A DNA stretch of 64,000 nt from Crocinitomicaceae bacterium (GTDB taxonomy: Bacteria; Bacteroidota; Bacteroidia; Flavobacteriales_D; Crocinitomicaceae), in assembly GCA_044339115.1 (NCBI GenBank), contig JBIIWA010000015.1, positions 4,818 to 68,817 of the forward strand, written 5' to 3'. A model generated the notes under the pieces. It made no database searches and was not told where the DNA came from. It worked only from the letters and a program-made list of their open reading frames with translations. How positions within the stretch are numbered: position 1 is the first letter of the stretch; every line of letters begins with the position of its first letter. Both the position numbers and the translations under genes were made by a program. Positions 1 to 64,000 of this stretch are shown piece by piece.

Positions 1-750
1 GTTGTTTCTGGAACAGATTTTCATCGACCAAAAGGTCAAATTAAGCCGAATGATGATGAAGACCCAATCTTTGGTGCTTCACGTCAGGTTGATTTTGAAC
101 TGGAAATGGGATTTATTACGTATGATGGCGTTCCTTTAGGTGACTCTATTTCTGTGGATGAAGCTGAAAATTATATTTTCGGAATGTGCCTCTTTAATGA
201 TTGGTCTGCAAGAGATATTCAGAAATGGGAATATGTTCCTCTTGGTCCGTTTTTAGGCAAAAACTTTGCCTCTTCTATGTCTGCTTGGATTGTCACGATG
301 GAAGCGCTTCAGCCTTTTAAAGTTGATGGTCCCGCTCAAGATCCGAAGGTATTATCATATCTTCAATATCAAGAGTCCTCCTCTTATGATATTCGATTAC
401 AAGTTGCAATAGCAACAGAAAATGGTGCGGAAACGGTTGTTTCTAATTCAAATTTTAAATACATGTATTGGAATATGGCACAGCAATTAGCCCACCATTC
501 GGTAAATGGATGTAATGTAAGAAGAGGAGATTTGATGGGTTCTGGAACTATTTCTGGACCAACTCTAGATTCATATGGTTCTATGCTAGAACTTGCCTGG
601 AAAGGCACAAAACCTCTTGTTATGCACGATGGAACAGAACGAAAATTTATTTTGGATAACGATACAGTAATTATGCGTGGTTATTGTCAAAACGAAAAGT
701 ACCGAATTGGCTTTGGACAAGTTATAGGAAAGGTGCTCCCTGCAAAATAA
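1..750 (+). CDS. fahA: fumarylacetoacetase, C-terminal part (5' end lies outside the window)
   Basis: Frame 1 is open from nt 1 (VVSGTDFHRPKGQIKP...) into the listed ORF 106-750. FGMCLFNDWSARDIQKWEYVPLGPFLGKNF and the C-terminal GFGQVIGKVLPA are typical of fumarylacetoacetase. Confidence 0.85.
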   Translation, partial: VVSGTDFHRPKGQIKPNDDEDPIFGASRQVDFELEMGFITYDGVPLGDSISVDEAENYIFGMCLFNDWSARDIQKWEYVPLGPFLGKNFASSMSAWIVTMEALQPFKVDGPAQDPKVLSYLQYQESSSYDIRLQVAIATENGAETVVSNSNFKYMYWNMAQQLAHHSVNGCNVRRGDLMGSGTISGPTLDSYGSMLELAWKGTKPLVMHDGTERKFILDNDTVIMRGYCQNEKYRIGFGQVIGKVLPAK

Positions 751-2984
751 TGGAAAAAATAATCCCTCTTTACGATGTTGAAAAGGAAAGAAAGGAAATT
801 CTTAATGCTTTCCGTGGATTGTTGCGTGCTGTAAAAGATAGAAGTAAAGAAGATACACGCTTAATAAGAAAGGCTTTTGATCTTGCTTTAGAAGCTCATA
901 AGGATGTTCGTAGAAAATCAGGTGAGCCTTATATTTATCATCCAATTGCGGTAGCTAGAATTTGTGCAGAAGAAATGGGCTTGGATTCTCCTGCAATTTT
1001 ATGTGCTTTGTTACACGATACGGTCGAAGACACCTACATTACCCTTGAAGATATTGAGGATATGTTTGGCGCAAAGTCCCGAAGGATCATTAATGGCTTA
1101 ACAAAAATACCTGAAATATTTGATGAAAACTCTTCGATACAAGCGGAGAATTTTAGAAAGATGATCTTAACCATTTCGGATGATTTTCGTGTTGTATTGA
1201 TAAAATTAGCCGATCGTTTGCATAATATGCGAACACTAGGAAGTATGGCGCCTGAAAAGCAGTTGAAAATTGCTTCAGAAACTAAATTTCTATATGCTCC
1301 ATTAGCGCATCGATTTGGATTGTATTCAGTTAAAACAGAGTTGGAGGATTTATCTCTAAAATATTGTGAGCCTGAAATTTATGCTCAAATTGAAACAAAT
1401 CTAAAAAGCACTCAAGATGTCAGAGCTCGATTTATTCGTCGTTTTATGTCGCCAATTAGAGAAAATCTATTGCATGAAGGATATGTTTTTGAAATTAAAG
1501 CACGTACCAAGTCAATTTCTTCTATCTGGCGTAAAATGCAATCTAAAGAAATTGCATTCGAAGAAGTTTTTGATGTTTTTGCCATTCGAATTATTCTTGA
1601 AACTCCATTGGAATTAGAGAAACAAGATTGTTGGAGAATTTATAGTATCGTAACTGATTATTATCAACCTAGTCCTGAACGCTTGCGCGATTGGATTTCG
1701 ACTCCAAGAGCCAACGGCTATGAATCATTACATACCACTGTTATGTCGCCTCAAGGTCGTTGGGTAGAGGTTCAAATCCGCTCTAAAAGAATGGATGAAA
1801 TTGCCGAAAAAGGTTTGGCAGCGCATTATAAGTATAAGGAATCCAAATCGGATGAAAGTAAATTTGATCGTTGGATTTCTGAGGTGAGAGATTTACTTGA
1901 AAATAATGATTCCAATGCTCTAGATTTTATCAATGAATTTAAATTAAATTTATTTAACGATGAGATTTATATATTCACCCCAAAAGGTGAATTGAGGGTC
2001 CTGCCTTTTGGAGCTACTATTTTAGATTTTGCTTATGATATTCATACAGATATTGGTGATAAATGTATTGGTGCGAAAGTAAATAATCGCTTAATGCCTT
2101 TAAGTTATCAATTAAAAAATGGTGATCAATTGGAGATTATAACTTCAGCAAAACAAAAACCTCATGAAGATTGGTTGAAATTCGTTGTATCTGCTAGAGC
2201 AAAACAAAAAATTAAAGCTTCTCTTAATGAGGAAATAAAAATAATAGCTCAAGATGGTAAGGAAATATTAGATCGGAAATTTAAACAGTTTAATGTTAAA
2301 ATGCTCTCTGAAAATATAACTTTCCTAGAAAAACATTTTGGCCTACCAAGCGCGACTGAATTGTATTTCCGCATCGCAAAAGGAAAAATTGAAGTCTCAA
2401 AATTGAGGGAGTTGGATGTGATTAATGGTCTTTTTGTATCTAAAAAAGAGCAAGGGGTGAAACCAAAAGCTCATGATGCAGCATCAATAAATTCTCATGG
2501 AATTGATATTAAAAAGGATACTATTATCATTGGAGATGACTTTAAAGGTTTCGATTATCAGCTTTCAAAATGTTGCAATCCTATCCCTGGTGATAAGGTT
2601 TTTGGTTTTATAACCATAAGTCAAGGGATAAAGATTCATAGGACAAACTGTCCTAATTCTGTTCAATTGATGTCTAAGTTTGCTTATAGATGTCTAAAAG
2701 CACAATGGAAGTCACAACAGTTAGTAGAGCGTATTGCTGCCATAAAAATTGTTGGAATTGATGGTATTGGTTTGGTAAATAAGTTAACTGATATTATTTC
2801 GAAAGAAAATAATATTAATATGAAAAGTATTTCTTTTGATACGAATGACGGCGTCTTCGAAGGTCATATCAAAGTATTGGTTCTTGATACCAATCATCTG
2901 GAGAAATTGACCCAGAAATTTGAAGAGGTTGAAGGGGTGCAAAAGGTGATTCGTTGGGATACTGAAGATGAGATAGTCCTCTAA
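750..2984 (+). CDS. bifunctional (p)ppGpp synthetase/hydrolase, RelA/SpoT (RSH) family
   Basis: HD hydrolase motif LLHDTVEDT; synthetase region FAIRIIL...GYESLHTTV; TGS-like IYIFTPKGELRVLP; ACT-like C-terminus. The ATG at 750 overlaps the fahA TAA (748-750), so the 684 start in the ORF track is probably an artefact. Confidence 0.9.
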   Translation: MEKIIPLYDVEKERKEILNAFRGLLRAVKDRSKEDTRLIRKAFDLALEAHKDVRRKSGEPYIYHPIAVARICAEEMGLDSPAILCALLHDTVEDTYITLEDIEDMFGAKSRRIINGLTKIPEIFDENSSIQAENFRKMILTISDDFRVVLIKLADRLHNMRTLGSMAPEKQLKIASETKFLYAPLAHRFGLYSVKTELEDLSLKYCEPEIYAQIETNLKSTQDVRARFIRRFMSPIRENLLHEGYVFEIKARTKSISSIWRKMQSKEIAFEEVFDVFAIRIILETPLELEKQDCWRIYSIVTDYYQPSPERLRDWISTPRANGYESLHTTVMSPQGRWVEVQIRSKRMDEIAEKGLAAHYKYKESKSDESKFDRWISEVRDLLENNDSNALDFINEFKLNLFNDEIYIFTPKGELRVLPFGATILDFAYDIHTDIGDKCIGAKVNNRLMPLSYQLKNGDQLEIITSAKQKPHEDWLKFVVSARAKQKIKASLNEEIKIIAQDGKEILDRKFKQFNVKMLSENITFLEKHFGLPSATELYFRIAKGKIEVSKLRELDVINGLFVSKKEQGVKPKAHDAASINSHGIDIKKDTIIIGDDFKGFDYQLSKCCNPIPGDKVFGFITISQGIKIHRTNCPNSVQLMSKFAYRCLKAQWKSQQLVERIAAIKIVGIDGIGLVNKLTDIISKENNINMKSISFDTNDGVFEGHIKVLVLDTNHLEKLTQKFEEVEGVQKVIRWDTEDEIVL

Positions 2985-4529
2985 TTAATTATTTTTTTGG
3001 ATCATCGATTGCGGACTCTTTGGACGTAGGGCATATTTCCACGAAAATCCTTGAATAAATCGTTCTTCTTCTTTGATTTGGTCCATTGGATAGAATATTC
3101 CGTCAGGTTCATCAAAATAAGTTACTCCTACTATTTCTCCACTGTCCAAATAAAGTCTTAAATCTGAAGCATACAAGCGATTTAATCCCATTCGTTTTTT
3201 AATGAACAAACTATCATTCTTTTCTTCTTGGATGGGATAAAAAATAGTCCATGCATTTCCTTGTATATCAGCTCTCTTCATTTCGTTGTTACTGAAATTG
3301 GAAACGATTTTTCTGCCGCTCAATTGGTTGTAGTATTTCCCCGAATCTATCTCCATAAGAGCAGAAGCATTTCCTAATACGAAAGCACTTGTTAAAACAC
3401 TGTCTTTAATGAATGCAAGGATGGTATCTCCTTTTAATTGGGTATTCTTAGCCCAAATCACAGGGTCATAAAACAAACTTAATTTTCCGTTGGGATAATC
3501 ATAATAGGCAGAATCTGATAAACATTGAATATCTTCTGAGAATATTCGAACATGATGATTTCCCTTTAAAGCATTGGTGTTACCAAGGGAATCATCGTAC
3601 AGGGACAAGGTGTCAGCATGCAGGAATAAGCTGTCACCTTTATTCAATTGAATCGCCAGTGCATGTCCTGTAATATAGGTGATTTTTTTTCCTTGATTGC
3701 TGTGAAATACATCACTGCGCAGATAAAGTTCTTTTTCTTTCTCTCTAGCATTTACATGCCCACGGGCGGTAAAAACCTCAGGTTTTGCTTTGTAAAAAGC
3801 GGTGTCGCAAAAAATCTCCCTTTGTTTTTGGAGAATACTTACCCTTTGCATTAATTTTCCTTCTTCGGTTTTTACATTGTACCAACCTCTATCACATTTA
3901 ATGGTAATACTGTCGTTTTTTATGACGGTCGGACCGAAAAATTGAGTGATTTGTTTTTCATAAGCAAATTGCAAAGTATCTGTGGTCATTGTTAAATCAT
4001 TTTTTCTGTATTTAACCTTACCGCTAAAGAAAAAACTTCCAATATTTGGATAAAAATACCCGTATTTACTTGTTATCATCTCGTTAGAAACGATACTTTC
4101 AATTTTCCCATTATTTCTATAAGTCGCTCTTCCAGATTTGGCATCGTAATCTAGAGAATCTGAAGCTAATTTGTACTCATTGTCTCTAATTCGAACATGT
4201 CCCCACAGTTTAGCAAATTTATTATTTCCATTGTAGCGAAGAGAATCGCAGAATAAATTGATATCGTTTTTCTTGATTTGAACATTGCCATAGGCATGCA
4301 CTATTTTCTTCTGTTCTTGGTAATGAGCCGAATCACAATACATGGTGTTACCTTGATAGGTAAAGTTTACGGTGCCAATGAGTCTGTGTATCCCGTCCTT
4401 TTTATTGAAGATAATTTTCTCAGTACCTGGTAATAATTGTAAGGCGTTATTTTGTGCAAAAAGCAAAAGCTTCAAAAAAAATGCGCCCAATAAAAGCGCA
4501 TATTTAAATTTATTTTGAAGCAACATCAT
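2985..4529 (-). CDS. OstA-like (LptA/LptD N-terminal-like) repeat protein with signal peptide
   Basis: Hydrophobic N-terminus. Repeated xDSxxY units (CDSAHYQEQ, CDSLRYNG, SDSLDYDAKSG, CDTAFYKAK, SDSAYYDY) are typical of Bacteroidota OstA-like proteins. Confidence 0.6.
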   Translation of the reverse strand: MMLLQNKFKYALLLGAFFLKLLLFAQNNALQLLPGTEKIIFNKKDGIHRLIGTVNFTYQGNTMYCDSAHYQEQKKIVHAYGNVQIKKNDINLFCDSLRYNGNNKFAKLWGHVRIRDNEYKLASDSLDYDAKSGRATYRNNGKIESIVSNEMITSKYGYFYPNIGSFFFSGKVKYRKNDLTMTTDTLQFAYEKQITQFFGPTVIKNDSITIKCDRGWYNVKTEEGKLMQRVSILQKQREIFCDTAFYKAKPEVFTARGHVNAREKEKELYLRSDVFHSNQGKKITYITGHALAIQLNKGDSLFLHADTLSLYDDSLGNTNALKGNHHVRIFSEDIQCLSDSAYYDYPNGKLSLFYDPVIWAKNTQLKGDTILAFIKDSVLTSAFVLGNASALMEIDSGKYYNQLSGRKIVSNFSNNEMKRADIQGNAWTIFYPIQEEKNDSLFIKKRMGLNRLYASDLRLYLDSGEIVGVTYFDEPDGIFYPMDQIKEEERFIQGFSWKYALRPKSPQSMIQKNN

Positions 4530-5798
4530 TTACTTTAATAAGGTTTGTTCACGATCTGGGCCAACGGAAACCACATTAATTGGAACATTAAGTTCTTTTT
4601 CTAAATAAGTAACATAATCCTTAAGTTCTTTTGGAGCATTTGCATATGATCTCAATTCAGTTAGATCCGTTTTCCATCCTGGTAAAGAGAGATATACAGG
4701 TTCAATTTCTAAATCATTAACATCAAATGGAAAATCAAGTACTTTTTCTCCATTGATAATATAGTGGGTACACACTTTAATTTCATCGAAAATACTCAAA
4801 ATGTCAGCCTTCATCATACTTAATTCAGTTACACCATTAATCATAATAGCATAACGCATCTGCACTAAATCAATCCATCCACATCTTCTCGGGCGTCCTG
4901 TTGTAGCTCCAAACTCACGACCTTCTCTCCGAATCTCTTCCCCAACTTCATCTAATAATTCTGTTGGAAAAGGACCGCTTCCAACACGCGTGCAATAAGC
5001 TTTGAAAATACCAATTACATCTCCAATCTTGTTAGGAGCTATACCTAATCCTGTACAAGTTCCTGCAGTTACAGTATTCGAAGAGGTAACAAATGGGTAA
5101 GTTCCAAAATCAATATCAAGCATAGTGCCTTGAGCACCTTCTGCAAGTATTTTTTTTCCAGCCAATAAAGCTTGGTTTAAAAAATGTTCGCTGTCCACAG
5201 CTTTTAATGTTTTAAGGACTTCCAATCCTTCCATCCAATCTTTCTCAAGCGACTTTAAATCATAAGAAAAATCATCATAATGACGAAGAATTCCTAAGTG
5301 CTTGTCAATTAAAGCATCGTATTTCTCCTTAAAATTTGGAGAGAAAATATCACCAACTCTTAAACCATTTCTGCCAGTTTTGTCCATATAGGTTGGACCA
5401 ATTCCTTTTAAAGTAGATCCGATTTTATTCTTCCCCTTTGATGTTTCAGAGGCAGCGTCTAACAATTTATGGGTTGGTAAAATTAAATGTGCCTTTTTGG
5501 ATATAAAAAGTCTTTCTTGAAAATTAATATTAAAAGGTGCTAATTTGTCCATTTCTCCTTTGAAAATGACAGGGTCAATAACAACTCCATTACCTACTAA
5601 ATTGAGTACTTCAGGTCTGAATATTCCGGATGGAATAGTATGTAATACATGCTTTATCCCCTCAAATTCTAAAGTATGTCCCGCATTGGGGCCACCTTGA
5701 AATCTAGCGATTATATTGTATTTTGGTGTCAATACATCTACTACTTTACCTTTTCCTTCGTCACCCCATTGTAAGCCTAATAATACGTCTACTTTCAT
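4530..5798 (-). CDS. purA: adenylosuccinate synthase
   Basis: N-terminal QWGDEGKGKVVD P-loop, GPNAGHT, and TTGRPRRCGW near the C-terminus; full length of 422 aa. Confidence 0.95.
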   Translation of the reverse strand: MKVDVLLGLQWGDEGKGKVVDVLTPKYNIIARFQGGPNAGHTLEFEGIKHVLHTIPSGIFRPEVLNLVGNGVVIDPVIFKGEMDKLAPFNINFQERLFISKKAHLILPTHKLLDAASETSKGKNKIGSTLKGIGPTYMDKTGRNGLRVGDIFSPNFKEKYDALIDKHLGILRHYDDFSYDLKSLEKDWMEGLEVLKTLKAVDSEHFLNQALLAGKKILAEGAQGTMLDIDFGTYPFVTSSNTVTAGTCTGLGIAPNKIGDVIGIFKAYCTRVGSGPFPTELLDEVGEEIRREGREFGATTGRPRRCGWIDLVQMRYAIMINGVTELSMMKADILSIFDEIKVCTHYIINGEKVLDFPFDVNDLEIEPVYLSLPGWKTDLTELRSYANAPKELKDYVTYLEKELNVPINVVSVGPDREQTLLK

Positions 5799-5803
5799 TG
5801 ATT

Positions 5804-6133
5804 TTAATTAAAATGATTTATTGCGTTTTCTTTTGAAGTATATATGCTAAATACCTCATGCATTTTTGTGATTTCAAATAATTTTGAAAGTCCTGTATTC
5901 GGATTTAGAATTACTAAATCTCCGCCATTGATGCGTGCTCTTGTTAAAATTTTAACCATAAAAGCGATTCCACTTGAATTCGTATGGGTAAGCTCAGTTA
6001 AGTCAAATACTATATTCCAATTCCTGATCGAATCCAAGGCAACCAACATGGGGGAAATATCCTCGTCAGATAGGATTTTACCACTCATAGAAAGATAGGT
6101 CACTTTTTCTGCTTTGAGATTGAATTCAATCAT
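5804..6133 (-). CDS. STAS-domain protein (anti-sigma-factor-antagonist-like)
   Basis: 109 aa. [17 protein letters not shown]...[29 protein letters not shown] matches the SpoIIAA/STAS pattern. Confidence 0.7.
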
Positions 6134-6609
6134 TTTTTTGCTTTTTTTATACCGTAGAAATAGAGAGAGTGATGCTGAATTTCAACATCAAATAGAGATT
6201 CAATTGTTGCTTTAATTTGTTGGATCCTTGGGTCGCAGAATTCCATTACCTCACCAGTATCGGTTATAATGACATGATCATGTTGCTTAGATCCATGTGA
6301 TTTTTCAAACTGAGCAATGTTCTTTCCAAATTGATGTTTGGTGACTAAATTACACGCCAGTAATAAATCTATTGTGTTGTATAAGGTAGCACGAGACACA
6401 CGGTAGTTGTGATTTTTCATCTTAACATACAAGGCCTCAACATCAAAATGTCCGGTGTATTCATAGATTTCAGAAAGTATAGCGAATCTTTCAGGTGTCT
6501 TGCGGTGACCATTTTGCTCTAAATAAGCACTAAAAATTCCCAATACAGTTTCTTGTAAATCCAAAGTAATTCGTTTGAAATCATGACAAATGTAACTATT
6601 TCTTTCCAT
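6130..6609 (-). CDS. fur: Fur-family transcriptional regulator
   Basis: [13 protein letters not shown]...[13 protein letters not shown] winged helix, followed by the metal-site region [23 protein letters not shown]. Confidence 0.8.
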
Positions 6610-6710
6610 CTAATAACTTAAGAAATAATTGATTTATCAAGGTTTAATTAACAAATAAATGAACAATAATTTCATAGAGGAAATTCTATAAAAGATACTT
6701 AAATTTGCAA

Positions 6711-7460
6711 ATGCTTAATGGGAAAAAAATATGCATTGTACTTCCAGCATACAATGCTTCAGAGACGCTCGAAATGACCTACAATGAAATCCCTTTCGAT
6801 ATTGTGGATGAAGTGGTATTGGTTGACGATGCTAGTAAGGACCAAACAACAGAGCTTGGTAGGAAATTAGGAATCAAACACTTAATTCGTCATGAGGAAA
6901 ATCGAGGCTATGGCGGAAATCAGAAGTCTTGTTATCACAAAGCCTTAGAACTCGATGCTGATATAATTGTCATGCTGCATCCAGATTATCAATATACTCC
7001 CAAACTTATTCACTCGATTGTTGGTGTAATTGCATATGATGTATATCCTGTTGTACTCGGTTCAAGAATTCTTGGTAAAGGAGCGTTAAAAGGCGGAATG
7101 CCTTATTATAAGTATGTCGCCAATCGTTTCCTGACTCTAGGTCAAAATATATTAATGAGTCAAAAATTATCTGAATATCATACAGGATACCGAGCTTTTT
7201 CGAAAGACGTTTTTGATTCTATCGATATCGAATTAAATTCTGATGATTTTATTTTTGACAATCAAATGATTGCTCAATTGTTCTATGCTGGATACGAAAT
7301 CGGTGAAGTTACTTGTCCGACTAAATATTTTGAAGAAGCGTCCTCTATCAATTTTAGTCGCTCCGTTAAATATGGATTCGGTGTAATTGGTGTTTCAATC
7401 GCTTACCGCTTAGCGAAATGGGGGATTTTCAAAAATATAATTTTTAAACTAAAAAAATAA
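6711..7460 (+). CDS. family 2 glycosyltransferase
   Basis: ICIVLPAYNASETL...VVLVDDASKDQT...HPDYQY are GT-A/GT2 motifs. ATG at 6711 is preferred over the TTG at 6705 used by the ORF track. Confidence 0.8.
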   Translation: MLNGKKICIVLPAYNASETLEMTYNEIPFDIVDEVVLVDDASKDQTTELGRKLGIKHLIRHEENRGYGGNQKSCYHKALELDADIIVMLHPDYQYTPKLIHSIVGVIAYDVYPVVLGSRILGKGALKGGMPYYKYVANRFLTLGQNILMSQKLSEYHTGYRAFSKDVFDSIDIELNSDDFIFDNQMIAQLFYAGYEIGEVTCPTKYFEEASSINFSRSVKYGFGVIGVSIAYRLAKWGIFKNIIFKLKK

Positions 7461-7469
7461 TTCTAAGCA

Positions 7470-9152
7470 ATGGCTGACGATAAAAAAGTAATATTTTCAA
7501 TGGTAGGAGTCTCTAAGGCAACACCTCAAGGAAAACAAATTATTAAAAACATTTATCTTTCTTTCTTTTACGGTGCTAAAATTGGCATTATTGGTTTGAA
7601 TGGTTCTGGAAAGTCTACGGTAATGAAAATTATTGCAGGATTGGATCAAGCTTATCAAGGTGATGTGGTTTTTTCACCTGGATATTCTGTAGGTTATTTG
7701 CCGCAAGAACCTGAATTGGATTTAAATAAAACTGTGAAGGAAATAGTTTTAGAAGGAGCTAAAGAAATTGTAGATGTTCTTCAAGAATATGAGGAGATTA
7801 ATGCAGGTTTCATGGATGAGGATGTACTCAATGATCCTGATAAAATGGATAAACTCATTGCTCGTCAAGGTGAAGTTCAAGATAAAATTGATGCACTCGA
7901 TGCATGGGAATTAGATAATAAATTGGAGCGAGCCATGGATGCCTTGCGTTGTCCTCCAGATGATCAAATTATTGGAACGCTTTCTGGAGGTGAAAAAAGA
8001 AGGGTGGCCCTTTGTCGTCTTTTACTTCAAAATCCAGATATTTTATTACTTGATGAACCTACCAATCACCTGGATGCTGAATCAATTGATTGGTTAGAGC
8101 AACATTTACAACAATATCAAGGAACTGTCATTGCCGTTACGCACGACCGTTATTTCTTGGATAATGTGGCTGGTTGGATCTTGGAATTAGATAGGGGTGA
8201 AGGTATTCCTTGGAAAGGTAATTATACTTCTTGGTTAGAACAAAAGTCAGCTAGATTAAAAGATGAAGAGAAATCAGAGTCGAAACGTCAAAAAATGTTG
8301 CTTCGCGAGTTAGATTGGGTGCGCATGAATCCAAAAGCTAGACAAGCGAAAAGTAAAGCCAGACTACAGAATTATGAAAAAATGTTGTCCGAGGATTCTA
8401 AAGAAAAAGAAGCTTTATTGGAAATGCCTATTCCTAATGGTCCACGACTCGGGAATAATGTGATCGATGCGGAACATGTTTCAAAATCGTTTGGAGATAA
8501 ATTACTTTATGATGACTTGAATTTTAAGTTACCACCTGCTGGAATAGTTGGTGTTATTGGTCCAAATGGAGCTGGAAAAACTACTATTTTCAAAATGATT
8601 ATGGAAGAACTTCAAGCTGATGCTGGGACTTTTAATGTCGGTGAAACAGTTAAAATTGGTTATGTCGATCAAACGCACAAAGACATTCATGAATCAAAAA
8701 CTGTTTTTGATGTAGTTTCCAATGGAATGGAATATGTTGAAATTGGGAATCAGAAAATTAATGCAAGAGCGTATTTGTCAAAGTTTAATTTTAATGGTTC
8801 TGACCAAAATAAAAAAGTAGGAATTTTGTCTGGAGGTGAACGAAATCGTTTGCATTTAGCCATGACTTTGAAAACTGAAGCCAATGTTTTGTTGCTGGAT
8901 GAACCGACCAATGATATCGATGTCAATACGCTTAGAGCATTAGAAGAGGGTATTCAAAATTTTGCTGGTTGCGCTGTTGTAATTTCTCACGATAGATGGT
9001 TCTTGGATAGAATTTGTACGCATATTCTTGCATTTGAAGGCGATTCTCAAGTATATTGGTTCGAAGGTTCGTATTCGGAATATGAGGAAAATAGAAAGAA
9101 AAGATTAGGTGATGCTGGTCCGAAAAGAATTAAATATCGAAAAATTGTTTAA
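7470..9152 (+). CDS. ettA: ABC-F ATPase, energy-dependent translational throttle protein EttA
   Basis: Two ABC cassettes (GLNGSGKST/LSGGEKRR/LLLDEPTNHLD and GPNGAGKTT/LSGGERNR/LLLDEPTNDID), no TM domain, and the typical EttA N-terminus MADDKKVIFSM. Confidence 0.9.
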   Translation: MADDKKVIFSMVGVSKATPQGKQIIKNIYLSFFYGAKIGIIGLNGSGKSTVMKIIAGLDQAYQGDVVFSPGYSVGYLPQEPELDLNKTVKEIVLEGAKEIVDVLQEYEEINAGFMDEDVLNDPDKMDKLIARQGEVQDKIDALDAWELDNKLERAMDALRCPPDDQIIGTLSGGEKRRVALCRLLLQNPDILLLDEPTNHLDAESIDWLEQHLQQYQGTVIAVTHDRYFLDNVAGWILELDRGEGIPWKGNYTSWLEQKSARLKDEEKSESKRQKMLLRELDWVRMNPKARQAKSKARLQNYEKMLSEDSKEKEALLEMPIPNGPRLGNNVIDAEHVSKSFGDKLLYDDLNFKLPPAGIVGVIGPNGAGKTTIFKMIMEELQADAGTFNVGETVKIGYVDQTHKDIHESKTVFDVVSNGMEYVEIGNQKINARAYLSKFNFNGSDQNKKVGILSGGERNRLHLAMTLKTEANVLLLDEPTNDIDVNTLRALEEGIQNFAGCAVVISHDRWFLDRICTHILAFEGDSQVYWFEGSYSEYEENRKKRLGDAGPKRIKYRKIV

Positions 9153-10193
9153 CTAAACGATTTGCTTTTTCTTTTTGAATTGCTTGATTATAATTTTTAT
9201 CGATAACGGAAGTTGAAGATATAGGTCTAAAAGTAAGGGCCTGTAGCAATAAGCTAAAAATTTTGGTATTATATTTTCTGATTTTAGACCTGAAATTCCT
9301 TGAGTTTCATACCCTAACTTATTCATGATAATATTTTGTTTTTGAGTGAGTTGTATGTTTTTACTTGAACCAGAATTCTTCTTATTTATCTCTGGATCTA
9401 AGGTCTTTTTTAATCCACTGTGAAACTGATTTAATTTTTCTAAATATTTCGAATCTAATCTTGATTTTCTTTGTTGTATCAGTTGATCAAAAACACCCTC
9501 TGTTGCCAACATTTTATCATCATAGGTAAAACCAATAAAGTTGGAAATTTCTTTTAATATTGTTTCTGGATGGGATAAAAGTTCCTCAAAGGATATGATA
9601 ATTCTTTTCGATTCAGAAATCTCAAGTGCTCTTGAATAAGCGCCTTCCCAAATAGCAGCTAGATAACTAGGGTCTTGATTCCAATTTAATTTCCTTTTCT
9701 GCTTTGCTTTAATATTGTCCTGAATATTCCTGCTTAAAATTATGAATTTGGCTTCAGGGAAAATCGAAATGATTTGATCTAAGTGATATACATATTTAAT
9801 CTGTTTGTCAATAATAAATTTAATGGAACTTTTGTCTTTTACCTCTGCATCATAAAAGGATAAATAGCAAAGTTTGATCAGTCGAGAATAGTTTAATTGG
9901 TCTTTATGTTCCTTCAAAAGTTGCTCGAATGCAGTCCGGTCTTCGAAGTATAAATCGAAATTCCGGTCAAATAGTAAATAAAATTCTTTGACAAATTCTT
10001 CCAAATCTTGATCGTTCCATTGGGTCTTATTCTTGTACTTTTTATAAAAATAAAGTGCGAACTGCTCTTCACTAGGGGAGATTACTTCTTGGTTTAAATT
10101 GAGCATCAAGCTCAGCATAGAACTTCCAGTTCGTTCTGTACAGAGCACGAAATGAATTTGTATTGCATCTAGTTGATCACTTGTCCAAGTCAT
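9153..10193 (-). CDS. sulfotransferase-family protein
   Basis: N-terminal PAPS-binding-like loop TERTGSSMLSLML and RNIQDN... region; paralogous architecture to the next gene. Confidence 0.6.
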   Translation of the reverse strand: MTWTSDQLDAIQIHFVLCTERTGSSMLSLMLNLNQEVISPSEEQFALYFYKKYKNKTQWNDQDLEEFVKEFYLLFDRNFDLYFEDRTAFEQLLKEHKDQLNYSRLIKLCYLSFYDAEVKDKSSIKFIIDKQIKYVYHLDQIISIFPEAKFIILSRNIQDNIKAKQKRKLNWNQDPSYLAAIWEGAYSRALEISESKRIIISFEELLSHPETILKEISNFIGFTYDDKMLATEGVFDQLIQQRKSRLDSKYLEKLNQFHSGLKKTLDPEINKKNSGSSKNIQLTQKQNIIMNKLGYETQGISGLKSENIIPKFLAYCYRPLLLDLYLQLPLSIKIIIKQFKKKKQIV

Positions 10194-11218
10194 CTTTTTG
10201 CTTTAATTTGATTTACATATCGCACAAAATATTTGACTTTAAATTTTATGGGCAAAACATGAAAAATTTTATTTTTAAACCTTTCCACAGTGTAAATTAT
10301 TGAATATAAACTGATGCTTAAGGTCGTATTTAATTTTTGAGTGCTTGCAATGGAAAAGGAACTAGTGTAAGCAAATTGCTTTCCAATGGGGTTGCATATA
10401 TAATCAGCAATTTCAATTTCGTTTTGCGTTAAATTGGTCTTCCATTGCTCCAATCTATGCGTAAAAATCCCTTGTGCTAAATCACTGTATTTTTTTTCTA
10501 TTCTTTCCTGTTTGATTTCTGAAACCGCCGCCTTGTATGCATGTTGTTCTTGAGTCATTTCCTTTGCAATTTCGCAATGATCAAGATTTAAAAAACTTAA
10601 TATTTGATTAAAAGTTTCTTGTGGTTGTCGCACCAAATCCTCATACTTGACAATATGAAATTGTTTTGGATTCTTAATTTGCTCTTTTATTATTCTATTT
10701 GTGAAAAAGCACCAGCGAAGAGCATTGTAGTATATATTGCTAGAGTTGAAGTGAACCGATTCTTTACGTGATAAAAAATTAGCCCTGTAATCACGCAACA
10801 TGAAAATAAATTTTGCCGAAGGATTAAAGGAAAGAATCTCTTTTATATAGGTTGAATTAATCGGATTTTTATCTATGATTAATTTAATTTCCTTCTTGTT
10901 TGCTTCAGCATTATTGTATTGCTGGTAATTCTCGCCACAAAAGGAATGAAAATTATTCGCGGACATGCGCTCGAAAGATTTAGTTTCAAATCCAATTGGA
11001 GGTTGTAGTTCATTAAAAGCAAGATTAAATTGATTTATTAATTTGATATCTTGTACATTGAATTCAGTTTTGTTTTTCCAGTTGGGATGAAAGAACCGAA
11101 CGAAATAGTTTTCTGGTCCTGCAAATACATTTGGATGTTGGTTCAGTAGGGACTGTAACAGAGAGGTGCCAGACCGACCAATTCCAACGATATAAGCAAT
11201 TTCTTTAGGAGGAGTCAC
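10190..11218 (-). CDS. sulfotransferase-family protein
   Basis: GIGRSGTSLLQSLLNQHP (5'-PSB-like loop) and FMLRDYRANFLSR (3'-PB-like). Overlaps its neighbours by 4 and 1 nt. Confidence 0.65.
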   Translation of the reverse strand: MTPPKEIAYIVGIGRSGTSLLQSLLNQHPNVFAGPENYFVRFFHPNWKNKTEFNVQDIKLINQFNLAFNELQPPIGFETKSFERMSANNFHSFCGENYQQYNNAEANKKEIKLIIDKNPINSTYIKEILSFNPSAKFIFMLRDYRANFLSRKESVHFNSSNIYYNALRWCFFTNRIIKEQIKNPKQFHIVKYEDLVRQPQETFNQILSFLNLDHCEIAKEMTQEQHAYKAAVSEIKQERIEKKYSDLAQGIFTHRLEQWKTNLTQNEIEIADYICNPIGKQFAYTSSFSIASTQKLNTTLSISLYSIIYTVERFKNKIFHVLPIKFKVKYFVRYVNQIKAKR

Positions 11219-13557
11219 TATTTTTTCTTTACTTTAATTTGACCGATAAATTGATTTAATCTATTGATTTCAATAGTTAAAGAATCTTTTTTATTTTGTA
11301 AATCTCTTCCTTTTAATAGCATCTTTTCTGTTTGTAATAAATCAATGGCCCGCTCAAAATAATATAGAGACTTCTTTGGTTTTTGTAAATTAAAATAAGC
11401 ATTTGCAATTTGAATGGTAGGCTTTACATGACTTTTACTTGGGAATTTTGTAATGTATTGCTCTTGTAATGAAATCAAATCATTGTATTTAGTAGCTGAC
11501 ATGTAATAGTTCTCAGCAAGTGAAAAATATTTTAAATAGTTGATTTTTTTGAGTCGATTGAGACTCTTTACTATTTGAGTTTCATTCGTTTCTCTTTTGT
11601 AATTAGATATTTTACATAGTCTTCTAATCAATGGGTCCAATATATTCTCTCCTGACTTAACCTTTCCAGTGAATAAGTTATTCAGTGAAATATTAATTTG
11701 ATTCGAGAAATCGATTTCATTTAGGGTAGAACTAGGATAATTTAATTGAAGTTGTTCAGCATATTGAACGGTATATTTAATGTTTTCAGGTCTTAATCCA
11801 GCACTAAGAACTTTTTTACCAAAGGATTCGAATTGAATAATTAAGCTTACTATTTGAAGAAATTCTGCTCTAGAAAACTCCTTTTTATCTGAAAGACTGG
11901 ATTCATTATTTTTAACTGTATTGACTCTTTGATAGAGTTTGTTAATGGCAATCTCGTTTAAGATCAGATGTTCTTGACCTTCAATATAATTGGGATCAAT
12001 TTCAATGGCTTTATTAAAAAGTCTTCTAGCTGCAAGTGGATTTAAGAAAACAGTTGCTTGCAAGGATGCTTGATTGTTTAATATTTCGGTATAATTAGGA
12101 TAAACTTGTAAAGCTCTTGAATAATAAAAATTAGCTGATGTTCCAACATTAATTATATCCTTGATTTGCATTGGATTCGATAGGGCAATCTGCATGCTTT
12201 CAAATTGATATTCTTGACCCATTAAGGAATTTGCTTTTGCAGATGATTGTAAATCATCCATGTCGCTTTGATATAAACTTTTTTTACTCTCCCAAGCTGG
12301 ATTTCTTTTTATGACAGCGAAGGAACTTAGGGTTATTAACAGCAAAAGCAAGTAGGGTAATTTATTCTTATTTAATGCTGTAATTTTTGCAGTTAAAGGA
12401 ACTCTGAACAAAAGAAATAGCAGATAAGTAATTGCTATTACAAATCCTAAAGACGCAGTGAATGCTAGTCGTTCTGCATAAATCCCAACCATGGGATAAA
12501 TTAGGTTGGAGGCACCTCCAATGGCCAAGAAAAAGAATAAAATCCCAAAAGAATAGAGTGACTTTTGTTTGAATTTGTACAGTGCAAAGCCCATCCATAT
12601 CAGAAATAAAATTAGAGAAACCATGAATAAAAAACTGGTATAATTAAGGATTGGAATAGCATTGTACCCATAATAAAAATTTAGGTCGTACGGAAGTAAT
12701 AATTGTTGGATATATAAAGAATTTGTATAAAAAAATTGAGGAATTCTTTCTGTAAAATGACTGCCGAAAAGTGGGTTTTCAATAAATAAGAAGGCTCTGT
12801 TTTTGGATTCGTTTAACAGTCCTTTGTTCATTAATGTAAATATTAATCTCCCTATTATGATTAATCCACTTAAAGAAAGCAATGTCTTCCAATGTATTGT
12901 TCTGAAAAAATAGATTGCCATCGGGATGATGATTAAAAATGGCATTGCAGTTTTTTTGCTGAGTATAGCCAGTAAGAATAACAGGGGTAAGGCAATTAAG
13001 TGTTTAAATTTCTTGTAATCTATATAGTTGAATGCTGCAATGAGTGCTAAAACTGAAAAGAGTAAGCTGAGGATTTCATCTCTGTTCTTGAGTGAGTTTA
13101 CAACCTCTGTATGGATCGGATGCGCAAGAAAAAGGGCGGTAACACAGAATGAAAAAAAGTCACTTTCTTTCCCCAACATTTTTTGAAGTAACTCCAATAT
13201 TTTAATTCCTAAAATGGCATATAAAAGCACATTGATAAAGTGTGAAATTGGGGTGCGGTGCTCACTATTTCCAAACAGACTCCATTCTAATGCAAAACTA
13301 TAGGTGCTTATCGGACGGTACTCGTAATTCTGACTGCTGTTTGTTGCGTAGTTAGAAGTAAATATGGCTTGGAGACCTCGGTATCCTTTCTCTACCAATG
13401 GATGATGTTCTCGGTCTGTAGTGGTTACTAAATCATCATCAAGAGAATAATTGTTACTAATTGAATTTCCATAAAGGAAAAAAGTTAATACTAGAATAAA
13501 TACTTTGAAAGTATTTTTGTTGTTTAACCAAGAATTCTTCGTGTTTTTATTTTTCAC
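11218..13557 (-). CDS. polytopic membrane protein with C-terminal TPR-like region (TMTC/PMT-like glycosyltransferase architecture)
   Basis: YRPISTYSFALEWSLFG...HFINVLLYA N-terminal motif, about 10 hydrophobic segments, then a helical-repeat C-terminal half of about 350 aa. Confidence 0.5.
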   Translation of the reverse strand: MKNKNTKNSWLNNKNTFKVFILVLTFFLYGNSISNNYSLDDDLVTTTDREHHPLVEKGYRGLQAIFTSNYATNSSQNYEYRPISTYSFALEWSLFGNSEHRTPISHFINVLLYAILGIKILELLQKMLGKESDFFSFCVTALFLAHPIHTEVVNSLKNRDEILSLLFSVLALIAAFNYIDYKKFKHLIALPLLFLLAILSKKTAMPFLIIIPMAIYFFRTIHWKTLLSLSGLIIIGRLIFTLMNKGLLNESKNRAFLFIENPLFGSHFTERIPQFFYTNSLYIQQLLLPYDLNFYYGYNAIPILNYTSFLFMVSLILFLIWMGFALYKFKQKSLYSFGILFFFLAIGGASNLIYPMVGIYAERLAFTASLGFVIAITYLLFLLFRVPLTAKITALNKNKLPYLLLLLITLSSFAVIKRNPAWESKKSLYQSDMDDLQSSAKANSLMGQEYQFESMQIALSNPMQIKDIINVGTSANFYYSRALQVYPNYTEILNNQASLQATVFLNPLAARRLFNKAIEIDPNYIEGQEHLILNEIAINKLYQRVNTVKNNESSLSDKKEFSRAEFLQIVSLIIQFESFGKKVLSAGLRPENIKYTVQYAEQLQLNYPSSTLNEIDFSNQINISLNNLFTGKVKSGENILDPLIRRLCKISNYKRETNETQIVKSLNRLKKINYLKYFSLAENYYMSATKYNDLISLQEQYITKFPSKSHVKPTIQIANAYFNLQKPKKSLYYFERAIDLLQTEKMLLKGRDLQNKKDSLTIEINRLNQFIGQIKVKKK

Positions 13558-13572
13558 ACCCTAAACATAGTC

Positions 13573-13600
13573 AAAAAAAAAGTCCCGTTAGGGACTTTTT
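13573..13600 (-). terminator. rho-independent terminator downstream of 13603-13989
   Basis: On the minus strand: GTCCC-TAAC-GGGAC hairpin (13582-13595) followed by a run of 9 T (13573-13581). Confidence 0.75.
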
Positions 13601-13602
13601 AA

Positions 13603-13989
13603 TTAATTTTTATCTTGTTTTATCTGATCATTAATTTCAGTTTTGTTGATCACATTTGTTTTCTTTTCTGAAATAGCGTCTTTTTCAAATTTAGCAAATT
13701 GCTCCGCAGTAAGTACTTGTTTGAACATATCAATACGTCTTGAATTATTTTGCTCTATGGCTTCGTTTTTTACCTCTTGAGTGTAAGTAGACTCCAGCAT
13801 AGATTTATTTTTAATAATAATTCCGAAATTGATTTCATAAGCATTAACTTCTTGCGCTGCAGTCAATCCCAATTCAACTTTCATTTTTTGAGTCTGCTCT
13901 TGTGCTTGAACTTCTGGAGCATTAACTTGTCCAAATGCAAAGCCACACATCATGCTGAATCCTAGTGCTGTTAATTTAATTGCTTTCAT
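13603..13989 (-). CDS. hypothetical secreted protein
   Basis: Signal-peptide-like MKAIKLTALGFSMMCGFAFGQ. No recognisable domain. Confidence 0.5.
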   Translation of the reverse strand: MKAIKLTALGFSMMCGFAFGQVNAPEVQAQEQTQKMKVELGLTAAQEVNAYEINFGIIIKNKSMLESTYTQEVKNEAIEQNNSRRIDMFKQVLTAEQFAKFEKDAISEKKTNVINKTEINDQIKQDKN

Positions 13990-14161
13990 AGTTTTATTAA
14001 TTATTTTGTAATTCTATTCGTATAAATTTAACCAATTTAATCTTTACTCCTACAAATATACTAGAGTTTTCTGTTGATTATATTCTTTTAACGCAATAAT
14101 CTTTTAAGGGTTGTCTCTATTTATTTGTAGTTAATTACATTTACACTAAAATTTATTTGTT

Positions 14162-14821
14162 ATGTTAAATTTCATTTTGTTTTTAACTTCATTTTTTTTG
14201 ACAAATTATTTAATGAGTCAAAATTTATTAAATGAAAAAATTAAGGATGTTGATGGTAATGCTTACCAACAGATAGTTATAGGCAATCAGATTTGGTTGG
14301 ATAGGAATTTACAAGTAACTCACTTTAATAACGGAGCTTTAATTCCTTTTGTTGCTGAAAATAAGGAATGGTCTAATTTAACGACTCCTGGATATTGTTT
14401 TTATCAGAATAAAAAAGAAAATACTACCAGCTTTGGAGTCTTGTACAATTGGTATGTAATTGATAAAGGTAATGTCTGTCCAGTAGGTTGGCATGTTCCT
14501 TCTGATGATGAGTGGACGGTCCTAAGTTTTTTTTTAGGAGGGGATTTAGTCGCTGGAAGTCAAATTAAAAGTAATACCGGGTGGAATTTAAATGGGAATG
14601 GTTCAGATACCTCGAAATTTCAAGCACTGCCTTCTGGAGTAAGATTTATTGGTTCAAGTAATTTTAGTAATGAAGGGACGTGTGCGGTTTGGTGGAGTGC
14701 TACCGAAGGCGATGACACTGATGCATGGTTTCGAAAAACAAATTATTACCATCCAAGTTTATTAAGGTACAGTACGAATAAGGCGCACGGATTTTCAATA
14801 AGGTGTTTAAAAGATGAGTAA
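14162..14821 (+). CDS. FISUMP (Fibrobacter succinogenes major paralogous) domain protein
   Basis: GNQIWLDRNL...GVLYNWY...CPVGWHVPSDDEW...ALPSGVR...AVWWSAT...GFSIRCLKD matches the TIGR02145-type pattern. Confidence 0.75.
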   Translation: MLNFILFLTSFFLTNYLMSQNLLNEKIKDVDGNAYQQIVIGNQIWLDRNLQVTHFNNGALIPFVAENKEWSNLTTPGYCFYQNKKENTTSFGVLYNWYVIDKGNVCPVGWHVPSDDEWTVLSFFLGGDLVAGSQIKSNTGWNLNGNGSDTSKFQALPSGVRFIGSSNFSNEGTCAVWWSATEGDDTDAWFRKTNYYHPSLLRYSTNKAHGFSIRCLKDE

Positions 14822-14879
14822 TTCATTCGTTTTTTTAAATTATTATTCCGCAACAATTAACTAACTTTCCCGTTCATCG

Positions 14880-15782
14880 ATGGCCATGCGAAATATTATC
14901 AGGAAGATTACACCGAAATTTATTATTGAAATTTTTAGAGGCTTAAAAAAGTACATAAAAAGAAATAGTCTCCTGAAAGCTGAAAAGGAAGGTACTGGCC
15001 TATCTCAAAGTGAACTCGAAAATCAATTGAGAGCTTGTGGAATTCAAGAAGGAGCTACCTTATTAGTGCACGCAAGTCTTAGTAAAATTGGCCCCGTTCA
15101 AGGTGGTGCGCTTACTGTTGTAAATGCCTTAGTGTCGGTTCTTGGTCCAAAAGGAAATTTATTAATGCCTTCTTCTCCTGTCTCGGGACTTCAATTGGAA
15201 TATGTGTCTCAAAATCCAGTTTTTGATGCAAGGAATACACCTTCGAGGATGGGAGCGATTTCCGAAGTTTTTCGAACCCTGCCTGGTGTATTAAGATCTT
15301 TGCATCCGACAGAACCTGTTTGTGCTGTTGGTCCTGATGCTGATTTTCTGACCAATGGACATTTTAATCAATTAACACCCTATAATGCTGATTCGCCCTT
15401 CAGTCGCTTATATGAATTGAATGGTAAAATTCTATATCTAGGAGTAAGTCTTGACAATGCTGGGACTCATTTACACACGCTTGAAGATGCTGTAGACTTT
15501 CCTTATCCTGTTTATCATGATGAGCTCTTTAAATTGAAAGTTATAGATGTAAATAATCAAGCCCATTGGATGACAACCAAAGTGCATAATCCTGATTTTT
15601 CGAGAAGAAGGAAGTGTGATGCTTTAATTCCCTTATTTTTGCAAGCAAATGTGGCGAAAGAAATAACCATAGGCTTAGCTCCAAGTTTGTTGTTTGAAGG
15701 AGATAAAATGTTTTCGCTTATGCAAGAAGCTTTTATTAATAATCGGGTAACCATGTATACCCCAAATGGAGAGAAACTTTGA
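14880..15782 (+). CDS. AAC(3)-family (aminoglycoside 3-N-acetyltransferase-like) acetyltransferase
   Basis: GATLLVHASLSKIGPVQGGALTVVNAL...GNLLMPS and HTLEDAVDFPY resemble the Antibiotic_NAT family. Confidence 0.7.
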   Translation: MAMRNIIRKITPKFIIEIFRGLKKYIKRNSLLKAEKEGTGLSQSELENQLRACGIQEGATLLVHASLSKIGPVQGGALTVVNALVSVLGPKGNLLMPSSPVSGLQLEYVSQNPVFDARNTPSRMGAISEVFRTLPGVLRSLHPTEPVCAVGPDADFLTNGHFNQLTPYNADSPFSRLYELNGKILYLGVSLDNAGTHLHTLEDAVDFPYPVYHDELFKLKVIDVNNQAHWMTTKVHNPDFSRRRKCDALIPLFLQANVAKEITIGLAPSLLFEGDKMFSLMQEAFINNRVTMYTPNGEKL

Positions 15783-16750
15783 AAATTGCTTTTACCTGGG
15801 ATTATGAGTTGTTTTTCGGAGAGAAATCGGGGACCGTATCCGCATGCATGCTTGATCCTACGAATCGCTTGTTGGAAATCGCTGACAAACATCAAGCTTT
15901 ATTTACATTTTTTCCTGACGCAGGGTATTTGTTACATGCTGCGTCTGAGGCTTCTTGTCTCGAAGAATTAGAAAAGGTGGAGCGCCAAATTAGGTCTTGG
16001 GATGCCGCTGGTCATGAAACGGGTTTGCATATTCATCCGCATTGGGAAGATTCTATTTATAGTAATGGTGCGTGGCAACACGACCTAAAACACTATAAAT
16101 TAAGTGATTTCAAGCAAGCAGTCGCTCGTGAAATAATTCATAAGTACCATAAAAGAATCCAAGGTTTAGTGAATGGAAAAGTCACATCGTATAGAGCAGG
16201 TGGCTGGTGTGTGCAGCCATTTGAACCTCTAAAGGCTGCCTTTGAAGAAGTTGGAATAGTAATCGATTCTTCTGTATTTAAAGGAGGTAAAAACACTACA
16301 TCGCCGTATAATTACGATTTTACTGATGCTCCTATGAAAGATAAATATTCTTTTGTTGACGATGTACTTGTTGAAAATAGTAAAGGAAGTTTCCTTGAGA
16401 TACCTATTGCTTCTTTCAGATATTCGCCTTTGTTTTTCTGGCGCTTGTTTATTCTAGGAAGATTAAATCCAAAAGATCATAAAGGTATTGGCGATGGCGT
16501 TCCAGCAGCCGGTGGAGGAAGTAAGAAAAAATTATTGACGCAATACAATACGCTTTCTGTTAATGCTGATGGCTACTTTATTACTAAAGTAGAAGCTGCA
16601 ATGGATAAAGCCCAACATCTTGGTCATGAACATCTAGTTGTGATTGGTCATCCTAAAGCATGCACTAATTTTTCTCTGAAGTCATTGGATCTGTTTATTG
16701 AAAAATATAAGGGTAAAGTGGAATTTGTAACTTTAAGTTCCTTGAAATGA
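15779..16750 (+). CDS. polysaccharide-deacetylase-like hypothetical protein
   Basis: TTG start overlapping the upstream TGA. N-terminal FTWDYELFFG and HIHPHW histidine cluster are weakly reminiscent of carbohydrate esterase/deacetylase folds. Confidence 0.35.
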   Translation: MKIAFTWDYELFFGEKSGTVSACMLDPTNRLLEIADKHQALFTFFPDAGYLLHAASEASCLEELEKVERQIRSWDAAGHETGLHIHPHWEDSIYSNGAWQHDLKHYKLSDFKQAVAREIIHKYHKRIQGLVNGKVTSYRAGGWCVQPFEPLKAAFEEVGIVIDSSVFKGGKNTTSPYNYDFTDAPMKDKYSFVDDVLVENSKGSFLEIPIASFRYSPLFFWRLFILGRLNPKDHKGIGDGVPAAGGGSKKKLLTQYNTLSVNADGYFITKVEAAMDKAQHLGHEHLVVIGHPKACTNFSLKSLDLFIEKYKGKVEFVTLSSLK

Positions 16751-17667
16751 TTAGAATTATTTCCAATCAAACCTTAGATCGTAAAAGATGGGATGCTTTA
16801 GTCTCTAGTTCCGATGTGCCTGGAATGTTTTTTCATTTTTCTTGGTATTTAGATGCTGTTTTCCCTGCTTGGCAAGGTTTTGTTTATGGAGATTATGAGG
16901 CTATTTTCCCCTTGACTCAAAAGAAAAACATTGGTTTTAAAAGAATGATTCAACCTATTTTCACAAGAGAGTTTAATCTGATAGGAAATCGGAGTAAAAT
17001 CGTCTGCAGGGCCTTAGAAAGTGAATTGAATAAATGTAATTTTCTTCTGTTGGGGGCCAATAAAAATTCAAATTTGCTCTGTTATGATAGTAAGGAGAAA
17101 AATTTTCAGCTGCTACCTTTATTTACTGATGTTCAAGTAATTCAAAAGGAGTATTCAACCAATCTTAAACGTCAATTAAAGAAATTCACTTCAACTAATA
17201 TTGAACTCAAAGAAATTAAAGATCCTCAAGCTCTGATAGATTTGTTTAAGCAAGAAAAAGGGAACGAGTTTAAACATTTAGGCTCTGCGGAATATGCCGT
17301 TATTCTCAATTTAATGAAATTGGGTTTTGAAAATGGAAATGCACATCAATTTGCTGCTTATGATGGAACGAATTTAATTGCATCTGCCTTTTATTTCGTG
17401 CATGGCAATCAAGTTTTGTATCTCAAAGGCGCTGTTAATGTTCATGGAAGATCAATTGGCGCCATGGCCTCAGTTCATGATTTTGCCATTCGGTTTTTTG
17501 CTCAAAATGATACTTTCTTTGATTTTGGAGGTAGTGATGATCCCGGTTTGTCAGAATTTAATAGAAAGTTCGGTGCGCATGATGTGAATTATTTACTTTT
17601 GTTCTCTAACCGTTTGCCTTGGCCACTTAATTCTTGGGCAAAAAGAAAATACAATTTAAATGCATAA
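16747..17667 (+). CDS. FemAB-like/GNAT-fold acetyltransferase-domain protein
   Basis: C-terminal YLKGAVNVHGRSIGAMASVHDFAIRFF...FDFGGS resembles the Acetyltransf_6/FemAB-like family. Confidence 0.45.
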   Translation: MIRIISNQTLDRKRWDALVSSSDVPGMFFHFSWYLDAVFPAWQGFVYGDYEAIFPLTQKKNIGFKRMIQPIFTREFNLIGNRSKIVCRALESELNKCNFLLLGANKNSNLLCYDSKEKNFQLLPLFTDVQVIQKEYSTNLKRQLKKFTSTNIELKEIKDPQALIDLFKQEKGNEFKHLGSAEYAVILNLMKLGFENGNAHQFAAYDGTNLIASAFYFVHGNQVLYLKGAVNVHGRSIGAMASVHDFAIRFFAQNDTFFDFGGSDDPGLSEFNRKFGAHDVNYLLLFSNRLPWPLNSWAKRKYNLNA

Positions 17668-18370
17668 AAGAATCTTACTTACTGGTGCTTCAGGCGGATT
17701 AGGAATGTTGATTGCAAAAAATCTTTTAGATCAAGGTCATTTTCTGGGACTGTTATTTCATTCGCAGGAAGATAAATTAAAGGCCTTAGCAACTCAATAT
17801 CCGGATCAAACGGCTCTTATTAAAGCTGATTTATCTCAAGATGATTCATACGAGACTATTTTTAATGTCTTTCCAAATGCGGATGTATTAATTCATGCTG
17901 CAGGTATTGCAAGCTCAGGTATGTCATGGAAAATCCCTCCAAATGAATTCGATAGGGTTAATAAGATTAATTATTTCGCTCCATTTTACCTTTCTCAATG
18001 TTATATTCCGAATATGAGACTTCAAAAATGGGGGAGGATTATTTTCTTTTCTTCCATTGTTGCGCAAAAAGGTGTCGTGGGTACAAGTGCCTATTCAGCA
18101 AGTAAAAGTGCACTCATTGGCTTAAGTAAAACAATGGCTGTTGAATTGGGTGCAAGTGGAATTACTGTAAATGCAATTGCTCCTGGTTATATGGATAGTG
18201 GTATGATTCGAGAGGTTTCTGATGAGATGATTGCTTCCATAAAGGATCAAGTTCCTTCACATACTCTAGGTGACCCGCAAGGAATTGTTGCTTTAATTGA
18301 TCTACTTCTAAAAGACACTGGTTCTTATATCACCGGACAAACACTTTCAATTAATGGAGGAATGTTATAA
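17660..18370 (+). CDS. short-chain dehydrogenase/reductase (FabG-like)
   Basis: TGASGGLG Rossmann motif, catalytic YSASK, and PGYMDSGM. Confidence 0.85.
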   Translation: MHKRILLTGASGGLGMLIAKNLLDQGHFLGLLFHSQEDKLKALATQYPDQTALIKADLSQDDSYETIFNVFPNADVLIHAAGIASSGMSWKIPPNEFDRVNKINYFAPFYLSQCYIPNMRLQKWGRIIFFSSIVAQKGVVGTSAYSASKSALIGLSKTMAVELGASGITVNAIAPGYMDSGMIREVSDEMIASIKDQVPSHTLGDPQGIVALIDLLLKDTGSYITGQTLSINGGML

Positions 18371-18372
18371 TA

Positions 18373-21189
18373 TTACTCAAGAACCAAGCGCTTCACTTTT
18401 GATCCTATTTTAATTAAATAATTTCCGCTCGACCAAGAAACGCAGACAATGCCCGTTTGATAATTACTGATGATCTGTGCTGAAATTAATCTCCCTTGAG
18501 CATCGTATATTTGAATGGTCTCACCAAATAATTGCTCCGGACATTCAATCGTAACCTTATCACTGGCTGGATTGGGATATAGATTCCATTCTATAGATTC
18601 TTCTTCCAAACCAATTCCACTGTAAACAGTAATCAAAGAGGAATCGCTTTGTGAACATCCATTAGCATCAATAACGGTATAGTAAACGGTATGGGTTCCA
18701 AGTCCTGCTAAAGTCGGATGAAAAGAAGTTCCAATAACTCCAGTCCCGCTATAAACTCCTCCCAGAGGTAATCCTAGGCTTAAATTGAATGGATTGGAAT
18801 TGGAAGGTATATTGTTGTTCGTTTCTGTATAATCCATGGCTATATTTCCGAATAGGTTAACTGCAATTGAATCAATAGCTTGGCAATTGTTTGAATTGAT
18901 TCCTGTTACATGATATACTGCGCTTCCCGTTGGTGTAAAGGCTTGATTGTTTTGTACGTTTCCTTCCCAAATATATTGAGTAGCAGTGCCAGATCCACTC
19001 AAGGTAATTGGAATCCCTGGACAGGTGATGTAATTGTTTCCAGCATCTACATAAGGAAGTGGGTAAAGATTGAGCACGCGCAGAGGAGATCGTGTGACGC
19101 AACCTTGCATATCGGTAATCTTTACCTGGTATATCCCACTTAAAGCCGTATTTAAACTTGGACTTTGAGCTCCATTTGACCACACGATGGAGTTGATCAT
19201 TGCGTTTGTCGTAAATCCAATGGTAGCGGTTGAACCAAGGCAAATTCCTGATGGACCTGTAAAAGTTATAGCTGCATTTTTTGAGAGCAATAGGGCATGA
19301 GCATCAGCTTTACCATATCCGTAACCAAAGTTTGGAAGTGTTCCTGTATAGTTATCGGCTGCTGCCGTTGCCATCAAATCTTGTTTGAAACTTTGCCAAT
19401 TACCCAACTTACATTTTTCTAAATAGAGTCCAGCAATTCCAGAAATAACTGGAGCTGCCATCGATGTTCCTCCATTTCTAACATGAAAAGCACCCTGGTC
19501 AATAGAACTATTATTGGCTGGGTTAGATAAATACCATAAAGGTCCGGCGGTCAAGGATAAATCTCCACTTGCAGCAATGTCTGGTTTTATTACTCCATGT
19601 CTAGTTGGACCTTTACTGCTGTTTTCAGACAATTTCCCAACAGGAGTGGTCGAACTAGAAAGGTAATAGGTATTGTTCTTGTCAATATATCCCTTGCGAT
19701 TTCTGAAATTACCAACTGAAATTACTTGTTCGGAACAATTCCAAGAAGAAACAATAGATTGCAAAGAATCTGGTGCTTGGTAAAACTGAATAGGTGGGTA
19801 CTGAGTTACAGTAGGAACAGCACTTACAAAGTCACTTAATTGTTGCCAAGCACCACCCCAAACATCGTATTTACCTTGACCGTAAGTCATGAATCTATAT
19901 AAATAATTCAAAGAATCAATTTGACTGAAGAAGACTTGCATATGAAAATTTCCTCCAACAATTTCTCTGTATGATTCAATACATGCAAGTCGCTGTCCAT
20001 TAGTGTTGTAAATGGTATCATATAAAGGCGAAGTGTTTATATTTGAAAGCGCATTGTGAAAGTTGGAGTTTCCGCTAAAGTGAAAATTAGGTCCCGGACT
20101 ATCAGCTCCGAAGGCAAAATTATAATTGGCTTGTAAAGTGTCTGACCAAAGGTCGAAAAGTATTTTATTGGGACCTGCCAGACCAACTCCCGGGTTTCTA
20201 ATATTCCAGAAAAAACTAGTGTCAGAACTTACATTACCTGTGACATGGAACTTACCCTGATTTCCTGCGTTACCGGCTGCACATACTACAATGCGACCAT
20301 TTTGAGCGGAAACAAGTGAGGAAATGTAATCTGCCGCTGGGTCTTCTCCATCATGGCTGCCCAGGTAGGAGCCGACAGACAAATTAATTACTGCAGTTTT
20401 TCCGAGGGAATCGGCTAATTTGAAAATATAATCACAAGCATCTGCAATACTTAAAGTCCAATTGGGTAAACTAAAATTTGTTTCTACAATAACGATGTCT
20501 GCGTTTGGCGCTACGCCTTTATTTTTTGAATTTGCAAGTCCATTTCCTACTGCCATTCCAGAGACTGTTGTTCCATGTGCTGTTCCAGTTTCTAAACTAG
20601 TGCAAAGACCTTGATTAATGTCAAGACTGTCCCAAAGTACACCATAACCGTAGGGTTGAGGAGGGGAACTGTTGGAAATAGTGTGATCCCAATAACGCAA
20701 CACACGTGTTTTTCCATTGGCTTTTTTAAAGTCGGGATGGTTAAAATCTATTCCTTGATCAATTATTCCAATAAGTACATTTTTTCCGGTGTAACTGGTA
20801 TCCAACCCTTGTAGACCTTGGTGCACAAGATTTATTTTGTGTTTCAACAAGGCGCTGTCCGCTAAGGCCTGCGGATTAGAAAATTCGAAATATATGTTTT
20901 GAATCGCCTTCGATTGAAGTAAGGAGTCTACTATTTGAACGCTTGATCTGAAAAAAATCCAATTTTTATTCAAATATTTTATGGTTAATCCTTCTGATTC
21001 AATAGCTTTTAAATTGCTTTGTGTAAATGGTAAACTAAAATTACAAATCTGATTTTTATTTTGCTTGGCTAAATCTTGAAAATTCAATGGCTTTACTTGT
21101 GAATAAACGAAGTGCGTAAGGCAACATGTAACCAAAAATATAAAGCGCATTTTCATATTGAAATTTGATGGAAAGTTACAAAAAATCAA
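18373..21189 (-). CDS. S8 (subtilisin-like) peptidase with T9SS C-terminal sorting domain
   Basis: Catalytic triad contexts GIIDQGID, HGTTVSG and GGTSMAAPVISG. C-terminal WNLYPNPASDKVTI...LIKIG is a Por_Secre_tail-type domain. The real start is probably the MKMRFIF methionine at 21156. Confidence 0.85.
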   Translation of the reverse strand: MIFCNFPSNFNMKMRFIFLVTCCLTHFVYSQVKPLNFQDLAKQNKNQICNFSLPFTQSNLKAIESEGLTIKYLNKNWIFFRSSVQIVDSLLQSKAIQNIYFEFSNPQALADSALLKHKINLVHQGLQGLDTSYTGKNVLIGIIDQGIDFNHPDFKKANGKTRVLRYWDHTISNSSPPQPYGYGVLWDSLDINQGLCTSLETGTAHGTTVSGMAVGNGLANSKNKGVAPNADIVIVETNFSLPNWTLSIADACDYIFKLADSLGKTAVINLSVGSYLGSHDGEDPAADYISSLVSAQNGRIVVCAAGNAGNQGKFHVTGNVSSDTSFFWNIRNPGVGLAGPNKILFDLWSDTLQANYNFAFGADSPGPNFHFSGNSNFHNALSNINTSPLYDTIYNTNGQRLACIESYREIVGGNFHMQVFFSQIDSLNYLYRFMTYGQGKYDVWGGAWQQLSDFVSAVPTVTQYPPIQFYQAPDSLQSIVSSWNCSEQVISVGNFRNRKGYIDKNNTYYLSSSTTPVGKLSENSSKGPTRHGVIKPDIAASGDLSLTAGPLWYLSNPANNSSIDQGAFHVRNGGTSMAAPVISGIAGLYLEKCKLGNWQSFKQDLMATAAADNYTGTLPNFGYGYGKADAHALLLSKNAAITFTGPSGICLGSTATIGFTTNAMINSIVWSNGAQSPSLNTALSGIYQVKITDMQGCVTRSPLRVLNLYPLPYVDAGNNYITCPGIPITLSGSGTATQYIWEGNVQNNQAFTPTGSAVYHVTGINSNNCQAIDSIAVNLFGNIAMDYTETNNNIPSNSNPFNLSLGLPLGGVYSGTGVIGTSFHPTLAGLGTHTVYYTVIDANGCSQSDSSLITVYSGIGLEEESIEWNLYPNPASDKVTIECPEQLFGETIQIYDAQGRLISAQIISNYQTGIVCVSWSSGNYLIKIGSKVKRLVLE

Positions 21190-21248
21190 TTATTTTTAAA
21201 TTAATTGTTGGAAAATACTTTTCCTTTTAGTTTACTCATTTATGATAA

Positions 21249-22661
21249 ATGCTATTTTTGATAAAAATTAATTCTATGAAACATCTACGTTTATTTTCTA
21301 TGCTTTTTGTATCGTTATTTTTAACGGTTAATTTTCTTTTTGCACAAGCACTTCCTGGGACATTAAATTGGTACAATGGCGATGGTCAAGGGATGTCCAC
21401 CAATAAAGCTTATGATCTACTTAAAAAGAAAAAATCAAGTCCTGTAATCGTAGCGGTGATTGATTCTGGTTTGGATATTGAACATGAAGATTTGAAAGGT
21501 AAGGTTTGGGTGAATAAAGGGGAGATTCCAAACAATAAAATTGATGATGATAAGAATGGTTTTGTAGATGATGTTCATGGTTGGAATTTCCTTGGAAATG
21601 CATCAGGAGAGAATCAAGGTCCAGCACGCTTAGAAAAAACAAGAATTTTAGCTCAATTAATGCTCAAGTATGATGGAATTGATCCTCAAACGATAGCGTC
21701 TGATCCTGAATTTGATTTGTACCTTAAAGTGAAAGAAGATGTTGAAGCGGCTATAGCTGAATTTGAACCTTATAGAGAGTCTTTAGATCAATTTGATGCG
21801 GACACAAGAAATTACATCTTGGATCAATTGAATTATAATTTGAATGTGAATTATGATGACCGCGCCATTCAAGGAGATAATCCATCTGATTTTACAGATC
21901 TAAACTATGGCAATCCAGATGTAGAAGGAACGGATGCTTTGCATGGAACTCATGTTGCAGGTATTATAGCTGCAATTAGAGGAAATAATTTAGGCGGAGA
22001 TGGCGTAGCTGATAATGTACTTATCATGCCGGTAAGAGCCGTTCCTAATGGCGATGAACACGATAAAGATGTTGCTCTAGCAATTCGTTATGCAGTTGAT
22101 AATGGTGCAAAGGTGATTAATATGTCTTTCGGTAAGGATTATTCTTCTTTCCCAGAAGAAGTGGCAAATGCCATTTATTATGCTGAAAGTCATGATGTTT
22201 TACTCGTGCATGCAGCAGGAAACGATGCGAAAAATATTGATATTGAACCCAATTATCCGGAAACTTATAATTTTGAAGGTACAGGTGTAGTTCATGATAA
22301 TTATCTAACCGTTGGTGCCTCAACCAAAAATAAAGAGGAGCTGGTAGCAAGCTTTTCTAATTACGGGGCAGTAGGTGTAGATGTTTTTGCTCCTGGTTTA
22401 GAGATCTATAATTCTGTACCGAATAATGCCTATCAAAATTTGCAGGGCACCTCTATGGCTGCTCCAATGGTAACGGGCGTGGCAGCATTGTTAAAGTCTT
22501 ATTTCCCGTCTTTAACAATGTCGGAGATTAGAGGCGCAATTTTGTACACTGTTCAAATACCAGCTTCAGGCGCATTAAATGATCTGTGTAATACTGAAGG
22601 TATAGTAAATGTTTATAGTGCAGCAAAGTACTGCATGAAATTAGAAGCAGGTAAAAAATAA
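21249..22661 (+). CDS. S8 (subtilisin-like) serine peptidase, secreted
   Basis: VAVIDSGLD, HGTHVAGII and GTSMAAPMVTGVAA. The start is probably the MKHLRLF methionine at 21276. Confidence 0.85.
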   Translation: MLFLIKINSMKHLRLFSMLFVSLFLTVNFLFAQALPGTLNWYNGDGQGMSTNKAYDLLKKKKSSPVIVAVIDSGLDIEHEDLKGKVWVNKGEIPNNKIDDDKNGFVDDVHGWNFLGNASGENQGPARLEKTRILAQLMLKYDGIDPQTIASDPEFDLYLKVKEDVEAAIAEFEPYRESLDQFDADTRNYILDQLNYNLNVNYDDRAIQGDNPSDFTDLNYGNPDVEGTDALHGTHVAGIIAAIRGNNLGGDGVADNVLIMPVRAVPNGDEHDKDVALAIRYAVDNGAKVINMSFGKDYSSFPEEVANAIYYAESHDVLLVHAAGNDAKNIDIEPNYPETYNFEGTGVVHDNYLTVGASTKNKEELVASFSNYGAVGVDVFAPGLEIYNSVPNNAYQNLQGTSMAAPMVTGVAALLKSYFPSLTMSEIRGAILYTVQIPASGALNDLCNTEGIVNVYSAAKYCMKLEAGKK

Positions 22662-22663
22662 AT

Positions 22664-23125
22664 ATGCGTTTTCTACTTATTGTATTTCTTTTTCTTACTT
22701 TACCCCTTGGTGTTTTTTCACAAAAATCAATTGATAAAGAGTTAAATATTTTAATTGATTCTTGGCATCTGGCGGCAACAAAAGCGGATTTCAATACTTA
22801 TTTTTCAAAGGTAAGTGCTGATTTTGTTTTTTTAGGTACCGCTCCGGGAGAACGCTGGGAGAAGGCTGAATTTGAATCTTTCTGTAAACCTTATTTTGAT
22901 AAAGGTAAAGCGTGGGATTTTGTTCCTTCTAATCGAAATTGGAAATTTGCTGATAAAGGCAAGTTCGCCTTTTTTGATGAGGATTTAGCTACTTGGATGG
23001 AAGGTTGTAGAGGAAGTGGCATCTGTACTAAAGTTAATGGGGAATGGAAGATCATTTATTACAACCTTACTGTTCTTATTGAAAATGAAAAAATAAAGTC
23101 CTTTATTTCTTTAAGAAAAGAATAA
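22664..23125 (+). CDS. NTF2-like (SnoaL/DUF4440-like) secreted protein
   Basis: Signal peptide, 153 aa, and a W/F-rich pattern (SWHLAATKADFNTYF...) suggestive of an NTF2-like fold. Weak call. Confidence 0.35.
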   Translation: MRFLLIVFLFLTLPLGVFSQKSIDKELNILIDSWHLAATKADFNTYFSKVSADFVFLGTAPGERWEKAEFESFCKPYFDKGKAWDFVPSNRNWKFADKGKFAFFDEDLATWMEGCRGSGICTKVNGEWKIIYYNLTVLIENEKIKSFISLRKE

Positions 23126-24009
23126 TGTTTGTTCCAGACAATTCCTTGAGTGCAACTCAAATTTATTTCTCTAATCAACTGCAGGGTCTTTTTTCTGAAA
23201 GGGAAGTCAAAACGATGTTTGAAGCATTAATTAAACAGCGTTTAAATTGGACTTCTGCTGATTTTTTACTCCACCATGAAGCGCGATTATCTGAATCTGA
23301 CTTACTATTCATTCGATCAGCCGTAAAGCGCTTATTGCTTCATGAACCGTTTCAATATGTCATTGGAAATACTGAGTTTTATGGTTTATCAATAACTTGT
23401 GCTCCAGGTGCTTTGATTCCTCGACCAGAAACTGAAGAATTGGTGGATTGGATCTTAGAGGAATTAAAAGGAAAGGAATCGAAAATATTAGATATTGGAA
23501 CGGGATCAGGTTGTATTGCTCTCGCATTGAAGAAAAATACAATCAATTCCAATGTTTGGGGACTTGATGTAAGTGAAACTGCCTTAACCATTGCAAAAGA
23601 GAATGCTCTTGCACTCGAATTAGAAGTAGGATTTTTATCTCAAGATATCTTAAGTGATTATCCACTTGATTTTGAAAATGATTTTTTCGATGTAATTGTT
23701 TCCAATCCGCCGTATATCCCAGTGAATGAACAAGTAAAAATGGATCAAAATGTACTTCAATTTGAACCACATGAAGCGTTGTTCGTTCCTGATCACGATC
23801 CTTTATTGTTTTATCGAGTAATTGCCACGAAAAGCTTAAGCTTACTAAAAAATAATGGGGTTTTGTTTTTTGAGATTCATGAAGATTTTGCTTCCCAAGT
23901 TAAAGATCTTTTGGCTGAACTTGGGTTTATAAACATTGAATTGAGGAAAGATTTACAAGGAAAGTTCCGCATGATAAAGGCACAAAGAGTATTTTTGAAT
24001 CATGAATAG
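23125..24009 (+). CDS. prmC: release-factor glutamine N5-methyltransferase
   Basis: PRPETE, SAM motif LDIGTGSGCIA and catalytic VSNPPYIP. Confidence 0.85.
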   Translation: MFVPDNSLSATQIYFSNQLQGLFSEREVKTMFEALIKQRLNWTSADFLLHHEARLSESDLLFIRSAVKRLLLHEPFQYVIGNTEFYGLSITCAPGALIPRPETEELVDWILEELKGKESKILDIGTGSGCIALALKKNTINSNVWGLDVSETALTIAKENALALELEVGFLSQDILSDYPLDFENDFFDVIVSNPPYIPVNEQVKMDQNVLQFEPHEALFVPDHDPLLFYRVIATKSLSLLKNNGVLFFEIHEDFASQVKDLLAELGFINIELRKDLQGKFRMIKAQRVFLNHE

Positions 24010-26014
24010 TGAAGCGGCTCAAGAACGCATAATTTCCTTATCAAATGACATACATAACTACAATCAATTGTACTATGTAGAGAATAAATCTGTGATTTCA
24101 GATTATGAATTCGATTTGTTGTTAAAGGAATTACAAGATCTTGAAAAACGCTTTCCTGAATTGCAACAAGTCAATAGTCCAACACAAAGAGTAGGTGGTG
24201 ACATTTCCAAAAAATTCAATACGGTTACACACCAATATCCGATGCTTTCTTTGGGAAATACTTATGCCGAAGAAGAAATTGTTGAATGGGTAAATCGCAT
24301 TCAAAAGTCAATATCAGATCCAATTGAATTCGTATGTGAACTTAAATATGACGGTGTTGCTATTGGTATTCGATATGAACAAGGCATTTTAACCAGGGCA
24401 CTCACAAGAGGAGATGGTCAAGCTGGGGAGGAAGTAACTCAAAATGTTAAGACTATTCGTTCGATTCCTTTAAAACTACAAGGCGATTTCCCTCCTGATT
24501 TTGAAATTCGAGGTGAAGTATTCATGCCTTTAACTCAATTTGAAAAGTTGAATAAAGAGCGTGACGAATTGGGTGAGCAAAGATTTGCTAATCCAAGAAA
24601 CACCGCTTCAGGCACCCTTAAGATGTTGGATTCTAAAGTTGTAGCATCTCGTAATTTAGATTCATATCTATATGGACTTTACGGAACTGATACTTCAGAT
24701 ACAGGTCATTATGAAACGGTGTTACACGCTGCGCAATGGGGATTTAAAACGCCTCTTCCTGAAGAACGTTTTATCGCTAAGGTGAATGCTGTTAGTGAAA
24801 TAATGGATTTTATTGATTTTTGGGATAAAAAAAGAGAGGATTTGCCTTTTGAAATAGATGGTATTGTCATTAAAGTCAATGATTATCAACAACAAAAAGC
24901 ACTTGGATTTACAGCTAAATCTCCAAGATGGGCTATTTCATTTAAGTTTAAAACAAAAAGAGTTGAGACGGAATTGCTTTCCTTGTCTTATCAGGTAGGA
25001 AGAACCGGTGCGATTACTCCGGTAGCTAATTTAAATGCTGTTCAACTCGGAGGTACTACGGTTCGTCGTGCTTCTTTATACAATGCAGATCAAATTGAAA
25101 AATTGGATTTACACCTTGGGGATTTTGTTTATGTCGAGAAAGGCGGGGAGATCATCCCAAAGATTGTCGGTGTAAACTTCGAAAAGCGCAAAAATGATTC
25201 AGAAGCAATTGTATTTATTACGCATTGTCCAGAATGTAATTCAGAGTTAAAAAGAAGAGAAGGGGAAGTACACCACTATTGCTTAAATGAAAGCTCTTGT
25301 CCTACACAAGTGATGGGCAAAATGCAGCATTTTATCAGTCGTAAAGCGCTTAATATTGATGGATTAGGAGAAGAGACTATTTCTTTGCTTTTTGAAAATA
25401 AATTAGTTTCAAATTGCGCTGATATTTATACGCTTTCAAGAGAAAAGTTACTTCTATTGGATCGAATGGCGGAGAAATCAGTCGATAATTTATTGTTTAG
25501 TATAGAGCAATCTAAAGCCATTAGTTTTGATCGTGTATTGTTTGGATTGGGGATTAGATTTGTTGGAGAGACTGTCGCTAAAAAACTCGCTAAGCATTTT
25601 AAATCAATGGAAAAGATTAGTATTGCTACCTTTGATGAATTGATAGAAGTAGATGAAATTGGAGAAAAAATAGCCATTTCGGTGCAGCAATATTTTCAAG
25701 ATTCTTCTAATTTATTATTGATAGATCGCTTAATGGAATATGGTTTGCAATTTACAATGCCTGATGAATTACTTTTATCTAGTATCTTTATCGGAAAAAC
25801 TTTAGTAGTGTCAGGTACATTTTTAGCTTTTTCTCGTGAAGAATTGAAACAATTGATTGAAAAAAATGGTGGGAAATTGGGGTCTTCTGTCTCAAGTAAA
25901 ACGGATTACTTAGTCGCAGGCGCCAATATGGGGCCAGCTAAATTGAAAACAGCAAATGACAATGGTGTAGTCATTCTTTCTGAGGATGATTTTATAAAAA
26001 TGATTTCGTTATGA
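24002..26014 (+). CDS. ligA: NAD-dependent DNA ligase
   Basis: Adenylation motif CELKYDG, Zn-finger HCPECNSEL...HYC, HhH region, and BRCT-like C-terminus (GKTLVVSGTF...). Confidence 0.95.
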   Translation: MNSEAAQERIISLSNDIHNYNQLYYVENKSVISDYEFDLLLKELQDLEKRFPELQQVNSPTQRVGGDISKKFNTVTHQYPMLSLGNTYAEEEIVEWVNRIQKSISDPIEFVCELKYDGVAIGIRYEQGILTRALTRGDGQAGEEVTQNVKTIRSIPLKLQGDFPPDFEIRGEVFMPLTQFEKLNKERDELGEQRFANPRNTASGTLKMLDSKVVASRNLDSYLYGLYGTDTSDTGHYETVLHAAQWGFKTPLPEERFIAKVNAVSEIMDFIDFWDKKREDLPFEIDGIVIKVNDYQQQKALGFTAKSPRWAISFKFKTKRVETELLSLSYQVGRTGAITPVANLNAVQLGGTTVRRASLYNADQIEKLDLHLGDFVYVEKGGEIIPKIVGVNFEKRKNDSEAIVFITHCPECNSELKRREGEVHHYCLNESSCPTQVMGKMQHFISRKALNIDGLGEETISLLFENKLVSNCADIYTLSREKLLLLDRMAEKSVDNLLFSIEQSKAISFDRVLFGLGIRFVGETVAKKLAKHFKSMEKISIATFDELIEVDEIGEKIAISVQQYFQDSSNLLLIDRLMEYGLQFTMPDELLLSSIFIGKTLVVSGTFLAFSREELKQLIEKNGGKLGSSVSSKTDYLVAGANMGPAKLKTANDNGVVILSEDDFIKMISL

Positions 26015-26481
26015 CAAAAAAAAATATTTGGAGTTCATCGCAATCTCTTATGGTAGTATTTGATTATAAAGATGATGATCAACTTAAGGAATTTAGAAAA
26101 GCATTGGATAAAATGTTGAATAATAGTCAAATTGGTCGGCTCATTATTATTGTAAATATCCCAAAGGATCTAGATAAAACAACATTACCGCCACATTTCT
26201 TGATTTATTATACTTCTCCTAATGATTATTCCTTCTTTGGTAAACTTAAGGATGTTCAGTTGGAAGCGGAATTGAGAAAAACTTATGATCTGTTAATCTG
26301 GTTTGATGAGCCTCAAGAAAAGCTTTTAAATGAAGCCAAGAATGCTCATTTTAATCGTAAGGTAATCGTTAATTCAGAACACAGTTATTTTGACTTAAGC
26401 CTAACTTCTAGTCATGAAAACCCTGATGAAATGCTTAACTTTGTTACTTCAACTTTAGAAAAAATCAATCTTTATGACTAA
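26011..26481 (+). CDS. hypothetical protein
   Basis: ATGA start/stop overlap with ligA and an 8-nt overlap with dapA indicate it is expressed within the operon. No motif recognised. Confidence 0.5.
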   Translation: MTKKNIWSSSQSLMVVFDYKDDDQLKEFRKALDKMLNNSQIGRLIIIVNIPKDLDKTTLPPHFLIYYTSPNDYSFFGKLKDVQLEAELRKTYDLLIWFDEPQEKLLNEAKNAHFNRKVIVNSEHSYFDLSLTSSHENPDEMLNFVTSTLEKINLYD

Positions 26482-27352
26482 TCCTTTTACAGGTGTAGGT
26501 GTTGCCTTGGTTACGCCTTTTGATGCTCAAGGTGCAATCGACTTTAATGCATTAAAGTCTTTAGTGCAATTGCAAATAGTTGGTGGAACTGATTTTTTGG
26601 TGGTCCAAGGAACTACTGGAGAATCACCAACGCTGAGTCAAGAAGAGAAGTTGATGGTTTTGAACACAGTGATTCAAGAGAATAATGGTCGGTTAAAGAT
26701 TGTTTATGGAGTAGGCGGTAATAATACCATAGCGGTAGGAGAAAATCTGAAACAAGTTCCTGAGGGTGTAGATGGTATCTTGTCCGTTTCTCCTTACTAT
26801 AATAAACCTACGCAAGCTGGAATTGTTAAGCATTTTGAATATTTAGCCACTTGTACAGATTTGCCTATCATTCTTTATAATGTTCCCGGTCGAACGGGAT
26901 CAAATATGTCTCCAGAAACTTCATTGGAATTGTCAAAAATTGAAAATATTGTCGCGGTAAAGGAAGCTTCTGGAAATATGGAGCAAATCATGGAGGTAAT
27001 TCGTCAAAGATCGGGTGAATTTGGAGTGTTGTCTGGAGATGATAATCTAACGATGCCCTTGATTGCCGCTGGTGCTGATGGAGTAATTTCTGTTGTTGCA
27101 AATGCTTTTCCAGAATTGTTTTCCACTATGGTTCACGCTGCCATGGAAGACGATTTAATTACTGCAAGAAAAGCACATTATGAATTGTTTTCGATTACAA
27201 AAATGTTCTTTGAGGAAGGTAATCCTGGTGGAGTTAAAATAGCTTTGGCTCAACGTGGAATAATGGAACCGTTTATGCGTATGCCTTTACATCCTGTTTC
27301 TGATAACCTTGCTGCTAGAATCCAAAAGGAGACGAAGAGAATTCTTAAATGA
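26474..27352 (+). CDS. dapA: 4-hydroxy-tetrahydrodipicolinate synthase
   Basis: GTTGESPTLS, YYNKPTQ, and Schiff-base lysine context AVKEASGN. Confidence 0.92.
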   Translation: MTNPFTGVGVALVTPFDAQGAIDFNALKSLVQLQIVGGTDFLVVQGTTGESPTLSQEEKLMVLNTVIQENNGRLKIVYGVGGNNTIAVGENLKQVPEGVDGILSVSPYYNKPTQAGIVKHFEYLATCTDLPIILYNVPGRTGSNMSPETSLELSKIENIVAVKEASGNMEQIMEVIRQRSGEFGVLSGDDNLTMPLIAAGADGVISVVANAFPELFSTMVHAAMEDDLITARKAHYELFSITKMFFEEGNPGGVKIALAQRGIMEPFMRMPLHPVSDNLAARIQKETKRILK

Positions 27353-28098
27353 AGTATTTTTATTTTCTTTTATTCTCAATGTTTCTTGTAGCTTGCGCTG
27401 CTAATGAAGAAAAAGAAGGCCCCAAATTACTTGACACCACAAGCAAGGATAAGCGGGTTACCCCCACAGATACTATTAAGAAAGTCAAAAGTGACTATAA
27501 AATCTCAGCTGATTTATGTGATGTCCAAAGTATTAATTCTTTAATTAAAGTAGAATTAAAGTATGCGACCAATGATAATTTTGTTAAAAAAGTTCTTTAT
27601 AAGAAAATAGATAAAGCTTATCTGCAAAAGGATGTAGCCATTAGATTGTCAAAATGTCAAGACTACTTAAGCGCTTTACATCCTGATTTGTATTTATTGA
27701 TTTATGATGCTGTTAGACCTGTAAGCGTTCAACAAATTATGTGGGATGCTCTAGATTCCATTCCTGTAAAACGAAGGATTAAGTTTGTGTCAAATCCAAA
27801 GAATAGAAGTATTCACAATTATGGTGCAGCGGTTGATTTGACTATATGCAATGCAGCCGGAAATCCATTGGATATGGGAGCAAAATATGATGAAATTGAT
27901 TCTATAGCTTATCCTTCTTTGGAAGCCTTATTTTTAAAAAGAGGTTTATTAACGAAAGAACAAATCGCAAACAGAGTTATTTTAAGAAAGGTAATGGCAT
28001 CTCAGCAATTTACCGGAATTGGCTCAGAGTGGTGGCATTTTAACGCGTGTTCTAGACAGACAGCAGCTTTAAACTATCAATTGATGTTGGAGGAATAA
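27349..28098 (+). CDS. M15-family D-alanyl-D-alanine dipeptidase (VanX/DdpX-like), lipoprotein
   Basis: YATNDNF, SIHNYGAAVDLT (H..D zinc ligands) and EWWHF. Lipobox-like LVAC. Confidence 0.75.
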   Translation: MKYFYFLLFSMFLVACAANEEKEGPKLLDTTSKDKRVTPTDTIKKVKSDYKISADLCDVQSINSLIKVELKYATNDNFVKKVLYKKIDKAYLQKDVAIRLSKCQDYLSALHPDLYLLIYDAVRPVSVQQIMWDALDSIPVKRRIKFVSNPKNRSIHNYGAAVDLTICNAAGNPLDMGAKYDEIDSIAYPSLEALFLKRGLLTKEQIANRVILRKVMASQQFTGIGSEWWHFNACSRQTAALNYQLMLEE

Positions 28099-28100
28099 AC

Positions 28101-28721
28101 TTAATAGTTAAGTAAAATTTCAGTCGTGTCAAAGGGCACACAATTCGCAGAAAGTTGACCTTGATTACTGGTTCCAAGAATGTAATAATATAAGGAATAC
28201 ATTTCATTGCCATTGTTAATACAATAGATGGTCGTATCCAAAGCTCCGTAATAATCTTGCTGCGAATTAGGACAGCATTCTGAACATCCTTGCAATCCTT
28301 CCTGTTTAATATATTGCAAGTGATCTGAAAATAAAGGGTTACTGTTGATGAATCGCAAGGCTACCCATGCTTTTGCTTTGGTACTGTAATTTCGCTCGTT
28401 GTCTTGTTTTAAATTTAAGCTGGAGTAATAAATAGTTTCTTCCAGAGGGAAATAATTATCTTTTGTGATGCTAAGAATGTATTTTTCCATTCTTTCACGC
28501 GGAAAGGTAAATCTAAAAGCACCGTCTTGTGTTAAGGTATAGGAAGAAACTAATATCTTCTGATTGCTACCAACTGGAACTTTATATAATTTTAATTCAG
28601 CTCCTTGCATGGGAATGTGAAAAGTATCGTCAGTAATAACTCCGTAAATAGTAAAGTTACCCGTTCCTTTTGTGCAGGAAGCTAATAATAAAAGCCCAAT
28701 AAATAAAAAGAAAAATCTCAT
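28101..28721 (-). CDS. hypothetical lipoprotein
   Basis: MRFFFLFIGLLLLASC lipobox. The internal ATG at 28721 is preferred over the 28748 start, which would overlap the upstream gene by 26 nt. Confidence 0.5.
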   Translation of the reverse strand: MRFFFLFIGLLLLASCTKGTGNFTIYGVITDDTFHIPMQGAELKLYKVPVGSNQKILVSSYTLTQDGAFRFTFPRERMEKYILSITKDNYFPLEETIYYSSLNLKQDNERNYSTKAKAWVALRFINSNPLFSDHLQYIKQEGLQGCSECCPNSQQDYYGALDTTIYCINNGNEMYSLYYYILGTSNQGQLSANCVPFDTTEILLNY

Positions 28722-28722
28722 A

Positions 28723-29517
28723 TTACTTAATTGAAAATCGTGATTCAAAGTCTTTTTGTTGCTCTAAAGGTAGGAATAAAAAATCTCCAATCTCCTCTTG
28801 TTTACCGTTTTCTAGAACAAGTTTGAAATCTTTAATTCCGTATTGTAGGTAATTCAATTCAGTGAAATAAGCGACAAATAAAGGAATGCTTTCTTCTGCA
28901 ATTTCAACTTGTACGATTGGTCGATGTTGGATGATTAAATCCTTAATCTCTTGAAATACAATCCATTCGTAACCCTCAATATCACATTTGATATAATCAA
29001 TGCGACTCAAGTTTTTGAATAATTCCGATCCCTTTTTTAAAGAAACATGAGCGGTTTTTTGATTTCCGATTTGTTCTCCATCTCCAATAATATGGGGCAA
29101 TCCTGTTCTCATTACGCCGTTAGATTCCGGTAAAACCATTTCAATAGTCTGCTCCTCATTTCCAAGGGCAACATTGTGTATTTCTACTTGATGAAAGGAT
29201 TTTAAGAAATTTTTCAAGGTGCTGTAAAAGAAAGGAATGGGTTCGATGCAGACTAATTTTCCTTGTGTAGTTTTTCTGGCAAATATTTTAGAGAAATAAC
29301 CGAGATTAGCTCCAATGTCAATTACAGTATAGTCTTCTTTAATTAAAGATTGAACTGCATAGTGAAATTTAAAGCGCTTATCATTTTTTAATATTCCTAA
29401 ATCATATAGAATGAAAAATCCTACATGCATCGCTTTCAAGTAGAGTGCTTGCGGAAGTATGCGGAACAATAACTTTTTAATAGTAAGTATCACTTGCACG
29501 AAAGTACTATTTTTCAT
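28723..29517 (-). CDS. FkbM-family methyltransferase
   Basis: VIDIGANLGYFS SAM-binding motif and IKCDIEGYEW. Confidence 0.75.
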   Translation of the reverse strand: MKNSTFVQVILTIKKLLFRILPQALYLKAMHVGFFILYDLGILKNDKRFKFHYAVQSLIKEDYTVIDIGANLGYFSKIFARKTTQGKLVCIEPIPFFYSTLKNFLKSFHQVEIHNVALGNEEQTIEMVLPESNGVMRTGLPHIIGDGEQIGNQKTAHVSLKKGSELFKNLSRIDYIKCDIEGYEWIVFQEIKDLIIQHRPIVQVEIAEESIPLFVAYFTELNYLQYGIKDFKLVLENGKQEEIGDFLFLPLEQQKDFESRFSIK

Positions 29518-29618
29518 TATAATTTATTCTCTTTTTAAGAAATATGATCTTGAAGAAGACGCAACAATTTGTTACTTGTAATTAATTACAAAGATGTATT
29601 TTTATAAAAAATATTTAA

Positions 29619-31961
29619 ATGAAATTTATTCTAATTTGTTTCTTTGGACTTGCATCTATTTTTGTAGCCTCAGCCCAAGTAAATAAGCCTTCTTTGGAAT
29701 TAAAAAAAATAATGACTGGTCAAGATTTTATTGGTCATTGGCCTGAAAGCTTTTCTTGGTCGGAAAATGGAAAAGAAATTCTTTTTAACTGGAATCATGA
29801 AAATGAAGTAATCAGTCCTATTTATGCTTTCAACTTGCAAAATAAGTCACTTGCTAAGCAAGTTAATAGGAATCAAAAACAACTTTACTTTGATCCTACT
29901 CAGGCAAAATTCATTAATCAAATTGATGTTGCAGACCATAGAGTCTATGTTTATAATAAGCAAACTGCAACTAGAAGTGAACATTTGAATTTTTACGAAG
30001 ACCTGTACAATATTCAGAGGTTGAATAGTGAAGATGAATTTGTTTATGAATGGAATAGCAATTTGTATAAATATAATTTTAAAGTTCCTGGAGGATCCAT
30101 TACGCAATTAACTAGATTGACTAAAGGGTCAAAAAAAGACGAAGCCAAAGACACCAGTTTCTTGGGTCAACAACAGCTGGTTTTATTCAATTATTTAAAA
30201 GAAAAATCAGTAAAAGATAGTTTGATTAAGGCCTATGACGAAAAGTCAAGGTCAAATGAAGTTCCGGTTATAGCTTATGGTGATGGGGAATTATATACCT
30301 TAAAAGTTGATCCCTCATGTAATTTTGTAGTACTTAAAACACATTTCGGAACAGAAACGCCCGCAACGAATGTAGAACAATTCGTAACGGATGATGGATA
30401 CACACAATCTTCAAAAGCTAGAGAAAAGGTAAGTGACAAAGAACCGAATGAAAAAATGGGTATTTTAAATTTACAGAAAGACTCTCTGAAATGGATTGAT
30501 TTTTCAGGTTTGAGTGATATCCGAAGAAAACCATTGTACTTAGATTCAACGGGAAAAGGCTTGTATGCAAATGATCGTTCCCTCTTTATTCATGATCCGG
30601 TATTTTCTTCTTCCAAAAGAACTGCGCTTTTAGATATTCGTTCGGCTGACAATAAAGATCGTTGGATTGCAATACTAGATTGTTCTAATGCTACCATAAA
30701 AGAGCTTGATCACCAGCATGATGAAGCATGGATTGGAGGTCCTGGAATTTCATCTTGGAATGAAAGTGGTGGTACTTTAGCTTGGATAGAAGACGGAGTG
30801 AGTTTTATTTTTCAATCAGAAAAAACGGGTTATTCTCACTTGTATCTATACGAATCGGGTACTACAACACCTTTGACTGAGGGACAATTTGAAGTTTCAG
30901 AGGTGCAAATATCGAGGAATAAAGCTCATTTATATATTACAGCCAACAAAACGCATCCTGGAAATAGAGATTTCTATTCTTTTGAAATAAAGACAAAAAA
31001 ATGGACGTCAATTTTAACGAACGAAGGGTTTCATGAGGTTTCACTTTCTCCGGATGAAAAATATTTAGCCATTCGCTATTCAGATGCCAACCATCCTTGG
31101 GAAATGTATTGGGCGAAAAATATGGAGGATACCAAAATGCAACGCATTACTACTTCAACGACCAAAGAATTTGATGCTTATCCTTGGCGTAATCCAGAGG
31201 TGTTACAATTTAAAGCATCAGATGGAGTAGGGGTTTACGCTCGAATCTATGCGCCAGAGGTTTCGAAAAATAATCATGCGGCGGTTTTGTTTGTTCATGG
31301 TGCAGGATATTTGCAAAATGCACATCATTATTGGAGTAATTATTATCGCGAATATATGTTCCATAATCTATTGGTGGATCAAGGCTATACGGTTCTAGAT
31401 GTTGATTATAGAGCAAGTGAAGGATATGGAAGAGATTATCGAACAGCCATTTATCGTTTTATGGGTGGACGCGATCTACAAGATTTTGTTGATGCTAAAA
31501 AGTTTTTAGTAAGCTCCAAAGGAATTGATTCTAATCGCGTTGGTATTTATGGGGGTTCATACGGTGGTTTCATCACTTTAATGGGATTGTTTACCAGTCC
31601 AAAAACTTTCGCTTGTGGTGCTGCTCTACGTTCAGTAACCGATTGGGCGCATTATAATCATGAATACACCAGTAATATTTTGAACAATCCAGAAACGGAT
31701 CCTGAGGCTTTTATAAAAAGCTCGCCGATTTATTATGCGCAGAATTTAGAAAAACCACTTTTGATTCTTCATGGAATGGTAGATGATAATGTGCAATTTC
31801 AGGATGTGGTGCGATTGAATCAACGTCTAATCGAATTGGGTAAAAAGGATTGGAATATGGCACTTTATCCGGTTGAATCTCATGGTTTTAAAGAGAGTGC
31901 TTCATGGCAGGACGAATACCGAAGAATTTATGAATTGTTCGAATTGAATTTATTAAAATAA
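29619..31961 (+). CDS. S9-family serine peptidase (prolyl oligopeptidase/DPP-like) with N-terminal beta-propeller
   Basis: Signal peptide, nucleophile elbow GGSYGGF, LILHGMVDDNV and ESHGF triad contexts. Confidence 0.85.
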   Translation: MKFILICFFGLASIFVASAQVNKPSLELKKIMTGQDFIGHWPESFSWSENGKEILFNWNHENEVISPIYAFNLQNKSLAKQVNRNQKQLYFDPTQAKFINQIDVADHRVYVYNKQTATRSEHLNFYEDLYNIQRLNSEDEFVYEWNSNLYKYNFKVPGGSITQLTRLTKGSKKDEAKDTSFLGQQQLVLFNYLKEKSVKDSLIKAYDEKSRSNEVPVIAYGDGELYTLKVDPSCNFVVLKTHFGTETPATNVEQFVTDDGYTQSSKAREKVSDKEPNEKMGILNLQKDSLKWIDFSGLSDIRRKPLYLDSTGKGLYANDRSLFIHDPVFSSSKRTALLDIRSADNKDRWIAILDCSNATIKELDHQHDEAWIGGPGISSWNESGGTLAWIEDGVSFIFQSEKTGYSHLYLYESGTTTPLTEGQFEVSEVQISRNKAHLYITANKTHPGNRDFYSFEIKTKKWTSILTNEGFHEVSLSPDEKYLAIRYSDANHPWEMYWAKNMEDTKMQRITTSTTKEFDAYPWRNPEVLQFKASDGVGVYARIYAPEVSKNNHAAVLFVHGAGYLQNAHHYWSNYYREYMFHNLLVDQGYTVLDVDYRASEGYGRDYRTAIYRFMGGRDLQDFVDAKKFLVSSKGIDSNRVGIYGGSYGGFITLMGLFTSPKTFACGAALRSVTDWAHYNHEYTSNILNNPETDPEAFIKSSPIYYAQNLEKPLLILHGMVDDNVQFQDVVRLNQRLIELGKKDWNMALYPVESHGFKESASWQDEYRRIYELFELNLLK

Positions 31962-31967
31962 CACTTT

Positions 31968-32408
31968 ATGCATACCGTTAGGGAATTAAATGATAAACAA
32001 GAAATGTTGGATCAGATTTCAGTCATTCAAGAGTTGTATCCTTCTTTAACACTGGAGGAATATGGAAATGAATTAGATTTCATGTTGCCCCTTAATTACG
32101 GTCAAGTCGCTGTATTTGAGGATGCGAAATGTGTTGGAATCAGTGGTTATTGGATAGGAAGTAAATTGTGGTGCGGTAAATATCTAGAGTTGGATAATAT
32201 TATTGTGGTAGAAAAAGCAAGAAGTTCAGGGGTAGGGCAACTTATTTTTGATTTTCTTCAAAAGAAAGCAAGTGAAGCGAACTGTAATTTTATGTCCTTA
32301 GATTCTTACACACAAAATTTCAAAGCGCATAAATTCTTTTATAATAATGAATTTAGTCCCAAAGGATTTCATTTTATAAAATTTCTAAATCCTGAAAAAG
32401 TACGTTGA
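31968..32408 (+). CDS. GNAT-family N-acetyltransferase
   Basis: 146 aa. IVVEKARSSGVGQLIFDFL matches the acetyl-CoA-binding motif A pattern. Confidence 0.7.
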   Translation: MHTVRELNDKQEMLDQISVIQELYPSLTLEEYGNELDFMLPLNYGQVAVFEDAKCVGISGYWIGSKLWCGKYLELDNIIVVEKARSSGVGQLIFDFLQKKASEANCNFMSLDSYTQNFKAHKFFYNNEFSPKGFHFIKFLNPEKVR

Positions 32409-32431
32409 ATAGATTTGAATTCAAGCAAGGA

Positions 32432-33718
32432 TTATCCTTCTACGGTCTCCTTTTTTTCTTCGAGAAGTAATTTTTCTTTTCTCTCTTTTGCTTCTTTATC
32501 TTCTTTATCCTTTTGCTTCTTATTATGAGCATCAAGATGCTTGTTTTTCTTTTCAAGTTCTTTTACGGGAACAAATCCAATTCCTGTTAACGGAAATAAG
32601 TCTTGAAGTTCACCACTATAATAGAACTCATAACACAATCCTCCAAAAGTATAAGGTTTTCCTCCAACCTTAAAGTTCGATCCACCAACCTCTGGATTTT
32701 TCTTCGGTTTACTTTTTTGATACCCTAGGTTATAAAGTGTTCCTAAGATTTCTGGTCTATTGGCGAGTGTGAAACCATTTCTTTCCCAATGTGCTTGAAA
32801 TTGTCTTAAGAAAAATGCAGTATATAGGTAAGAATAATAGTGATCTCCACCTTTAATAAGTCTTTGGATGGTTTTGTATTTGTGGGCAGCAATAGTATCA
32901 TTAACCAATTCAGGAAAGGAATCGTTGACATTTACACATTTTTGAAAATAATCACCTGCATAAAACGAACTTGATTTATCAAATAAATTACTTTCGATTT
33001 TTAATGCAGTATGTTGTAAGATACCAGTTACCCCGTAGCCTCTGTTCGTAGGTAAAATAATATGGTTAAAAGGAACAACATATTTTTTAAATTGCTCACG
33101 ACCTGAATTAAACATGCGCATTTGTTCACCAACCAAACACATTACAATGAGTCTGGATTCAACACCGGTTAAACGAGAAACAGAATCTATGGCTTTCTTA
33201 TCTGCTTTTATGATAGCACTAAATTCTTTCCATTCTTTGTAATTCGCCCAAGGATATAATGAAATTGTTTTTATGTTCGATTTTGCTTTAATGTTAGCAA
33301 TCTCGCTTTGATAGGCTTTGTTTTTTCGCATGCGTAAATCAACCGCATCAATCATACGCAAAGCAACCGTAATGTCTGAAGAAATGTGATACGCCTCTGT
33401 GATTATTTTGGCATTAATTGGATAGTATTTGGCCAAAACGCCTAATTTTCTGAACATTATATATTCATTTTTGGCAATAGAAAGACTATCAGTTTTAAAT
33501 CCCTGATTGTACTTATCTGCCATTTGGGCAAAATAACGACTGTTAAGATCGACAGACCCATTGTCATTGGTCCATTTAAACTTTACAGCAATAGCGGTAA
33601 AAATAAGAAAAGCAGCAACTGCTGCCAGCAAATGAATTATAAAAAAGTATGAAAAACGTAAGGCACGCTTAACACCTGATTTCTTTACTGACTTGTTATT
33701 TCCGTCAACTGTTTGCAT
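32432..33718 (-). CDS. hypothetical membrane-anchored protein with K/E-rich C-terminal tail
   Basis: Single N-terminal TM (FFIIHLLAAVAAFLIFTAIAV). No confident domain; GVTGILQH is only vaguely transglycosylase-like. Confidence 0.45.
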   Translation of the reverse strand: MQTVDGNNKSVKKSGVKRALRFSYFFIIHLLAAVAAFLIFTAIAVKFKWTNDNGSVDLNSRYFAQMADKYNQGFKTDSLSIAKNEYIMFRKLGVLAKYYPINAKIITEAYHISSDITVALRMIDAVDLRMRKNKAYQSEIANIKAKSNIKTISLYPWANYKEWKEFSAIIKADKKAIDSVSRLTGVESRLIVMCLVGEQMRMFNSGREQFKKYVVPFNHIILPTNRGYGVTGILQHTALKIESNLFDKSSSFYAGDYFQKCVNVNDSFPELVNDTIAAHKYKTIQRLIKGGDHYYSYLYTAFFLRQFQAHWERNGFTLANRPEILGTLYNLGYQKSKPKKNPEVGGSNFKVGGKPYTFGGLCYEFYYSGELQDLFPLTGIGFVPVKELEKKNKHLDAHNKKQKDKEDKEAKERKEKLLLEEKKETVEG

Positions 33719-33799
33719 TTAATTCAATATTTAATAGCAAAAGTAGCGTATTAATAACCATTTTTTGAAAAAATATAAATAAATGAAATAAGATGAAAT

Positions 33800-33826
33800 A
33801 AAAAAGGCGGCAAAAGCCGCCTTTAA
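33800..33826 (-). terminator. rho-independent terminator downstream of 33842-34546
   Basis: GGCGGC-loop-GCCGCC hairpin (33806-33821), followed on the minus strand by a T run (33800-33805 region). Confidence 0.75.
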
Positions 33827-33841
33827 ATAATACTTCTATAC

Positions 33842-34546
33842 TTAGAATCTCCATCCTAATCTAAGGGCAGCATTTGCTTGACCAAGTGTAGTGTACGTTT
33901 GAGTGTAAGATGCTGTTGTTGCATCATAAACTGACACACCATTCATTAATACACTTGTAGTTCCATCATCATAAGACATTTTAGACCATCCGAATCCGAG
34001 CTCCATTCCTACGTAGATATTTTCAGCTACATAGTAATCTAAACCAGCGCCTAAATTAAATCCAAAAGTTGAATAAGAACCATCTACCGCAGCTGTTAAA
34101 CCTGCAGAATAAACAGGAGCAGATCCACTTCCGTCGAAATTAGTCCATGTTTCGCTGTAAGAACCATTTCCAAATCCAACACCTCCAGAAAAATAAGGAG
34201 ACATTCTGTCTGTTCCAGTTAAATGGTATTCTCCACCAATCCCAACATTAATAGAACTTCTTTTAATGTCTTGAGTACCCATCTCTGCTGTAGTAGTACC
34301 ATAAACATTATTACTTTCAGTACTAGGCGCTGGTGCACCACTTCCGAAGTCAACAGTCAATCGAGCAGCAATATTGTCCTTAACAAAATACCTCATCCTT
34401 AATGATGGAGCACTCCAGTTTAGACCGTCATTACCATTGTAATTCACAATTCCTTCCAATGAGAATGGATTGTCAGCCGTAGCTTTTTGCGCGAACATTG
34501 TACCTGACAATGTAAGAGCACTTACTAAAATCATTAATCTTTTCAT
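33842..34546 (-). CDS. outer-membrane beta-barrel (OmpA-N/porin-like) protein
   Basis: Signal peptide, alternating aromatic/glycine beta-strand pattern, and C-terminal LRLGWRF. Confidence 0.7.
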   Translation of the reverse strand: MKRLMILVSALTLSGTMFAQKATADNPFSLEGIVNYNGNDGLNWSAPSLRMRYFVKDNIAARLTVDFGSGAPAPSTESNNVYGTTTAEMGTQDIKRSSINVGIGGEYHLTGTDRMSPYFSGGVGFGNGSYSETWTNFDGSGSAPVYSAGLTAAVDGSYSTFGFNLGAGLDYYVAENIYVGMELGFGWSKMSYDDGTTSVLMNGVSVYDATTASYTQTYTTLGQANAALRLGWRF

Positions 34547-34717
34547 AGTAAAAAATTTAATTTGTTTAACTAAATGTATTTGATATTCAGCAGTTGTAAA
34601 ACACGAACGACATTCTCTATTAACATCAAAATGTTAACAATGAAGAAAAACGCTAAATAGTTTAGTGTTATAAATGTTAAATTTTGTAATTTCACCTCCA
34701 AATTAAAACTAAATCAA

Positions 34718-35974
34718 ATGTCTAAAATCTCCATTTTTCTTTTTCTTAGCGTCTTTACTGTATCATTAAATGCTCAAAACATCAAATCAGAGGATCTAAC
34801 CTATAGTTTTGTTAAACTTCCATCCAAACCGGTAATGCCAAAAGTTGAAAATTATCTTTCTACCATTACCTCGGCTTATGAGGCAGAAAATAACAAATTA
34901 ACAGCTCAATTTGAAGCTGATAAAGCTAGAGCAGAGGCAGATTATCAAAGAGAAATGGCTGACTATCCAGTTAAAGTTAAAGCTGCGGACGACAAGTATG
35001 CTAAAGAAATGGAAGCTTGGAATGAAAAATCTACTGCTTCAAAAATACTTGAAAAACAATTATTAAATGAGAATAATCGTCCTGTAAAAGATTATGTTGC
35101 TAATCCATATAGAAGAACAATTACTCCGCCTGTATTAAAAACAAGTTATGATTACCCAGCTTTAGCATCTACTTATCTAAGAATAGATGGTTACAAAAAA
35201 GCAGATATGAATGCTTTAAGTTATTTAGTTACTTTACAAGGATTTGAGCATTCTCAACCTACTATGAAATCAGAAGTTAAAAAAGAAGTTTCTCGTGTTA
35301 ATAATGTTTCAACAGAAACTTCAGTTACCTATTATTATGTCGAATATACTTACCGTCATCCTATGTCGGTTCGTGTAGCCAATGCTAACAATCAAGAAAT
35401 TATATATTTGGCTCCAATGGAGTTAACAACTTATAAAACTTATAAATCTACTGCTTCTAAAGTTGCACCTTCTAGTGATTTCTCTGGTCTATTAAGATTA
35501 AGTGAGGAAGCCATCTTAAAGGAAAATTTAACTTTTATCAATCATTTAGTAAATGATCAAATTGGATTTGAAGTTACACCAAGAACTACCTCTTTGGATT
35601 ATGTGAAATCTAAAAATGATGCACACGCAGATGTAATGGAGGCATATAACAATCAAATGACTGGATTAAAGTCATTGACAGTTAATGAAACCCTTGCAAC
35701 TCAAAAATTAACTGCTGCTATTGATGCTTACACTAAAATATTATTAGAGTCTGATTTGCTTGACAAAAAAGCTAGAATTGATAAAGATGTGACTGTTTCA
35801 ATTTATTTTAACATGTTAGAAGCTTATTTTGCGATGAGAAAAACTACAGAAGCTGAAGCCATTATGGCAACTTTATCTCAATTAGATCTTTCTAACAAAG
35901 AGAAGAAGTTTAAAGAGAAATATGCAGAAGCGTTTTTAGATTTAACCAATCGCAAAGCAGTAAACGGTTTATAA
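34718..35974 (+). CDS. hypothetical secreted protein
   Basis: Signal peptide MSKISIFLFLSVFTVSLNAQ. No motif recognised. Confidence 0.5.
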   Translation: MSKISIFLFLSVFTVSLNAQNIKSEDLTYSFVKLPSKPVMPKVENYLSTITSAYEAENNKLTAQFEADKARAEADYQREMADYPVKVKAADDKYAKEMEAWNEKSTASKILEKQLLNENNRPVKDYVANPYRRTITPPVLKTSYDYPALASTYLRIDGYKKADMNALSYLVTLQGFEHSQPTMKSEVKKEVSRVNNVSTETSVTYYYVEYTYRHPMSVRVANANNQEIIYLAPMELTTYKTYKSTASKVAPSSDFSGLLRLSEEAILKENLTFINHLVNDQIGFEVTPRTTSLDYVKSKNDAHADVMEAYNNQMTGLKSLTVNETLATQKLTAAIDAYTKILLESDLLDKKARIDKDVTVSIYFNMLEAYFAMRKTTEAEAIMATLSQLDLSNKEKKFKEKYAEAFLDLTNRKAVNGL

Positions 35975-36001
35975 TTAATTGCTTCGTCTTAATTCAAAGT
36001 T

Positions 36002-36394
36002 ATGTTGAAATTGAGTTCTTTACTGTTATTTCTGGGGATATTTCTATCATTTAATTCCTTTAGTCAAAACTATTTAAATAAAGATTACAGCAATCCTTAT
36101 TTTCAAATCATTGACAGGTCTGACTCCAGTATTACCATTCATATGGATATTGAATCAGATGAAATTCATGCATGCTACTCTCCAGATTTTATATGTACAC
36201 TAAGTTCAGATGGTAATTACTATTGTTTTACCGCAGAAGAGGGAGATATGGAAAATGTTATTATCATGTATGGAAAAGAAATGATTGAAGGAACTGACGA
36301 TCCAAAGAAGTTGGTTTATAAATCTACCGGCTACATAGGACATGCTTGTGATGTTCCTGTTGCAACTTATCTATGGGATGCAATGGGTGACTAA
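36002..36394 (+). CDS. hypothetical secreted protein
   Basis: Signal-peptide-like N-terminus, 130 aa. Confidence 0.45.
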   Translation: MLKLSSLLLFLGIFLSFNSFSQNYLNKDYSNPYFQIIDRSDSSITIHMDIESDEIHACYSPDFICTLSSDGNYYCFTAEEGDMENVIIMYGKEMIEGTDDPKKLVYKSTGYIGHACDVPVATYLWDAMGD

Positions 36395-36405
36395 TTCATT
36401 TAATT

Positions 36406-37296
36406 TCATCGTGACTTTGGCTTGCGGGAAGTATTTTTCTTAGCGCCTGATCTGCTGTCATTTTTTTTAGGAGGTCTCCCGAATTTAGAATTCGTTGAAT
36501 GTGGTGTGAATGCCTTTGTGGTTCGATTGTTTCCCGCAGATGGAGTGACTTTTTTGACGCTAGGTTTTTTAGCAGTTTTCTTCACCTCTTCATTGCTGGA
36601 GTCTTCCAATAAACCATAAATAATTTCCAATTCACTATCGCTTAAGTCTCTCCATTCTCCAAGTGGAATGCCTTTTAAATCGATATTCATTATGCGCACA
36701 CGTTCCAACTTAATGACATCATAGTCGAAATGCTCGCACATACGTCGTATTTGCCTATTCAAACCTTGTATTAAGGTAATTCTAAAAATATTTGGACCTT
36801 CTTGTGTGATTTTACACTTCTTAGTATTTACTCCTAAAATAGGGACTCCATTGGCCATGGAGGTAATCATGGCAGGGGTTAATGGTTTGTTTACGGTGAC
36901 TAAATATTCTTTTTCATGTTTATTTCCAGCCCTTAATATCTTATTGATCACATCACCGTCATTCGTCAAAAAGATAAGACCTTGAGAATCTTTATCCAAT
37001 CGTCCAATAGGAAAAATTCTTTTGCTATGATTAACGAATTGCACAATATTATCGTGGACATTCTCCTCAGTAGTGGAGGTAACCCCAACTGGTTTGTTTA
37101 AAGCAATAAAAACAATGTCATCACCTTCTCTGGGCTCTAGATGTTGACCATTAACACAAACTTTGTCGCCAATTTTTACTTGGTCACCAATCACAGCTTT
37201 GCGCTTATTAATCAATACCAATCCACGCTCAATAAATCGATCTGCCTCGCGTCTAGAACAGAGACCACTTTCACTAATAAATTTATTGAGGCGCAT
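36406..37296 (-). CDS. RsuA/RluF-type rRNA pseudouridine synthase with basic C-terminal tail
   Basis: S4 domain [22 protein letters not shown], catalytic [17 protein letters not shown], and a K/R-rich tail. Confidence 0.85.
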
Positions 37297-37551
37297 TTAT
37301 TTGGTTATTCTTTAATTATTACAACAGTGTAAAATTACTATTTTTCAAATCTATTGGATAGTTTATAAAATTCCTATTTAGAGTTCGAAACTAAGAAATT
37401 CTAATGTAATTGTCTAGTTCAATAGTATGAAGTTCTTCACAATAAACAGAGAATATAAGTTATATTATTTTTCAAGAGAAACTAAATGGTTGAATTAATA
37501 TGAATTATTACATTTTATTGATAATTTTGAAAATATTAAATTATCTTGTTT

Positions 37552-38166
37552 ATGAAAAAATTAAGCGTAATACTTTCGATCTTTAGTTTGTTTCTTTTAA
37601 TTACTGAGAATCTTTATGCTCAATCAATCGGACAAACAAAAAGAATGTCTGTTAATTTTGTTCGACTCGATAATGAATCTCAAATTGGAGGGTATATATT
37701 TACAGATCTTTCAAATAATAGAGAATTAAATCTGACAAGTAATCAAACGGTCAGTTTACCCGGTTTTTATGAGGGGATTTCTCTAGAATCAATCGAGGAT
37801 TACGCGAACAAAAATTTAGTTATAGACATGATTTATATGCATCACTTATGCAATGAAGGTTCATATAATTACAGCTGTTTAGATTGGGTTATCACCGGCA
37901 TACATCCAGAGGGAACACCAAAATCTACTAAAAAAATTATTTTACCTAAAATTGGAAAAATTATTGATCCTGATGGATATGTTAATGTGCGTTCTCAAAT
38001 GAATGTAAAGTCCTCTATTGTCGGAAAATTAGAGCCGATGACTACAGAAGAGTGTTTTTATTTCTATCGATCTCCAGATATAAATTGGTTCAAAGTTGAT
38101 TTTGATTACGATGGAGTTAGCTTTAAGGGGTATATTCATGCTTCACGCGTAAAAATTGTTCATTAG
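37552..38166 (+). CDS. hypothetical secreted protein with C-terminal SH3b-like domain
   Basis: Signal peptide MKKLSVILSIFSLFLL. GYVNVRSQMNVKSSIVGKL...WFKVDF...GYIHASRV resembles bacterial SH3. ATG at 37552 is preferred to the TTG at 37546. Confidence 0.5.
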   Translation: MKKLSVILSIFSLFLLITENLYAQSIGQTKRMSVNFVRLDNESQIGGYIFTDLSNNRELNLTSNQTVSLPGFYEGISLESIEDYANKNLVIDMIYMHHLCNEGSYNYSCLDWVITGIHPEGTPKSTKKIILPKIGKIIDPDGYVNVRSQMNVKSSIVGKLEPMTTEECFYFYRSPDINWFKVDFDYDGVSFKGYIHASRVKIVH

Positions 38167-38253
38167 AATAATTTTAATAATAAAAAAAAAGAAAAGCACC
38201 AGGGGTTGGGATAGATATAAAGATTTAAAGTAGCGTGTTAACATTCATACAAA

Positions 38254-39171
38254 ATGAAGAAGAGGAGTTTAGACAAGTTAATTTTATTTTATTTAAGTTC
38301 CAGCTTATATACTTTTCGTATAAAATTAATAATCGTGCCTGCCTTCTTGTTTATATCATACCTTAACTTTTCCCAGTCGGAGTCGATAGTAATTAACCCT
38401 TCCTTAATCTACATGAATGTCTATGATATAGTGGACACTACAGTTTCTTCCTATACCCCTTTTGGGTGTGCCACAAAATCCTATAAACTCGATGTTGATC
38501 AAAATAATGTTACTGACTTTACGCTAAGCACTTCATGTTATATGGGGGGGTCCGGAGGGGATAGGAAAATTTCTTTAAGTTCATCAGACAGCAGTTACTT
38601 TGCTATAGATACCAATGTTATAGATACGATAGGTTCTGTTTTTTCAGGTCAAATTGTATATTATCCTGCAATATTTTCATTGGTAAAAGAACTTGAAGAT
38701 AATGACACCGTTTGGATGGTGCAATGCAATCAGCAGGCGCTGACAAACATAGCCTATTATTCCTATGGTAATTACCCCAGTTTTATCAGTTATCATTCCA
38801 TGGATTCATGGATATCTGGTGACCATTACATCGGGTTTCGAAAGAAAATTCATGGGCTTAATCACCTGGGTTGGATTAAGTTAAATGTATCAAATTACCA
38901 TCAATTTACAGTGAAGGAATATGCCCTGAGTTTTTTGGATTCCCCAATTAAAATATATCCTAATCCTGTAGTTGACAATTTAACAATACAATGTGGTTAT
39001 TTGGAAAACTCAGATGTTAAGGTATACAATGTTTTAGGGGAAATTGTCCTTCAAAGCAAATTAGTAAAAGGTTTGAATCAGGTTGATTTAAGTGAATTGC
39101 GTCATGGTGTGTATTCTCTTCAAGTTTCAGGTTTGGATTATTTGATTCAAAAACAAATTGTTAAGTTGTGA
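38254..39171 (+). CDS. T9SS C-terminal-sorting-domain protein
   Basis: C-terminal IKIYPNPVVDNLTIQ...VKVYNVLGEIV...GVYSLQV is a Por_Secre_tail-type domain. Confidence 0.7.
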   Translation: MKKRSLDKLILFYLSSSLYTFRIKLIIVPAFLFISYLNFSQSESIVINPSLIYMNVYDIVDTTVSSYTPFGCATKSYKLDVDQNNVTDFTLSTSCYMGGSGGDRKISLSSSDSSYFAIDTNVIDTIGSVFSGQIVYYPAIFSLVKELEDNDTVWMVQCNQQALTNIAYYSYGNYPSFISYHSMDSWISGDHYIGFRKKIHGLNHLGWIKLNVSNYHQFTVKEYALSFLDSPIKIYPNPVVDNLTIQCGYLENSDVKVYNVLGEIVLQSKLVKGLNQVDLSELRHGVYSLQVSGLDYLIQKQIVKL

Positions 39172-39181
39172 TTTTTAAGTT

Positions 39182-39364
39182 TTACAAGTAGGCTCTTGCA
39201 AGTTCTGAGCAAATTGTTGCACATTCTTTACATGCCTCAGCACATTCTTTGCAGGAACCCCCGAAATCAATATGGAGCCATAAAGAAGCAAAATCGAGCG
39301 ATAGAATTTTCTGTATTAATTTACTATTTACCGTGAAAAAATGTATATTTGAATGTATTTTCAC
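39182..39364 (-). pseudogene. possible remnant of a Cys-rich four-helix-bundle (DUF326-like) protein
   Basis: Only the last ~25 aa (CKECAEACKECATICSELARAY) resemble the CxxCAxxCxxCAxxC repeats. The upstream part is unrelated, and the ORF is squeezed against the Fic start. Confidence 0.25.
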
Positions 39365-39384
39365 GACAAATATAGCGTCAAGTA

Positions 39385-40272
39385 ATGATCAATCAGACCA
39401 CAAAAGATAAAATTGAGATTTTGCACCGTCAATATCTAAACTTGGCAAAGGGAAATGAATCAATATTAAAAGAAATAGCCCTAGCCGAAATTCCTGAGTT
39501 GGTTTATAACTCAAACGCTATTGAAAATTCAACCCTTTCATTGGAAGATACAGAAAAAATCCTTGCAGGGGGAAGTATCGATCGAAAAGTAAATGTCCGG
39601 GAAGTTTATGAAGCCAAAAATTTGGCCAATCTTACCGAATCCTTATTAGAAAAAAACAAATCCTTACTTCACATTAAACACATTTTAAGCTTTCATAAAA
39701 CTTTGCTTACTAACATTGATGATAATATTTCCGGTCGTTTTAGAGTTGGCAAAGAATGGGTGCGTGTTGGTAATCACTTAGGTGCAAATCCACAGTTTGT
39801 CCCTACACTTATGCAAGAACTTGTTGATAATTACAATCAGAATAAAATCAGTTATTTTTTAGATGCTGTCGCCCATTTCCACGCAGAGTTTGAAACCATT
39901 CACCCCTTTGTTGATGGAAATGGGCGAATGGGTAGAGTGCTTATTAATCTGCAGTTAATGAATTTAGGTTTCCCTCCAATTATCATTCAAAATAAAAGCA
40001 AACATACTGACTACTATACGCTGTTTACACAGTACCAGTCAACACTTAAGTTTGGTGGTTTTACCGAGTTGTTTGCCTTACTATTGCAAGAATCTATGCA
40101 CAAAAGAATAAGCATACTTGCATCAAAAAAAATAATTCCACTTGCACTATGGGCATCGCAAAAAAAAGTAAAACCAAATGTTGCAGCCAATAAAGCCAAA
40201 AGACAAACAATTCCTGCCTTCCGAATGCGAGAAAAATGGATGATTGCAGAAGAATTTGCATCAAGCAAATAA
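39385..40272 (+). CDS. Fic-family protein (class II: N-terminal inhibitory helix present)
   Basis: Fic motif HPFVDGNGRMGR at 39901-39936. Inhibitory-motif-like SNAIEN ([ST]xxxE[GN]) at 39511-39528. Confidence 0.85.
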   Translation: MINQTTKDKIEILHRQYLNLAKGNESILKEIALAEIPELVYNSNAIENSTLSLEDTEKILAGGSIDRKVNVREVYEAKNLANLTESLLEKNKSLLHIKHILSFHKTLLTNIDDNISGRFRVGKEWVRVGNHLGANPQFVPTLMQELVDNYNQNKISYFLDAVAHFHAEFETIHPFVDGNGRMGRVLINLQLMNLGFPPIIIQNKSKHTDYYTLFTQYQSTLKFGGFTELFALLLQESMHKRISILASKKIIPLALWASQKKVKPNVAANKAKRQTIPAFRMREKWMIAEEFASSK

Positions 40273-40310
40273 TTATTGAATGGGGTAAAAAAATAGTAAT
40301 ACGGAGAAAA

Positions 40311-40353
40311 GAGTGAGTATATCGCTCTATCTCTATAAACTCACTCTGTTTTG
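40311..40353 (+). terminator. possible terminator hairpin after fic
   Basis: GAGTGAGT (40311-40318) pairs with ACTCACTC (40339-40346) around a 20-nt loop, followed by TGTTTTG. The large loop makes it weak. Confidence 0.3.
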
Positions 40354-40368
40354 TGGAGCCGAATAGGT

Positions 40369-40641
40369 CTATTTATTTTCTTTTTTAGCCTTTCTCATAT
40401 TATGTAAATAGGTCGAAAGCAAGACTGATTCGTAAAAAATTAGATTGTCAATTTTACATTCGGTTGGACCACATAAACAGGAGTCATTTTCACATTGATC
40501 TGCGAGACATTCCGGTTTACCAAACTTGTTGAGCGGTAATTCTGAATCCTGCAAAGGTTTAGCTTGAATCAATAGAGGATTCGTTCCTTCTTTTTTCGTC
40601 TTAAAAAAGTTGAACAAGTGTTTAATGATATTTTTTTTCAT
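40369..40641 (-). CDS. hypothetical small Cys-containing protein
   Basis: 90-aa ORF in otherwise empty space. No motif recognised. Confidence 0.35.
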   Translation of the reverse strand: MKKNIIKHLFNFFKTKKEGTNPLLIQAKPLQDSELPLNKFGKPECLADQCENDSCLCGPTECKIDNLIFYESVLLSTYLHNMRKAKKENK

Positions 40642-40884
40642 GATGTGTGTTTTAATAGGTTAAACAAAAACATCACTAAGAGAGAAAATTGGATTGCGTA
40701 ATATTTTTAGGTCGCGCCTCACATTATTTTTCCACCGCGCCACGTCTGGTCGGTTGGCATTTCGAAATTAAATTCGAAAACTCTTAATGACTTATTTTCC
40801 TATAGAACGCTTTCAATTCTAAAAGTAACAGTTCAAGCTTTTTTTTTCTTTTTATCACTTGAGCGCGCTCAGATTCGATAAGAC

Positions 40885-40971
40885 AAAAAAAAGCACCAAC
40901 CAAAGGAAGGCGCTTGCATCAGAGTTGTCTCCACTAACTTGTTCTCGATCCAATTTTTGGAAGATTTGGAG
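40885..40971. repeat. ~87-bp repeat, copy 1 (abuts the HepT stop codon)
   Basis: Aligns by eye at roughly 80% identity with 41657-41743. Shared blocks are GCGCTTGCATCAG, ACTTGTTCTCGA and TTTTTGGA(A/G)GATTTGGAG. On the minus strand it contains a terminator-like hairpin followed by a T run. Confidence 0.8.
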
Positions 40972-40974
40972 TAC

Positions 40975-41314
40975 TTATTTATGCTTGAGAATGAAAATCT
41001 CGTTAGATAATTTTGGAATGTCTTTTTGAATTATTGCCCATATCATCTCAGGTTCGACGGAGTCGTATGCGTGCGCAATAATATTTCTCAAGCCAATGAT
41101 ATTTTTGATTGAAGATATTTCAATTATTGGACTTATTTCAGTTATTTTTTTGATGGCTTCACCAAGAATTTCTAAATCTCGCTCGATTGCTCTTTGCAAA
41201 ATTATGTCAGACTTAAATAGGTTGAAATTATTGTCTGTTTTTTGTTTTTATAGCTTCAATTTCTAAAATGATACTCTCGATATCGAGAAAATATTTTAAT
41301 AGTTTATGCTGCAT
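40975..41314 (-). pseudogene. hepT: HepT-like (DUF86/HEPN) toxin, interrupted by a frameshift
   Basis: C-terminal part (40975-41199) carries RNIIAH-x-Y (41071-41088). The N-terminal part MQHKLLKYFLDIESIILEIEAIKTKNRQ* (41314-41228) starts at an ATG overlapping the mntA stop. The two parts are offset by +1 around the A5-C-A6 tract (T6 at 41238-41243 on the + strand). Confidence 0.75.
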
Positions 41315-41612
41315 ATAATTCGACTTTTGATTGCTCAATTTCTTCAATTAACACCCTATTTCGCAAAGATTTTTTAGTGACTAAATCAATTTTTCTTCCC
41401 ATCAATGCTTCTAATTTCTCTAAATATGAAAAGTAATTATCAGCATAGTCCAATAAGTGTAGGTCATCTGAAAACTGAACCAAAAGATCAATGTCACTTT
41501 CTTCGTTCATTGTTTCTTTTGCAGCCGAACCAAATAAGGCTATTGAAGAAACGCGATGCATTTTACTCAATGCAATTATTTGATCAATTTTATCTTCTAT
41601 TATTTTTATCAT
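41304..41612 (-). CDS. mntA: MNT-type nucleotidyltransferase antitoxin
   Basis: LFGSAAKETMNEESDIDLLV (GS...DxD pol-beta NTase motif), 102 aa, directly upstream of HepT. Confidence 0.85.
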   Translation of the reverse strand: MIKIIEDKIDQIIALSKMHRVSSIALFGSAAKETMNEESDIDLLVQFSDDLHLLDYADNYFSYLEKLEALMGRKIDLVTKKSLRNRVLIEEIEQSKVELYAA

Positions 41613-41656
41613 TTCAAGTCAAATATACAAAATATGATTATTATATCGAATAAAAT

Positions 41657-41743
41657 GAAAAAAGCGCCAACCTAAGGCAGGCGCTTGCATCAGTGTGGAG
41701 TCCACCGACTTGTTCTCGAACCCCTTTTTGGAGGATTTGGAGA
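41657..41743. repeat. ~87-bp repeat, copy 2 (upstream of mntA)
   Basis: See copy 1. Contains GCGCC-N11-GGCGC with a flanking A/T run and the palindrome GTGGAGTCCAC. Confidence 0.8.
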
Positions 41744-42085
41744 GGTTGGGGCATGTGTTGAAATAGTTTATTGGTTAGCTCAAAAGATATACTATAAGAG
41801 CGCTCGCCATGATGATGATTTGGAAAGGATTTAGGGAGGATATTAATTAAGATAAATTGAAATATCCAATAAACAAAATTCTAAATTGAATAAAAAAAAA
41901 AAGTAAAATTTTAATAGTAGAATATTAAGATTATTAATTGAACCAATAATTAGGAATTTGAATTTTTTTATAATATATTTAAAAAAAACTGTAAGAATTG
42001 GAAAGTGCTTTTAATTTTAACAAAATGATTTTGTTGATGTAGAAGTTGAATGTGCACATTTTATTAAATTATATAGAAAAATTAC

Positions 42086-42778
42086 ATGGAAAAAGCTATT
42101 AAAGAATTTGAAAGGATTTTCACAGAAAGGATTTTACATTATAAAAATTTTAATTCTTTTGGTGAGGATAGTATCCGGTATGACTTTTTTAATGCACTAA
42201 TTAACATTTACAACTTAAAACCGTATCAATTTCAGTTAGAATTTCCTATTCCTATCGAACAGTTTGAAAACAAAATAAAAAAAGAAAATAGTGGGCGAGG
42301 TCGACATGAATATAAGCCAGAAGTAGACTTGTTAATTGATCCAATTAATTCATTTGATGTTGGTATAGTGGCAGAATTTGCATATTTCCGAAAGCCTGAA
42401 AAAGCCAAAAATCAAGATAAAACAGGAAAGCATGGTAAGATTTTTAATGAAATTTTTAGACTTGCCCTTATGAAAAATCATCAACAATTTAATAATTACA
42501 AGTGTTATTTAATTTGTGTTACTGATGATGAAATGATTAATTATGCCAAAGAAGGAACAAGGGGTTCTACACCAATTGGTATTCAAGATGAATATCTTCT
42601 AAATCATGATTTTTTAAGAAAAATTAAATCAACAGCAATAGGTAAAATAGATGATAAATTTAAATTAAAAGTGGCTGAGTTATCAATTACTCCATCTGCA
42701 AAAAGAATTTTCAATATTAAATCTAAAAGTAATCTAAATTGGGAGATATGGGTTTGGGAAATAGATTATGTGAATTAA
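42086..42778 (+). CDS. hypothetical protein, possibly PD-(D/E)xK nuclease-like
   Basis: 230-aa ORF isolated between 340-bp and 430-bp AT-rich non-coding stretches. EDSIRYDFF...PEVDLLID...VAEFAYFRK is loosely compatible with a restriction-endonuclease-like core. Confidence 0.3.
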   Translation: MEKAIKEFERIFTERILHYKNFNSFGEDSIRYDFFNALINIYNLKPYQFQLEFPIPIEQFENKIKKENSGRGRHEYKPEVDLLIDPINSFDVGIVAEFAYFRKPEKAKNQDKTGKHGKIFNEIFRLALMKNHQQFNNYKCYLICVTDDEMINYAKEGTRGSTPIGIQDEYLLNHDFLRKIKSTAIGKIDDKFKLKVAELSITPSAKRIFNIKSKSNLNWEIWVWEIDYVN

Positions 42779-43207
42779 AAAAGTCGAACTTCAACCATTA
42801 AAACTCTTTCTTTTTTTGATATTGAAACTCAAAATTATATCCAACTATTTCCGAATAATCTCACCTAAAAAATCCAATTTACATACTTTATTTTAACTCA
42901 TTCCAAATATGATGACTTAATTAAAGATTCAAAGACTTATATTCGATTGAAATCTATGCATGATTATATGATTGATTATTCAACATCTTTTATGATAATG
43001 ATTAATACCCTTTTTTCAATAGAGAATGAATTTCCACTAGCAAATAAATACCTGAAAATTTAAAAGGAATAATCCAAAGATGTCTTTTTATATTTTTTAT
43101 CATAAAAACTGTTTATAATTTCGATATGCTCTGTTCGGTTAACAGAAGATTGAAACTTAAACCCAATTTAACTAAACTAAATTTATATATTCGTATTCAA
43201 CAACATA

Positions 43208-43708
43208 ATGCTTAAACATCTTTCATTTAATGGAAACAAAACTGCTTACCTAATTCAAGGGCAAAAATTTGTACTGAATTTTCATTTCACTAGATGTCTA
43301 TTTGTATTGGTTTATTACAATAATGGAAAATACCCTGATGGCCGTTTTCATTTTAATAAATGTTGGAATAAAATTTCTTTAAGGTCCACTAAAGGAGCTT
43401 TTGAATCAATTACCAATGTTTATCATCCGGAGATTAAATTCATTACTTTTGGTTACGGGATAAAAATTCATCGTGTTGTCTTAAAGATTAATTTTTTCAA
43501 CACCATTGAACCAAATATTTCCATAAAAGATAGAAGTTTTACGAAAGTACCTGAAGTTAAAATCAGGGATCAAAAAGTGGTGCTGCATCCCATTGAATTT
43601 TCCAAAATGGACCAGAACCCTAAATTTCATGTTTTGGATGTTGAGTTGAACAATAAGTCTGAATTAAATTATAAGAATATTAAATTAATGAATTATGAGT
43701 CAAATTGA
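43208..43708 (+). CDS. hypothetical protein (first gene of the 43.2-49.5 kb operon)
   Basis: 166-aa ORF overlapping the next gene by 14 nt. No motif recognised. Confidence 0.5.
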   Translation: MLKHLSFNGNKTAYLIQGQKFVLNFHFTRCLFVLVYYNNGKYPDGRFHFNKCWNKISLRSTKGAFESITNVYHPEIKFITFGYGIKIHRVVLKINFFNTIEPNISIKDRSFTKVPEVKIRDQKVVLHPIEFSKMDQNPKFHVLDVELNNKSELNYKNIKLMNYESN

Positions 43709-44981
43709 TTATTTAGCAAAAGAACCTAGTAAAATTTCTAAATTTTTATGGTGGTGTGCAGGTGCAGACGAACACTTCTTAAAGATTTCGCCTATGCAGG
43801 ATAGAGTCAAATATGCTGGAATAGGCGGAATTGTACTATGTACTGGCTTATTAGCAGCATTTTCGGGTGGATATGCTTTTAATACAATATTTGGACCTAA
43901 AGGAGATGCCATTGATGATTTAGTGTTAAGCATTGGAACCATAATTGGCTCCATACTATTTGGATGTGTTTGGGGTTTAATCATTTTTAATCTGGATCGG
44001 TTTATCGTTTCTTCAACAGGTAAGGGTGATGGAACAGATAAAATAACTTGGAAAGAGGTTGGACAAGCATTACCTAGAATAGTGATTGCACTCATTTTAG
44101 GATTTGCTATCTCAGCCCCACTTGAGATTAAGATTTTAGAGTCGGAAATCAACTCTGAATTGAGTAAATATCAAAAAGAATATACTGAAAAATTGAATGT
44201 TGCAACAGATGTAGTCTTTAAACAAAAATTAGCCAAACTTGAAGTGGATAAGCAACAATATGAGACCAAATTATTAGGCTATGAAAAAGAGTTAATGGCT
44301 TTTGATACTAAAATAGATGAACTAGTTGAACAGCAAAGGCTTGAAATGCAGGATAAAAGGGCGTATGGTGACGGTCCCGTATCAAGAGCATTGGGGAAAA
44401 ACATCGCTGACAAAAAACTGGAGAAAGAGAAATATATTAATCTAAAATCTTCTGAAGTTGGCACTTGGAGAAAACAATTAAATTTCAATGACGACCAAAT
44501 CAATAAGATGTCTGATGATTTAAGAAAATCATATAAAGACAATGAGAAAAAAGCGCATGGTTATGATGGATTATTAAAGCGTATACAAATCAGTCATGAA
44601 ATAGGAGGGGTAATACCTTGGATGATTTTATGTGTATTTCTATGTATTGAAATGGGACCAATTTTCTTTAAAATGATGATGAATAAGGGGGTTTATGATT
44701 ACATGGTAGAAAATTATAACTTCAAACGACAAGTTGAAAATGGTATTTATAAGGAAGATCATCTATATGAAGGGAAAAATGGATTGATTCATATGGAGAA
44801 ATATCGTTATCTTGAAGTTGAATTGTCTAAAGAAGAAAAACTAAATAAGATTGAGAAACAAAAACAAATCAATGAGTCCATTATTGATGAGTGGTCTACT
44901 AAAACTTTAAAGGATGTGAAGGATAATCCTTCTACCTATTACACTGAAGGAAAGGACAGTGAGACGAACAATCCTGCTTAA
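43695..44981 (+). CDS. DUF4407-like membrane protein (3 TM, long coiled coil, 1 TM)
   Basis: N-terminal FLWWCAGADEHFL and IIFNLDRFIV, as I recall them for DUF4407. Hydrophobic segments lie at about aa 40-62, 77-100, 126-147 and 304-327, with a K/E/Q-rich heptad region between. Confidence 0.6.
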   Translation: MSQIDYLAKEPSKISKFLWWCAGADEHFLKISPMQDRVKYAGIGGIVLCTGLLAAFSGGYAFNTIFGPKGDAIDDLVLSIGTIIGSILFGCVWGLIIFNLDRFIVSSTGKGDGTDKITWKEVGQALPRIVIALILGFAISAPLEIKILESEINSELSKYQKEYTEKLNVATDVVFKQKLAKLEVDKQQYETKLLGYEKELMAFDTKIDELVEQQRLEMQDKRAYGDGPVSRALGKNIADKKLEKEKYINLKSSEVGTWRKQLNFNDDQINKMSDDLRKSYKDNEKKAHGYDGLLKRIQISHEIGGVIPWMILCVFLCIEMGPIFFKMMMNKGVYDYMVENYNFKRQVENGIYKEDHLYEGKNGLIHMEKYRYLEVELSKEEKLNKIEKQKQINESIIDEWSTKTLKDVKDNPSTYYTEGKDSETNNPA

Positions 44982-44992
44982 TTTTCTAGACT

Positions 44993-46117
44993 TTGAAAAG
45001 ATTGATAATTGAATTATTAGGCTTGGAGGATCATATTTTCTCCTCTGTTTCAGCTAGTGAAAAATCTTTGTTTTCACTAGTTGTTATTTGTTTTATGGGG
45101 TTTTTCCTCCTTTCAATTTTCTCTAGTTTTTTCCTTGCTTTTCTTATCACAGGATCTTATTTGTTTTCTTTTACACTTGGCTTGTTTTTAATTTTTGTGG
45201 TCAATTTTGTTATTCGTTTTTCATTATTAATTATAAAAAGACCAGTTTCCAAGGTGATTGAAGAAAATGTGGTGCTTACTGAGACAACACCAATTGCAAT
45301 CCCCATTGCAACGCCTAATGGTTCTTCTAAACTTTCCAACTTGCTCAAAAAGCTTGATGTTAGATCCATATTTACATCTGGACAAGTTCCATGGTTTAAT
45401 TTTACATTGCGGATCTTTTTCTCAACTGTTTTTGCATTAATATTAATTTTTCCGCTAACTGCTTTATTCAATAAATCAAGAGTCAATACTTTATTAGGTG
45501 AGAAAAGAATAGAATTGTATAAAGAAAATTATAAGAGTATTCACGCTGACTTTAAACTTAAAGTCAGCCGTCAGGAGCACCAAATCAGTAAGGCAACTAT
45601 CAAATTGAAAATGATATCTAAATCTGCTCAAAAAAATAGTATTAGTTTTAAAAATCAACTAGTTGAAATAGCCAATCTAAAGCAACAATTGTTAGCAATT
45701 AAAAATGAATTTTATAGTGGTATTTCAAATCAAATGGAGCTGTATAGAAGTAATTTGAATGCTGCTTATTTTCCGATTTTTATATTTAGAAATTGCCTGC
45801 ATTTAAATGGATTTTGGCTAATAGCATTCGTTATTTTTACACTTGTTTTTTTGCCACAAATTCTATTGGTAAGATTGAAGAACCACCCTGACTTTAATTA
45901 TGCTAAACTTTCTAATGAATACTATCATGGAATAATACATGGTCAATATCAAAAATCAAAAACGTGGGCGGAAGGTTATTTATCATCTATGAATAATCAA
46001 TCAAAAGTTGTTCTCAATTCAAAATATGACGATCCTCCATACAACACAAAGAAAATAAAACAAATACGCAAAGGGATATCTGATCTTGAATTTTACAATC
46101 AATTAAAAATAAATTGA
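44993..46117 (+). CDS. membrane protein with the same TM/coiled-coil/TM layout (divergent DUF4407-like?)
   Basis: TTG start. N-terminal TM cluster ending VVNFVIRFSLLI (compare IFNLDRFIV upstream), a further TM, a coiled-coil-like region, and a late TM (FWLIAFVIFTLVFLPQILLV). Confidence 0.45.
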   Translation: MKRLIIELLGLEDHIFSSVSASEKSLFSLVVICFMGFFLLSIFSSFFLAFLITGSYLFSFTLGLFLIFVVNFVIRFSLLIIKRPVSKVIEENVVLTETTPIAIPIATPNGSSKLSNLLKKLDVRSIFTSGQVPWFNFTLRIFFSTVFALILIFPLTALFNKSRVNTLLGEKRIELYKENYKSIHADFKLKVSRQEHQISKATIKLKMISKSAQKNSISFKNQLVEIANLKQQLLAIKNEFYSGISNQMELYRSNLNAAYFPIFIFRNCLHLNGFWLIAFVIFTLVFLPQILLVRLKNHPDFNYAKLSNEYYHGIIHGQYQKSKTWAEGYLSSMNNQSKVVLNSKYDDPPYNTKKIKQIRKGISDLEFYNQLKIN

Positions 46118-47376
46118 GTAGTATAACCAACTATTATAAAGGGTATTTAAAAGCCCAATTTACAACTGTTTCCAAACAGAAAATTGGATCAGTCAATGAT
46201 TCGCAATCTAAAATTATTTTGGAGCCTCGATTTTATTGCATGAATTTTATACAGGTAAAAGAAAATGAAATACCTACTTCTGCTTTGTTATCCAATACGC
46301 CTCATCTTTATCAAACTGGCCGCTTTGATATTGAATGTTATCCAGGTGAGGACCAGAAAAATGGGATTCGTAGAACTGCTACTAATATCATCTTACTGTT
46401 AAATAAAAAAAATCCCGATAATTCAGAACTTTCGAATGAATTAAGCTCCTGGCATGAATATGACTTTAAAGAGTCGAGAGAGAAACATTACGATAGCTTT
46501 CTTTCTAATAGTCAGGTAATGCCTCATGGAAGAATTGAGGGTGACGCCTACTTTTTAGTTGAAGAATTAATTGATTTAGAGGGTAAAGTAATTGTAAATT
46601 CTACTTCAGTTACGGCAAGTGGAAGCATGTCACCTGGATGTCTCGGTTTTCTAAGTGGGATTACGCAAGCAATTTATGGATTTAATCTACGACTGAAGAA
46701 TTGGTTAAATAGCTTATTTGGGAAAGCTTTTGGATCCAGTTTAATTGGACAAGAACCAAATGGTTGTATGCCATCTATGTTACCAAGTGGATGCTCCGGG
46801 CCTGGCTGCTCTCGTTTTGGTTGTGGTTTTTTAAGTTTATTACTCGGATTACTTCTGTTGCTTTGGTTGTTAAAAAACTTATTATATGGGGATTACAAAA
46901 CATCTTCTTCCAACAAAGAACGGATCATTCATGATACTATTTATGTTAATAAAGAAAAGCAGGACACATTAACTTATATAGATGAAACAACGAATACCAC
47001 AGTAAAAATGTTGAGTCTTCCCAATGTTCAATTTGAAAAGAATAAAACGAAATTACTATCGAGTTCATTGAGTGACTTAAATTCATTGGCTGATTATTTA
47101 TTGCAGAATAAAGAAATTAATGCGGAAATTATTGGTCATACCGATAGTGATGGCGATGCAACAGCAAATAAAGAATTGTCTCAATCTAGAGCTGAAGAAG
47201 TAAAAAGGTATATAGTGAGTTTAGGAGTTCAAGAATCTAGGATTAAAGCAACTGGAAAAGGGGAGTCCGAACCTAGAACAGAGAACGAAACTGCAGAAGG
47301 TCGTGCAATGAATAGAAGGGTAGAGGTGAAGTTAACACAGTATAATTCAACTAAAACCACCAGAACTAAAAAGTAA
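46114..47376 (+). CDS. OmpA/MotB-type peptidoglycan-binding-domain protein with unknown N-terminal domain and one TM
   Basis: C-terminal VQFEKNKTKLL...IIGHTDSDGDATANKELSQSRAEEVKRYIV...GKGESEP...NRRVEVKL is a clear OmpA_C-like domain. TTGA start/stop overlap with the upstream gene. Confidence 0.75.
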   Translation: MSSITNYYKGYLKAQFTTVSKQKIGSVNDSQSKIILEPRFYCMNFIQVKENEIPTSALLSNTPHLYQTGRFDIECYPGEDQKNGIRRTATNIILLLNKKNPDNSELSNELSSWHEYDFKESREKHYDSFLSNSQVMPHGRIEGDAYFLVEELIDLEGKVIVNSTSVTASGSMSPGCLGFLSGITQAIYGFNLRLKNWLNSLFGKAFGSSLIGQEPNGCMPSMLPSGCSGPGCSRFGCGFLSLLLGLLLLLWLLKNLLYGDYKTSSSNKERIIHDTIYVNKEKQDTLTYIDETTNTTVKMLSLPNVQFEKNKTKLLSSSLSDLNSLADYLLQNKEINAEIIGHTDSDGDATANKELSQSRAEEVKRYIVSLGVQESRIKATGKGESEPRTENETAEGRAMNRRVEVKLTQYNSTKTTRTKK

Positions 47377-47381
47377 CTTTA

Positions 47382-49004
47382 ATGAGCAGCGAAACCAATG
47401 TTTTATCGGATGTGATTTATTGTAAAGGCAAGCTCTTAGGTTATTCTGAGCCTGGAAAGAGTTCGCAAACCAATGGTAAAATTACCTTTTCTGATTTTTC
47501 TTGGAATTACATGCATATTGATGAAGTTCAGGTGATTGATTATTACCATTCAGAAGCATTAAAAGTGGGTGATTTTTGGTATAGAAAAGTTTTAAAAGGA
47601 AAGAAAAATTGGTGGATGTCACGTCAGTTAATTTGGAAATTTCCTACCTTAAGTTGGCCTAAGCGACCAGAAATATTTATTCCGAGAGGTGATGCCGAAT
47701 TTTATAGTGGAACTTTATACGAAGTCATTATTTCAGATTTTGCAATTATTGATAAAAGGAGTTTTGCAAGTCCGTTAATTCATTTGTCGGCTGATATTTA
47801 TTTTCAAATAAAGAAACCCCAAGTCCCACTAATTCCGGAGAAAAAAGTTACTGTAATTCAAAATAATACTTCTATCATTAATCAAGCAGTAACTGTTGGT
47901 GATGGTCTAAATGTATTGCCCGGTGACATAAGTGCAACGGCAATCGCAAGTGAACCAGTGATTGATAGTGGCCAAAATAAGCTGGCAGTTCCTAATAAAT
48001 CGAGGTCGAAAATAATGAGTTTCCTCCTATGGATTGCTGCATTATTTATCGCTTGGAAGTTCTTCCCTTTATTGGTTTTACCTATATTTTTAATAGGTCT
48101 TTCAACCATTTTATTTAGGTTTTTTAGAAAATCATGCCTTCTTATATTATTTTCTCTTATGGTATTTATTGTGGGAGGCTTATTACTGCTCTATTTTTTA
48201 TCAAATAACTATAAAACACATATTCCTCAGGACAATCGAAAGGGAACAATTAAAACCAGCCCTCCTAAATCCCAAAAAAATAAAGATGGAACTACTGATT
48301 TCACTTCAGAAAAAGAAATTCATTGGTGGGATTTTTTCAATGCAGATTATTGGGCAAGATACAATACAAGTAACACTATATTTTATGAGAGCCAACAACG
48401 ACATCAAAATATAGTATCCAATGAAACTACCAATAATAGTATTCAATTTTTTACAGATGTATACGGCCAAATGAACAAAATGGACAATTACCATATTGAT
48501 TCGTTGACAGAAATTTTTATCGCACATGCCGCTAAGGCTAATTTAAGTCCAATTAGAACTGCTGAAATGGTATCGACATTCATTCAGGAAATTCCATATT
48601 ACCTTGTTCATGATTTGAGCTGTCAGGAAGCATGTAAGCAAGGGGGTTTTACAGCACAATACCATAGCGAAAATAAACCATGTTTACCAAACATTCCTGC
48701 CGGCGTTCAATCCCCGTATGAGTTTATTCATAATTTAAAAGGTGATTGTGATACGCGTAGTTTATTAGCCTATTCGATTCTTAAAAAAATGGGTATTTCT
48801 TGTTCAGTTTGGGTGAGTGAAGCCTATGGACATAGTATTTTAGGTGTCGGATTACCCATTGGAACAGGAACATTTAAGCAAATTAATGGCGTGAAGCATT
48901 ATGCCGTTGAATTAACAGCCAAAGGATTTAAAATTGGTATGATTTCCCCAGACCATACCAATACTGATAATTGGGATATTACACTTTTTTATAATAAATA
49001 CTAA
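47382..49004 (+). CDS. membrane protein with C-terminal transglutaminase-like (papain-fold Cys-His) domain
   Basis: GDCDTRSLLAYSILKKMGISCSVWV...YGHSILGV. The Cys codon at 48747-48749 and His codon at 48831-48833 follow the G.C...a.l...lr..GI....v....H spacing of transglutaminase-core proteins. 2-3 TM segments in the middle. Confidence 0.5.
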   Translation: MSSETNVLSDVIYCKGKLLGYSEPGKSSQTNGKITFSDFSWNYMHIDEVQVIDYYHSEALKVGDFWYRKVLKGKKNWWMSRQLIWKFPTLSWPKRPEIFIPRGDAEFYSGTLYEVIISDFAIIDKRSFASPLIHLSADIYFQIKKPQVPLIPEKKVTVIQNNTSIINQAVTVGDGLNVLPGDISATAIASEPVIDSGQNKLAVPNKSRSKIMSFLLWIAALFIAWKFFPLLVLPIFLIGLSTILFRFFRKSCLLILFSLMVFIVGGLLLLYFLSNNYKTHIPQDNRKGTIKTSPPKSQKNKDGTTDFTSEKEIHWWDFFNADYWARYNTSNTIFYESQQRHQNIVSNETTNNSIQFFTDVYGQMNKMDNYHIDSLTEIFIAHAAKANLSPIRTAEMVSTFIQEIPYYLVHDLSCQEACKQGGFTAQYHSENKPCLPNIPAGVQSPYEFIHNLKGDCDTRSLLAYSILKKMGISCSVWVSEAYGHSILGVGLPIGTGTFKQINGVKHYAVELTAKGFKIGMISPDHTNTDNWDITLFYNKY

Positions 49005-49016
49005 ACTTTAAACATT

Positions 49017-49526
49017 ATGAACGCAATCATTATTATCCAGTTACTCGTTGCTTTTGTTATCGGGATCTCATCATTATTTATCATTTACAGAGCAGTTAAC
49101 TTCGCCATGTCAAAGTACTTTGGCTTGGACGACAAGGACAATACCTCTTTCACGGTGTTTCAAATGGGAATCATTATCTCTGGTGCACTCATCTTGTCAA
49201 CCATTATTGATCCTGCTATTAATGCTATTCGTATATTAAATCCTCAAGGCAGCATTAATATTTCACAAGTACTTACCTCTTTAGCATATGTAGGTCTCTT
49301 TGCACTCATAGGGATCGTTTGCACACTTGTCGTTATTGCAGCTGCCTTGGTTACCATCTTCCAACTTACAAAAATCAATGAAATTGAGGAGATGAAAAAT
49401 AATAAAATCAATGCCTCTTTAATTATCGTTGCCTTAATTATTGGTTTGTCCTTGATTATCGATAATTACTGTGGACAAATGTGTGAAACCTTAATTCCTT
49501 ATCCGGAAGTATTACAAATTCGTTAA
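49017..49526 (+). CDS. small polytopic membrane protein (about 4 TM)
   Basis: Four hydrophobic stretches in 169 aa; possibly DUF350-like, not confirmed. Confidence 0.45.
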   Translation: MNAIIIIQLLVAFVIGISSLFIIYRAVNFAMSKYFGLDDKDNTSFTVFQMGIIISGALILSTIIDPAINAIRILNPQGSINISQVLTSLAYVGLFALIGIVCTLVVIAAALVTIFQLTKINEIEEMKNNKINASLIIVALIIGLSLIIDNYCGQMCETLIPYPEVLQIR

Positions 49527-49527
49527 G

Positions 49528-50076
49528 ATGATTTTTAAGAAAATTACTGACTCCGAAACAATTTTAACGGAACTGATGATTCCAAGTTATGCCAATTTTG
49601 GAGGAAAGGTACATGGTGGCATTATTTTGTCCTTAATGGATAAAGTCGCTTACGTTACTGCAGCTAAACACGCTAGTGCATATGTAGTTACCGTTTCAGT
49701 GGAAGGAGTTGAGTTTCTGAGCCCCATTGAAGTTGGAGACTTGGTTAGTTTAAAAGCTAGGGTAAATTACGTGGGTAAAACTTCCATGATTGTTGGAATT
49801 CGTGTGGAAGCTTTAAATCCTAAAACAGGAATTATAAAGCATACAAACTCCTGTTATTTCACAATGGTTGCAAAAGATGAGAATGGCCAAGTAACAGAAG
49901 TGCCAGGTCTGTACATCTCAGATGAAGAAAGTATTCGCCGTTTTGCCGAAGGGAAAGCACTTAAGTTACTCGTTAAGCAAAAACATCAGTTACTAAAGGA
50001 AAAATTCCATAAAATGAGCATTTCAGAGATTTTGAAAAGCGTAGAAGGGGAGAAGCTCACTTTCTCACCGGATTAA
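49528..50076 (+). CDS. hotdog-fold acyl-CoA thioesterase (YciA-like)
   Basis: ANFGGKVHGGIILSLMDKVAY...VTVSVEGVEFLSPIEVGDLV...GKTSMIVGIRVEA. Confidence 0.8.
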   Translation: MIFKKITDSETILTELMIPSYANFGGKVHGGIILSLMDKVAYVTAAKHASAYVVTVSVEGVEFLSPIEVGDLVSLKARVNYVGKTSMIVGIRVEALNPKTGIIKHTNSCYFTMVAKDENGQVTEVPGLYISDEESIRRFAEGKALKLLVKQKHQLLKEKFHKMSISEILKSVEGEKLTFSPD

Positions 50077-50139
50077 TTCCATTTAGGCAATATGTTTTGG
50101 GCGCTTAAGTAACAATGCAATCTTATCCTTTTTGCTTGA

Positions 50140-50484
50140 TTATTCTTTGGAGTTAAAAATATCCTTTAATTCATCTTGTAATGAAGATGGAATCGTGCTA
50201 TGATCTTTAAAGGTCATTTCAATTAAAGCCATGGTAAGTTTGGTAACATGAAGTTTGTGTTTGAGCTTTTTAAATACGATTACTAATCCTACACCAGTCA
50301 TAAGGAAAAGGACTATGCACCAAGCAATACCTATCCAAACGTAGGAAGCGATAACTAGACAAATCGACCCAAGAACTAGGCTAATCATCCAAATACGTAT
50401 GCGCAGAATGTCCATAACGTACTGATGGTATTCCTGATATTCTTCCGGTCTTTCTGCTTTGAATTGTTTGAGCGCTTCATTCAT
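50140..50484 (-). CDS. small membrane protein, hypothetical
   Basis: 114 aa with two central TM segments. Divergent from the 50551 operon. Confidence 0.45.
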   Translation of the reverse strand: MNEALKQFKAERPEEYQEYHQYVMDILRIRIWMISLVLGSICLVIASYVWIGIAWCIVLFLMTGVGLVIVFKKLKHKLHVTKLTMALIEMTFKDHSTIPSSLQDELKDIFNSKE

Positions 50485-50550
50485 TTACCAAAGGTTATTA
50501 TTTTTATATGAATTCGCATCATTACCGAGAAATAATTAATATATTTAAAC

Positions 50551-53500
50551 ATGTCCCACCTCGAACCCACCTACCTTCGTTACATCTACGATGGTCTTCT
50601 CAAAGGAATCATCCATCCAGAAAATGCCGCAGAATTACCTGATGGCTTAATTGGTCTTTACGATGAAGCTTTCGATGAAAGAACTTCAGTCGTTGAACGC
50701 CAAAAACTGCTGCAGCGCTTTGCTATTTGGGCACTTTTGAAAAAAGAAGTAAGTGCAGCGTTTGTTGCTGAAGTATTGGGTGACACAGAAGATAAAATAC
50801 AAGATTTTATTTCTACATATAGTTCTTGGTTCAATAGCCCCGAAAGCGGCAAGTACCAGTTGTACCATGAGCGATTAAAAGTGTATTTATTGCAGAAGTT
50901 GAGTGATGGGGAAATTTATGGGCTTCACGAAAAACTTATTTCGCGATTAGAACAAGCCATCGAAGAGCAAAAAGCAGATGAATTTGAGTGGTATGGGTTG
51001 GAGTTTTTGGGTGAACTATATTTTTCCAATTTTGATGATAAACTATTTGAAATTTCCTTTAACAAAATATTCCAAGATAGACAAGTTTTTATTCTAGGTG
51101 ATTTTCGCATTGCATTTAAAAATCTTGAGTTATCAATACTGCTTGCAAAAAGCAGAAATGACAGAAAATCTATTGTTAAAGCAAGCACGGAAAAATTGAA
51201 AATTCGAAAACGATTTCATGAAAATTTCGACCTTCTTTATGGAAGTATCAACAACAATCACGCCATTACATCTAACTTACTTGGACACTATAATAATAAA
51301 ACAAAGGGATTAGTTTCAGTTTTACTTTTTCATGAGTTTTTTGAAGGGGACCTTCAGCTACACCCCTTAAAATCGTTGTTCATACATTTAATAATGGAGG
51401 ATTTATCATCCATAGAAGATGATCCAGTTAAACGTGGATGGTTATTATCTGTCCCTGAAATTGCTCAGGATCTTTATTTACATGAGTTAAATGAATTAGA
51501 TATTGATGACTTTCATTTCAGAAAGTTGATTCAGTTTATTACAAACGATGATGATTTAGAATACGAATTTAATTTTAATGAATCTATTTCTTTATTTAAC
51601 GATGACATAGAAACTTTAGAGGATAAAACAGAAGATTTCAATTTCGCGAATTATCTTGATGATTCAGATCAAGAGGTTCCTTCATTTCTCTCATTAGATA
51701 CGTCGGAGAACCCCTTTGAATCATTGAGTATGGATGATGAAAATGAATTTAAAGCATTTTTGGCAAGTATGGGTGATAACAATATCGATTTCGACTCTAA
51801 TAAAGTGGATATAGAAAGTAATTTAAGACCCATACATACTTTTGAAGAAAGAAAGTTGCAACTAATAAATGAATTAAATAACTCAAGTAATAAATTGCAA
51901 GATTTAATTCAATTTTCTAATGAGTTAATTCGACTAAAAGAAAATTTATTTTTAGCAGAAATAGGGCTTCAATTGCTACTATCGATTTCAGATTTTGTTA
52001 AATCAAGAGAATTTAATCATTTGTACCAGACAATTATTCAAGAGCTTACAGAACGAAAACAAGAAAGTAATCCTGTTGTTTTTTCTCATGAGGTAAAAGC
52101 ATGCTGCGAAGTATTATTAGAACAACATTTCTATACTGAAGCTTTGGAGTTAATTCCATTTATCTCACAGTCGGAAATGCGTGATGATTTATATTCTTCT
52201 GCATTGAATTCATCTTATGATTTTGATAAAGAAATTTATGCAAATGTTTTGAAGAATGCATGTCAAATACATAAATTAGACACATCTATTTACATCAATA
52301 AAGGCGAATTAATTCGTGAGTTTATTTTGCAATGCAAAACGAATGAATTAGATGATATTTTTTCAAGCTCAGATAGCTTCTTTCTAACTATGCTATGTGG
52401 AAGTATTATTGAAGACGATAGACTTTTCATCAGAATTACTGACGATTATAATCTACTAAAAGTATTGATTCCGGCATTTAAGAAGACTATGAATCATTCA
52501 TTACAGAGTTTTTCAGAAATTTTCGAGATTCATTGTAATTTACAGAATGGTGAAATACCACTTTCCGAAAAAGATTTCCAATCACTGTGTAAACAAATTA
52601 GTAAAGTTGACAATAAGGAAGAACTTAAAAAGCTCTATTCCTGCTTATATCTTTTCTCCCAAAATGAGCAAATAACAGCTTTCATCCTGAGTCAATTCAA
52701 TTCGATGGTAAAAGAAAATAAAAAGATCATTTCAGAAATATTACATGATAAAAATGAACATCTTTATTTATTCAAAAGCACACTCATTATTTGGAGGAGA
52801 TTAAATGCCGCACAAAAAGAAAAGTATAAAAGTATATTCAATGAAATATATAATCAAACCAAAAATAATGAATTGAATGAAAGAAGTGCCTGTATTTTTC
52901 TGATAAATAAAGAACTTGGGTTCGAAGATCATATTTTTAGTAAGCAAAAACTCGAGTTGTCGGTTTCAATATTACTTTTAAAAAATGGATATGTAGAGGA
53001 GGCAATTGAAATAGCTACACTTTGCAAAGATTCTAATCCTGCAATTATTCAGCTTGAATTTTGGATTGAACTACTTGAACATAAAGATGATTCCGAAAAT
53101 CTAGTTAATAATTTTATTAACTTCGTAAATGATAAATTTGAGGTCTTTTCTGAGGAAATATCAATAGAAGATCAATCTTTTGTCTATGTCCCCCTTTTTG
53201 CGAGAGCGTTGAACAAACTTTATGAATTCGATAAAGTGGTTGAATTTAAATCTTTATTTCAGATATTATTGAATCATATCGAATCACTTTCTGTTTCGCT
53301 AAATGAAAAGCGCAAACTTCTTTATGTTTTTTCATTTAGCATTAATTTCAATGTTTTTAAATATATACTTTGCCTGGCAAACAAAAACCAACAACTTTTG
53401 TTAGCGAGTTCTCTTTCTTTTTTAAAAGGATATCATAAGAATATTCAGGATAAGATTCTCGAGGAATTATGTGTTATTAGAGATGATGCCGATTTGGTTG

Positions 53501-53622
53501 AAAATGCATTACTCCACCTTTCTAAATGCGATCATTTTTATTCTGATTTATTTGATACTATGAATGAAACTAGTGAAATTTTTAATTTTGAGTATTGGCT
53601 GACTTTAAAATCTCCCAAATAA
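50551..53622 (+). CDS. large helical protein A: conserved 154-aa STAND-helical/winged-helix-like N-module plus a unique arm of about 870 aa
   Basis: The N-module is ~92% identical to that of the next gene (13 differences in 154 aa, hand count). ELPDGLIGLYDEAFDER and GKYQLYHERLKVYLLQKL resemble the post-P-loop helical/WH region of NACHT/STAND ATPases. The rest is helical and AT-rich-encoded, with an acidic segment at aa 331-422. Confidence 0.6.
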   Translation: MSHLEPTYLRYIYDGLLKGIIHPENAAELPDGLIGLYDEAFDERTSVVERQKLLQRFAIWALLKKEVSAAFVAEVLGDTEDKIQDFISTYSSWFNSPESGKYQLYHERLKVYLLQKLSDGEIYGLHEKLISRLEQAIEEQKADEFEWYGLEFLGELYFSNFDDKLFEISFNKIFQDRQVFILGDFRIAFKNLELSILLAKSRNDRKSIVKASTEKLKIRKRFHENFDLLYGSINNNHAITSNLLGHYNNKTKGLVSVLLFHEFFEGDLQLHPLKSLFIHLIMEDLSSIEDDPVKRGWLLSVPEIAQDLYLHELNELDIDDFHFRKLIQFITNDDDLEYEFNFNESISLFNDDIETLEDKTEDFNFANYLDDSDQEVPSFLSLDTSENPFESLSMDDENEFKAFLASMGDNNIDFDSNKVDIESNLRPIHTFEERKLQLINELNNSSNKLQDLIQFSNELIRLKENLFLAEIGLQLLLSISDFVKSREFNHLYQTIIQELTERKQESNPVVFSHEVKACCEVLLEQHFYTEALELIPFISQSEMRDDLYSSALNSSYDFDKEIYANVLKNACQIHKLDTSIYINKGELIREFILQCKTNELDDIFSSSDSFFLTMLCGSIIEDDRLFIRITDDYNLLKVLIPAFKKTMNHSLQSFSEIFEIHCNLQNGEIPLSEKDFQSLCKQISKVDNKEELKKLYSCLYLFSQNEQITAFILSQFNSMVKENKKIISEILHDKNEHLYLFKSTLIIWRRLNAAQKEKYKSIFNEIYNQTKNNELNERSACIFLINKELGFEDHIFSKQKLELSVSILLLKNGYVEEAIEIATLCKDSNPAIIQLEFWIELLEHKDDSENLVNNFINFVNDKFEVFSEEISIEDQSFVYVPLFARALNKLYEFDKVVEFKSLFQILLNHIESLSVSLNEKRKLLYVFSFSINFNVFKYILCLANKNQQLLLASSLSFLKGYHKNIQDKILEELCVIRDDADLVENALLHLSKCDHFYSDLFDTMNETSEIFNFEYWLTLKSPK

Positions 53623-53624
53623 CC

Positions 53625-56600
53625 ATGCCTCACCTCGAACCCACCTACCTCCGTTACATCTACGATGGTCTTCTGAAAGGAAGCATCCATCCGGAGAATG
53701 CTGCTGAATTGCCCGATGGCTTGATTGGTCTTTATGAAGAAGCCTTCGATGAGCGTACTTCGGTAGTGGAACGCCAAAAACTATTACAACGCTTTGCTAT
53801 TTGGGCTTTATTGAAAAAAGAAGTAAGTGCAGCGTTTGTAGCCGAGGTTTTGGGCGAAACCGAAGATGATATTCAGGATTTTATATCTACTTACAGCGCC
53901 TGGTTCAACAGCCCAGAAAGTGGTAAGTACCAATTGTACCATGAGCGCTTGAAGGTGTATTTGTTGCAGAAGTTGAGTGAGGGGGAGGTGCATGCGTTAC
54001 ACGAGAAACTAATTTTTCGATTAGAGCAAGCCATTGCAGAACAAAAAACGGATGAGTTTGAGTGGTATGGCTTGGAGTTTTTGGGAGGACATCTAACTTT
54101 AAGTTGTTTTCAGAAAAACACAAAAGAAAAGTACAACAGATTAATGAATTTCGCCTTGAATGATAATTATCATAATAGACAATTTGAATTTAGTTTTCAA
54201 TACCAATGGACATTTAACCTATTGCATTCTGTTCAGTATTTAACTATCGTTTTACGGAAAAGGGATGTTGAGTTAATTAATTTAAAATTTATAGAAGTCA
54301 ATGAGCGATTACAAGCCTCAATTCATGAGTTAATATATTTGGTTAGGGATGGGAATATTGAGATTACACTAGTTAGAATTAATTGTCTAATGTCTCAAAG
54401 TGAAAATGAAGTAAAAACTAAGCTAAGATTGATTTTATTGATTTTAACTGATATCTGTGTCAACAATAAAAGTATTAATTCAAATGAGCATTATCTAATT
54501 AGCGAACTGCTTCAAATCCTAGAGTTTGAATTTAAAAAATATAAAATTGATATTTTCGATTTAATCCCTCCCAATATATTTTTTCAAATCGTTTTGTTTT
54601 TGAAAGATTCAACTTTAGATTATAAATGCCTTCTTAATTTGGTTATATATGATTGGGGTTTTTCAGGAATTTCAAAAATTCTGACTCCAGATTTCATTAA
54701 GTTTTTCATTTCTTCAAATAAATATAGGTCTTTTGAAATCGAAGGGCTTTTTGTTGAAATAAGACAGATTGCATATATGAACCAAGTTGGGCTTGCCCAA
54801 ACAGGAATAGACTGTGCAATAATGGCTTTGTTAAACGAATATGCGCCTGAGAGATTAGCCGATTACTTGAGAACATCATTTAGAGATTTTTTAAATGCTG
54901 TTTCTTATGATTGGATTAAAACTTGGTTGAATAAGGTGATGTGCCATCTTCATGTTGATTTCATTGTTAAATATCTAGGAGGAGATTTATTATCGGATCA
55001 TATTCCAACTAATTTAGCTAATGAGATTGTTAGAATTGAAAAAAAATTAGAAATAATGGATTCAATTCTTTTAAAGGTTTATGAGTCTAACAGTAAATCA
55101 AACGAAATTAAAGAACTTATTGAGTATTCAGAAAATTTATTAGCGTATTACTTAGAAACAGAAACCTCGAAAATTCGTTCTGAAAAAGTAATGCATTTTT
55201 TTCAATTAAAATTGCTAATTGATACATTATCTAGAAAGGAAATTAGCAGCTTAATTAATCAAACAATTGACATCATAAAAGACGAATCGGATGACATATA
55301 CTTAAAACAAATAATAAGTACGCTTTACTTTTTTAAATTGTCGGAATATGCTCCGAGGTTTATTGCGTTATATGTTGATATAAAGTATGCCAAAAGCAGT
55401 GCGTTCTTAAATGGGCTATTAATGAATAATCAAATAATTGCGATTAATCAAATTGAAAATGTAGATGAGAATTATCTAGATGGTTTGATTTATAAGTTAA
55501 ATTATGATATTTGGAGAAATCAGTTATCTAATACTTCAATTTTATTTTTAGAAAATTTAAAATGGTTTATTTCACAAATCAAATCGGATAATTCAGTCAC
55601 CAATATAAACGATGACTATTGGCAAATTATTCTGGGAATCATTTTTAATTCTGATATTCTTGAATGTTACATTGACACCTATTTAAGTGAAGCTTTACGA
55701 TTTTCTCCTGATTTAATTAAAAAGAGATTTTATCATTTTGTAGCTAAGCCAAAACTAATGAAAAGGCATTCAGGTGTCGAATTGGATGTCATTAGAATGA
55801 TTGATTTGGAGATTGAATTATTTAAAAAGACTCAAACAGGACAAATTGAAAAGTTATATGATTCACTTCTTAGCACTTTTTGTGAGGCCCTTATTGAAGT
55901 AAATTGGTCCATGAAAAATAAAGATGTTTATCGCTTTGCTAAATTAAAATTGGAGAAAAGTGAGATTCAAGTTGCAATTAATTGTTTATCCGAAATTGAT
56001 GTTTCTTCTCAATGTTTTGTGGAATTAGTTTTTGATATTTCTTTAAAACTTTTCCAAGGTAATGAAGAAATAGATTTTGCATTGGAAATCTTACAATATG
56101 TAAAACATCATTTTGAATATAAAGAGTATGATAACGGAGAATCCTACAGCTACTATCATATTGATCATGGTAAACAATATGTGGATTTAGTTGATAATTT
56201 ATTGTTTAAAATTCTTTCTTTTCATCAATTAAACATAAAGCAATTTCAAGAATTATTGTTCAATGTTGGAGTAATAGATGACAATTACAACTTAACAACT
56301 AAGAATTTCCATTCTCCATCATTTATTAGAAACATCATCGATAAAGAGGTAAAAACATTCATTTGTGATTTATTAAATCCATCAAATACAAGTGGCCATA
56401 ATAATCTATTTTCTGTTAAACTTGGAATTAAAAGTCTTCTTGAATATGAATTAAACGAGATTGAAATTCAAAATATATTAAATGAATTAATTGAATATCT
56501 TAACCAATCATACGAACAAGTTGAAATTAATCTCGATTTCAGTAAATTTTTTAATAATATGGGTTTGTCAAATATTAGTTTCTTTAATGTTATTCATAAG

Positions 56601-57200
56601 CACAACATTATTAATCTAAAAGTGGCATTAAAATCTTTAGGGATTGCAAAACGCCTACCTATTTATTCATTCTGTGAAATCCTCATTACTAAATCAATTA
56701 TTGATAAAACAGAATCTTCACTAATAACTATTTTTCCCGAATTTGAAAACAAGTCTGAACTTACCGAATATTTACATGAAATATGTTTAAAGATAAAGCA
56801 AAGTAGAAATGTTTATTTGAAAGATTTTTATCATTTCACTTTCCTTACAGAAAATACGAATAGGGATGATTTAATTAAAGAATTATTTCAAAAACGAAAA
56901 TTTAAACCTAAAAAACATTTGGTTCAACTATTCTATTTGGATGATTTTACAAGAAGAAAATTTCTTGTAAGTTTTTACAATAACATTTCAAATTTTTATA
57001 ATTCCGAAATTAATTGGTATTTAGTATATCATCTTTGTAGGTCTGATTATAATTTATTGAAGCACTTTAATTCAGAACGGATAAAAATACTTCTAATGCA
57101 GGGAAAAATACCAAAAAAACTAAGTAATTTGGTGACAGATAAAAAGGAATATCTTTCAGAGATAAACAAGTTAAACAATTTAAGTGTAGACTTAATATGA
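53625..57200 (+). CDS. large helical protein B: the same 154-aa N-module plus a different arm of about 1040 aa
   Basis: ATG at 53625 (MPHLEPTYLRYIYDG) is chosen by homology with MSHLEPTYLRYIYDG of gene A; it lies 2 nt after A's stop. The ORF-track start at 53595 would overlap A. Confidence 0.6.
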   Translation: MPHLEPTYLRYIYDGLLKGSIHPENAAELPDGLIGLYEEAFDERTSVVERQKLLQRFAIWALLKKEVSAAFVAEVLGETEDDIQDFISTYSAWFNSPESGKYQLYHERLKVYLLQKLSEGEVHALHEKLIFRLEQAIAEQKTDEFEWYGLEFLGGHLTLSCFQKNTKEKYNRLMNFALNDNYHNRQFEFSFQYQWTFNLLHSVQYLTIVLRKRDVELINLKFIEVNERLQASIHELIYLVRDGNIEITLVRINCLMSQSENEVKTKLRLILLILTDICVNNKSINSNEHYLISELLQILEFEFKKYKIDIFDLIPPNIFFQIVLFLKDSTLDYKCLLNLVIYDWGFSGISKILTPDFIKFFISSNKYRSFEIEGLFVEIRQIAYMNQVGLAQTGIDCAIMALLNEYAPERLADYLRTSFRDFLNAVSYDWIKTWLNKVMCHLHVDFIVKYLGGDLLSDHIPTNLANEIVRIEKKLEIMDSILLKVYESNSKSNEIKELIEYSENLLAYYLETETSKIRSEKVMHFFQLKLLIDTLSRKEISSLINQTIDIIKDESDDIYLKQIISTLYFFKLSEYAPRFIALYVDIKYAKSSAFLNGLLMNNQIIAINQIENVDENYLDGLIYKLNYDIWRNQLSNTSILFLENLKWFISQIKSDNSVTNINDDYWQIILGIIFNSDILECYIDTYLSEALRFSPDLIKKRFYHFVAKPKLMKRHSGVELDVIRMIDLEIELFKKTQTGQIEKLYDSLLSTFCEALIEVNWSMKNKDVYRFAKLKLEKSEIQVAINCLSEIDVSSQCFVELVFDISLKLFQGNEEIDFALEILQYVKHHFEYKEYDNGESYSYYHIDHGKQYVDLVDNLLFKILSFHQLNIKQFQELLFNVGVIDDNYNLTTKNFHSPSFIRNIIDKEVKTFICDLLNPSNTSGHNNLFSVKLGIKSLLEYELNEIEIQNILNELIEYLNQSYEQVEINLDFSKFFNNMGLSNISFFNVIHKHNIINLKVALKSLGIAKRLPIYSFCEILITKSIIDKTESSLITIFPEFENKSELTEYLHEICLKIKQSRNVYLKDFYHFTFLTENTNRDDLIKELFQKRKFKPKKHLVQLFYLDDFTRRKFLVSFYNNISNFYNSEINWYLVYHLCRSDYNLLKHFNSERIKILLMQGKIPKKLSNLVTDKKEYLSEINKLNNLSVDLI

Positions 57201-57907
57201 ATAAAGAAACCCACCCATTTTTAGAACTAGGAAAAGTGCCAAATGCTACCAAACTAATACTCGGTTCATTTCCAGTATATTCCATAACGCTTCCCGATAG
57301 TGAAGAAAAAAATAGAATTCGTAAAAGTGACGGATCCGTTCAATTCTTTTATGGCAGTTGTAGAAGTAGTTTTTGGGGACTTTATCATTTGTACATAGAC
57401 AATGGTTTGGAAATTCCAATTACTCCAAAAGAGGCATTGTCAAGCCTTGTCAAAAATCAAATTGCAATTTCAGATGTAATTTCGGAGTGTGAAAGGAATG
57501 GAAAAAGTGCTTTGGATAAAGATCTGAAAAAGCGTATTTATAACATTCAAATGATGAATGAGTATTTGGATTCAGGTATCACCAAAATTCTGTGTACATC
57601 AAAAGGTGTAATGGATATGATTCATGATCAGATTGCAAAAAAGTCCAAAGAATTTATTTTTCAGGAAGATGAATCTTATAAATGGCAAACTGAGGTAATG
57701 TCAAAACTGAAAGGAAGTGAGATTCAAATAAAAAAGTTGATTTGCAGACAATATGTTTATAAGGGTAAAACAATTCGATTAATTTCAATTCCTTCGCCTG
57801 GCTCACCACAAAGACAATTAAAACAATTTGGATTTACAGGTGATGATTGGAGAGAGTATGCAGATAAGTATTTTGAATTTTCATTTAAATGGCTAAAAAT
57901 AGATTAA
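57197..57907 (+). CDS. uracil-DNA-glycosylase-superfamily protein, family-6 (hypoxanthine/deoxyinosine DNA glycosylase)-like
   Basis: THPF...KLILGSFPVYS...FFYGSCRSSFWGL...IAISDVISECER.G.SALDKDL...ILCTSKGV parallels the remembered HDG pattern (HPF, LILGsFPs, YYghp.NrFW, iaLwDVi.sC...gS.D). ATGA overlap with gene B. Confidence 0.5.
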   Translation: MNKETHPFLELGKVPNATKLILGSFPVYSITLPDSEEKNRIRKSDGSVQFFYGSCRSSFWGLYHLYIDNGLEIPITPKEALSSLVKNQIAISDVISECERNGKSALDKDLKKRIYNIQMMNEYLDSGITKILCTSKGVMDMIHDQIAKKSKEFIFQEDESYKWQTEVMSKLKGSEIQIKKLICRQYVYKGKTIRLISIPSPGSPQRQLKQFGFTGDDWREYADKYFEFSFKWLKID

Positions 57908-57910
57908 GTT

Positions 57911-58207
57911 ATGGATCATAAAACAAAATGTAATTGTTGCGACTGTGTTTGGCAACGTGTTGTTAAAAATCAAGGTGCAGTTCTTAGGTTGAAATTTCAA
58001 AAGCAAATTTCATATAAAATTGAAAAGAATATGATCGTTTGGTTATCAATGGAACCCACCCAGCGAGTACTTTTTAGGCAAAGACGAATTAGTATTTGTA
58101 ATTCAATTCCATCTCGTCAAAACAATTTTGGACCCTCTAGCTATCCTGGTACAGCAACATCTTACAAATGGGCATTATTAAATGATGATCGAATTTGGCT
58201 ATTATGA
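57911..58207 (+). CDS. small hypothetical protein with N-terminal Cys cluster
   Basis: The 98-aa ORF exactly fills the gap between flanking genes (3-nt gap upstream, ATGA-type overlap downstream). Carries CNCCDC at aa 7-12. Confidence 0.4.
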   Translation: MDHKTKCNCCDCVWQRVVKNQGAVLRLKFQKQISYKIEKNMIVWLSMEPTQRVLFRQRRISICNSIPSRQNNFGPSSYPGTATSYKWALLNDDRIWLL

Positions 58208-59736
58208 AATTCAAAGAAATTTCTAACCTCCCAACACGCCTCACCGAAAAAATCAAGGCAGTCCAATCCGAAGAAGACGCCTACGCAGCGGATGAACTCG
58301 TTGAATTAGGCGAAGAAATTCTTTCGCAGTTGGCTGCAATGGGAATTGCCGTTTACTTGCAACAGGCGAAACAAAAAGATGTGTTTAATGACTTTTTGAT
58401 TTCTTTGTTTTTGTCGAATGGACATGCCTATAATGCGGGTCCCTTGTATCGCTGGGCGGCAAATATGATCAAAGATGCGGAGGGAGATCAAGCATTAGAA
58501 TTACGTCCATTTTTCTGGCAAACGAAGGAAGGAAAAGAAGTGTTAAATGAGGAAATTCATCATTTGGCAAGTTTGCGGAATGCGGTAATGCATGGTTTCT
58601 TTGTCCTGCCGCCTGAACGTAACCGTGAAGAGGCTCAAAAGATGGAAGTGATACTCGAGTCTATGGTAAAGGCAAACTTATTTCAAAGTTCCTTTGGAAG
58701 TTTCCATTTCATCGACCAACAAGGATTCAATGGACATTGGAACATACAGAATATACAAACTTGGAACCTGTTCAATCAAGAATTTCCATTTGGAAAGTTA
58801 GCGATTCGAGTGGCACATGAATATGCCGATGATTTCCGAAAAGAAGAAGATCAATTTGCCTCGGAGAAAGGCAAGTCCTTGTCAGATGTGGAAGTAGAAG
58901 TAAATAACTTACTCGATAAAGGGAAAGGTGCTTTAGTCTGCTGGTATCAAGCAGAAAGTAATCAAGGTTTGGCTTCCTACCGAACCGCTATTCAATCTTT
59001 GGACAAAGACAAGTACTTACCGATTTACTATGCCTTACATGCGAATGGAGCAACATTTACAGCTTCTTTTCTGGAACAGGAGATCGGTAAAGCATTGTAT
59101 CAACTAACTTCAGATGAAAAAGCGCTAAAAGAACCTTTCAAATACCTAAAAGCACAAAAAGGAAAATTATCAAAGAAACCAATTATCGTCTTGCATGATA
59201 TTCATATTGCGTTGTTTAGCCCGAATCATTTAACCAATTTATTTAATACGCTATATGATTTAGATGTTCCGATTGTAGCTACATCCTTGCATTATCCTTA
59301 CCTCAAACGTTTCTTTAATATGCAATTGACTTTGTCAGAGAAACATACAAATTCATTGGAACAAGTGAATCTTTCTTTAGTCAATTATGTACGTTTTAAA
59401 GGTCCAAGTCCGGACCAAGAAACGGAAAAAGAGAATTTTGAGATCCTGAAAAAAATAGTGCACGAGATACATGAGCAATTGGAGAAAAACCAACGTGTAG
59501 TTGCTCGTCGTTTTGCAGATGATAATAACTATCCCATTGAATTTGTTCATGAGGCATTTGGAATATTAAGTCCATTTTACCAAGCAGAAAAAGAGGCCTT
59601 TAAAGAAGACGAGGTGGATGAATTGTATGGTTTTCCTAAATCCATTGAAGAGAGCTCACGAATATTCTTAACTTTAGGTAGACGTGATGTGAAACTAGAG
59701 TACCAGCATAAAGTATTGTCAAATGCCAAACAATAA
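58195..59736 (+). CDS. Rx4H (HEPN-like) N-domain plus degenerate P-loop NTPase-like domain (probably an inactive paralogue of the next gene)
   Basis: LRNAVMH at 58576-58593 (aa 128-133). LLDKGKGALVCWYQAESNQGLAS occupies the place of Walker A, PIIVLHDIHIAL the place of Walker B, and VPIVATSLHYP is sensor-1-like. An alternative ATG at 58204 gives an ATGA overlap. Confidence 0.5.
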   Translation: MAIMKFKEISNLPTRLTEKIKAVQSEEDAYAADELVELGEEILSQLAAMGIAVYLQQAKQKDVFNDFLISLFLSNGHAYNAGPLYRWAANMIKDAEGDQALELRPFFWQTKEGKEVLNEEIHHLASLRNAVMHGFFVLPPERNREEAQKMEVILESMVKANLFQSSFGSFHFIDQQGFNGHWNIQNIQTWNLFNQEFPFGKLAIRVAHEYADDFRKEEDQFASEKGKSLSDVEVEVNNLLDKGKGALVCWYQAESNQGLASYRTAIQSLDKDKYLPIYYALHANGATFTASFLEQEIGKALYQLTSDEKALKEPFKYLKAQKGKLSKKPIIVLHDIHIALFSPNHLTNLFNTLYDLDVPIVATSLHYPYLKRFFNMQLTLSEKHTNSLEQVNLSLVNYVRFKGPSPDQETEKENFEILKKIVHEIHEQLEKNQRVVARRFADDNNYPIEFVHEAFGILSPFYQAEKEAFKEDEVDELYGFPKSIEESSRIFLTLGRRDVKLEYQHKVLSNAKQ

Positions 59737-59739
59737 TCT

Positions 59740-61227
59740 ATGAATCCAATCGATAAATACCACGAGCGTTTTCTTCAACTTAAAAAGGAGAAAGAAATTA
59801 AACCAGATTCAGAGGTTATTTTGAAATTGATTGAATCAGATCCAGCAGGTTTGAACAATTATTACATGGCTGCTTTGGGCATGAGCACACTGCTTCTTCG
59901 TTTCGGAGCTGTCATTCAATTGTGTCAAAAGTTTGAGAACTTGGATGAACATGGAGATGCACTTTTCCTCAAACAAATTCTTGATAATTTGAGAGAGAGT
60001 TTGCCTTCCGATACCAGTTGGAAAAATTTATGGGCAATGTCCACCGAGGATGAAGTGTGGCTGAAGCCAGTCCTGAAGCCCAAAAATGGTGAGGCCTTAT
60101 TAAATCGTTTTATCACATTTCGTAATCGGTATGTTCATCAATTAATTAGAATTGAAGAAGCTTTTTTACCGCAATTGATTACCAGTATTACCTTATTTGA
60201 TGAAATGGCGGAATTAACTTCGCTGTTTAAAGATGGTGACTTAGTTTGTTTAGATGGAAAATATGTTTGGAACCAAAACGATAAGATTATTTCCTTACAT
60301 CCATATGTTCAAGCAGGTAAACAAGGTGATGATCCCTATATTTTTCAAGGCTTGTATGACAATAAATCACAGGCACATCTACTCAATTTACATCTGGGAG
60401 ACGAAGATAAGCAACCCGCAAATGATCACCTAGAACCGAATTTCACTCCAATTAGAGAGGCGATTAGGGGAGGAGCGGGGCAAGTCTTCGACCATAGCGA
60501 GCGAATTGCGTACTACCAATCTTGTTTTGTTGGAAGAGATCGTGAAAAAGCAGCCATCCTTGATTTTTGTAACGGTTCAGGGGAACAAAATCTACTCTGT
60601 GTGAAATCACCTGCTGGAATGGGTAAGGGAGCACTTATCGCTGATGTCATCGAACAGCTAAAAAAAGATAAAACACAGGTTCTGTATCACTTTTGTGGTG
60701 CTGGAATCCAAAATAGCCTTCATGCTACACTGTATCATTTAATAATTCAGGGGAAAGAGTATTGGAATCGTTCCGATGAATCCTTAGACCGTAAACTGAA
60801 TCGCTTGCCCTCAAAATTCATAGATGTGATTCATTTGTTTCAGTCTTTATTGAGTAAAGAAAACCTGAAATTAAATGCTAAAAACGAATCTGGCAATCTG
60901 GTCATCATCATTGACGGCCTAGACGAGGCACAAGTCGCTTATTCGCAACTTAAAATTTCAGATTGGTTTTATTCCTATAACGAGAAGGAGGAACCTGAAG
61001 AAGATTGGAGAAGTGCATCTAATATCCGATGGATTTTCACCTACCGGTGCGATGACGATGGAACTGAATCGTTTTTTCAATTTCCAAAAATGAAGGAATT
61101 AGCAGAAATTCAAATCCTTCAACCCTTAACTGGTCTTTCTCCTGAAGCGGTGGATGAAGCGTTCAAAGATTTTGTGGTTTCTAAGGAATTTAAAGAAATG
61201 GTGATTGAAAAAGCAGAAATAATATAA
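59740..61227 (+). CDS. Rx4H (HEPN-like) N-domain plus STAND-type P-loop NTPase core, lacking winged-helix and repeat regions
   Basis: FRNRYVH at 60121-60138 (aa 128-133). Walker A-like SPAGMGKGA at 60607-60633. Walker B LVIIIDGLDEA at 60898-60930. IRWIFTYRCDD is sensor-1-like. ILQPLTGLSPEAVDEAF follows, and the protein stops 25 aa later. Confidence 0.65.
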   Translation: MNPIDKYHERFLQLKKEKEIKPDSEVILKLIESDPAGLNNYYMAALGMSTLLLRFGAVIQLCQKFENLDEHGDALFLKQILDNLRESLPSDTSWKNLWAMSTEDEVWLKPVLKPKNGEALLNRFITFRNRYVHQLIRIEEAFLPQLITSITLFDEMAELTSLFKDGDLVCLDGKYVWNQNDKIISLHPYVQAGKQGDDPYIFQGLYDNKSQAHLLNLHLGDEDKQPANDHLEPNFTPIREAIRGGAGQVFDHSERIAYYQSCFVGRDREKAAILDFCNGSGEQNLLCVKSPAGMGKGALIADVIEQLKKDKTQVLYHFCGAGIQNSLHATLYHLIIQGKEYWNRSDESLDRKLNRLPSKFIDVIHLFQSLLSKENLKLNAKNESGNLVIIIDGLDEAQVAYSQLKISDWFYSYNEKEEPEEDWRSASNIRWIFTYRCDDDGTESFFQFPKMKELAEIQILQPLTGLSPEAVDEAFKDFVVSKEFKEMVIEKAEII

Positions 61228-61229
61228 CT

Positions 61230-61943
61230 ATGGGATTTTTTAATACAATAAAAGAGGGTGATACCTTCACAGCAGTTTCCGATGGAAGTGGAGGCTTTAA
61301 TTTTAAACCCAAAGGTGGTGCTGATGGAGGTGGGGGAGGATTAATACTTCTGGCGTTTATCTTATTGGCTTTGTTGATTGCAATAATTTGTCTCCCTTTG
61401 GTTTTAGCGCTTTATGCATTAATGTTAGATGATTATTCTGCCAGAAGAACTAGAATAATCGCTCTTGTTATTACAGTGGTTCTCATACTTGCGTATTTTT
61501 TTGGTCAACATGTTGAAAGTGCAAAGCCTGTGTTTGAATTAATATTAAATTACAAAAGATTATTTAAAATGGCGCTAATACTTAATGCTTTTGGTGTTAC
61601 AAGCGCTGTATTGGGCTTATTAAAAGGAGTCCCGAATAAATACAATTCGATTTTTACCATAGTAGGTGTGATTACTTTCCTTGGAGGTTCGATCTACAAA
61701 TTTGGTGGCGATCTTTTTGAAACGACAGAAACAAAAGTTTTTACCGAAGAACAACTAAATCAAGCTTGTGAATGCAACGAAAATAGCTACAGTAATAAAC
61801 CAATAGCTTATGATAACATGACTTCAAGTGATCAACAAAAGCGAACAAACTGTTTTGAACTTTTTAAACCTGAGGATTATATGATAGGTTATAATGTTGA
61901 TTCATTAATGAAGGTCGCTTGTGATCAGAAAAGTTCGAAATAA
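61230..61943 (+). CDS. polytopic membrane protein with Gly-rich N-terminus (candidate membrane effector)
   Basis: Starts 2 nt after the NTPase stop. GGADGGGGG is followed by about 5 hydrophobic segments and a Cys-containing soluble C-terminus. Confidence 0.5.
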   Translation: MGFFNTIKEGDTFTAVSDGSGGFNFKPKGGADGGGGGLILLAFILLALLIAIICLPLVLALYALMLDDYSARRTRIIALVITVVLILAYFFGQHVESAKPVFELILNYKRLFKMALILNAFGVTSAVLGLLKGVPNKYNSIFTIVGVITFLGGSIYKFGGDLFETTETKVFTEEQLNQACECNENSYSNKPIAYDNMTSSDQQKRTNCFELFKPEDYMIGYNVDSLMKVACDQKSSK

Positions 61944-61972
61944 AAGTAATTTTATAGTTTAGAATACAATCG

Positions 61973-62464
61973 ATGATAAGACAGATCAACATACTGGCAT
62001 TCGCAATTTATGGAATTACAATTTTTTCTTCATGTGATTCAAATACGCTTGAAAATAAACCAGGTGTTTTGAAGAAAAAGGAGATTCCTCAAGTAACACA
62101 AATTGATGCGAAAGATTCATTAAATAAACCAATGTCCAATCCTGTCATGATGAAATCTGTTGATATTGGGCGAATGTATAATGCCTACTATAGAACTGGT
62201 CAAACAACTAGAATGTTGGAGCTCTTAGATGCGAAAACCAAACAAAAATTTACTTTTTCTGAATTGGAAGCATTATTGAAAAACCTTGATTATGGATATG
62301 ACATGAAGTTGTCTGGAATGAAAGAAGAGGGTGAATTCAAAATCTTAAATTACACCTGTCTCATTCAACAAACAAAGGTCATAAAACAATTAAAGGTTAA
62401 AATAGAGAACGACACCGCTCGAATTTGCCCCAAAAACATTTCAAAAGGGCTTATTTTTCAATAA
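61973..62464 (+). CDS. hypothetical lipoprotein
   Basis: Lipobox-like ITIFSSC. Confidence 0.45.
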   Translation: MIRQINILAFAIYGITIFSSCDSNTLENKPGVLKKKEIPQVTQIDAKDSLNKPMSNPVMMKSVDIGRMYNAYYRTGQTTRMLELLDAKTKQKFTFSELEALLKNLDYGYDMKLSGMKEEGEFKILNYTCLIQQTKVIKQLKVKIENDTARICPKNISKGLIFQ

Positions 62465-62536
62465 TTAGCCAATCTAAGTTCCCTTAGAATTACTTTTTTC
62501 ATAACTTTAAGTATAATTCTTAATTCATATACTACT

Positions 62537-62971
62537 ATGAGCGATTCTCTTGATACATTAATGGATGCTTGGTCTGATGATTTACAGGTGCTGGCTCTTG
62601 ATGCTATGTTCCCATATATCTATTCTAAAGCAGCTAATTATCTAGAAATTGGGCCAGACCTTTATAGAGAATCCGATGCGTTTAAGCAACCAAAAAGTCA
62701 AGACACAATAATACTAGAGGATTTGAAAAAAGGATGTATGCAAATTATGGAAGGGAAAGGGTTTAGTAATGAAGCGCCATTTGAAGAAATTAGTGTTGCC
62801 GCTTCTTATGCATTAATGGATATGTTCCACTTTCGTTTTATGTCCAGAAAATCTAGCTATATGGTATTTTTAGCGGATCAAAAAGGAGTTATTGACCATA
62901 TGACCTTCAGTCACATAATTCAAAAACAGATGGTTACTTGGCATTTCTTTACGCCAAAAAAGAATGATTGA
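62537..62971 (+). CDS. hypothetical protein
   Basis: 144-aa ORF. No motif recognised. Confidence 0.4.
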   Translation: MSDSLDTLMDAWSDDLQVLALDAMFPYIYSKAANYLEIGPDLYRESDAFKQPKSQDTIILEDLKKGCMQIMEGKGFSNEAPFEEISVAASYALMDMFHFRFMSRKSSYMVFLADQKGVIDHMTFSHIIQKQMVTWHFFTPKKND

Positions 62972-63016
62972 AGTAAAATAAAGACTTGATTTTTTGTAAA
63001 ACAATAGAAATTTCTG

Positions 63017-64000
63017 TCACTTTCGTTTTTTCCATTTATTCAAAAATTTTCTTTTTTTGTCAGGAAATAAATAAGCAACAAGGGGAACAGCCAAAGAGAG
63101 AAGTAGGGTGGAGACTAAGAAATAAAATCCAAACTTGCCCCATTTCAAGGATTTCCGTGTGTTTTCCATAAAACCAAAAACGGGTTCTATGCTACTTATT
63201 GAAGTCATGGCGCCAACTACAGCAAGTAACATGTTTGATCGTTTTTGCTGTTCTTCTTGGATCGCTTGAGAAATGCGATTAATACGTTCTTGAAATTGTT
63301 TTAATTCAGTGTCAATTTGAAGGCTTTTCCTTAAACCATGATAAATTAGATTTGGCAAGAAATTATAGGAAATATGACTGATATTATAGGTATTTAAATA
63401 AGATTCAAATTCATCTCGCGTTTTCACAGAATCGGCTATCATATTAGAATTATAGCGGAACAAATTGTATTTCAAGAATAGGTTGTATAGGTAAATTCTA
63501 AAATACATATTAGAAATCGTATTGTATTTCCCTTTCTGTTGTTCCTCATTTCCATTTAGTAAATTATATCCAACTGTAGTAAAGGAATCAAACAATGGCA
63601 ACATAGCATAATTTTGAAACACCTCTATTTTATCCGTCATTATCTCTTCAAAGTAAGAATTACTTGGTGTTAATGCGTGGCTCCCATTGGCAGCATTTAT
63701 AGGAGAAACTGTTCCGATATCATAAAGTAGTTCACTGATAACTTCGGGAGCTTTAATTTCATCACATTCTACCAAATCAACTACTGTAAATAATTTAAAT
63801 TTCGAACCTGAAAATTCATCCACATTTACGGGAGCATCTTTTGGGCTAGAACTTATTTTTATGTTATTTAAACAGTTCTTTTCAATCCAATTCACCCATT
63901 CTGTAGTTTCTCCGTCAAAAATCACTTCTTTATTAAAGTCCCTTGCGCAATTTGTTAGCTCTGAAATTTCTGATAATCGCTGTTCAGGAGAATAGAGTTC
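63017..64000 (-). CDS. hypothetical protein with coiled coil and two C-terminal TM helices (CorA-like topology); 5' end outside the window
   Basis: The reading frame stays open from 63925 to nt 64000 (ELYSPEQRLSEISELTNCARDFNKE-VIFDG...), so the GTG at 63925 is probably not the start. C-terminus: MLLAVVGAMTSISSIEPVFGFMEN...FGFYFLVSTLLLSLAVPLVAYLF, then a KKRK tail. Confidence 0.5.
   Translation of the reverse strand, partial: ELYSPEQRLSEISELTNCARDFNKEVIFDGETTEWVNWIEKNCLNNIKISSSPKDAPVNVDEFSGSKFKLFTVVDLVECDEIKAPEVISELLYDIGTVSPINAANGSHALTPSNSYFEEIMTDKIEVFQNYAMLPLFDSFTTVGYNLLNGNEEQQKGKYNTISNMYFRIYLYNLFLKYNLFRYNSNMIADSVKTRDEFESYLNTYNISHISYNFLPNLIYHGLRKSLQIDTELKQFQERINRISQAIQEEQQKRSNMLLAVVGAMTSISSIEPVFGFMENTRKSLKWGKFGFYFLVSTLLLSLAVPLVAYLFPDKKRKFLNKWKKRK

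Follow-up and report, generated by a model that had tools for sequence, protein, structure and literature searches.

A conserved six-gene envelope cassette with DUF4407, OmpA-like and transglutaminase-like components: a candidate conflict system of Bacteroidota

A 64,000-nucleotide stretch of DNA from a Crocinitomicaceae bacterium, here called the window, contains six tightly packed genes (g1–g6) that raise the question of what such a set might do and whether it belongs to any described system. The features concerned, with positions in the window, are:

42779..43207, no strand: AT-rich non-coding leader, presumed promoter region
43208-49526, +: g1–g6 cassette, six tightly packed ORFs (ORF list)
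43208..43708, +: g1, 166 aa, small soluble beta-rich fast-evolving protein, no TM (ORF list)
43695..44981, +: g2, 428 aa, DUF4407, 4 TM with a TM3–TM4 helical hairpin (PF14362, E 3.4e-55)
44139..44558, +: g2 residues 149–288, antiparallel helical hairpin of ~10 nm (AF2 secondary structure)
44649..44651, +: g2 Glu319, invariant acidic residue within TM4, IE..PI.FK motif (alignment, codon checked)
44993..46117, +: g3, 374 aa, divergent DUF4407 paralogue, 4 TM, variable-length coiled-coil insert (hhalign)
46114..47376, +: g4, 420 aa, N-terminal beta domain, Gly-Cys-rich segment, one TM, OmpA-like domain (PF00691)
46114..46572, +: g4 N-terminal domain, residues 1–153, homologous to the g5 N-terminus (hhalign)
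47032..47316, +: g4 OmpA_C-like domain, GHTD...N..LS..RA motif (PF00691 and alignment)
47382..49004, +: g5, 540 aa, N-terminal beta domain, 3 TM, beta/alpha linker, Cys-His-Glu domain (AF2, alignments)
48747..48749, +: g5 Cys456, putative catalytic nucleophile, GDCDTRS motif (codon checked)
48831-48833, +: g5 His484 (codon checked)
48909-48911, +: g5 Glu510 (computed from the g5 start)
49017..49526, +: g6, 169 aa, DUF350-like, 4 TM, very strong constraint (PF03994)
49528..50076, +: g7, YciA-like hotdog (4HBT) acyl-CoA thioesterase, facultative (PF03061, E 4e-18)

The elements of a preliminary description of 43208-49526 as a whole are supported. Its six same-strand genes with junctions of −14, +11, −4, +5 and +12 nt match exactly the values computed from the ORF coordinates, all on the + strand, and the AT-rich non-coding DNA that it placed upstream at about 430 bp measures 429 bp, with a GC content of 23.8% versus 33.7% for the window and 32.8% for the cassette. 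The ORF list has nothing of 50 aa or more within this leader, and an Rfam search of it returned nothing at E≤0.1. Scans for consensus promoters and terminators, a set that excludes Bacteroidota promoters, gave no more matches than shuffled sequence, sigma-70-type matches included. From their spacing and conservation, the six genes are probably transcribed as a single operon. Hydropathy and AlphaFold models give 0, 4, 4, 1, 3 and 4 TM segments for g1 to g6, respectively, with a helical hairpin of ~70 residues between TM3 and TM4 of g2; therefore, all products except g1 are membrane proteins, five in total, as had been stated. The reported lack of an ATPase, nuclease or regulator also agrees with domain searches, which found no ATPase, nuclease or HTH domain in g1–g6.

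Relatives of g2 at 34–99% identity were found at 80 loci in species-representative genomes. The order DUF4407, paralogue, OmpA-like, TGase-like, DUF350-like is kept in 40 of the 44 related loci with enough sequence to judge gene order, and dN/dS is about 0.014–0.26 for every cassette gene, indicating purifying selection. Therefore, the gene set is not a chance arrangement. Whether the OmpA-like and TGase-like partners recur beside DUF4407 homologues had been left to a neighbourhood analysis; they do so in these 40 loci, the genes are co-conserved, and no known envelope-biogenesis pathway fits the set. The architecture of the cassette is well supported. It is kept in dozens of freshwater Bacteroidota, with a patchy distribution (the patterns used gave 105 confirmed matches in 185,579 species genomes). 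Its flanks are unrelated between loci and species and its location varies between genomes; from these sequences it appears to be accessory and mobile in character.

The small g1 has no domain match in Pfam, NCBIfam, PADLOC or PHROG, and its dN/dS is 0.21–0.27. Nearly every locus with available sequence at this position has a co-oriented ORF of ~100–260 aa that ends within ~45 nt of the g2 start, and an iterated HMM recognised 62 of 78 candidate sequences, including g1 of the window, as one family.

The most conserved component is g2 (dN/dS 0.02–0.05), a full-length member of DUF4407 (PF14362), a family of undescribed function for which we found no functional literature. Its AF2 model (pLDDT 77) has helices at residues 34–66, 76–107, 119–147 running into 149–221, 228–288 and 307–328. 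Based on the K+R counts of the loops (+5 for loop 2, +1 for loop 1), the hairpin of residues 149–288 is predicted to be periplasmic. The invariance of Glu319 extends to Polyangiales sequences at 26% identity; conserved charged residues in or at the membrane are N99/R102 and E319 in g2, and R75 and R140 in g3. No relative of g2 was found in the PDB by sequence or by fold. The g3 protein of the window has no Pfam match of its own. Its profile aligns with that of g2 in hhalign (94% probability, E 1e-7), and 18 of 33 g3 orthologues match PF14362 (best E 2.5e-9); E23, R75 and R140 are invariant, and dN/dS is 0.21–0.25. By these profile and orthologue matches, g3 is a remote DUF4407 member and a divergent paralogue of g2. 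The two DUF4407-like proteins with a TM/coiled-coil/TM layout of the preliminary description are thereby recovered, as the TM3–TM4 hairpin of g2 and the coiled-coil insert of g3.

Residues 307–401 of g4 match OmpA (PF00691) with an E of 4e-21, which confirms the OmpA_C peptidoglycan anchor proposed earlier. G341, T343, D344, N352, L355, S356, R359 and A360 are invariant in this domain, and matches to NCBIfam YiaD, Pal and MotB-type models are confined to the C-terminal domain. The N-terminal domains of g4 and g5 align with 95.4% probability (hhalign, E 1.8e-8, 123 columns), and a Gly-Cys-rich segment beside the membrane is common to both proteins; this shared N-terminal domain is absent from the preliminary description. 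Since the OmpA domain needs the periplasm and a signal peptide is absent, g4 would be oriented with its N-terminus inside, although the charge bias around its single TM weakly contradicts this orientation.

In g5 (AF2 model, pLDDT 81.5), relatives contain one, three or five TM segments, always an odd number, and the two termini should therefore lie on opposite sides of the membrane. C456, H484, E510 and the GDCDTRS motif are invariant in alignments of 40 and 58 sequences. Sub-threshold Pfam matches to DUF553 or Transglut_core occur in 10 of 40 orthologues, the best PDB profile match is to the catalytic GDC region of LapG (4fgo; E 0.37, non-significant), and PNGase and Rad4 are among the weak Foldseek matches. 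Whole-chain Foldseek searches with the g2 and g5 models gave nothing significant, and sequence and fold searches found no solved structural relative of any component. The papain-fold/transglutaminase-like Cys-His domain described earlier is in keeping with the invariant triad and with these concordant matches, none individually significant, which hint at a transglutaminase/LapG-like C-terminal domain that may be catalytically active. The GDC[DE] nucleophile motif followed by a His and an acidic residue, and the likely periplasmic location of the domain, are shared with LapG/BTLCP (DUF920), and tethering to the inner membrane is shared with TgpA-type membrane transglutaminases. In contrast to the LapG system, the cassette has neither a gene for a LapD-type c-di-GMP receptor nor one for a LapA-type substrate; the N-terminal beta domain and beta/alpha linker are unique to the g5 family, and TgpA_N is matched by just one of 40 g5 orthologues (E 0.089).

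The small 4-TM protein of the preliminary description is g6, a borderline member of DUF350 (PF03994, E. coli YjfL; family function not described) with an E of 2.5e-5 and 24.8 bits, just below the 26-bit cut-off. Orthologues of g6 have precomputed DUF350 matches, and its dN/dS is 0.014. No description of an association of DUF4407 with DUF350, together with OmpA-like and TGase-like proteins, was found in the literature. The co-oriented g7, absent from the preliminary description, starts 1 nt after g6. In flank clustering that counted the window among the loci, 21 loci have a member of its family no more than 8 kb from the cassette (11 downstream, 10 upstream), often directly adjacent within otherwise unrelated flanks. 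Its best NCBIfam score is to YciA, not YbgC, and is below the cut-off.

The preliminary description also spoke of a conflict-gene neighbourhood, which is borne out in the window and around its relatives. The window contains Fic/SoFic-like, MNT (PDC-S09), HepT and STAND-like NTPase genes and a weakly matched HEPN-like domain (E 0.0017). PADLOC families among 133 immediate neighbours at 28 loci include CorA-like (7), WYL (3), IetA (3), DolB (2) and SIR2 (2), as well as AbiGi, DRT, Avs2, MADS, PDC-S41/S68/M16A and STAND-TPR, as raw counts without background control from models that include generic domains. Run on the components themselves, as had been suggested, PADLOC matches only ZorB models, through the OmpA domain of g4, and the earlier view that the set cannot be assigned to a described system is upheld.

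We favour, with a confidence somewhat short of even, a peptidoglycan-anchored inner-membrane complex of undescribed type that acts as a conflict system embedded in the envelope, with an anti-phage role the most likely. The products would assemble around a membrane core of g2, its paralogue g3 and the DUF350-type g6, from which the TM3–TM4 hairpins of g2 and g3 most probably project ~10 nm into the periplasm. The accessory subunits g4 and g5 would share cytoplasmic N-terminal beta domains and differ in their periplasmic parts, peptidoglycan-binding and OmpA-like in g4 and a transglutaminase/LapG-like Cys-His-Glu domain in g5; g1 may be a small, fast-evolving cytoplasmic partner. The wall-anchored periplasmic part could register a disturbance of the envelope, leading to exclusion of phage or abortive infection. 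As output, g5 might act as a periplasmic cysteine protease or cross-linker on wall peptides or an envelope protein, or membrane integrity might be lost through the DUF4407/DUF350 core, alone or together with the g5 output. The defence role is suggested by genomic context: across the dozens of freshwater Bacteroidota that keep the cassette, it usually lies amid anti-phage genes, and this conservation and setting make it a promising candidate for a novel immune or surveillance machine at the level of the envelope. Against defence, no cytoplasmic effector, NTPase or sensor of nucleic acids can be recognised among its products, and g2 and g6 evolve very slowly (dN/dS ~0.02), like core machinery more than arms-race genes.

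The ZorB matches (best E 1e-12), NCBIfam MotB, MotD and MotY matches to the g4 C-terminus and the invariant membrane-embedded Glu of g2 could point to a divergent Zorya- or stator-type (MotAB/ExbBD/TolQR-like) ion-driven motor, with g4 as its MotB/ZorB-like subunit. Zorya also resembles the cassette in being membrane-embedded, with an OmpA-like peptidoglycan-anchored subunit and long coiled coils in a defence-island setting, and the preliminary description had recognised a Zorya-like logic without MotA/MotB homology. However, the ZorB and Mot matches are confined to the generic OmpA_C domain, no cassette protein matches ZorA or MotA_ExbB, and the fold of the g2 model does not resemble MotA, ExbB or ZorA. 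A conserved Asp is missing from the TM helix of g4, and the 230-residue N-terminal domain of this protein is unlike MotB. ZorC-, ZorD- and ZorE-like effectors are absent, Zorya has no DUF4407, TGase-like or DUF350 components, and the ZorA coiled-coil tail is cytoplasmic, whereas that of the cassette is an internal hairpin, probably periplasmic. Membership is thus largely refuted and highly improbable. A mobile-element or phage function carried as cargo (superinfection or entry exclusion, or membrane remodelling) is decidedly unlikely. DUF4407 homologues (30–32% identity, E ~1e-33) occur in 15 of 15 Lak megaphage records and in six Lak-like IMG/VR contigs, the only borderline BFVD fold matches are two uncharacterised phage proteins, and the cassette location differs between genomes; but the phage copies are solitary, without g3–g6, and the six-gene cassette was not found in viral contigs. 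PHROG gives no match to g1, g2, g3, g5 or g6, within the window the cassette is not enclosed by an integrase, tRNA or flanking repeats, and the single plasmid-collection match is actually an 11.8-Mb Nonomuraea replicon.

Rather unlikely, though weightier, is accessory envelope maintenance or remodelling functionally analogous to Tol-Pal, serving homeostasis, adhesion or stress instead of immunity, through an inner membrane–peptidoglycan tether or LapG-like processing of a surface or periplasmic protein. Like Tol-Pal (ybgC-tolQRA-tolB-pal), the cassette combines polytopic inner-membrane proteins, a long helical element reaching into the periplasm and an OmpA-like peptidoglycan binder with a clustered hotdog thioesterase, whose linkage in 21 loci parallels ybgC, the head gene of the tol-pal operon. 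With its LapG-type GDC motif, g5 recalls a periplasmic adhesin-trimming protease, g2 and g6 are under very strong purifying selection, and no toxin, nuclease or NTPase is present. Moreover, PhoP-regulated genes of Riemerella include a DUF4407 gene, and DUF4407 pairs of Polyangiales lie in unremarkable, non-defence contexts. On the other hand, TolQ, TolR, TolA and TolB have no homologue in the cassette by sequence or fold, an inner-membrane protein carries the OmpA-like domain of the cassette whereas Pal is an outer-membrane lipoprotein, and the cassette's thioesterase is only facultatively linked and closer to YciA. Tol-Pal is near-universal, in contrast to the patchy, accessory cassette with its unrelated flanks rich in defence-type genes.

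The Polyangiales pairs consist of a DUF4407 gene and a short paralogue that occur alone, without the rest of the cassette. Pairs of this type, absent from the preliminary description, may represent an older two-gene core.

For the product of the six-gene cassette g1–g6, the well-supported architecture is an inner-membrane complex that is anchored to peptidoglycan and has a pair of DUF4407 proteins as its basis, together with a periplasmic transglutaminase (TGase)-like domain. The ORF list places the six genes, and the adjoining gene g7, as follows:

43208–43708, forward strand: g1
43695–44981, forward strand: g2, DUF4407
44993–46117, forward strand: g3, remote DUF4407
46114–47376, forward strand: g4, OmpA_C
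47382–49004, forward strand: g5, TGase-like
49017–49526, forward strand: g6, DUF350-like
49528–50076, co-oriented with g1–g6: g7, 4HBT hotdog thioesterase, starting 1 nt past g6

Positions and strand of the six ORFs match the preliminary description exactly, and the junctions (−14, +11, −4, +5 and +12 nt) and the AT-rich leader (42779–43207; 429 bp, 23.8% GC versus 33.7% for the window) that it reported were confirmed. No ORF of 50 aa or more lies in the leader, an Rfam search of it gave no match, and scans for promoter and terminator consensus sequences returned counts at or below the shuffled expectation. Genes g1–g6 are presumably transcribed together as a single transcript. As had been proposed, five of the six products are membrane proteins, with 0, 4, 4, 1, 3 and 4 transmembrane (TM) helices in g1 to g6 respectively, according to hydropathy and two AlphaFold models. 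The thioesterase gene g7 was absent from the original gene set. Overall, the finding is real, and its earlier interpretation is supported and extended. The upstream gene at 42086–42778 was rejected as a cassette member, since it recurs in one locus only, and there downstream of the cassette.

The g2 protein matches DUF4407 (PF14362) over model positions 3–294 of 297, with 187.9 bits (cut-off 31.3) and an E-value of 3.4e-55. The g3 protein of the window has no direct Pfam, NCBIfam, PADLOC or PHROG match and is not significantly similar to g2 in a direct BLASTP comparison, their kinship being visible with profiles only. The g3 and g2 profiles align across TM1–TM3 with 94% probability (E 1e-7), and 18 of 33 g3 orthologues match PF14362 directly (best E 2.5e-9), with concordant precomputed and direct matches. 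On this profile evidence, g3 is classed as a divergent DUF4407 paralogue and a remote member of the family. In the AlphaFold model of g2 (pLDDT 77), TM3 runs on into a 73-residue helix that turns at an invariant proline, from which a 61-residue helix returns to TM4; a helix, a β-hairpin and a second helix lie beyond TM4. Invariant residues in or at the membrane are Asn99, Arg102 and Glu319 in g2, and the charged residues Arg75 and Arg140 in g3. Sequence searches found no significant relative of solved structure for g1, g2, g5 or the C-terminal domain of g5. The sole Foldseek matches of g2 in the PDB, TM bundles of ABC exporters, were discarded as long-helix noise (TM-score ≤0.22, rmsd >28 Å), while a search of BFVD returned two borderline uncharacterised phage proteins, the remainder being coiled-coil noise. 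No solved structure is akin to g2.

The g4 protein carries an OmpA_C domain (PF00691) at its C-terminal end (75.6 bits, cut-off 27.2; E 4e-21), and its peptidoglycan-binding residues, GHTD...N..LS..RA, are invariant in 38 sequences. An N-terminal β domain is common to g4 and g5 (95% probability, E 2e-8, 123 columns); g1 was rejected as a third copy of it (hhalign probability 0.1%). Neither g1 nor g5 has a direct Pfam, NCBIfam, PADLOC or PHROG match. In g5, Cys456 (within GDCDTRS), His484 and Glu510 do not vary in either of two homologue sets, of 40 and 58 sequences, the codon positions of Cys456 and His484 having been checked; g5 thus has the ordered, conserved Cys, His and Asp/Glu residues that mark the TGase-like/BTLCP superfamily. 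Among 40 g5 orthologues, Pfam searches returned DUF553 for six and Transglut_core for four, all below cut-off (best E 4e-4). The best PDB match of the C-terminal domain profile is the catalytic region of LapG, with the GDC motif aligned to the nucleophile (E 0.37), followed by a transglutaminase-like flagellar protein aligned on the same motif. With the whole multi-domain chain as query, Foldseek detected PNGase and Rad4 weakly (E 0.3–0.8) and nothing in the PDB at E ≤0.001. A transglutaminase/BTLCP-like fold is the best reading of the g5 C-terminal domain from these lines combined, each of which is singly non-significant. The g6 protein lies just under the DUF350 (PF03994) cut-off (24.8 versus 26 bits; E 2.5e-5), and its orthologues show precomputed DUF350 matches ranging from unmarked to faint. 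PHROGs matched the cassette proteins with generic OmpA and thioesterase families only.

Signal peptides are absent from both g4 and g5. Because the OmpA-like domain must also reach the peptidoglycan, g4 is predicted to be N-in/C-out, like MotB; its N-terminal domain, and therefore the homologous domain of g5, would be cytoplasmic. The number of TM helices in g5 relatives is 1, 3 or 5, always odd, which would place the TGase-like domain in the periplasm. In g2 and g3, the N-terminus and loop 2 are rich in Lys and Arg (+5 for loop 2 versus +1 for loop 1), which argues for periplasmic coiled-coil hairpins; at about 10 nm, these could be long enough to contact the wall. The charge bias at the g4 TM helix is weakly contrary to the N-in orientation, and the topology of g2, g3, g4 and g5 as a whole is a predicted one. 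Additionally, Gly-Cys motif repeats follow the N-terminal β domain directly before the membrane, on the presumed cytoplasmic face, and are conserved in g4 and in the single-TM g5 relatives; in g4 they occupy residues ~205–253 (window 46726–46872; e.g. PNGC..PSGCSGPGCSRFGCG). They could serve in metal binding or S-acylation, which is of note in view of the acyl-CoA thioesterase linked to the cassette.

Related loci were sought with two DUF4407 peptide patterns in one genome per species (185,579 species). The scan yielded 105 confirmed relatives, and 80 loci were kept, all from metagenome-assembled genomes of essentially freshwater Bacteroidota (Flavobacteriales, Chitinophagaceae, Cryomorphaceae and Cytophagales); three loci labelled Bdellovibrio, Comamonadaceae and Planktophila are probably mis-binned (GC 29–40%). 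BLASTP against six-frame ORFs bore out the co-conservation of the genes, the order g2-g3-g4-g5-g6 being the same wherever the contig was long enough. Among the 44 loci extending at least 6.3 kb past the g2 start, 40 have g4, g5 and g6 in order and the remaining four represent one distant variant. Directly upstream of g2, nearly all loci have a small ORF in the same orientation, and an iterated HMM assigned 62 of 78 candidate sequences, including g1 of the window, to the g1 family. Exact-protein look-ups in metagenome contigs recovered the same cassette in three unrelated contexts, plus one more. The flanks differ between loci, and the conserved unit is therefore the cassette itself. Ratios of dN/dS between the window and its closest relatives were 0.02–0.05 for g2, 0.014 for g6, 0.11–0.15 for g5, 0.14–0.21 for g4, 0.21–0.27 for g1 and 0.21–0.25 for g3. 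Each of the six is a functional gene: g2 and g6 form the constrained core, and g1 and g3 evolve fastest. In one related locus (L048, 10001–10928), g2 is divided into two ORFs by a frameshift or assembly error, and the other cassette genes are intact.

The DUF4407 family extends far beyond this cassette, with 2,823 representatives at 50% identity (E ≤1e-3) in clusters spread across phyla, and with motifs common to all. In Polyangiales (68% GC), the DUF4407 gene is followed only by an overlapping gene for a 220-aa protein with four TM helices (L087, 4268–6182; L088, 8001–9969), which has the hallmarks of g3 (N-terminal LLGLD, and NLMRLV after TM2) without the coiled coil. This pair is the core in its minimal form, with two genes, shared with Myxococcota; DUF4407 and its paralogue therefore form the older core, of which the Bacteroidota cassette is an elaboration. 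The distant Bacteroidota variant (L083–L086) has g2 at 34–36% identity, a rearranged gene order, two TGase-like genes, and another Cys-rich domain in place of OmpA on the same N-domain-plus-TM scaffold. In L084 (8078–14543), for example, the genes encode in turn a TGase-like protein (371 aa), a 260-aa TM protein, DUF4407, an N-domain-plus-TM protein with a Cys-rich, non-OmpA C-terminal domain (325 aa), a g3-like protein, a TM-plus-TGase-like protein (309 aa) and a DUF350-like protein. An AAA_5 ATPase is encoded slightly downstream of this variant.

The conflict-gene neighbourhood noted earlier was recovered, with Fic, MNT-HepT, HEPN-like, STAND-like and CorA-like genes near the cassette. The PADLOC models for the defence candidates SoFic and PDC-S04 recognise the product of the Fic-domain gene (39385–40272, forward strand), 3 kb upstream, with E-values from 7e-37 to 5e-29; the MNT-HepT pair is PDC-S09-like, and the HEPN-like gene has a weak Pfam match (E 0.0017). 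Among 133 immediate neighbours in 28 loci, PADLOC identified CorA-like proteins (7), WYL (3), IetA (3) and DolB (2), as well as AbiGi, a DRT reverse transcriptase, Avs2, MADS components and several PDC candidates, and Pfam added SIR2 (2) and STAND-TPR proteins. As raw counts without a background control, these neighbours are typical of defence islands. The commonest neighbour is the thioesterase, found within 8 kb in 21 loci (window counted), downstream in 11 and upstream in 10, and often directly adjoining; the flanks are otherwise unrelated, which suggests a facultative component rather than a fixed chromosomal landmark. In at least 14 loci (L001, L003, L012, L015, L018, L022, L027, L036, L043 and others), a gene for a CorA-like membrane protein of about 450–490 aa (PADLOC CorA models, best E 7e-16) adjoins the cassette; its side and orientation vary, and it is mostly followed by a gene for a partner of ~195 aa. 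The window copy (63017–64000, reverse strand) lies 13.5 kb downstream of the cassette and runs off the right end. The CorA-like gene could act as a functional partner of the cassette or constitute a defence module of its own.

In this setting, the cassette is quite possibly an envelope-level conflict or defence system. It recalls Zorya in joining a wall anchor to coiled coils within a defence island, as had been pointed out; however, it fails every defining feature of Zorya except the generic OmpA domain, and membership was rejected. PADLOC returned ZorB models only, through the OmpA domain of g4. Of the ZorB features (short N-terminus, TM aspartate, peptidoglycan-binding domain), g4 has the last alone: its N-terminal domain is 230 residues long, and its TM helix lacks a conserved acidic residue. 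No PADLOC ZorA or Pfam MotA_ExbB match occurs in the six proteins, the fold search with g2 found no stator protein, and PADLOC matched none of the effectors ZorC/ZorD, ZorE and ZorF/ZorG to g1, g2, g3, g5, g6 or g7. More generally, no component set of any one defence system in PADLOC-DB v2.0.0, which covers systems described up to 2023, was matched. The lack of MotA/MotB homology reported earlier holds, as Pfam and NCBIfam gave no match beyond OmpA_C, TolQ/ExbB and TolR/ExbD homologues included. A stator-type motor is highly improbable.

It is rather unlikely that the cassette is an accessory envelope-maintenance system. The ybgC-tol-pal operon combines a thioesterase with trans-envelope genes, and the cassette likewise groups a thioesterase gene with those for inner-membrane proteins, an OmpA-like protein and a helix in the periplasm, but the Tol-Pal proteins have no homology to those of the cassette. 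A mobile-element or exclusion function is improbable. No tRNA and no bracketing repeats were found around the cassette as signs of a mobile element. Each of the 15 Lak megaphage records encodes a DUF4407 homologue (30–32% identity, E about 1e-33), as do six Lak-like IMG/VR contigs (e.g. L090, Prevotella phage Lak-B5, MK250024.1, 6977–8236; further L091–L096); it is solitary there, without other cassette genes.

Within the defence reading, a new class of envelope immune machine is a tentative and somewhat unlikely proposal. The periplasmic DUF4407 coiled-coil stalks of the wall-anchored complex would detect phage crossing the wall, and the response would be a membrane-tethered periplasmic cysteine protease or transglutaminase (LapG and TgpA being the nearest, if remote, enzymes to the g5 domain), membrane depolarisation, or both. 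A further idea, prompted by the recurrence of the thioesterase and by the Gly-Cys-rich segments beside the membrane, is that acyl-thioester chemistry takes place there. If the immune-machine reading were true, it would give a first function to DUF4407, a family of over 2,800 clusters (50% identity) that Lak megaphages also carry, perhaps for exclusion or counter-defence. With a role in defence or surveillance, the cassette would join Zorya as just a second type of immune machine anchored to the wall in the envelope, with entirely different parts and in a phylum, Bacteroidota, whose immunity is poorly explored. In the searchable literature, DUF4407, PF14362 and the combination of DUF350 with OmpA and transglutaminase appear in gene lists only, and a 2026 defence-discovery paper covering Bacteroidota mentions none of these domains. 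The cassette unites the orphan families DUF4407 and DUF350 with three unnamed ones (g1, the g4/g5 N-terminal domain and the g5 TGase-like domain) in one testable unit, reveals the older two-gene core common with Myxococcota and ties the family to megaphages. Residues suited to mutagenesis are Cys456 and His484 of g5, Glu319 of g2, Arg75 and Arg140 of g3, and Asp344 and Arg359 of g4.

Other features were observed in the same region. Between the Fic gene and the HepT/MNT pair, inside the conflict-gene neighbourhood, a SAM-I/IV riboswitch (RF01725; 40693–40795, reverse strand; 44.8 bits, gathering score 41.1) lies upstream of a 90-aa Cys-rich ORF (40369–40641, reverse strand). The toxin-antitoxin pair itself (HepT, 40975–41199; MNT, 41304–41612) is bracketed by an 85-nt direct repeat (40887–40971 and 41658–41742; 85% identical), and may be a small mobile or duplicated regulatory unit. 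A 300-nt direct repeat (50546–50845 and 53620–53919; 84%) corresponds to the N-termini of two consecutive giant ORFs, 50551–53622 (1023 aa) and 53595–57200 (1201 aa). Neither has a Pfam match, the 1023-aa product has no PADLOC or NCBIfam match and the 1201-aa product no PADLOC match; the two look like paralogous large proteins with a common N-terminal module.

Follow-up and report, generated by a model that had tools for sequence, protein, structure and literature searches.

A candidate STAND/NLR-type switch with its parts on separate polypeptides and alternative sensors in freshwater Bacteroidota

The bNACHT group of NLR-related antiphage proteins includes HEPN-NACHT architectures, with HEPN figuring among the effector domains (bioRxiv 10.1101/2022.07.19.500537). 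We analyzed a 64,000-nucleotide stretch of DNA from a Crocinitomicaceae bacterium (the window), whose NTPase resembles these proteins in placing a putative effector at the N-terminus, ahead of a NACHT-type P-loop domain with a DGxDE Walker B motif and a TxR sensor 1, and in matching the Pfam models NPHP3_N, NACHT and AAA_16. It differs from them in that the chain bearing the nucleotide-binding domain (NBD) stops after sensor 1, a winged-helix-like module and the sensor are encoded apart from it, on one to three further proteins, a conserved 510-aa partner is obligatory, and the Walker A motif reads GKG. The Avs antiviral STANDs are single polypeptides (Nature 2026, PMC13581612); that survey left out STAND clades lacking a sensor of 400 aa or more, and the phrase "split proteins" appears nowhere in it but in the methods. 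The Avs plan—an effector, a STAND NTPase and a large helical sensor binding phage proteins, with modular sensors exchanged between clades—is close to the one considered here, and Avs3 is among the structural neighbors of the module, but what is a single chain in Avs would be distributed over separate proteins in this locus. NTP-dependent ternary conflict systems with EAD adaptors are built around vWA-MoxR, iSTAND or GTPase cores, with homotypic adaptors on both partners; some occur in Bacteroidetes and some have OmpA-containing components (PMC7159879). They are likewise multi-gene, diversifying and NTPase-centered; in our case, however, the module is confined to the sensors and neither a vWA nor a MoxR gene is found.

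In plants, sensor/helper NLR pairs and the NRC network allow several alternative sensors to feed one shared executor, with sensor and helper each being a complete NLR with its own NB-ARC. The parallel would be one of functional analogy: our locus would have just one NB domain, which the sensor subunit itself would complete. In the HET-E/NWD family and other NPHP3_N-type NACHT NLRs of fungi and bacteria, the NACHT domain runs straight into an LPxGLxxLY motif, behind which comes a winged helix; we take this motif, as a lead only, to resemble ELPDGLIGLY ... QRFAIWALL of the module. While NPHP3_N is the best Pfam model for our NTPase, these NLRs are single chains and the corresponding Pfam winged-helix models do not match the module.

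Gene organization and linkage

The sequence-only reading had proposed seven coupled genes on one strand. All seven ORFs are present in the window sequence and tightly coupled (Table 1), and each junction is as claimed. Sensor B starts 2 nt past the stop of sensor A (TAA-CC-ATG, 53620/53625); an ATGA at 57197 joins it to the UDG-like gene, which is followed by the 98-aa gene (TAA-GTT-ATG, 57905/57911). A second ATGA, at 58204, connects the latter to the next gene; the 513-aa ORF found there thus most likely begins at ATG 58204, giving a product of 510 aa (par513). The remaining junctions are TAA-TCT-ATG (59734/59740) between par513 and the NTPase, and TAA-CT-ATG (61225/61230) between the NTPase and the TM gene.

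Table 1. Features of the operon and of the neighboring cluster, in window positions
Feature	Coordinates	Strand	Remarks
Neighbor cluster	43695..49526	+	DUF4407, 374-aa protein, OmpA/MotB-like, 540-aa TM protein, DUF350
Sensor protein A	50551..53622	+	1023 aa; N-module aa 1-154 (50551-51012)
Sensor protein B	53625..57200	+	1191 aa from ATG 53625; N-module aa 1-154 (53625-54086)
UDG-superfamily-like protein	57197..57907	+	236 aa; variable cassette, non-core
Cys-rich protein	57911..58207	+	98 aa; directly 3' of UDG-like gene
par513, core partner	58204..59736	+	510 aa from ATG 58204; HEPN-like N-terminal region
NTPase, HEPN-like + STAND/NACHT-type core	59740..61227	+	495 aa
Multi-TM protein	61230..61943	+	237 aa; operon-coupled here, not conserved with the system

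We compared the window with two sets of loci, 21 from GTDB species and 29 from metagenomes. The system has a patchy distribution, being found in 21 of 185,579 species genomes, all of them freshwater Bacteroidota MAGs. The anticipated linkage of the module with the HEPN-like NTPase holds in both sets: the NTPase, par513 and module genes co-occur wherever the contig allows, with one to three module genes wherever it reaches far enough, and wherever there is room for it, par513 precedes the NTPase gene, either immediately or separated from it by one small ORF. The proposed seven-gene system reduces, on sequence comparison, to a core of three families: the sensors, par513 and the NTPase. The UDG-like and 98-aa genes are present in some loci only, and the TM gene recurs in just one other locus and as a fragment.

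The arrangement of the core takes two forms. The first, seen in the window and the 21 genome loci, has the sensors upstream, at 2-9 kb from the NTPase. In the 29 metagenome loci, a module gene directly follows the NTPase gene, with the sensor ATG overlapping the NTPase stop in 27 of them (as ATGA or TAATG); this order, NTPase then sensor, is collinear with the parts of a STAND made as a single chain. In contig L026, a 1085-aa HEPN-NBD-module-arm ORF runs through without interruption; the match to the NTPase profile stops at residue 495 and that to the module profile begins at residue 500 (E = 3e-29). This contig differs by one extra base from L042 and L048 and, being a single contig from one run with one base added in a run of G, could reflect a sequencing error. 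From the WFY motif to the module there are 258 nt, just as in an end-to-start join of the window proteins.

The NTPase, its partner and the sensor module

At aa 263-416, the NTPase matches NPHP3_N (E = 8e-13; 49.3 bits, the cutoff being 24.8) as well as AAA_16 and NACHT; the nSTAND1 match covers only positions 14-178 of the 379 in the profile. The chain ends about 59 aa past sensor 1, without a winged helix or a sensor, and the Pfam boundaries bear out the suggestion that it stops where single-chain STANDs continue. These features support its assignment as a truncated member of the STAND family. We found 522 homologues, of which the 120 listed are 451-506 aa long; among the homologues, R128-N-x-x-V-H133, GMGKGA, DGLDEA, FTYR and LQPL are invariant. 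Of the motifs proposed earlier, Walker B (IIIDGLDEA), FTYR and LQPL are as expected, but the Walker A is not an ordinary one: the lysine of GMGKGA, invariant across subfamilies, is followed by Gly in place of the usual Ser/Thr. Lacking this Mg2+-binding residue, the protein is doubtfully capable of normal NTP hydrolysis.

Residues 1-180 of the NTPase are helical in an AlphaFold model of an NTPase-module chimera, with pLDDT 80-93 in most 10-residue blocks and dips to 41-67 over aa 61-100. The N-terminal region of par513 has an invariant R-N-x-x-x-H (R125, N126, H130) and matches HEPN_LA2681 at E = 1.6e-3, with 10 of 15 members doing so. We term both proteins HEPN-like on the strength of this motif and of sub-threshold Pfam matches. 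Their description as two P-loop paralogues is not supported, as neither BLASTP nor profile-profile comparison detected significant similarity between par513 and the NTPase.

The two sensors are 80% identical over their first 186 aa, with no detectable similarity thereafter. The predicted 154-aa module was recovered, 141 of the 154 first codons encoding the same residue. Its DNA is 83.8% identical between the two genes, and the codon differences comprise 52 synonymous and 13 non-synonymous ones, which argues for purifying selection on the module rather than recent gene conversion. As had been noted, long arms follow (about 870 aa in sensor A; about 1040 aa in sensor B). They are unrelated to each other, that of sensor A being unique; their helical nature is probable, judging from composition only (L-rich, P+G 3.2-3.5%). 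Sensor A has no match in Pfam or PADLOC, and the arms of seven representative module proteins and of the two window sensors gave no above-threshold Pfam match. A module profile, to which the sensor A module itself matches with E = 2e-94, retrieved 526 clusters from 1.84 billion representatives; the sensor A allele is also seen in 21 cluster members. Among the best 150 of these 526 clusters, the module is always N-terminal (match starts at residues 1-15) in proteins of 219-1885 aa, whose C-terminal arms are mutually unrelated. Within a locus, modules are more alike than between loci (0.66 versus 0.48), and their distances track those of the NTPase (Mantel r = 0.46, p = 0.001), indicating, at the level of sequence, that modules diverge together with the NTPase.

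The landmarks of the module are two helices with LPxGxxGxY, a winged helix ending in an invariant G-K-Y-x-L-Y-H-E-R-L, which we propose to be an MHD-like segment, and two long helices. Modeled alone, it adopts a winged-helix topology (pLDDT 73.5), with residues 1-36 unstructured without a partner. In Foldseek searches against the PDB, the highest query TM scores, 0.47-0.52 over 141-165 columns, belong to Apaf-1 (probability 0.97-1.00) and CED-4 (0.98), while Avs3 (0.99-1.00) aligns over 110-117 columns with TM 0.43-0.47. The E-values of these STAND neighbors, 0.02-0.05, are above usual significance, and Pfam searches with 31 members and a PDB profile search found no sequence link of the module to a known HD1/WHD family. 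The proposal that the module is the missing helical/winged-helix part of the NTPase is partly supported, by boundaries, position, linkage, collinearity and the winged-helix model, and not by sequence homology or a significant Foldseek E. The suggested docking of the NTPase core with the module is not demonstrated by the chimera model: this is of low confidence (mean pLDDT 57.9, pTM 0.36, junction residues below 50) and Foldseek gave no significant match for it (E >= 0.1).

What the loci show directly is which domains they encode, how the genes are linked and collinear, and how diverse the sensors are; from this we arrive at our main reading, namely that the locus encodes a STAND/NLR-type molecular switch as separate polypeptides; we put its probability at roughly 0.55. 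One might instead see in the module a docking or adaptor domain of generic winged-helix fold, which recruits large proteins to the NTPase and par513 without being an HD1/WHD or touching the nucleotide pocket. The missing sequence link to STAND winged-helix domains and the lack of a confident interface in the chimera are in line with this, as is the recovery of MarR, SmtB and CadC winged helices at similar Foldseek E; yet the MarR-type matches, though of similar length, have TM about 0.3 and rmsd 17-19 Å, those of the SmtB/CadC type span only 95-120 columns, and the whole-length matches with the highest TM are STAND proteins. An adaptor would also account less well for an NTPase chain that ends inside the region where STANDs continue, or for start/stop overlaps in 27 of 29 loci that a one-base change converts into a collinear single chain. 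Moreover, homotypic adaptors would recur on the NTPase or par513, whereas the module is not repeated on either and occurs on the sensors only. We consider this interpretation rather unlikely.

Genomic context and further alternatives

Between the window and L005, the flanks are 90-99% identical, the NTPases 86% and the par513 proteins 75%, whereas the arms and the cassette are unrelated: the site stays fixed while its sensors and cassette are exchanged. The UDG-like protein scores below the cutoff against TIGR04274 (E = 2e-5) and its profile reaches PDB 2l3f at E = 0.11; LILGSFP and IPSPGSP are invariant in its family. Its gene is found in eight of the 21 genome loci (six unequivocally) and in L031, L034 and L050, while in other loci its place is taken by HNH, AAA+ or other genes. 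The 98-aa gene, whose product has no family match, occurs only beside it, in seven loci (L006, L009, L011, L012, L018 by tblastn, L019 and the window); together, the two genes make up one cassette among several alternatives. The membrane protein, also without a family match, is a lineage-specific neighbor, seen elsewhere only in L005 (90% identity) and as a reversed fragment in L009.

The cluster upstream of the operon, in which Pfam assigns domains and the OmpA domain matches ZorB models, raises the prospect of a regulatory STAND module with a housekeeping or envelope function, for example one controlling this DUF4407/OmpA/MotB-like/DUF350 cluster. Such clusters adjoin the system on either side and strand (L001, L005, L019, L020, L021, L029, L038, L044 and L047), in at least ten loci overall, in several orientations and in subfamilies only 45-60% identical. 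PADLOC, run as had been advised, has no model for any core protein and gave no Avs/STAND model at a meaningful score, which would also suit a non-defensive role. Against this stand the patchy distribution, the many loci without the membrane cluster within 10 kb, and the hypervariable sensors swapped between near-identical flanks. The nuclease cassettes and an inserted HEC-04 gene also fit a conflict system better: HNH genes occupy the slot in some loci, and L019 carries an insertion of a HEC-04-like ATPase and a RhuM/Fic gene, a context that fits such a system. A housekeeping or envelope function appears improbable.

Further, the split could be apparent only, if, in the collinear order, ribosomal frameshifting or read-through were to produce the NTPase and first sensor as one chain. 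At the ATGA overlaps, the sensor is read in the -1 frame with respect to the NTPase, often with a G-run before, and L026 is a single through-running ORF. We regard this as very unlikely, as sensors 2-9 kb upstream make a fusion impossible in the window and the 21 genome loci, no conserved slippery heptamer precedes the overlap (the G-run is missing from L044 and L045, for example), and ATGA overlaps are ordinary termination-reinitiation junctions. Finally, that the pieces are pseudogene fragments of a decaying STAND gene without joint function, as the truncated look and non-canonical Walker A of the NTPase might imply, is effectively refuted by conservation: the 495-aa form keeps its length in the listed homologues (120 of 522), purifying selection acts on the module, the deviant Walker A does not vary between subfamilies, and about 50 loci retain their tight translational coupling.

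Proposed mechanism

Under the split-switch reading, we infer assembly in trans, the ligand, the RNase activity and a role in defense as follows. The NTPase would contribute the HEPN-like effector (a probable RNase), the P-loop nucleotide-binding domain and the first HD1 helices, and the N-module of the sensor the rest, i.e., the two LPxGxxGxY helices, the winged helix, the MHD-like segment and the two long helices, with the allele-specific, probably helical arm acting as the ligand sensor. One NTPase chassis could thereby serve each of the one to three sensors encoded alongside, pairing with it in trans. When the arm binds a foreign protein, probably from a phage, the winged helix would come away from the nucleotide pocket; NTP binding and oligomerization of the complex might follow, bringing together the HEPN-like domains, which would cut RNA and stop the infected cell. 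With its own Rx4H motif, par513 is a probable pairing partner of the NTPase and would either form the second half of a HEPN dimer or act as a brake, and the slot between the sensors and the par513/NTPase pair would house exchangeable accessory or effector genes. Such a split layout with alternative sensors would be one hitherto undescribed for bacterial antiviral STANDs.

The operon and its nucleotide-binding core

The sequence-only reading proposed a system of seven translationally coupled genes in the window, and each of the junctions that it listed is present, including two ATGA overlaps. As a functional unit the set of seven survives only in part: the genes for the NTPase, its core partner par513 and the large sensor proteins with their common N-terminal module recur together across genome and metagenome loci, whereas the cassette between the sensor genes and par513 varies and the multi-TM protein lacks conservation. 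The latter is ruled out as a component because it is found elsewhere only in the nearest relative, the locus L005. The gap preceding sensor A contains a 114-aa ORF on the opposite strand without a family match, and L005 has an ORF of equal size, strand and position. No tRNA genes were detected by a tRNA scan, and a sigma-70 promoter and terminator scan, a method unsuited to Bacteroidota, gave counts at or below the shuffled expectation.

Coordinates of features in the window and in related NTPase loci (handles beginning with L, from genomes of GTDB species and metagenome contigs)
Feature	Sequence	Position	Strand	Remarks
Fic/DOC-family gene	window	39385-40272		upstream of low-GC stretch
Low-GC stretch	window	40000-44000		GC 0.28-0.32; few long ORFs; just upstream of DUF4407 cluster
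Membrane cluster	window	43695-49526		also in L029, L038, L044, L047, L020, L021
Membrane cluster	L001	14195-19876
114-aa ORF	window	50140-50484	-
Equivalent ORF	L005	1226-1570	-
Sensor A	window	50551-53622	+	1023 aa
Sensor B	window	53625-57200	+	1191 aa from ATG
UDG-superfamily-like protein	window	57197-57907	+	236 aa
Small Cys-rich protein	window	57911-58207	+	98 aa
par513	window	58204-59736	+	510 aa from ATG; ORF opens at TTG 58195
NTPase	window	59740-61227	+	495 aa
NTPase Walker A	window	60607-60636	+	aa 290-299, S-P-A-G-M-G-K-G-A-L, invariant
Multi-TM protein	window	61230-61943	+	237 aa
Extra copy of NTPase gene 3' part	L005	12081-12197		aa 398-436; just downstream of intact gene
Extra copy of NTPase gene 3' part	L009	11914-12057		aa 447-494; just downstream of intact gene
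HEC-04-like ATPase + RhuM/Fic insertion	L019	5854-8464		inside operon
NTPase/sensor junction	L026	near 3500 (region 3400-3530)		single ORF

The NTPase scored above the Pfam gathering threshold for NPHP3_N (49.3 bits against a cutoff of 24.8; E = 8e-13) and reached 33.5 bits for AAA_16 (cutoff 32.6). All its matches, with ATPase_2, NACHT and nSTAND1 among them, fall within aa 261-456, and the nSTAND1 model is covered only over positions 14-178 of 379. NPHP3_N, AAA_16 and NACHT are matched by all 22 family members analyzed. The family comprises 522 homologs, of which the 120 listed are 451-506 aa long and come from freshwater Bacteroidota. The motifs LVIIIDGLDEA and FTYR were found as claimed, with D392, D395, E396 and R436 invariant. 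The conserved signature of the family encompasses R128-N-x-x-V-H133 (Rx4H; R128-N-R-Y-V-H133 in the window), K289-SPAGMGKGAL, D392-G-L-D-E-A, F-T-Y-R436 and L460-Q-x-L. Its Walker A departs from the canonical GxxxxGK[ST] in both NTPase subfamilies: the Lys is kept and a Gly follows it, even in a subfamily only 43-50% identical. As this Gly replaces the Mg2+-binding Ser/Thr, it suggests that these proteins might bind nucleotide without normal hydrolysis.

Toward the N-terminus, HEPN_RiboL-PSP was matched by three of the 22 members with a best E of 0.007, and no curated HEPN profile scored above threshold. In an AlphaFold model of a chimera (described below), residues 1-180 are helical, most of their 10-residue blocks having pLDDT 80-93, and helix 120-134 contains the Rx4H, which places an Rx4-6H motif in an all-alpha domain. 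The Pfam matches and invariant motifs together identify the protein as a predicted HEPN-like N-domain joined to a STAND nucleotide-binding domain (NBD), with the chain ending 59 residues past R436 (sensor 1). Helical domain 1 (HD1) and a winged-helix domain (WHD) do not follow the NBD on this chain, and a candidate winged helix is encoded on separate proteins. A tblastn search of plasmids with the NBD gave no match, and PDB sequence searches with the NTPase, par513 and a fused ORF (see below) returned chance-level matches only. The extra copies of the NTPase gene's 3' part in L005 and L009 might be recombination scars left at the edge of the locus.

The sequence-only reading also took par513 for a degenerate P-loop paralog of the NTPase. 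This did not hold up: BLASTP between them gave E = 0.8 and two hhalign runs a probability below 1%, and the par513 segments GKGA ... IIVLHD ... ATS resemble the P-loop fold by spacing alone. What is solid for par513 is an invariant R-N-x-x-x-H (R125-N-A-V-M-H130), a HEPN Rx4-6H motif, accompanied by recurrent sub-threshold matches to HEPN_LA2681 (18.2 bits against a cutoff of 27, in 10 of 15 members), and its fixed position.

The sensor module and its relation to the NTPase

As had been noticed from the sequence, the two sensors share their N-terminal module; they are 80% identical over residues 1-186 and unrelated past that. Over the first 154 codons the same residue occurs at 141 positions. 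DNA identity is 83.8%, and the codons that differ comprise 52 synonymous and 13 non-synonymous cases; this excess of silent changes indicates that the similarity has been kept by protein-level selection rather than by recent gene conversion. In an alignment of 31 sequences the module begins at the first residues of every protein and displays 14 invariant positions, among them L29, G32, G35, Y37, R50, W93, F94, G100, L104, Y105, H106 and R108. When 1.84 billion representative proteins were searched with the module profile, 526 clusters were recovered, and 359 of these reached E <= 1e-30. Among the 150 clusters listed of these 526 (all with E <= 7e-75), the match invariably starts at residues 1-15, in proteins of 219-1885 aa. 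Given that this library was clustered at 50% identity and that the modules are highly conserved, the arms must be the part that differs. The arms of seven long representatives and of the two window sensors have no Pfam match above threshold. Repeats in the arms were considered and rejected, as the extra module-profile matches there score near 0. NCBI assigns one module fragment, the protein P0183, to a Bacteriovoracaceae MAG, which may mean either that the family is not confined to Bacteroidota or that the bin is contaminated.

No match to the module was obtained in Pfam (31 members searched) or, with its profile, among PDB sequences. Its AlphaFold2 model, built from the 31-sequence alignment (pLDDT 73.5), is unstructured over residues 1-36, and thereafter adopts a winged-helix topology (helices 47-62, 69-76, 80-89 and 107-115, with a strand at 102-104) followed by two long helices. 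A Foldseek search of the PDB with this model returned nothing at E <= 0.001. The highest query TM-scores, over the whole module, were to Apaf-1 (TM 0.49-0.52) and CED-4 (TM 0.47-0.50), each over 141-165 columns, while Avs3 was aligned over 110-117 columns (TM 0.43-0.47); these three had E of 0.02-0.09 at a probability of 0.97-1.00. MarR-type matches were similar in length with poor superposition (TM ~0.3, rmsd 17-19 Å), and SmtB and CadC aligned over 95-120 columns only. In NB-ARC proteins, the MHD motif position lies at the end of the WHD, where a strand is followed by H-[DE]-x-hydrophobic-[RK]. The invariant Y-Q-L-Y-H-E-R-L of the module resembles this pattern.

Further evidence comes from gene order. 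When the NTPase and a sensor were joined artificially and used as a protein-database query, one protein was recovered, P0387, a 1085-aa product with the NTPase profile over residues 1-495, the module profile over 500-647 (E = 3e-29) and then a 438-aa arm. A par513 homolog lies directly upstream of its ORF with a 4-nt overlap. The distance from its WFYxYN to the P-x-Y-L-R of the module is 258 nt, identical to that in the window when the NTPase end is joined to the sensor start. A degenerate DNA pattern spanning both motifs retrieved 29 metagenome contigs, all with the order par513, NTPase, sensor(s) and with NTPases 37-60% identical to that of the window. In 27 of them the sensor ATG overlaps the NTPase stop as ATGA or TAATG, and in the other two the spacers are 5 or 18 nt. 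As the pattern demanded adjacency, these contigs establish that the collinear order is common and do not give its frequency relative to the order seen in the window.

Relative to its closest relatives, L042 and L048, the contig coding for P0387 (L026) contains a single additional base in a G-run that immediately precedes the overlap, by which ATGA-overlapping NTPase and sensor genes become one ORF. We downgraded it as a secure natural fusion because the difference is one base in a G-run, on a single Logan contig from one run (SRR19514073); P0387 may reflect either a genuine fusion or an error in sequencing. In both cases the split form is one base away from a single chain whose parts follow the canonical STAND order (effector, NBD, helical/WH, sensor). 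The collinear order and the one-base fusion support a putative homology of the module to STAND HD1/WHD. In Pfam searches with the artificial join and with P0387, no STAND model alignment reached beyond the junction. The chimera A8, joining the window NTPase and module A in native order with a correctly aligned mixed MSA, was modeled by AlphaFold at low confidence (mean pLDDT 57.9, pTM 0.36, junction < 50). Its Foldseek matches (TIR-NLR, ORC subunits, DnaA, NRC1/NRC4) are all ATPase-plus-WH proteins; they are non-significant at E >= 0.1 and TM ~0.1 and, therefore, do not constitute evidence.

Conserved linkage, exchangeable parts and genomic setting

Scanning one genome per GTDB species yielded 21 NTPase loci, all in freshwater Bacteroidota MAGs. 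In all loci with sufficient room, the par513 gene precedes the NTPase gene, directly or with one small ORF between, and loci with at least ~7 kb of upstream sequence usually hold one to three module genes. L010 has a module remnant only, and L018 no module gene in ~5 kb. Between the window and L005, identity is 90-99% in the flanking genes, 86% in the NTPase and 75% in par513, while the sensor arms and cassette are unrelated, which indicates replacement of the arms and cassette at a fixed site. Across 37 loci, module identity averages 0.66 within a locus versus 0.48 between loci, and module distances correlate with those of the NTPase C-half (Mantel r = 0.46, p = 0.001). This co-divergence fits co-adaptation to a shared partner and is inseparable from shared ancestry.

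The cassette slot holds UDG-like and 98-aa genes, a ~160-aa HNH protein, a 196-aa protein, or an AAA+ ATPase with three small proteins, one bearing an FtsK-gamma winged helix. The DNA-glycosylase-superfamily assignment proposed for the 236-aa protein appears weak but consistent: the invariant GSFP and PSPGSP segments occur in the expected order, and the profile matches are sub-threshold (TIGR04274, 24.7 bits against a cutoff of 80; PDB 2l3f, E = 0.11). In L019 the operon has an insertion between the UDG-like cassette and par513, which consists of genes for a RhuM/Fic protein and for an AAA_15/AAA_21 ATPase resembling HEC-04 (PADLOC E = 6.5e-44).

In at least ten loci a five-gene membrane cluster (DUF4407, a 374-aa protein, an OmpA/MotB-like protein, a 540-aa TM protein and DUF350) adjoins the NTPase system, on either side and either strand, across subfamilies only 45-60% identical. 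Its OmpA/MotB-like protein matches the OmpA part of ZorB. It could be a linked module or part of a shared island; a literature search on DUF4407 and on the DUF4407/OmpA/DUF350 combination found nothing relevant. Upstream of it in the window, the Fic/DOC gene and low-GC stretch may mark where an accessory island borders a Bacteroidota chromosome of otherwise housekeeping content, represented by genes for a T9SS-sorted protein, a peptidase S9 and a pseudouridine synthase.

A putative split NLR-like switch

These data are best read as a STAND/NLR-like switch that is divided inside helical domain 1, by a mechanism that is plausible but unproven. One HEPN-NBD chassis would depend on a second, obligatory HEPN-like subunit and would act with one to three alternative WHD-sensor subunits and an exchangeable accessory cassette. 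In its full form, this would be a bacterial NLR-like receptor that is obligatorily trans-assembled, with the chassis completed in its nucleotide-switch region by interchangeable WHD-sensor subunits and the output tuned by the cassettes and second HEPN-like subunit; we place its probability slightly below one half (about 0.45). We infer a probable role in defense from the patchy distribution, the sensor diversity and the replacement of sensors and cassettes between conserved flanks, as well as from the nuclease cassettes and the embedded candidate defense gene. PADLOC-DB v2 has no catalogued defense model for the system: sensors and par513 had no matches, and the NTPase matched only over short P-loop stretches (best E ~2e-3).

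The prokaryotic antiviral STANDs studied by experiment (Avs, bNACHT) all differ in being single chains with sensor, switch and effector covalently linked. The literature searched described single-chain HEPN-NACHT and Avs proteins only, and no description of a split STAND/NLR was found in it. A 2026 Avs survey (PMC13581612) excluded STAND clades without sensors of at least 400 aa; surveys that filter out such "sensor-less" STANDs would have missed this split class.

If the proposed trans-assembly is true, a single switch could be armed with a changeable sensor repertoire. Its confirmation would mean that the NLR nucleotide switch is divisible between two proteins and that bacteria use this division to let several sensors work through a common chassis, which would make the system a prokaryotic counterpart of sensor/helper NLR networks. 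It would also provide a natural split system to dissect how the WHD couples ligand binding to nucleotide exchange, and the 526 module-bearing clusters with their unrelated arms would constitute a library of candidate pattern-recognition domains.

Follow-up and report, generated by a model that had tools for sequence, protein, structure and literature searches.

A candidate split STAND-type conflict locus with a repeated N-terminal head and exchangeable tails in a Crocinitomicaceae bacterium

RESULTS

A stretch of 64,000 nt from a Crocinitomicaceae bacterium (GCA_044339115.1 JBIIWA010000015.1:4818-68817; hereafter the window, from whose start all coordinates are counted) contains two neighboring giant genes, A and B, that begin with the same 154-residue module and continue into long tails (arms) of different sequence. 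The repeated head is always close to the N terminus where it was best matched, carries the pattern of purifying selection, and is partnered by genes for two conserved proteins, one of them a truncated STAND ATPase; heads and tails have a mosaic history. The most probable reading, to which we assign a probability of roughly 60%, is that the locus at 50551-61227 encodes a STAND (NLR-like) conflict system divided among several subunits, most probably one directed against phage. The fold of the head, its docking on the ATPase, an RNase effector, and an immune role are components of this reading that we infer. Features of the locus are listed in Table 1.

Table 1. Features of the locus, with coordinates counted from the start of the window
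Feature	Coordinates	Strand	Size	Basis or remarks
114-aa gene	50140-50484	-	114 aa	Divergent, just upstream; homologues in loci L001 (96%), L002 (92%), and L006 (33%)
Gene A	50551-53622	+	1023 aa	
Module copy A	50551-51012	+	Gene A aa 1-154	Identity to copy B, dN/dS, invariant residues, AF2, Foldseek
Arm A	51013-53622	+	Gene A aa 155-1023	Orphan region, low GC; proposed sensor 1
Gene B	53625-57200	+	1191 aa	ATG start
Module copy B	53625-54086	+	Gene B aa 1-154	Identity to copy A, dN/dS
Arm B	54087-57200	+	Gene B aa 155-1191	Proximal ~190 residues related to the commonest arm family, rest orphan; proposed sensor 2
Optional accessory gene	57197-57907	+	236 aa	Start overlaps the gene B stop
Optional accessory gene	57911-58207	+	98 aa	Cys-rich N terminus; present in L006, L016, and L018
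Conserved partner 1	58204-59736	+	510-513 aa	N-terminal HEPN-like domain; co-occurs with module genes
Conserved partner 2	59740-61227	+	495 aa	N-terminal HEPN-like domain; STAND nucleotide-binding domain (aa ~263-456, from Pfam)

Two giant genes with a repeated head

The two module copies form an ungapped alignment without indels in which 75 of 462 nt are mismatched (83.8% identity). Differences fall in 65 codons, 52 of them synonymous only and 13 changing the amino acid (91.6% amino acid identity), and third codon positions hold 61 of the 75 mismatches. These values agree exactly with the counts of the initial annotation, which had given ~92% amino acid identity and had proposed an old duplication with strong purifying selection on the module. 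That proposal is supported by the substitution rates, because dN is 0.05 and dS 0.6-1.2, with dN/dS of 0.04 (NG86), 0.05 (LWL85), or 0.08 (YN00), not near 1. Outside the module, the 60 nt upstream and 300 nt downstream are 33% identical between A and B, which is the random level. No third copy was found in the window using tblastn, blastn, and a repeat finder.

A and B are each a complete ORF that starts at its own ATG, and they lie on the same strand, separated by 2 nt, in an operon-like run. This arrangement argues against cassette or phase variation, in which expression would be limited to one gene, with the other kept as a silent donor and the module serving as their recombination site. 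Although the modules are 462-nt direct repeats, and module stumps in other loci (29 aa in L002, 240 nt in L025, and a 173-aa module-only gene in L029/L030) show recombination or deletion there, inverted repeats and a recombinase are absent at the locus, and 16% nucleotide divergence with dS near 1 argues against ongoing exchange between A and B. We give almost no credence to this explanation.

Arms without detectable full-length homology and signs of their exchange

Similarity between A and B had been described as stopping abruptly after residue 154. This stands for pairwise comparison, where BLASTP finds nothing past that residue, but not at the level of family profiles, where weak homology runs on to about residue 200 in both genes. 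The claim that the rest of the two proteins is unrelated, with no full-length homology, was upheld: hhalign of small arm alignments gave a probability of 0.3%, and arms A and B stayed unconnected in a local iterative HMM search. The distal ~650-850 residues appear unrelated at the detection limit of these comparisons.

Arm A has a GC content of 27%-32% and no matches in Pfam, PADLOC, NCBIfam, PHROG, or PDB; the only relatives found are P0199 (96%) and P0239 (about 40%). Arm B has a relative in P0181 (78%-79% identical) and no match in a PDB search. It is predicted to be all-helical in a low-confidence model (pLDDT 40). Pfam matches, including TPR, are absent from A, B, and six other arms, a single weak TPR match occurs in the arm of P0253, and PADLOC matched none of the arms. 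Over its proximal ~190 residues, arm B is related to the commonest arm family (hhalign 95%, E 3e-8), and arm A gives a colinear but non-significant hhalign match to that family over the same stretch.

Such proximal matches could be remnants of ordinary tandem paralogy, in which the tails of A and B diverged in place, with no arm exchange and no special docking head. The all-helical appearance of both tails, seen at low confidence, and the linking of 130 of 163 arms by single-linkage BLAST are in keeping with that explanation, which we nonetheless consider improbable. The arms are unlikely to be merely diverged copies because a module dS of only 0.6-1.2 would leave even neutral tails of ~900 aa and the same age recognizable by BLAST, and they are not. 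Module identity is also uncoupled from arm relatedness, with arms alignable in only 24 of 279 module pairs that are at least 90% identical. Conversely, arm A is 95.9% identical to that of P0199 on a module that is 88.3% identical; the two proteins mismatch at 18 positions over aa 1-131 and at 2 over aa 132-448, and the shift near aa 131-170 is sharp. Where two proteins have an arm in common, arm dS is 2-3 times below module dS, a contrast partly confounded by the low GC3 of the arms (0.19-0.25 versus 0.3-0.5). When the window is compared with L002, flanks are 93% identical and the arms completely different. Judged from these alignments, the tails have been shuffled relative to the heads.

Distribution of the module and its gene neighborhood

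The initial annotation had anticipated further arms on the same module in other genomes, and these are plentiful. The module occurs, at residues 1-~200, in at least 531 protein clusters (50% identity) of freshwater and marine Bacteroidota. Among the best 150 of the 531 it starts at residue 1 and sits within the first ~215 residues, always at the N terminus. Across 28 genome loci, it heads proteins of 590-1581 aa in one to three tandem copies, accompanied by one copy each of the 513-aa and 495-aa genes in nearly every locus with sufficient flanking sequence. The window and its close relatives have their arm genes upstream of that for the ATPase, with up to three genes between. In distant relatives, the module gene begins 4 nt past the ATPase stop (L021, L022, and L024), or its start overlaps that stop (ATGA, in L026). 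No relative with ATPase and module fused in one polypeptide, which would have been Rosetta-stone evidence, was found. Module identity follows ATPase identity across loci (Spearman 0.81), as module dS follows ATPase dS; shared vertical descent alone could produce this correlation.

Other genes vary around this core. The 114-aa upstream gene and the 98-aa gene have no family match. Homologues of the 236-aa gene are 72%-78% identical in L003, L006, L016, and L018, with a weak match in L002 (27%), and the product has a weak uracil-DNA-glycosylase-like match below the cut-off (TIGR04274, E 2e-5). Elsewhere, the locus has taken up insertions of AbiGi-like, AAA_15/21, and RhuM/Fic genes, and in L025 a canonical STAND-TPR gene stands at the same site in place of the system. 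PADLOC found no known defense system in the locus, with weak matches (E above 2e-3) confined to the P-loop region. Toxin, immunity, and secretion domains were likewise not found in A, B, or the neighboring genes.

Two partner proteins with HEPN-like motifs, one of them a truncated ATPase

The 513-aa protein has an invariant R125-N-x-V-M-H130 motif (HEPN-like Rx4H), and HEPN_LA2681 matches 6 of 13 family members below the cut-off (best E 8.5e-4). Its P-loop-like (KGKGAL) and Walker B-like (VIVLHDIH) stretches were read by eye as eroded ATPase motifs; Pfam gave no NTPase family match. Profiles of the 513-aa and 495-aa proteins align over the HEPN-like motif region only (hhalign E 0.06), too weakly to establish the two as paralogues. 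Homotypic docking of the module on the 513-aa protein was ruled out, as no counterpart of the module occurs there.

The 495-aa protein has its own invariant HEPN-like motif (F-R128-N-x-x-V-H133); HepT-like and RiboL-PSP-HEPN matches below the family thresholds (E ~0.02-0.03) were obtained for 3 of 21 members, and one JGI homologue is labeled DUF86. Its nucleotide-binding domain matches NPHP3_N (E 8e-13, 49.3 bits, cut-off 24.8) and AAA_16 (E 7e-8, 33.5 bits, cut-off 32.6), with weaker, sub-threshold matches to NACHT, ATPase_2, and nSTAND1. NPHP3_N was matched in all 21 aligned members, and AGMGKGAL, DGLDEA, and TYR are invariant. Walker A reads GKG, not GK[ST], throughout the family, and the ATPase may therefore not hydrolyze nucleotide. 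The protein ends ~59 aa past the sensor-1 Arg, probably two helices into helical domain 1, and is without a winged-helix domain. Among the 120 closest homologues listed, all are 451-506 aa and likewise stop 59 aa past sensor-1.

Predicted fold of the module

Invariant residues of the module are P6, Y8, L9, R10, D14, G100, L104, Y105, H106, and R108. In an AF2 model (pLDDT 77), aa 47-104 form three helices and a beta-wing, and another helix follows at aa 107-115. By our prediction, the module contains three parts: the C-terminal half of helical domain 1, a winged-helix domain in which His106 is invariant, and two more helices. In STAND proteins, a conserved winged-helix His contacts the bound nucleotide.

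Foldseek E-values are weak overall (0.02-0.1). The best TM-scores and lowest rmsd were obtained for Apaf-1, CED-4, and Avs3 (TM 0.43-0.46, rmsd 4.0-7.8, E 0.045-0.076). By E-value, MarR, ArsR/SmtB, and other winged-helix repressors rank first (0.02-0.09), as might be expected of a DNA-binding winged helix-turn-helix on regulators or DNA-associated factors unrelated to the ATPase, but their rmsd over the aligned length is 15-20 Å against 4-8 Å for the STAND proteins. The invariant P6, LR, and LYH lie outside the recognition-helix position, the linkage to the truncated STAND ATPase is strict, and tails of ~900 aa in hundreds of unrelated kinds would be unusual for a regulator. Tails of 1000 aa and a STAND partner also set these proteins apart from MarR/ArsR-type regulators, which are usually small and dimeric; we regard the DNA-binding alternative as quite improbable.

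Sequence searches gave no link from the module to STAND helical or winged-helix regions. Pfam returned nothing for the module at E up to 10, including an artificial ATPase-module fusion, PDB profile searches were empty, and hhalign found nothing between the module and the one-piece STAND-TPR protein of L025. The nucleotide-binding domain of the latter aligns to that of the 495-aa protein (E 9e-5), and motifs can be matched by eye: P6-x-x-L-R and L-Y-H106 are invariant in the module, with spacings of 65 aa from sensor-1 Arg to Pro and 100 aa from Pro to His; in the L025 protein, the corresponding distances, to NPLVLR and LFH, are 84 and 110 aa.

DISCUSSION

Proposed assembly of a split STAND system

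Because the predicted helical domain 1 and winged-helix parts of the module are those that the adjacent STAND ATPase lacks, the module is probably the missing half of that ATPase. Rather than acting as an independent adaptor, it probably belongs to a nucleotide-binding and oligomerization unit divided between two proteins. The initial annotation had suggested a common docking or adaptor domain joined to alternative specificity domains; the conserved neighbors and this resemblance are in keeping with that suggestion, and docking would then be a completion of fold.

A heterotypic adaptor that docks the arms on the 513-aa protein, on HEPN-like domains, on the membrane, or on DNA would equally give a multi-sensor system, with the module outside the nucleotide-binding and oligomerization unit. 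Co-occurrence fits the 513-aa gene as well as the 495-aa gene, the window's arm genes do not adjoin the ATPase gene, and both the weak Foldseek E-values and the missing sequence link to STAND domains are compatible with an adaptor. We nevertheless think it unlikely, as the ATPase subunit lacks exactly the parts predicted in the module, motif order and spacing match a one-piece STAND protein (by eye), and in distant lineages the module gene adjoins or overlaps the ATPase gene, not the 513-aa gene.

In the split STAND system that we favor, the 495-aa protein would supply a HEPN-like effector and the nucleotide-binding domain, and the module would add what is missing, namely helix 3 of helical domain 1, which holds the Pro, and the winged helix with its nucleotide-facing His. 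Each giant protein would dock on a single ATPase subunit, completing the ATPase fold in trans, with the long helical tail as ligand sensor, so that two or three tandem genes would place several alternative sensors on one chassis. Binding of a ligand to an arm would release winged-helix autoinhibition, nucleotide exchange and oligomerization would follow, and the HEPN-like domains of the 495-aa and 513-aa proteins would be brought together as an RNase. Under this proposal, the need for all arms to fit a common partner keeps the module nearly constant, and arms would be swapped by recombination at or near the module.

A more specific version can be offered only tentatively, at somewhat less than even odds. 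Here a fixed HEPN chassis, made of the HEPN-bearing ATPase and the HEPN-bearing partner, would accept plug-in sensors, and the head would serve both as a fold-completing plug and as a DNA landing pad for hundreds of arms, drawn from a population-wide pool and swapped between strains. If true, a cell could hold several receptors at the cost of one chassis, and specificity could be changed by a single recombination event.

Comparison with known systems

Polymorphic-toxin/Rhs/CDI arrays and type I restriction specificity subunits combine constant and variable regions, with tandem alternatives and recombination at the constant part. The toxin systems have a long N-terminal constant part, a short variable toxin tip, and an immunity gene. 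By comparison, the constant part here is 154 aa and the variable part ~900 aa, and no immunity gene, secretion signal, or secretion-system genes were seen.

Several alternative sensors feed one executor in the NAIP-NLRC4 inflammasome and in plant sensor-helper NLR networks, where all partners are full NLRs, each with a nucleotide-binding domain. The sensors proposed here are without such a domain and would share one; the likeness is one of logic, and no homology is claimed. The present system also departs from the one-polypeptide STAND layout of nucleotide-binding, helical/winged-helix, and sensor parts, as its genes are separate even where adjacent.

The nSTAND2 operon encodes two NTPase-type proteins, one of which has eroded NTP-binding motifs and carries a HEPN or GT4 effector, and is predicted to form a hetero-oligomer (Kaur, Iyer, Burroughs, Aravind 2021, PMC8195603). 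This two-gene system parallels the 513-aa/495-aa pair. Unlike it, the 495-aa ATPase matches NPHP3_N, AAA_16, NACHT, and weakly nSTAND1 and nSTAND6, with nSTAND2 absent among the Pfam matches of its family, and both partner proteins carry HEPN-like motifs. No separate multi-copy sensor subunit is described for nSTAND2 (PMC8195603).

HEPN-STAND-TPR fusions and LA2681-type HEPN domains "in operon with TPR" combine helical repeats with a STAND ATPase and a HEPN RNase (Anantharaman et al. 2013, PMC3710099), the parts list that we propose here, and HEPN_LA2681 is the best family match of the 513-aa protein, below threshold. Those systems are mostly one-chain, and no conserved head common to alternative repeat proteins is described for them (PMC3710099).

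Avs and other NLR-like STAND proteins of bacteria that act against phage (Gao et al.; Kibby et al.; PMC13581612) consist of a nuclease-type N-terminal effector, a STAND domain, a winged helix, and a long sensor made of helices, the same set of parts as proposed here. The present locus also lies among defense-type genes, and the structural neighbors of the module include Avs3; PADLOC matched no Avs clade. Avs proteins are single polypeptides, whereas the break between chains would here fall within helical domain 1 and the proposed sensor is a separate protein, in one to three copies. A 2026 sensor survey dropped proteins in which less than 400 aa follow the NTPase domain (PMC13581612), and the present split architecture would therefore have been missed. 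In most Avs clades a single type of sensor prevails (Lee et al. 2026, PMC13581612); unlike Avs, one ATPase lineage here pairs with hundreds of arm clusters.

Duplicated module in genes A and B

Two adjacent giant genes, A and B, begin with a shared module (aa 1–154) and continue as long arms. The initial 462 nt of the two genes align without gaps and differ at 75 sites, of which 61 are third codon positions. The 65 codons that differ include 52 silent differences and 13 amino acid changes, and the mismatch, codon, and amino acid counts of the initial annotation were reproduced exactly. Three methods gave a dN of ~0.05, a dS of 0.6–1.2, and a dN/dS of 0.04–0.08, which is not near 1 and bears out the strong purifying selection proposed for the module. 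Direct comparison of A and B also agrees with the claim that similarity ends after EFLG, with nothing aligning beyond. Nucleotide identity in the flanks of the repeat (60 nt before and 300 nt after) is at the random level of 33%. Past the module, BLASTP of A against B produced no match, either with whole proteins or with 111 aa around the junction. Comparison of the arms with hhalign (small arm alignments) gave a probability of 0.3%, and a local iterative HMM search did not join them. Full-length homology, which would contradict the claim that the remainders of the genes are unrelated, was looked for and not found. GC content is ~39%–43% in the module versus 25%–33% in the arms. There is no third module copy in the window. 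A DGR, shufflon, or inversion was rejected because neither additional repeats nor inverted repeats were found, and the window lacks a tRNA or integrase near the locus.

Coordinates of features in the window and in related loci (L numbers) of other genomes
Sequence	Feature	Position	Strand	Description
Window	Nucleotidyltransferase	41304-41612	-	Small; NTP_transf_2 / Polbeta, E 1e-14
Window	Seven-gene run	43208-50076		Directly upstream; 166-aa ORF, DUF4407, 374-aa ORF, OmpA-domain protein, 540-aa ORF, DUF350-like membrane protein, 4HBT thioesterase
Window	Gene A	50551-53622	+	1023 aa
Window	Gene B	53625-57200	+	1191 aa; 2 nt from gene A
Window	Two small genes	57197-58207		236 aa and 98 aa; between arm B and the partner genes
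Window	513-aa ORF	58204-59736		Conserved partner
Window	495-aa ORF	59740-61227		Conserved partner; STAND-type nucleotide-binding domain at aa 263-456
Window	302-aa ORF	63017-63925	-	Weak PADLOC 'CorA-like' matches, E 3e-7
L002	Module stump and full module	9112-10000		29-aa stump, AbiGi-like gene, full module
L016	Inserted genes	14257-16867		AAA_15/AAA_21 ATPase and RhuM/Fic gene between arms and partner genes
L025	Replaced system	10001-15190		System lost; 240-nt module remnant, DUF2971 gene, and one-piece STAND-TPR protein instead
L029/L030	Module-only gene and neighbors	6932-15234		1020-aa gene, 173-aa module-only ORF, three small ORFs, 511-aa and 496-aa partner genes

Distribution of the module family

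A scan of one genome per species identified 28 module loci in MAGs of freshwater and marine Bacteroidota, with hosts that include Crocinitomicaceae, Fluviicola, Flavobacteriales, Chitinophagaceae, and Polaribacter. The module is at the start of the ORF in all 28 loci, with 1–3 tandem copies per locus, and complete proteins range from 590 to 1581 aa. A module profile matched 531 of 1.84 billion cluster representatives (357 at E < 1e-30). In the best 150 of these clusters, the module is confined to the first ~215 residues of proteins 219–1885 aa long and is never internal. The expectation that the module is joined to other arms elsewhere was upheld by this search of other genomes, in which 28 loci and 531 clusters carry it. 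The module is absent from GenBank phages and IMG/VR, on which basis a phage origin was rejected, and a tblastn search of plasmids found nothing useful.

Arm content and exchange

Arms A and B have no match in Pfam, PADLOC, NCBIfam, PHROGs, or PDB sequences. Six further arms also lack a Pfam domain, and another gave a weak TPR match. A single-sequence AlphaFold2 model of arm B is all-helical but unreliable (pLDDT 40). Single-linkage BLAST clustering of 163 full-length family members connected 130 arms; arm A grouped only with database proteins P0199 and P0239, and arm B only with P0181. Profile-profile comparison identified homology to the main arm family in the ~190 residues that follow the module in arm B (95%, E 3e-8), and weak colinear hints in the same region of arm A (E 0.0025–0.09). 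There was no profile-profile match to this family beyond the first ~190 residues of either arm. These results indicate a layout with a constant module (1–154), a semi-conserved neck to ~350, and a hypervariable distal part. The arms evolve faster at the protein level, with a dN/dS of 0.22–0.46 compared to 0.04–0.21 for modules. Third-position GC is 0.19–0.25 in arms and 0.29–0.49 in the module, 513-aa, and ATPase (495-aa) genes of the same loci (window, L003–L024), consistent with a separate, horizontally circulating arm pool or with low expression.

How similar two modules are is uninformative about their arms. In 279 protein pairs the modules share 90% identity or more, and the arms can be aligned over half their length in only 24 of these. 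Gene A and P0199 are 95.9% identical in the arm and 88.3% in the module, with 18 mismatches in residues 1–131 and two in residues 132–448 (Fisher P = 5e-4, module versus rest). The most constrained part is therefore the most diverged, placing a recombination junction near residues 131–170. Four pairs of loci share an arm type. In these, module dS (0.8–2.1) follows ATPase dS (0.7 to saturated), and arm dS is two to three times lower (0.26–1.2), a contrast that is somewhat inflated by low arm GC3. Across loci, module identity is correlated with ATPase identity (Spearman 0.81). The idea that modules of one locus evolve in concert was rejected, as in several same-locus pairs the modules resemble copies elsewhere more closely than they resemble each other.

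The window and L002 are 93% identical in their left flanks, as far as the first 86 nt of module A, and 90% identical in the right flank, with no nucleotide similarity in the arms and only 79% identity in the 513-aa and 495-aa genes. Module stumps in L002, L025, and L029/L030 mark past events. The 1020-aa gene of L029/L030 is presumably an arm gene, given its size and position, and module-only products could be either decay remnants or competitors for the ATPase. Unequal dS of the two partner genes was observed for L003 versus L006 (0.48 for the 513-aa gene and 1.86 for the ATPase gene) and for L022 versus L024. For L003 and L006, this difference within one pair of loci indicates that the partner genes are also mosaic, and not the arms alone.

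Conserved partner genes

Single-copy homologs of the 513-aa and 495-aa proteins, together termed the chassis, accompany module genes wherever there is sufficient flanking DNA. Searches of the 495-aa protein against Pfam identified NPHP3_N and AAA_16 above cut-offs and NACHT, ATPase_2, and nSTAND1 below them. PDB profile searches with the 495-aa and 513-aa proteins produced no match. The 120 closest relatives of the 495-aa protein are 451–506 aa long and 67%–100% identical, in a search that returned no protein much longer than the query. The longest matches from this homolog search were 275, 398, and 506 aa for queries of 161, 227, and 495 aa, and hit lengths, which never much exceed the query, cannot be read as biology. 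With the 161-aa query, the search missed the complete proteins of the window as well as relatives of 1000 aa. An apparent tendency of assemblies to break after the module was an artifact of the same limit on hit length. A search for a fused relative using a chimeric query covered at most 52% of the query; longer proteins were not returned, so this is not a test for fusion.

Within the 495-aa family alignment, DGLDEA and T-Y-R are invariant, and the chain ends ~59 residues past that arginine, leaving space for roughly two helices but not for a winged-helix domain. The Walker A motif (aa 292–299; A-G-M-G-K-G-A-L) is invariant in 21 of 21 aligned homologs and has glycine in place of the Mg2+-binding Ser/Thr, with Walker B (DGLDEA) intact. 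This sequence suggests that nucleotide may be bound but not hydrolyzed. An Rx4H motif is invariant in the N-terminal parts of both partners, as F-R-N-x-x-V-H in the 495-aa protein and L-R-N-x-V-M-H in the 513-aa protein. Weak matches to HEPN_LA2681 were found in 6 of 13 members of the 513-aa family (best E 8.5e-4) and to HepT-like and RiboL-PSP-HEPN in 3 of 21 members of the 495-aa family, and one JGI homolog is labeled DUF86.

Gene order is 513-aa, 495-aa, and then module-arm in four distant loci (L021, L022, L024, and L026). The module gene starts 4 nt past the ATPase stop in the first three and overlaps it as ATGA in L026, an adjacency that looks like gene fission. Order is permuted in the lineage of the window, with arms followed by optional 236-aa and 98-aa genes, the 513-aa gene, and the 495-aa gene. 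The 236-aa gene has a weak uracil-DNA-glycosylase-like match (TIGR04274, E 2e-5), clear homologs in L003, L006, L016, and L018, and a weak match (27%) in L002. The 98-aa gene encodes a Cys-rich N terminus and is present in L006, L016, and L018. Both look like optional accessory genes.

Predicted structure of the module

An AlphaFold2 model of the module (29-sequence alignment, pLDDT 77) has two N-terminal helices (aa 6–17 and 33–40), a winged helix composed of three helices and a beta-wing (aa 47–104) followed by a further helix (aa 107–115), and two long helices (aa 119–159). Foldseek identified no significant match in the PDB (E 0.02–0.1). MarR/ArsR repressors ranked first by E-value, yet with an rmsd of 15–20 Å; the top TM-scores and lowest rmsd, also non-significant, were for Apaf-1 (0.46), CED-4 (0.44, 4.0 Å), and Avs3 (0.43, 4.6 Å). 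Invariant residues occur in the first helix (P6, Y8, L9, R10, and D14) and just past the wing (G100, L104, Y105, H106, and R108). STAND hallmarks after the nucleotide-binding domain are a Pro-containing helix in helical domain 1 and an MHD-type His after the wing of the winged helix.

The canonical one-piece STAND-TPR protein of L025, a locus without the system, occupies the same chromosomal site, and its nucleotide-binding domain aligns to that of the 495-aa protein (E 9e-5). From its sensor-1 Arg there are 84 aa to NPLVLR and then 110 aa to LFH. The same distances in the split system, counted over the gene boundary, are 65 and 100 aa (both matched by eye). We infer that the chain is split midway through a four-helix helical domain 1, of which the module would supply the second half together with the winged-helix lock. 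No sequence-profile search confirmed this reading. There was no match in Pfam (E up to 10) for the module alone or an artificial ATPase-module fusion, in NCBIfam, PADLOC, or PHROGs for the module, or in PDB profile searches with the module or the concatenated ATPase and module. Alignment of the module to the L025 protein and to the 513-aa family using hhalign also identified nothing.

Genomic context

The locus is a hotspot, with genes typical of defense islands inside or replacing the system in L002, L016, and L025. L029/L030 has a phage-type integrase gene at its edge, ~5 kb past the ATPase gene. The seven-gene run upstream of gene A is syntenic in L002, L003, L016, L017, and L025, and partly in L007; this run may form a membrane-associated system of its own or simply reflect a conserved neighborhood. 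Small nucleotidyltransferases of the kind encoded farther upstream pair with HEPN toxins in MNT-HEPN toxin-antitoxin modules. The 302-aa ORF is a conserved flank in L003, L004, and L025 and probably encodes an ordinary transporter-type protein for Mg2+ instead of a component of the system.

Proposed mechanism and comparison with known systems

Each arm protein would dock on the ATPase subunit and complete helical domain 1, setting the winged helix and His106 onto the nucleotide. Ligand capture by the distal arm would release this lock, and oligomerization could then unite the HEPN-like domains of the 495-aa and 513-aa proteins as an RNase, leading to growth arrest or abortive infection. One chassis would be common to several arms. 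A module that must fit a single partner would be frozen, which would explain the observed dN/dS, and it would also offer a conserved stretch open to recombination with incoming arms.

A 2013 catalog lists HEPN-STAND-TPR fusions and LA2681-type HEPN genes "in operon with TPR" (PMC3710099). An nSTAND2 system of two genes, in which one NTPase is eroded and carries HEPN or GT4, was reported in 2021 (PMC8195603). A 2026 census of 589 STAND clades, restricted to proteins with 400 aa or more beyond the NTPase domain, found that one sensor type dominates most defense clades (PMC13581612). Searches of an incomplete library turned up no account of a receptor that is split and has one head common to multiple exchangeable sensor proteins.

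The locus is best classed among STAND/NLR-like systems as a variant, having the nucleotide-binding domain and departing from the one-polypeptide form. Its putative winged-helix, HEPN, and sensor features come from prediction or weak matches. The initial annotation, which described a conserved module on unrelated remainders and read it as a docking or adaptor domain fused to alternative specificity domains, is confirmed in its observation and supported in its interpretation. If true, this would be a natural system for studying how the NLR winged-helix lock works when supplied in trans, an illustration of sensor repertoires diversifying through recombination, and a scaffold for experimental sensor swaps. 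Surveys that take sensors from residues after the NTPase, such as the 2026 census, would miss this receptor class, which would be common in aquatic Bacteroidota.

Bacterial NLR-like (Avs/STAND) receptors are known as single giant proteins, each with one sensor, whereas this locus suggests that several exchangeable sensor subunits share one chassis. Animal NAIP-NLRC4 and plant sensor-helper networks would be parallel designs, reached here through a cut inside the regulatory domain of the receptor.
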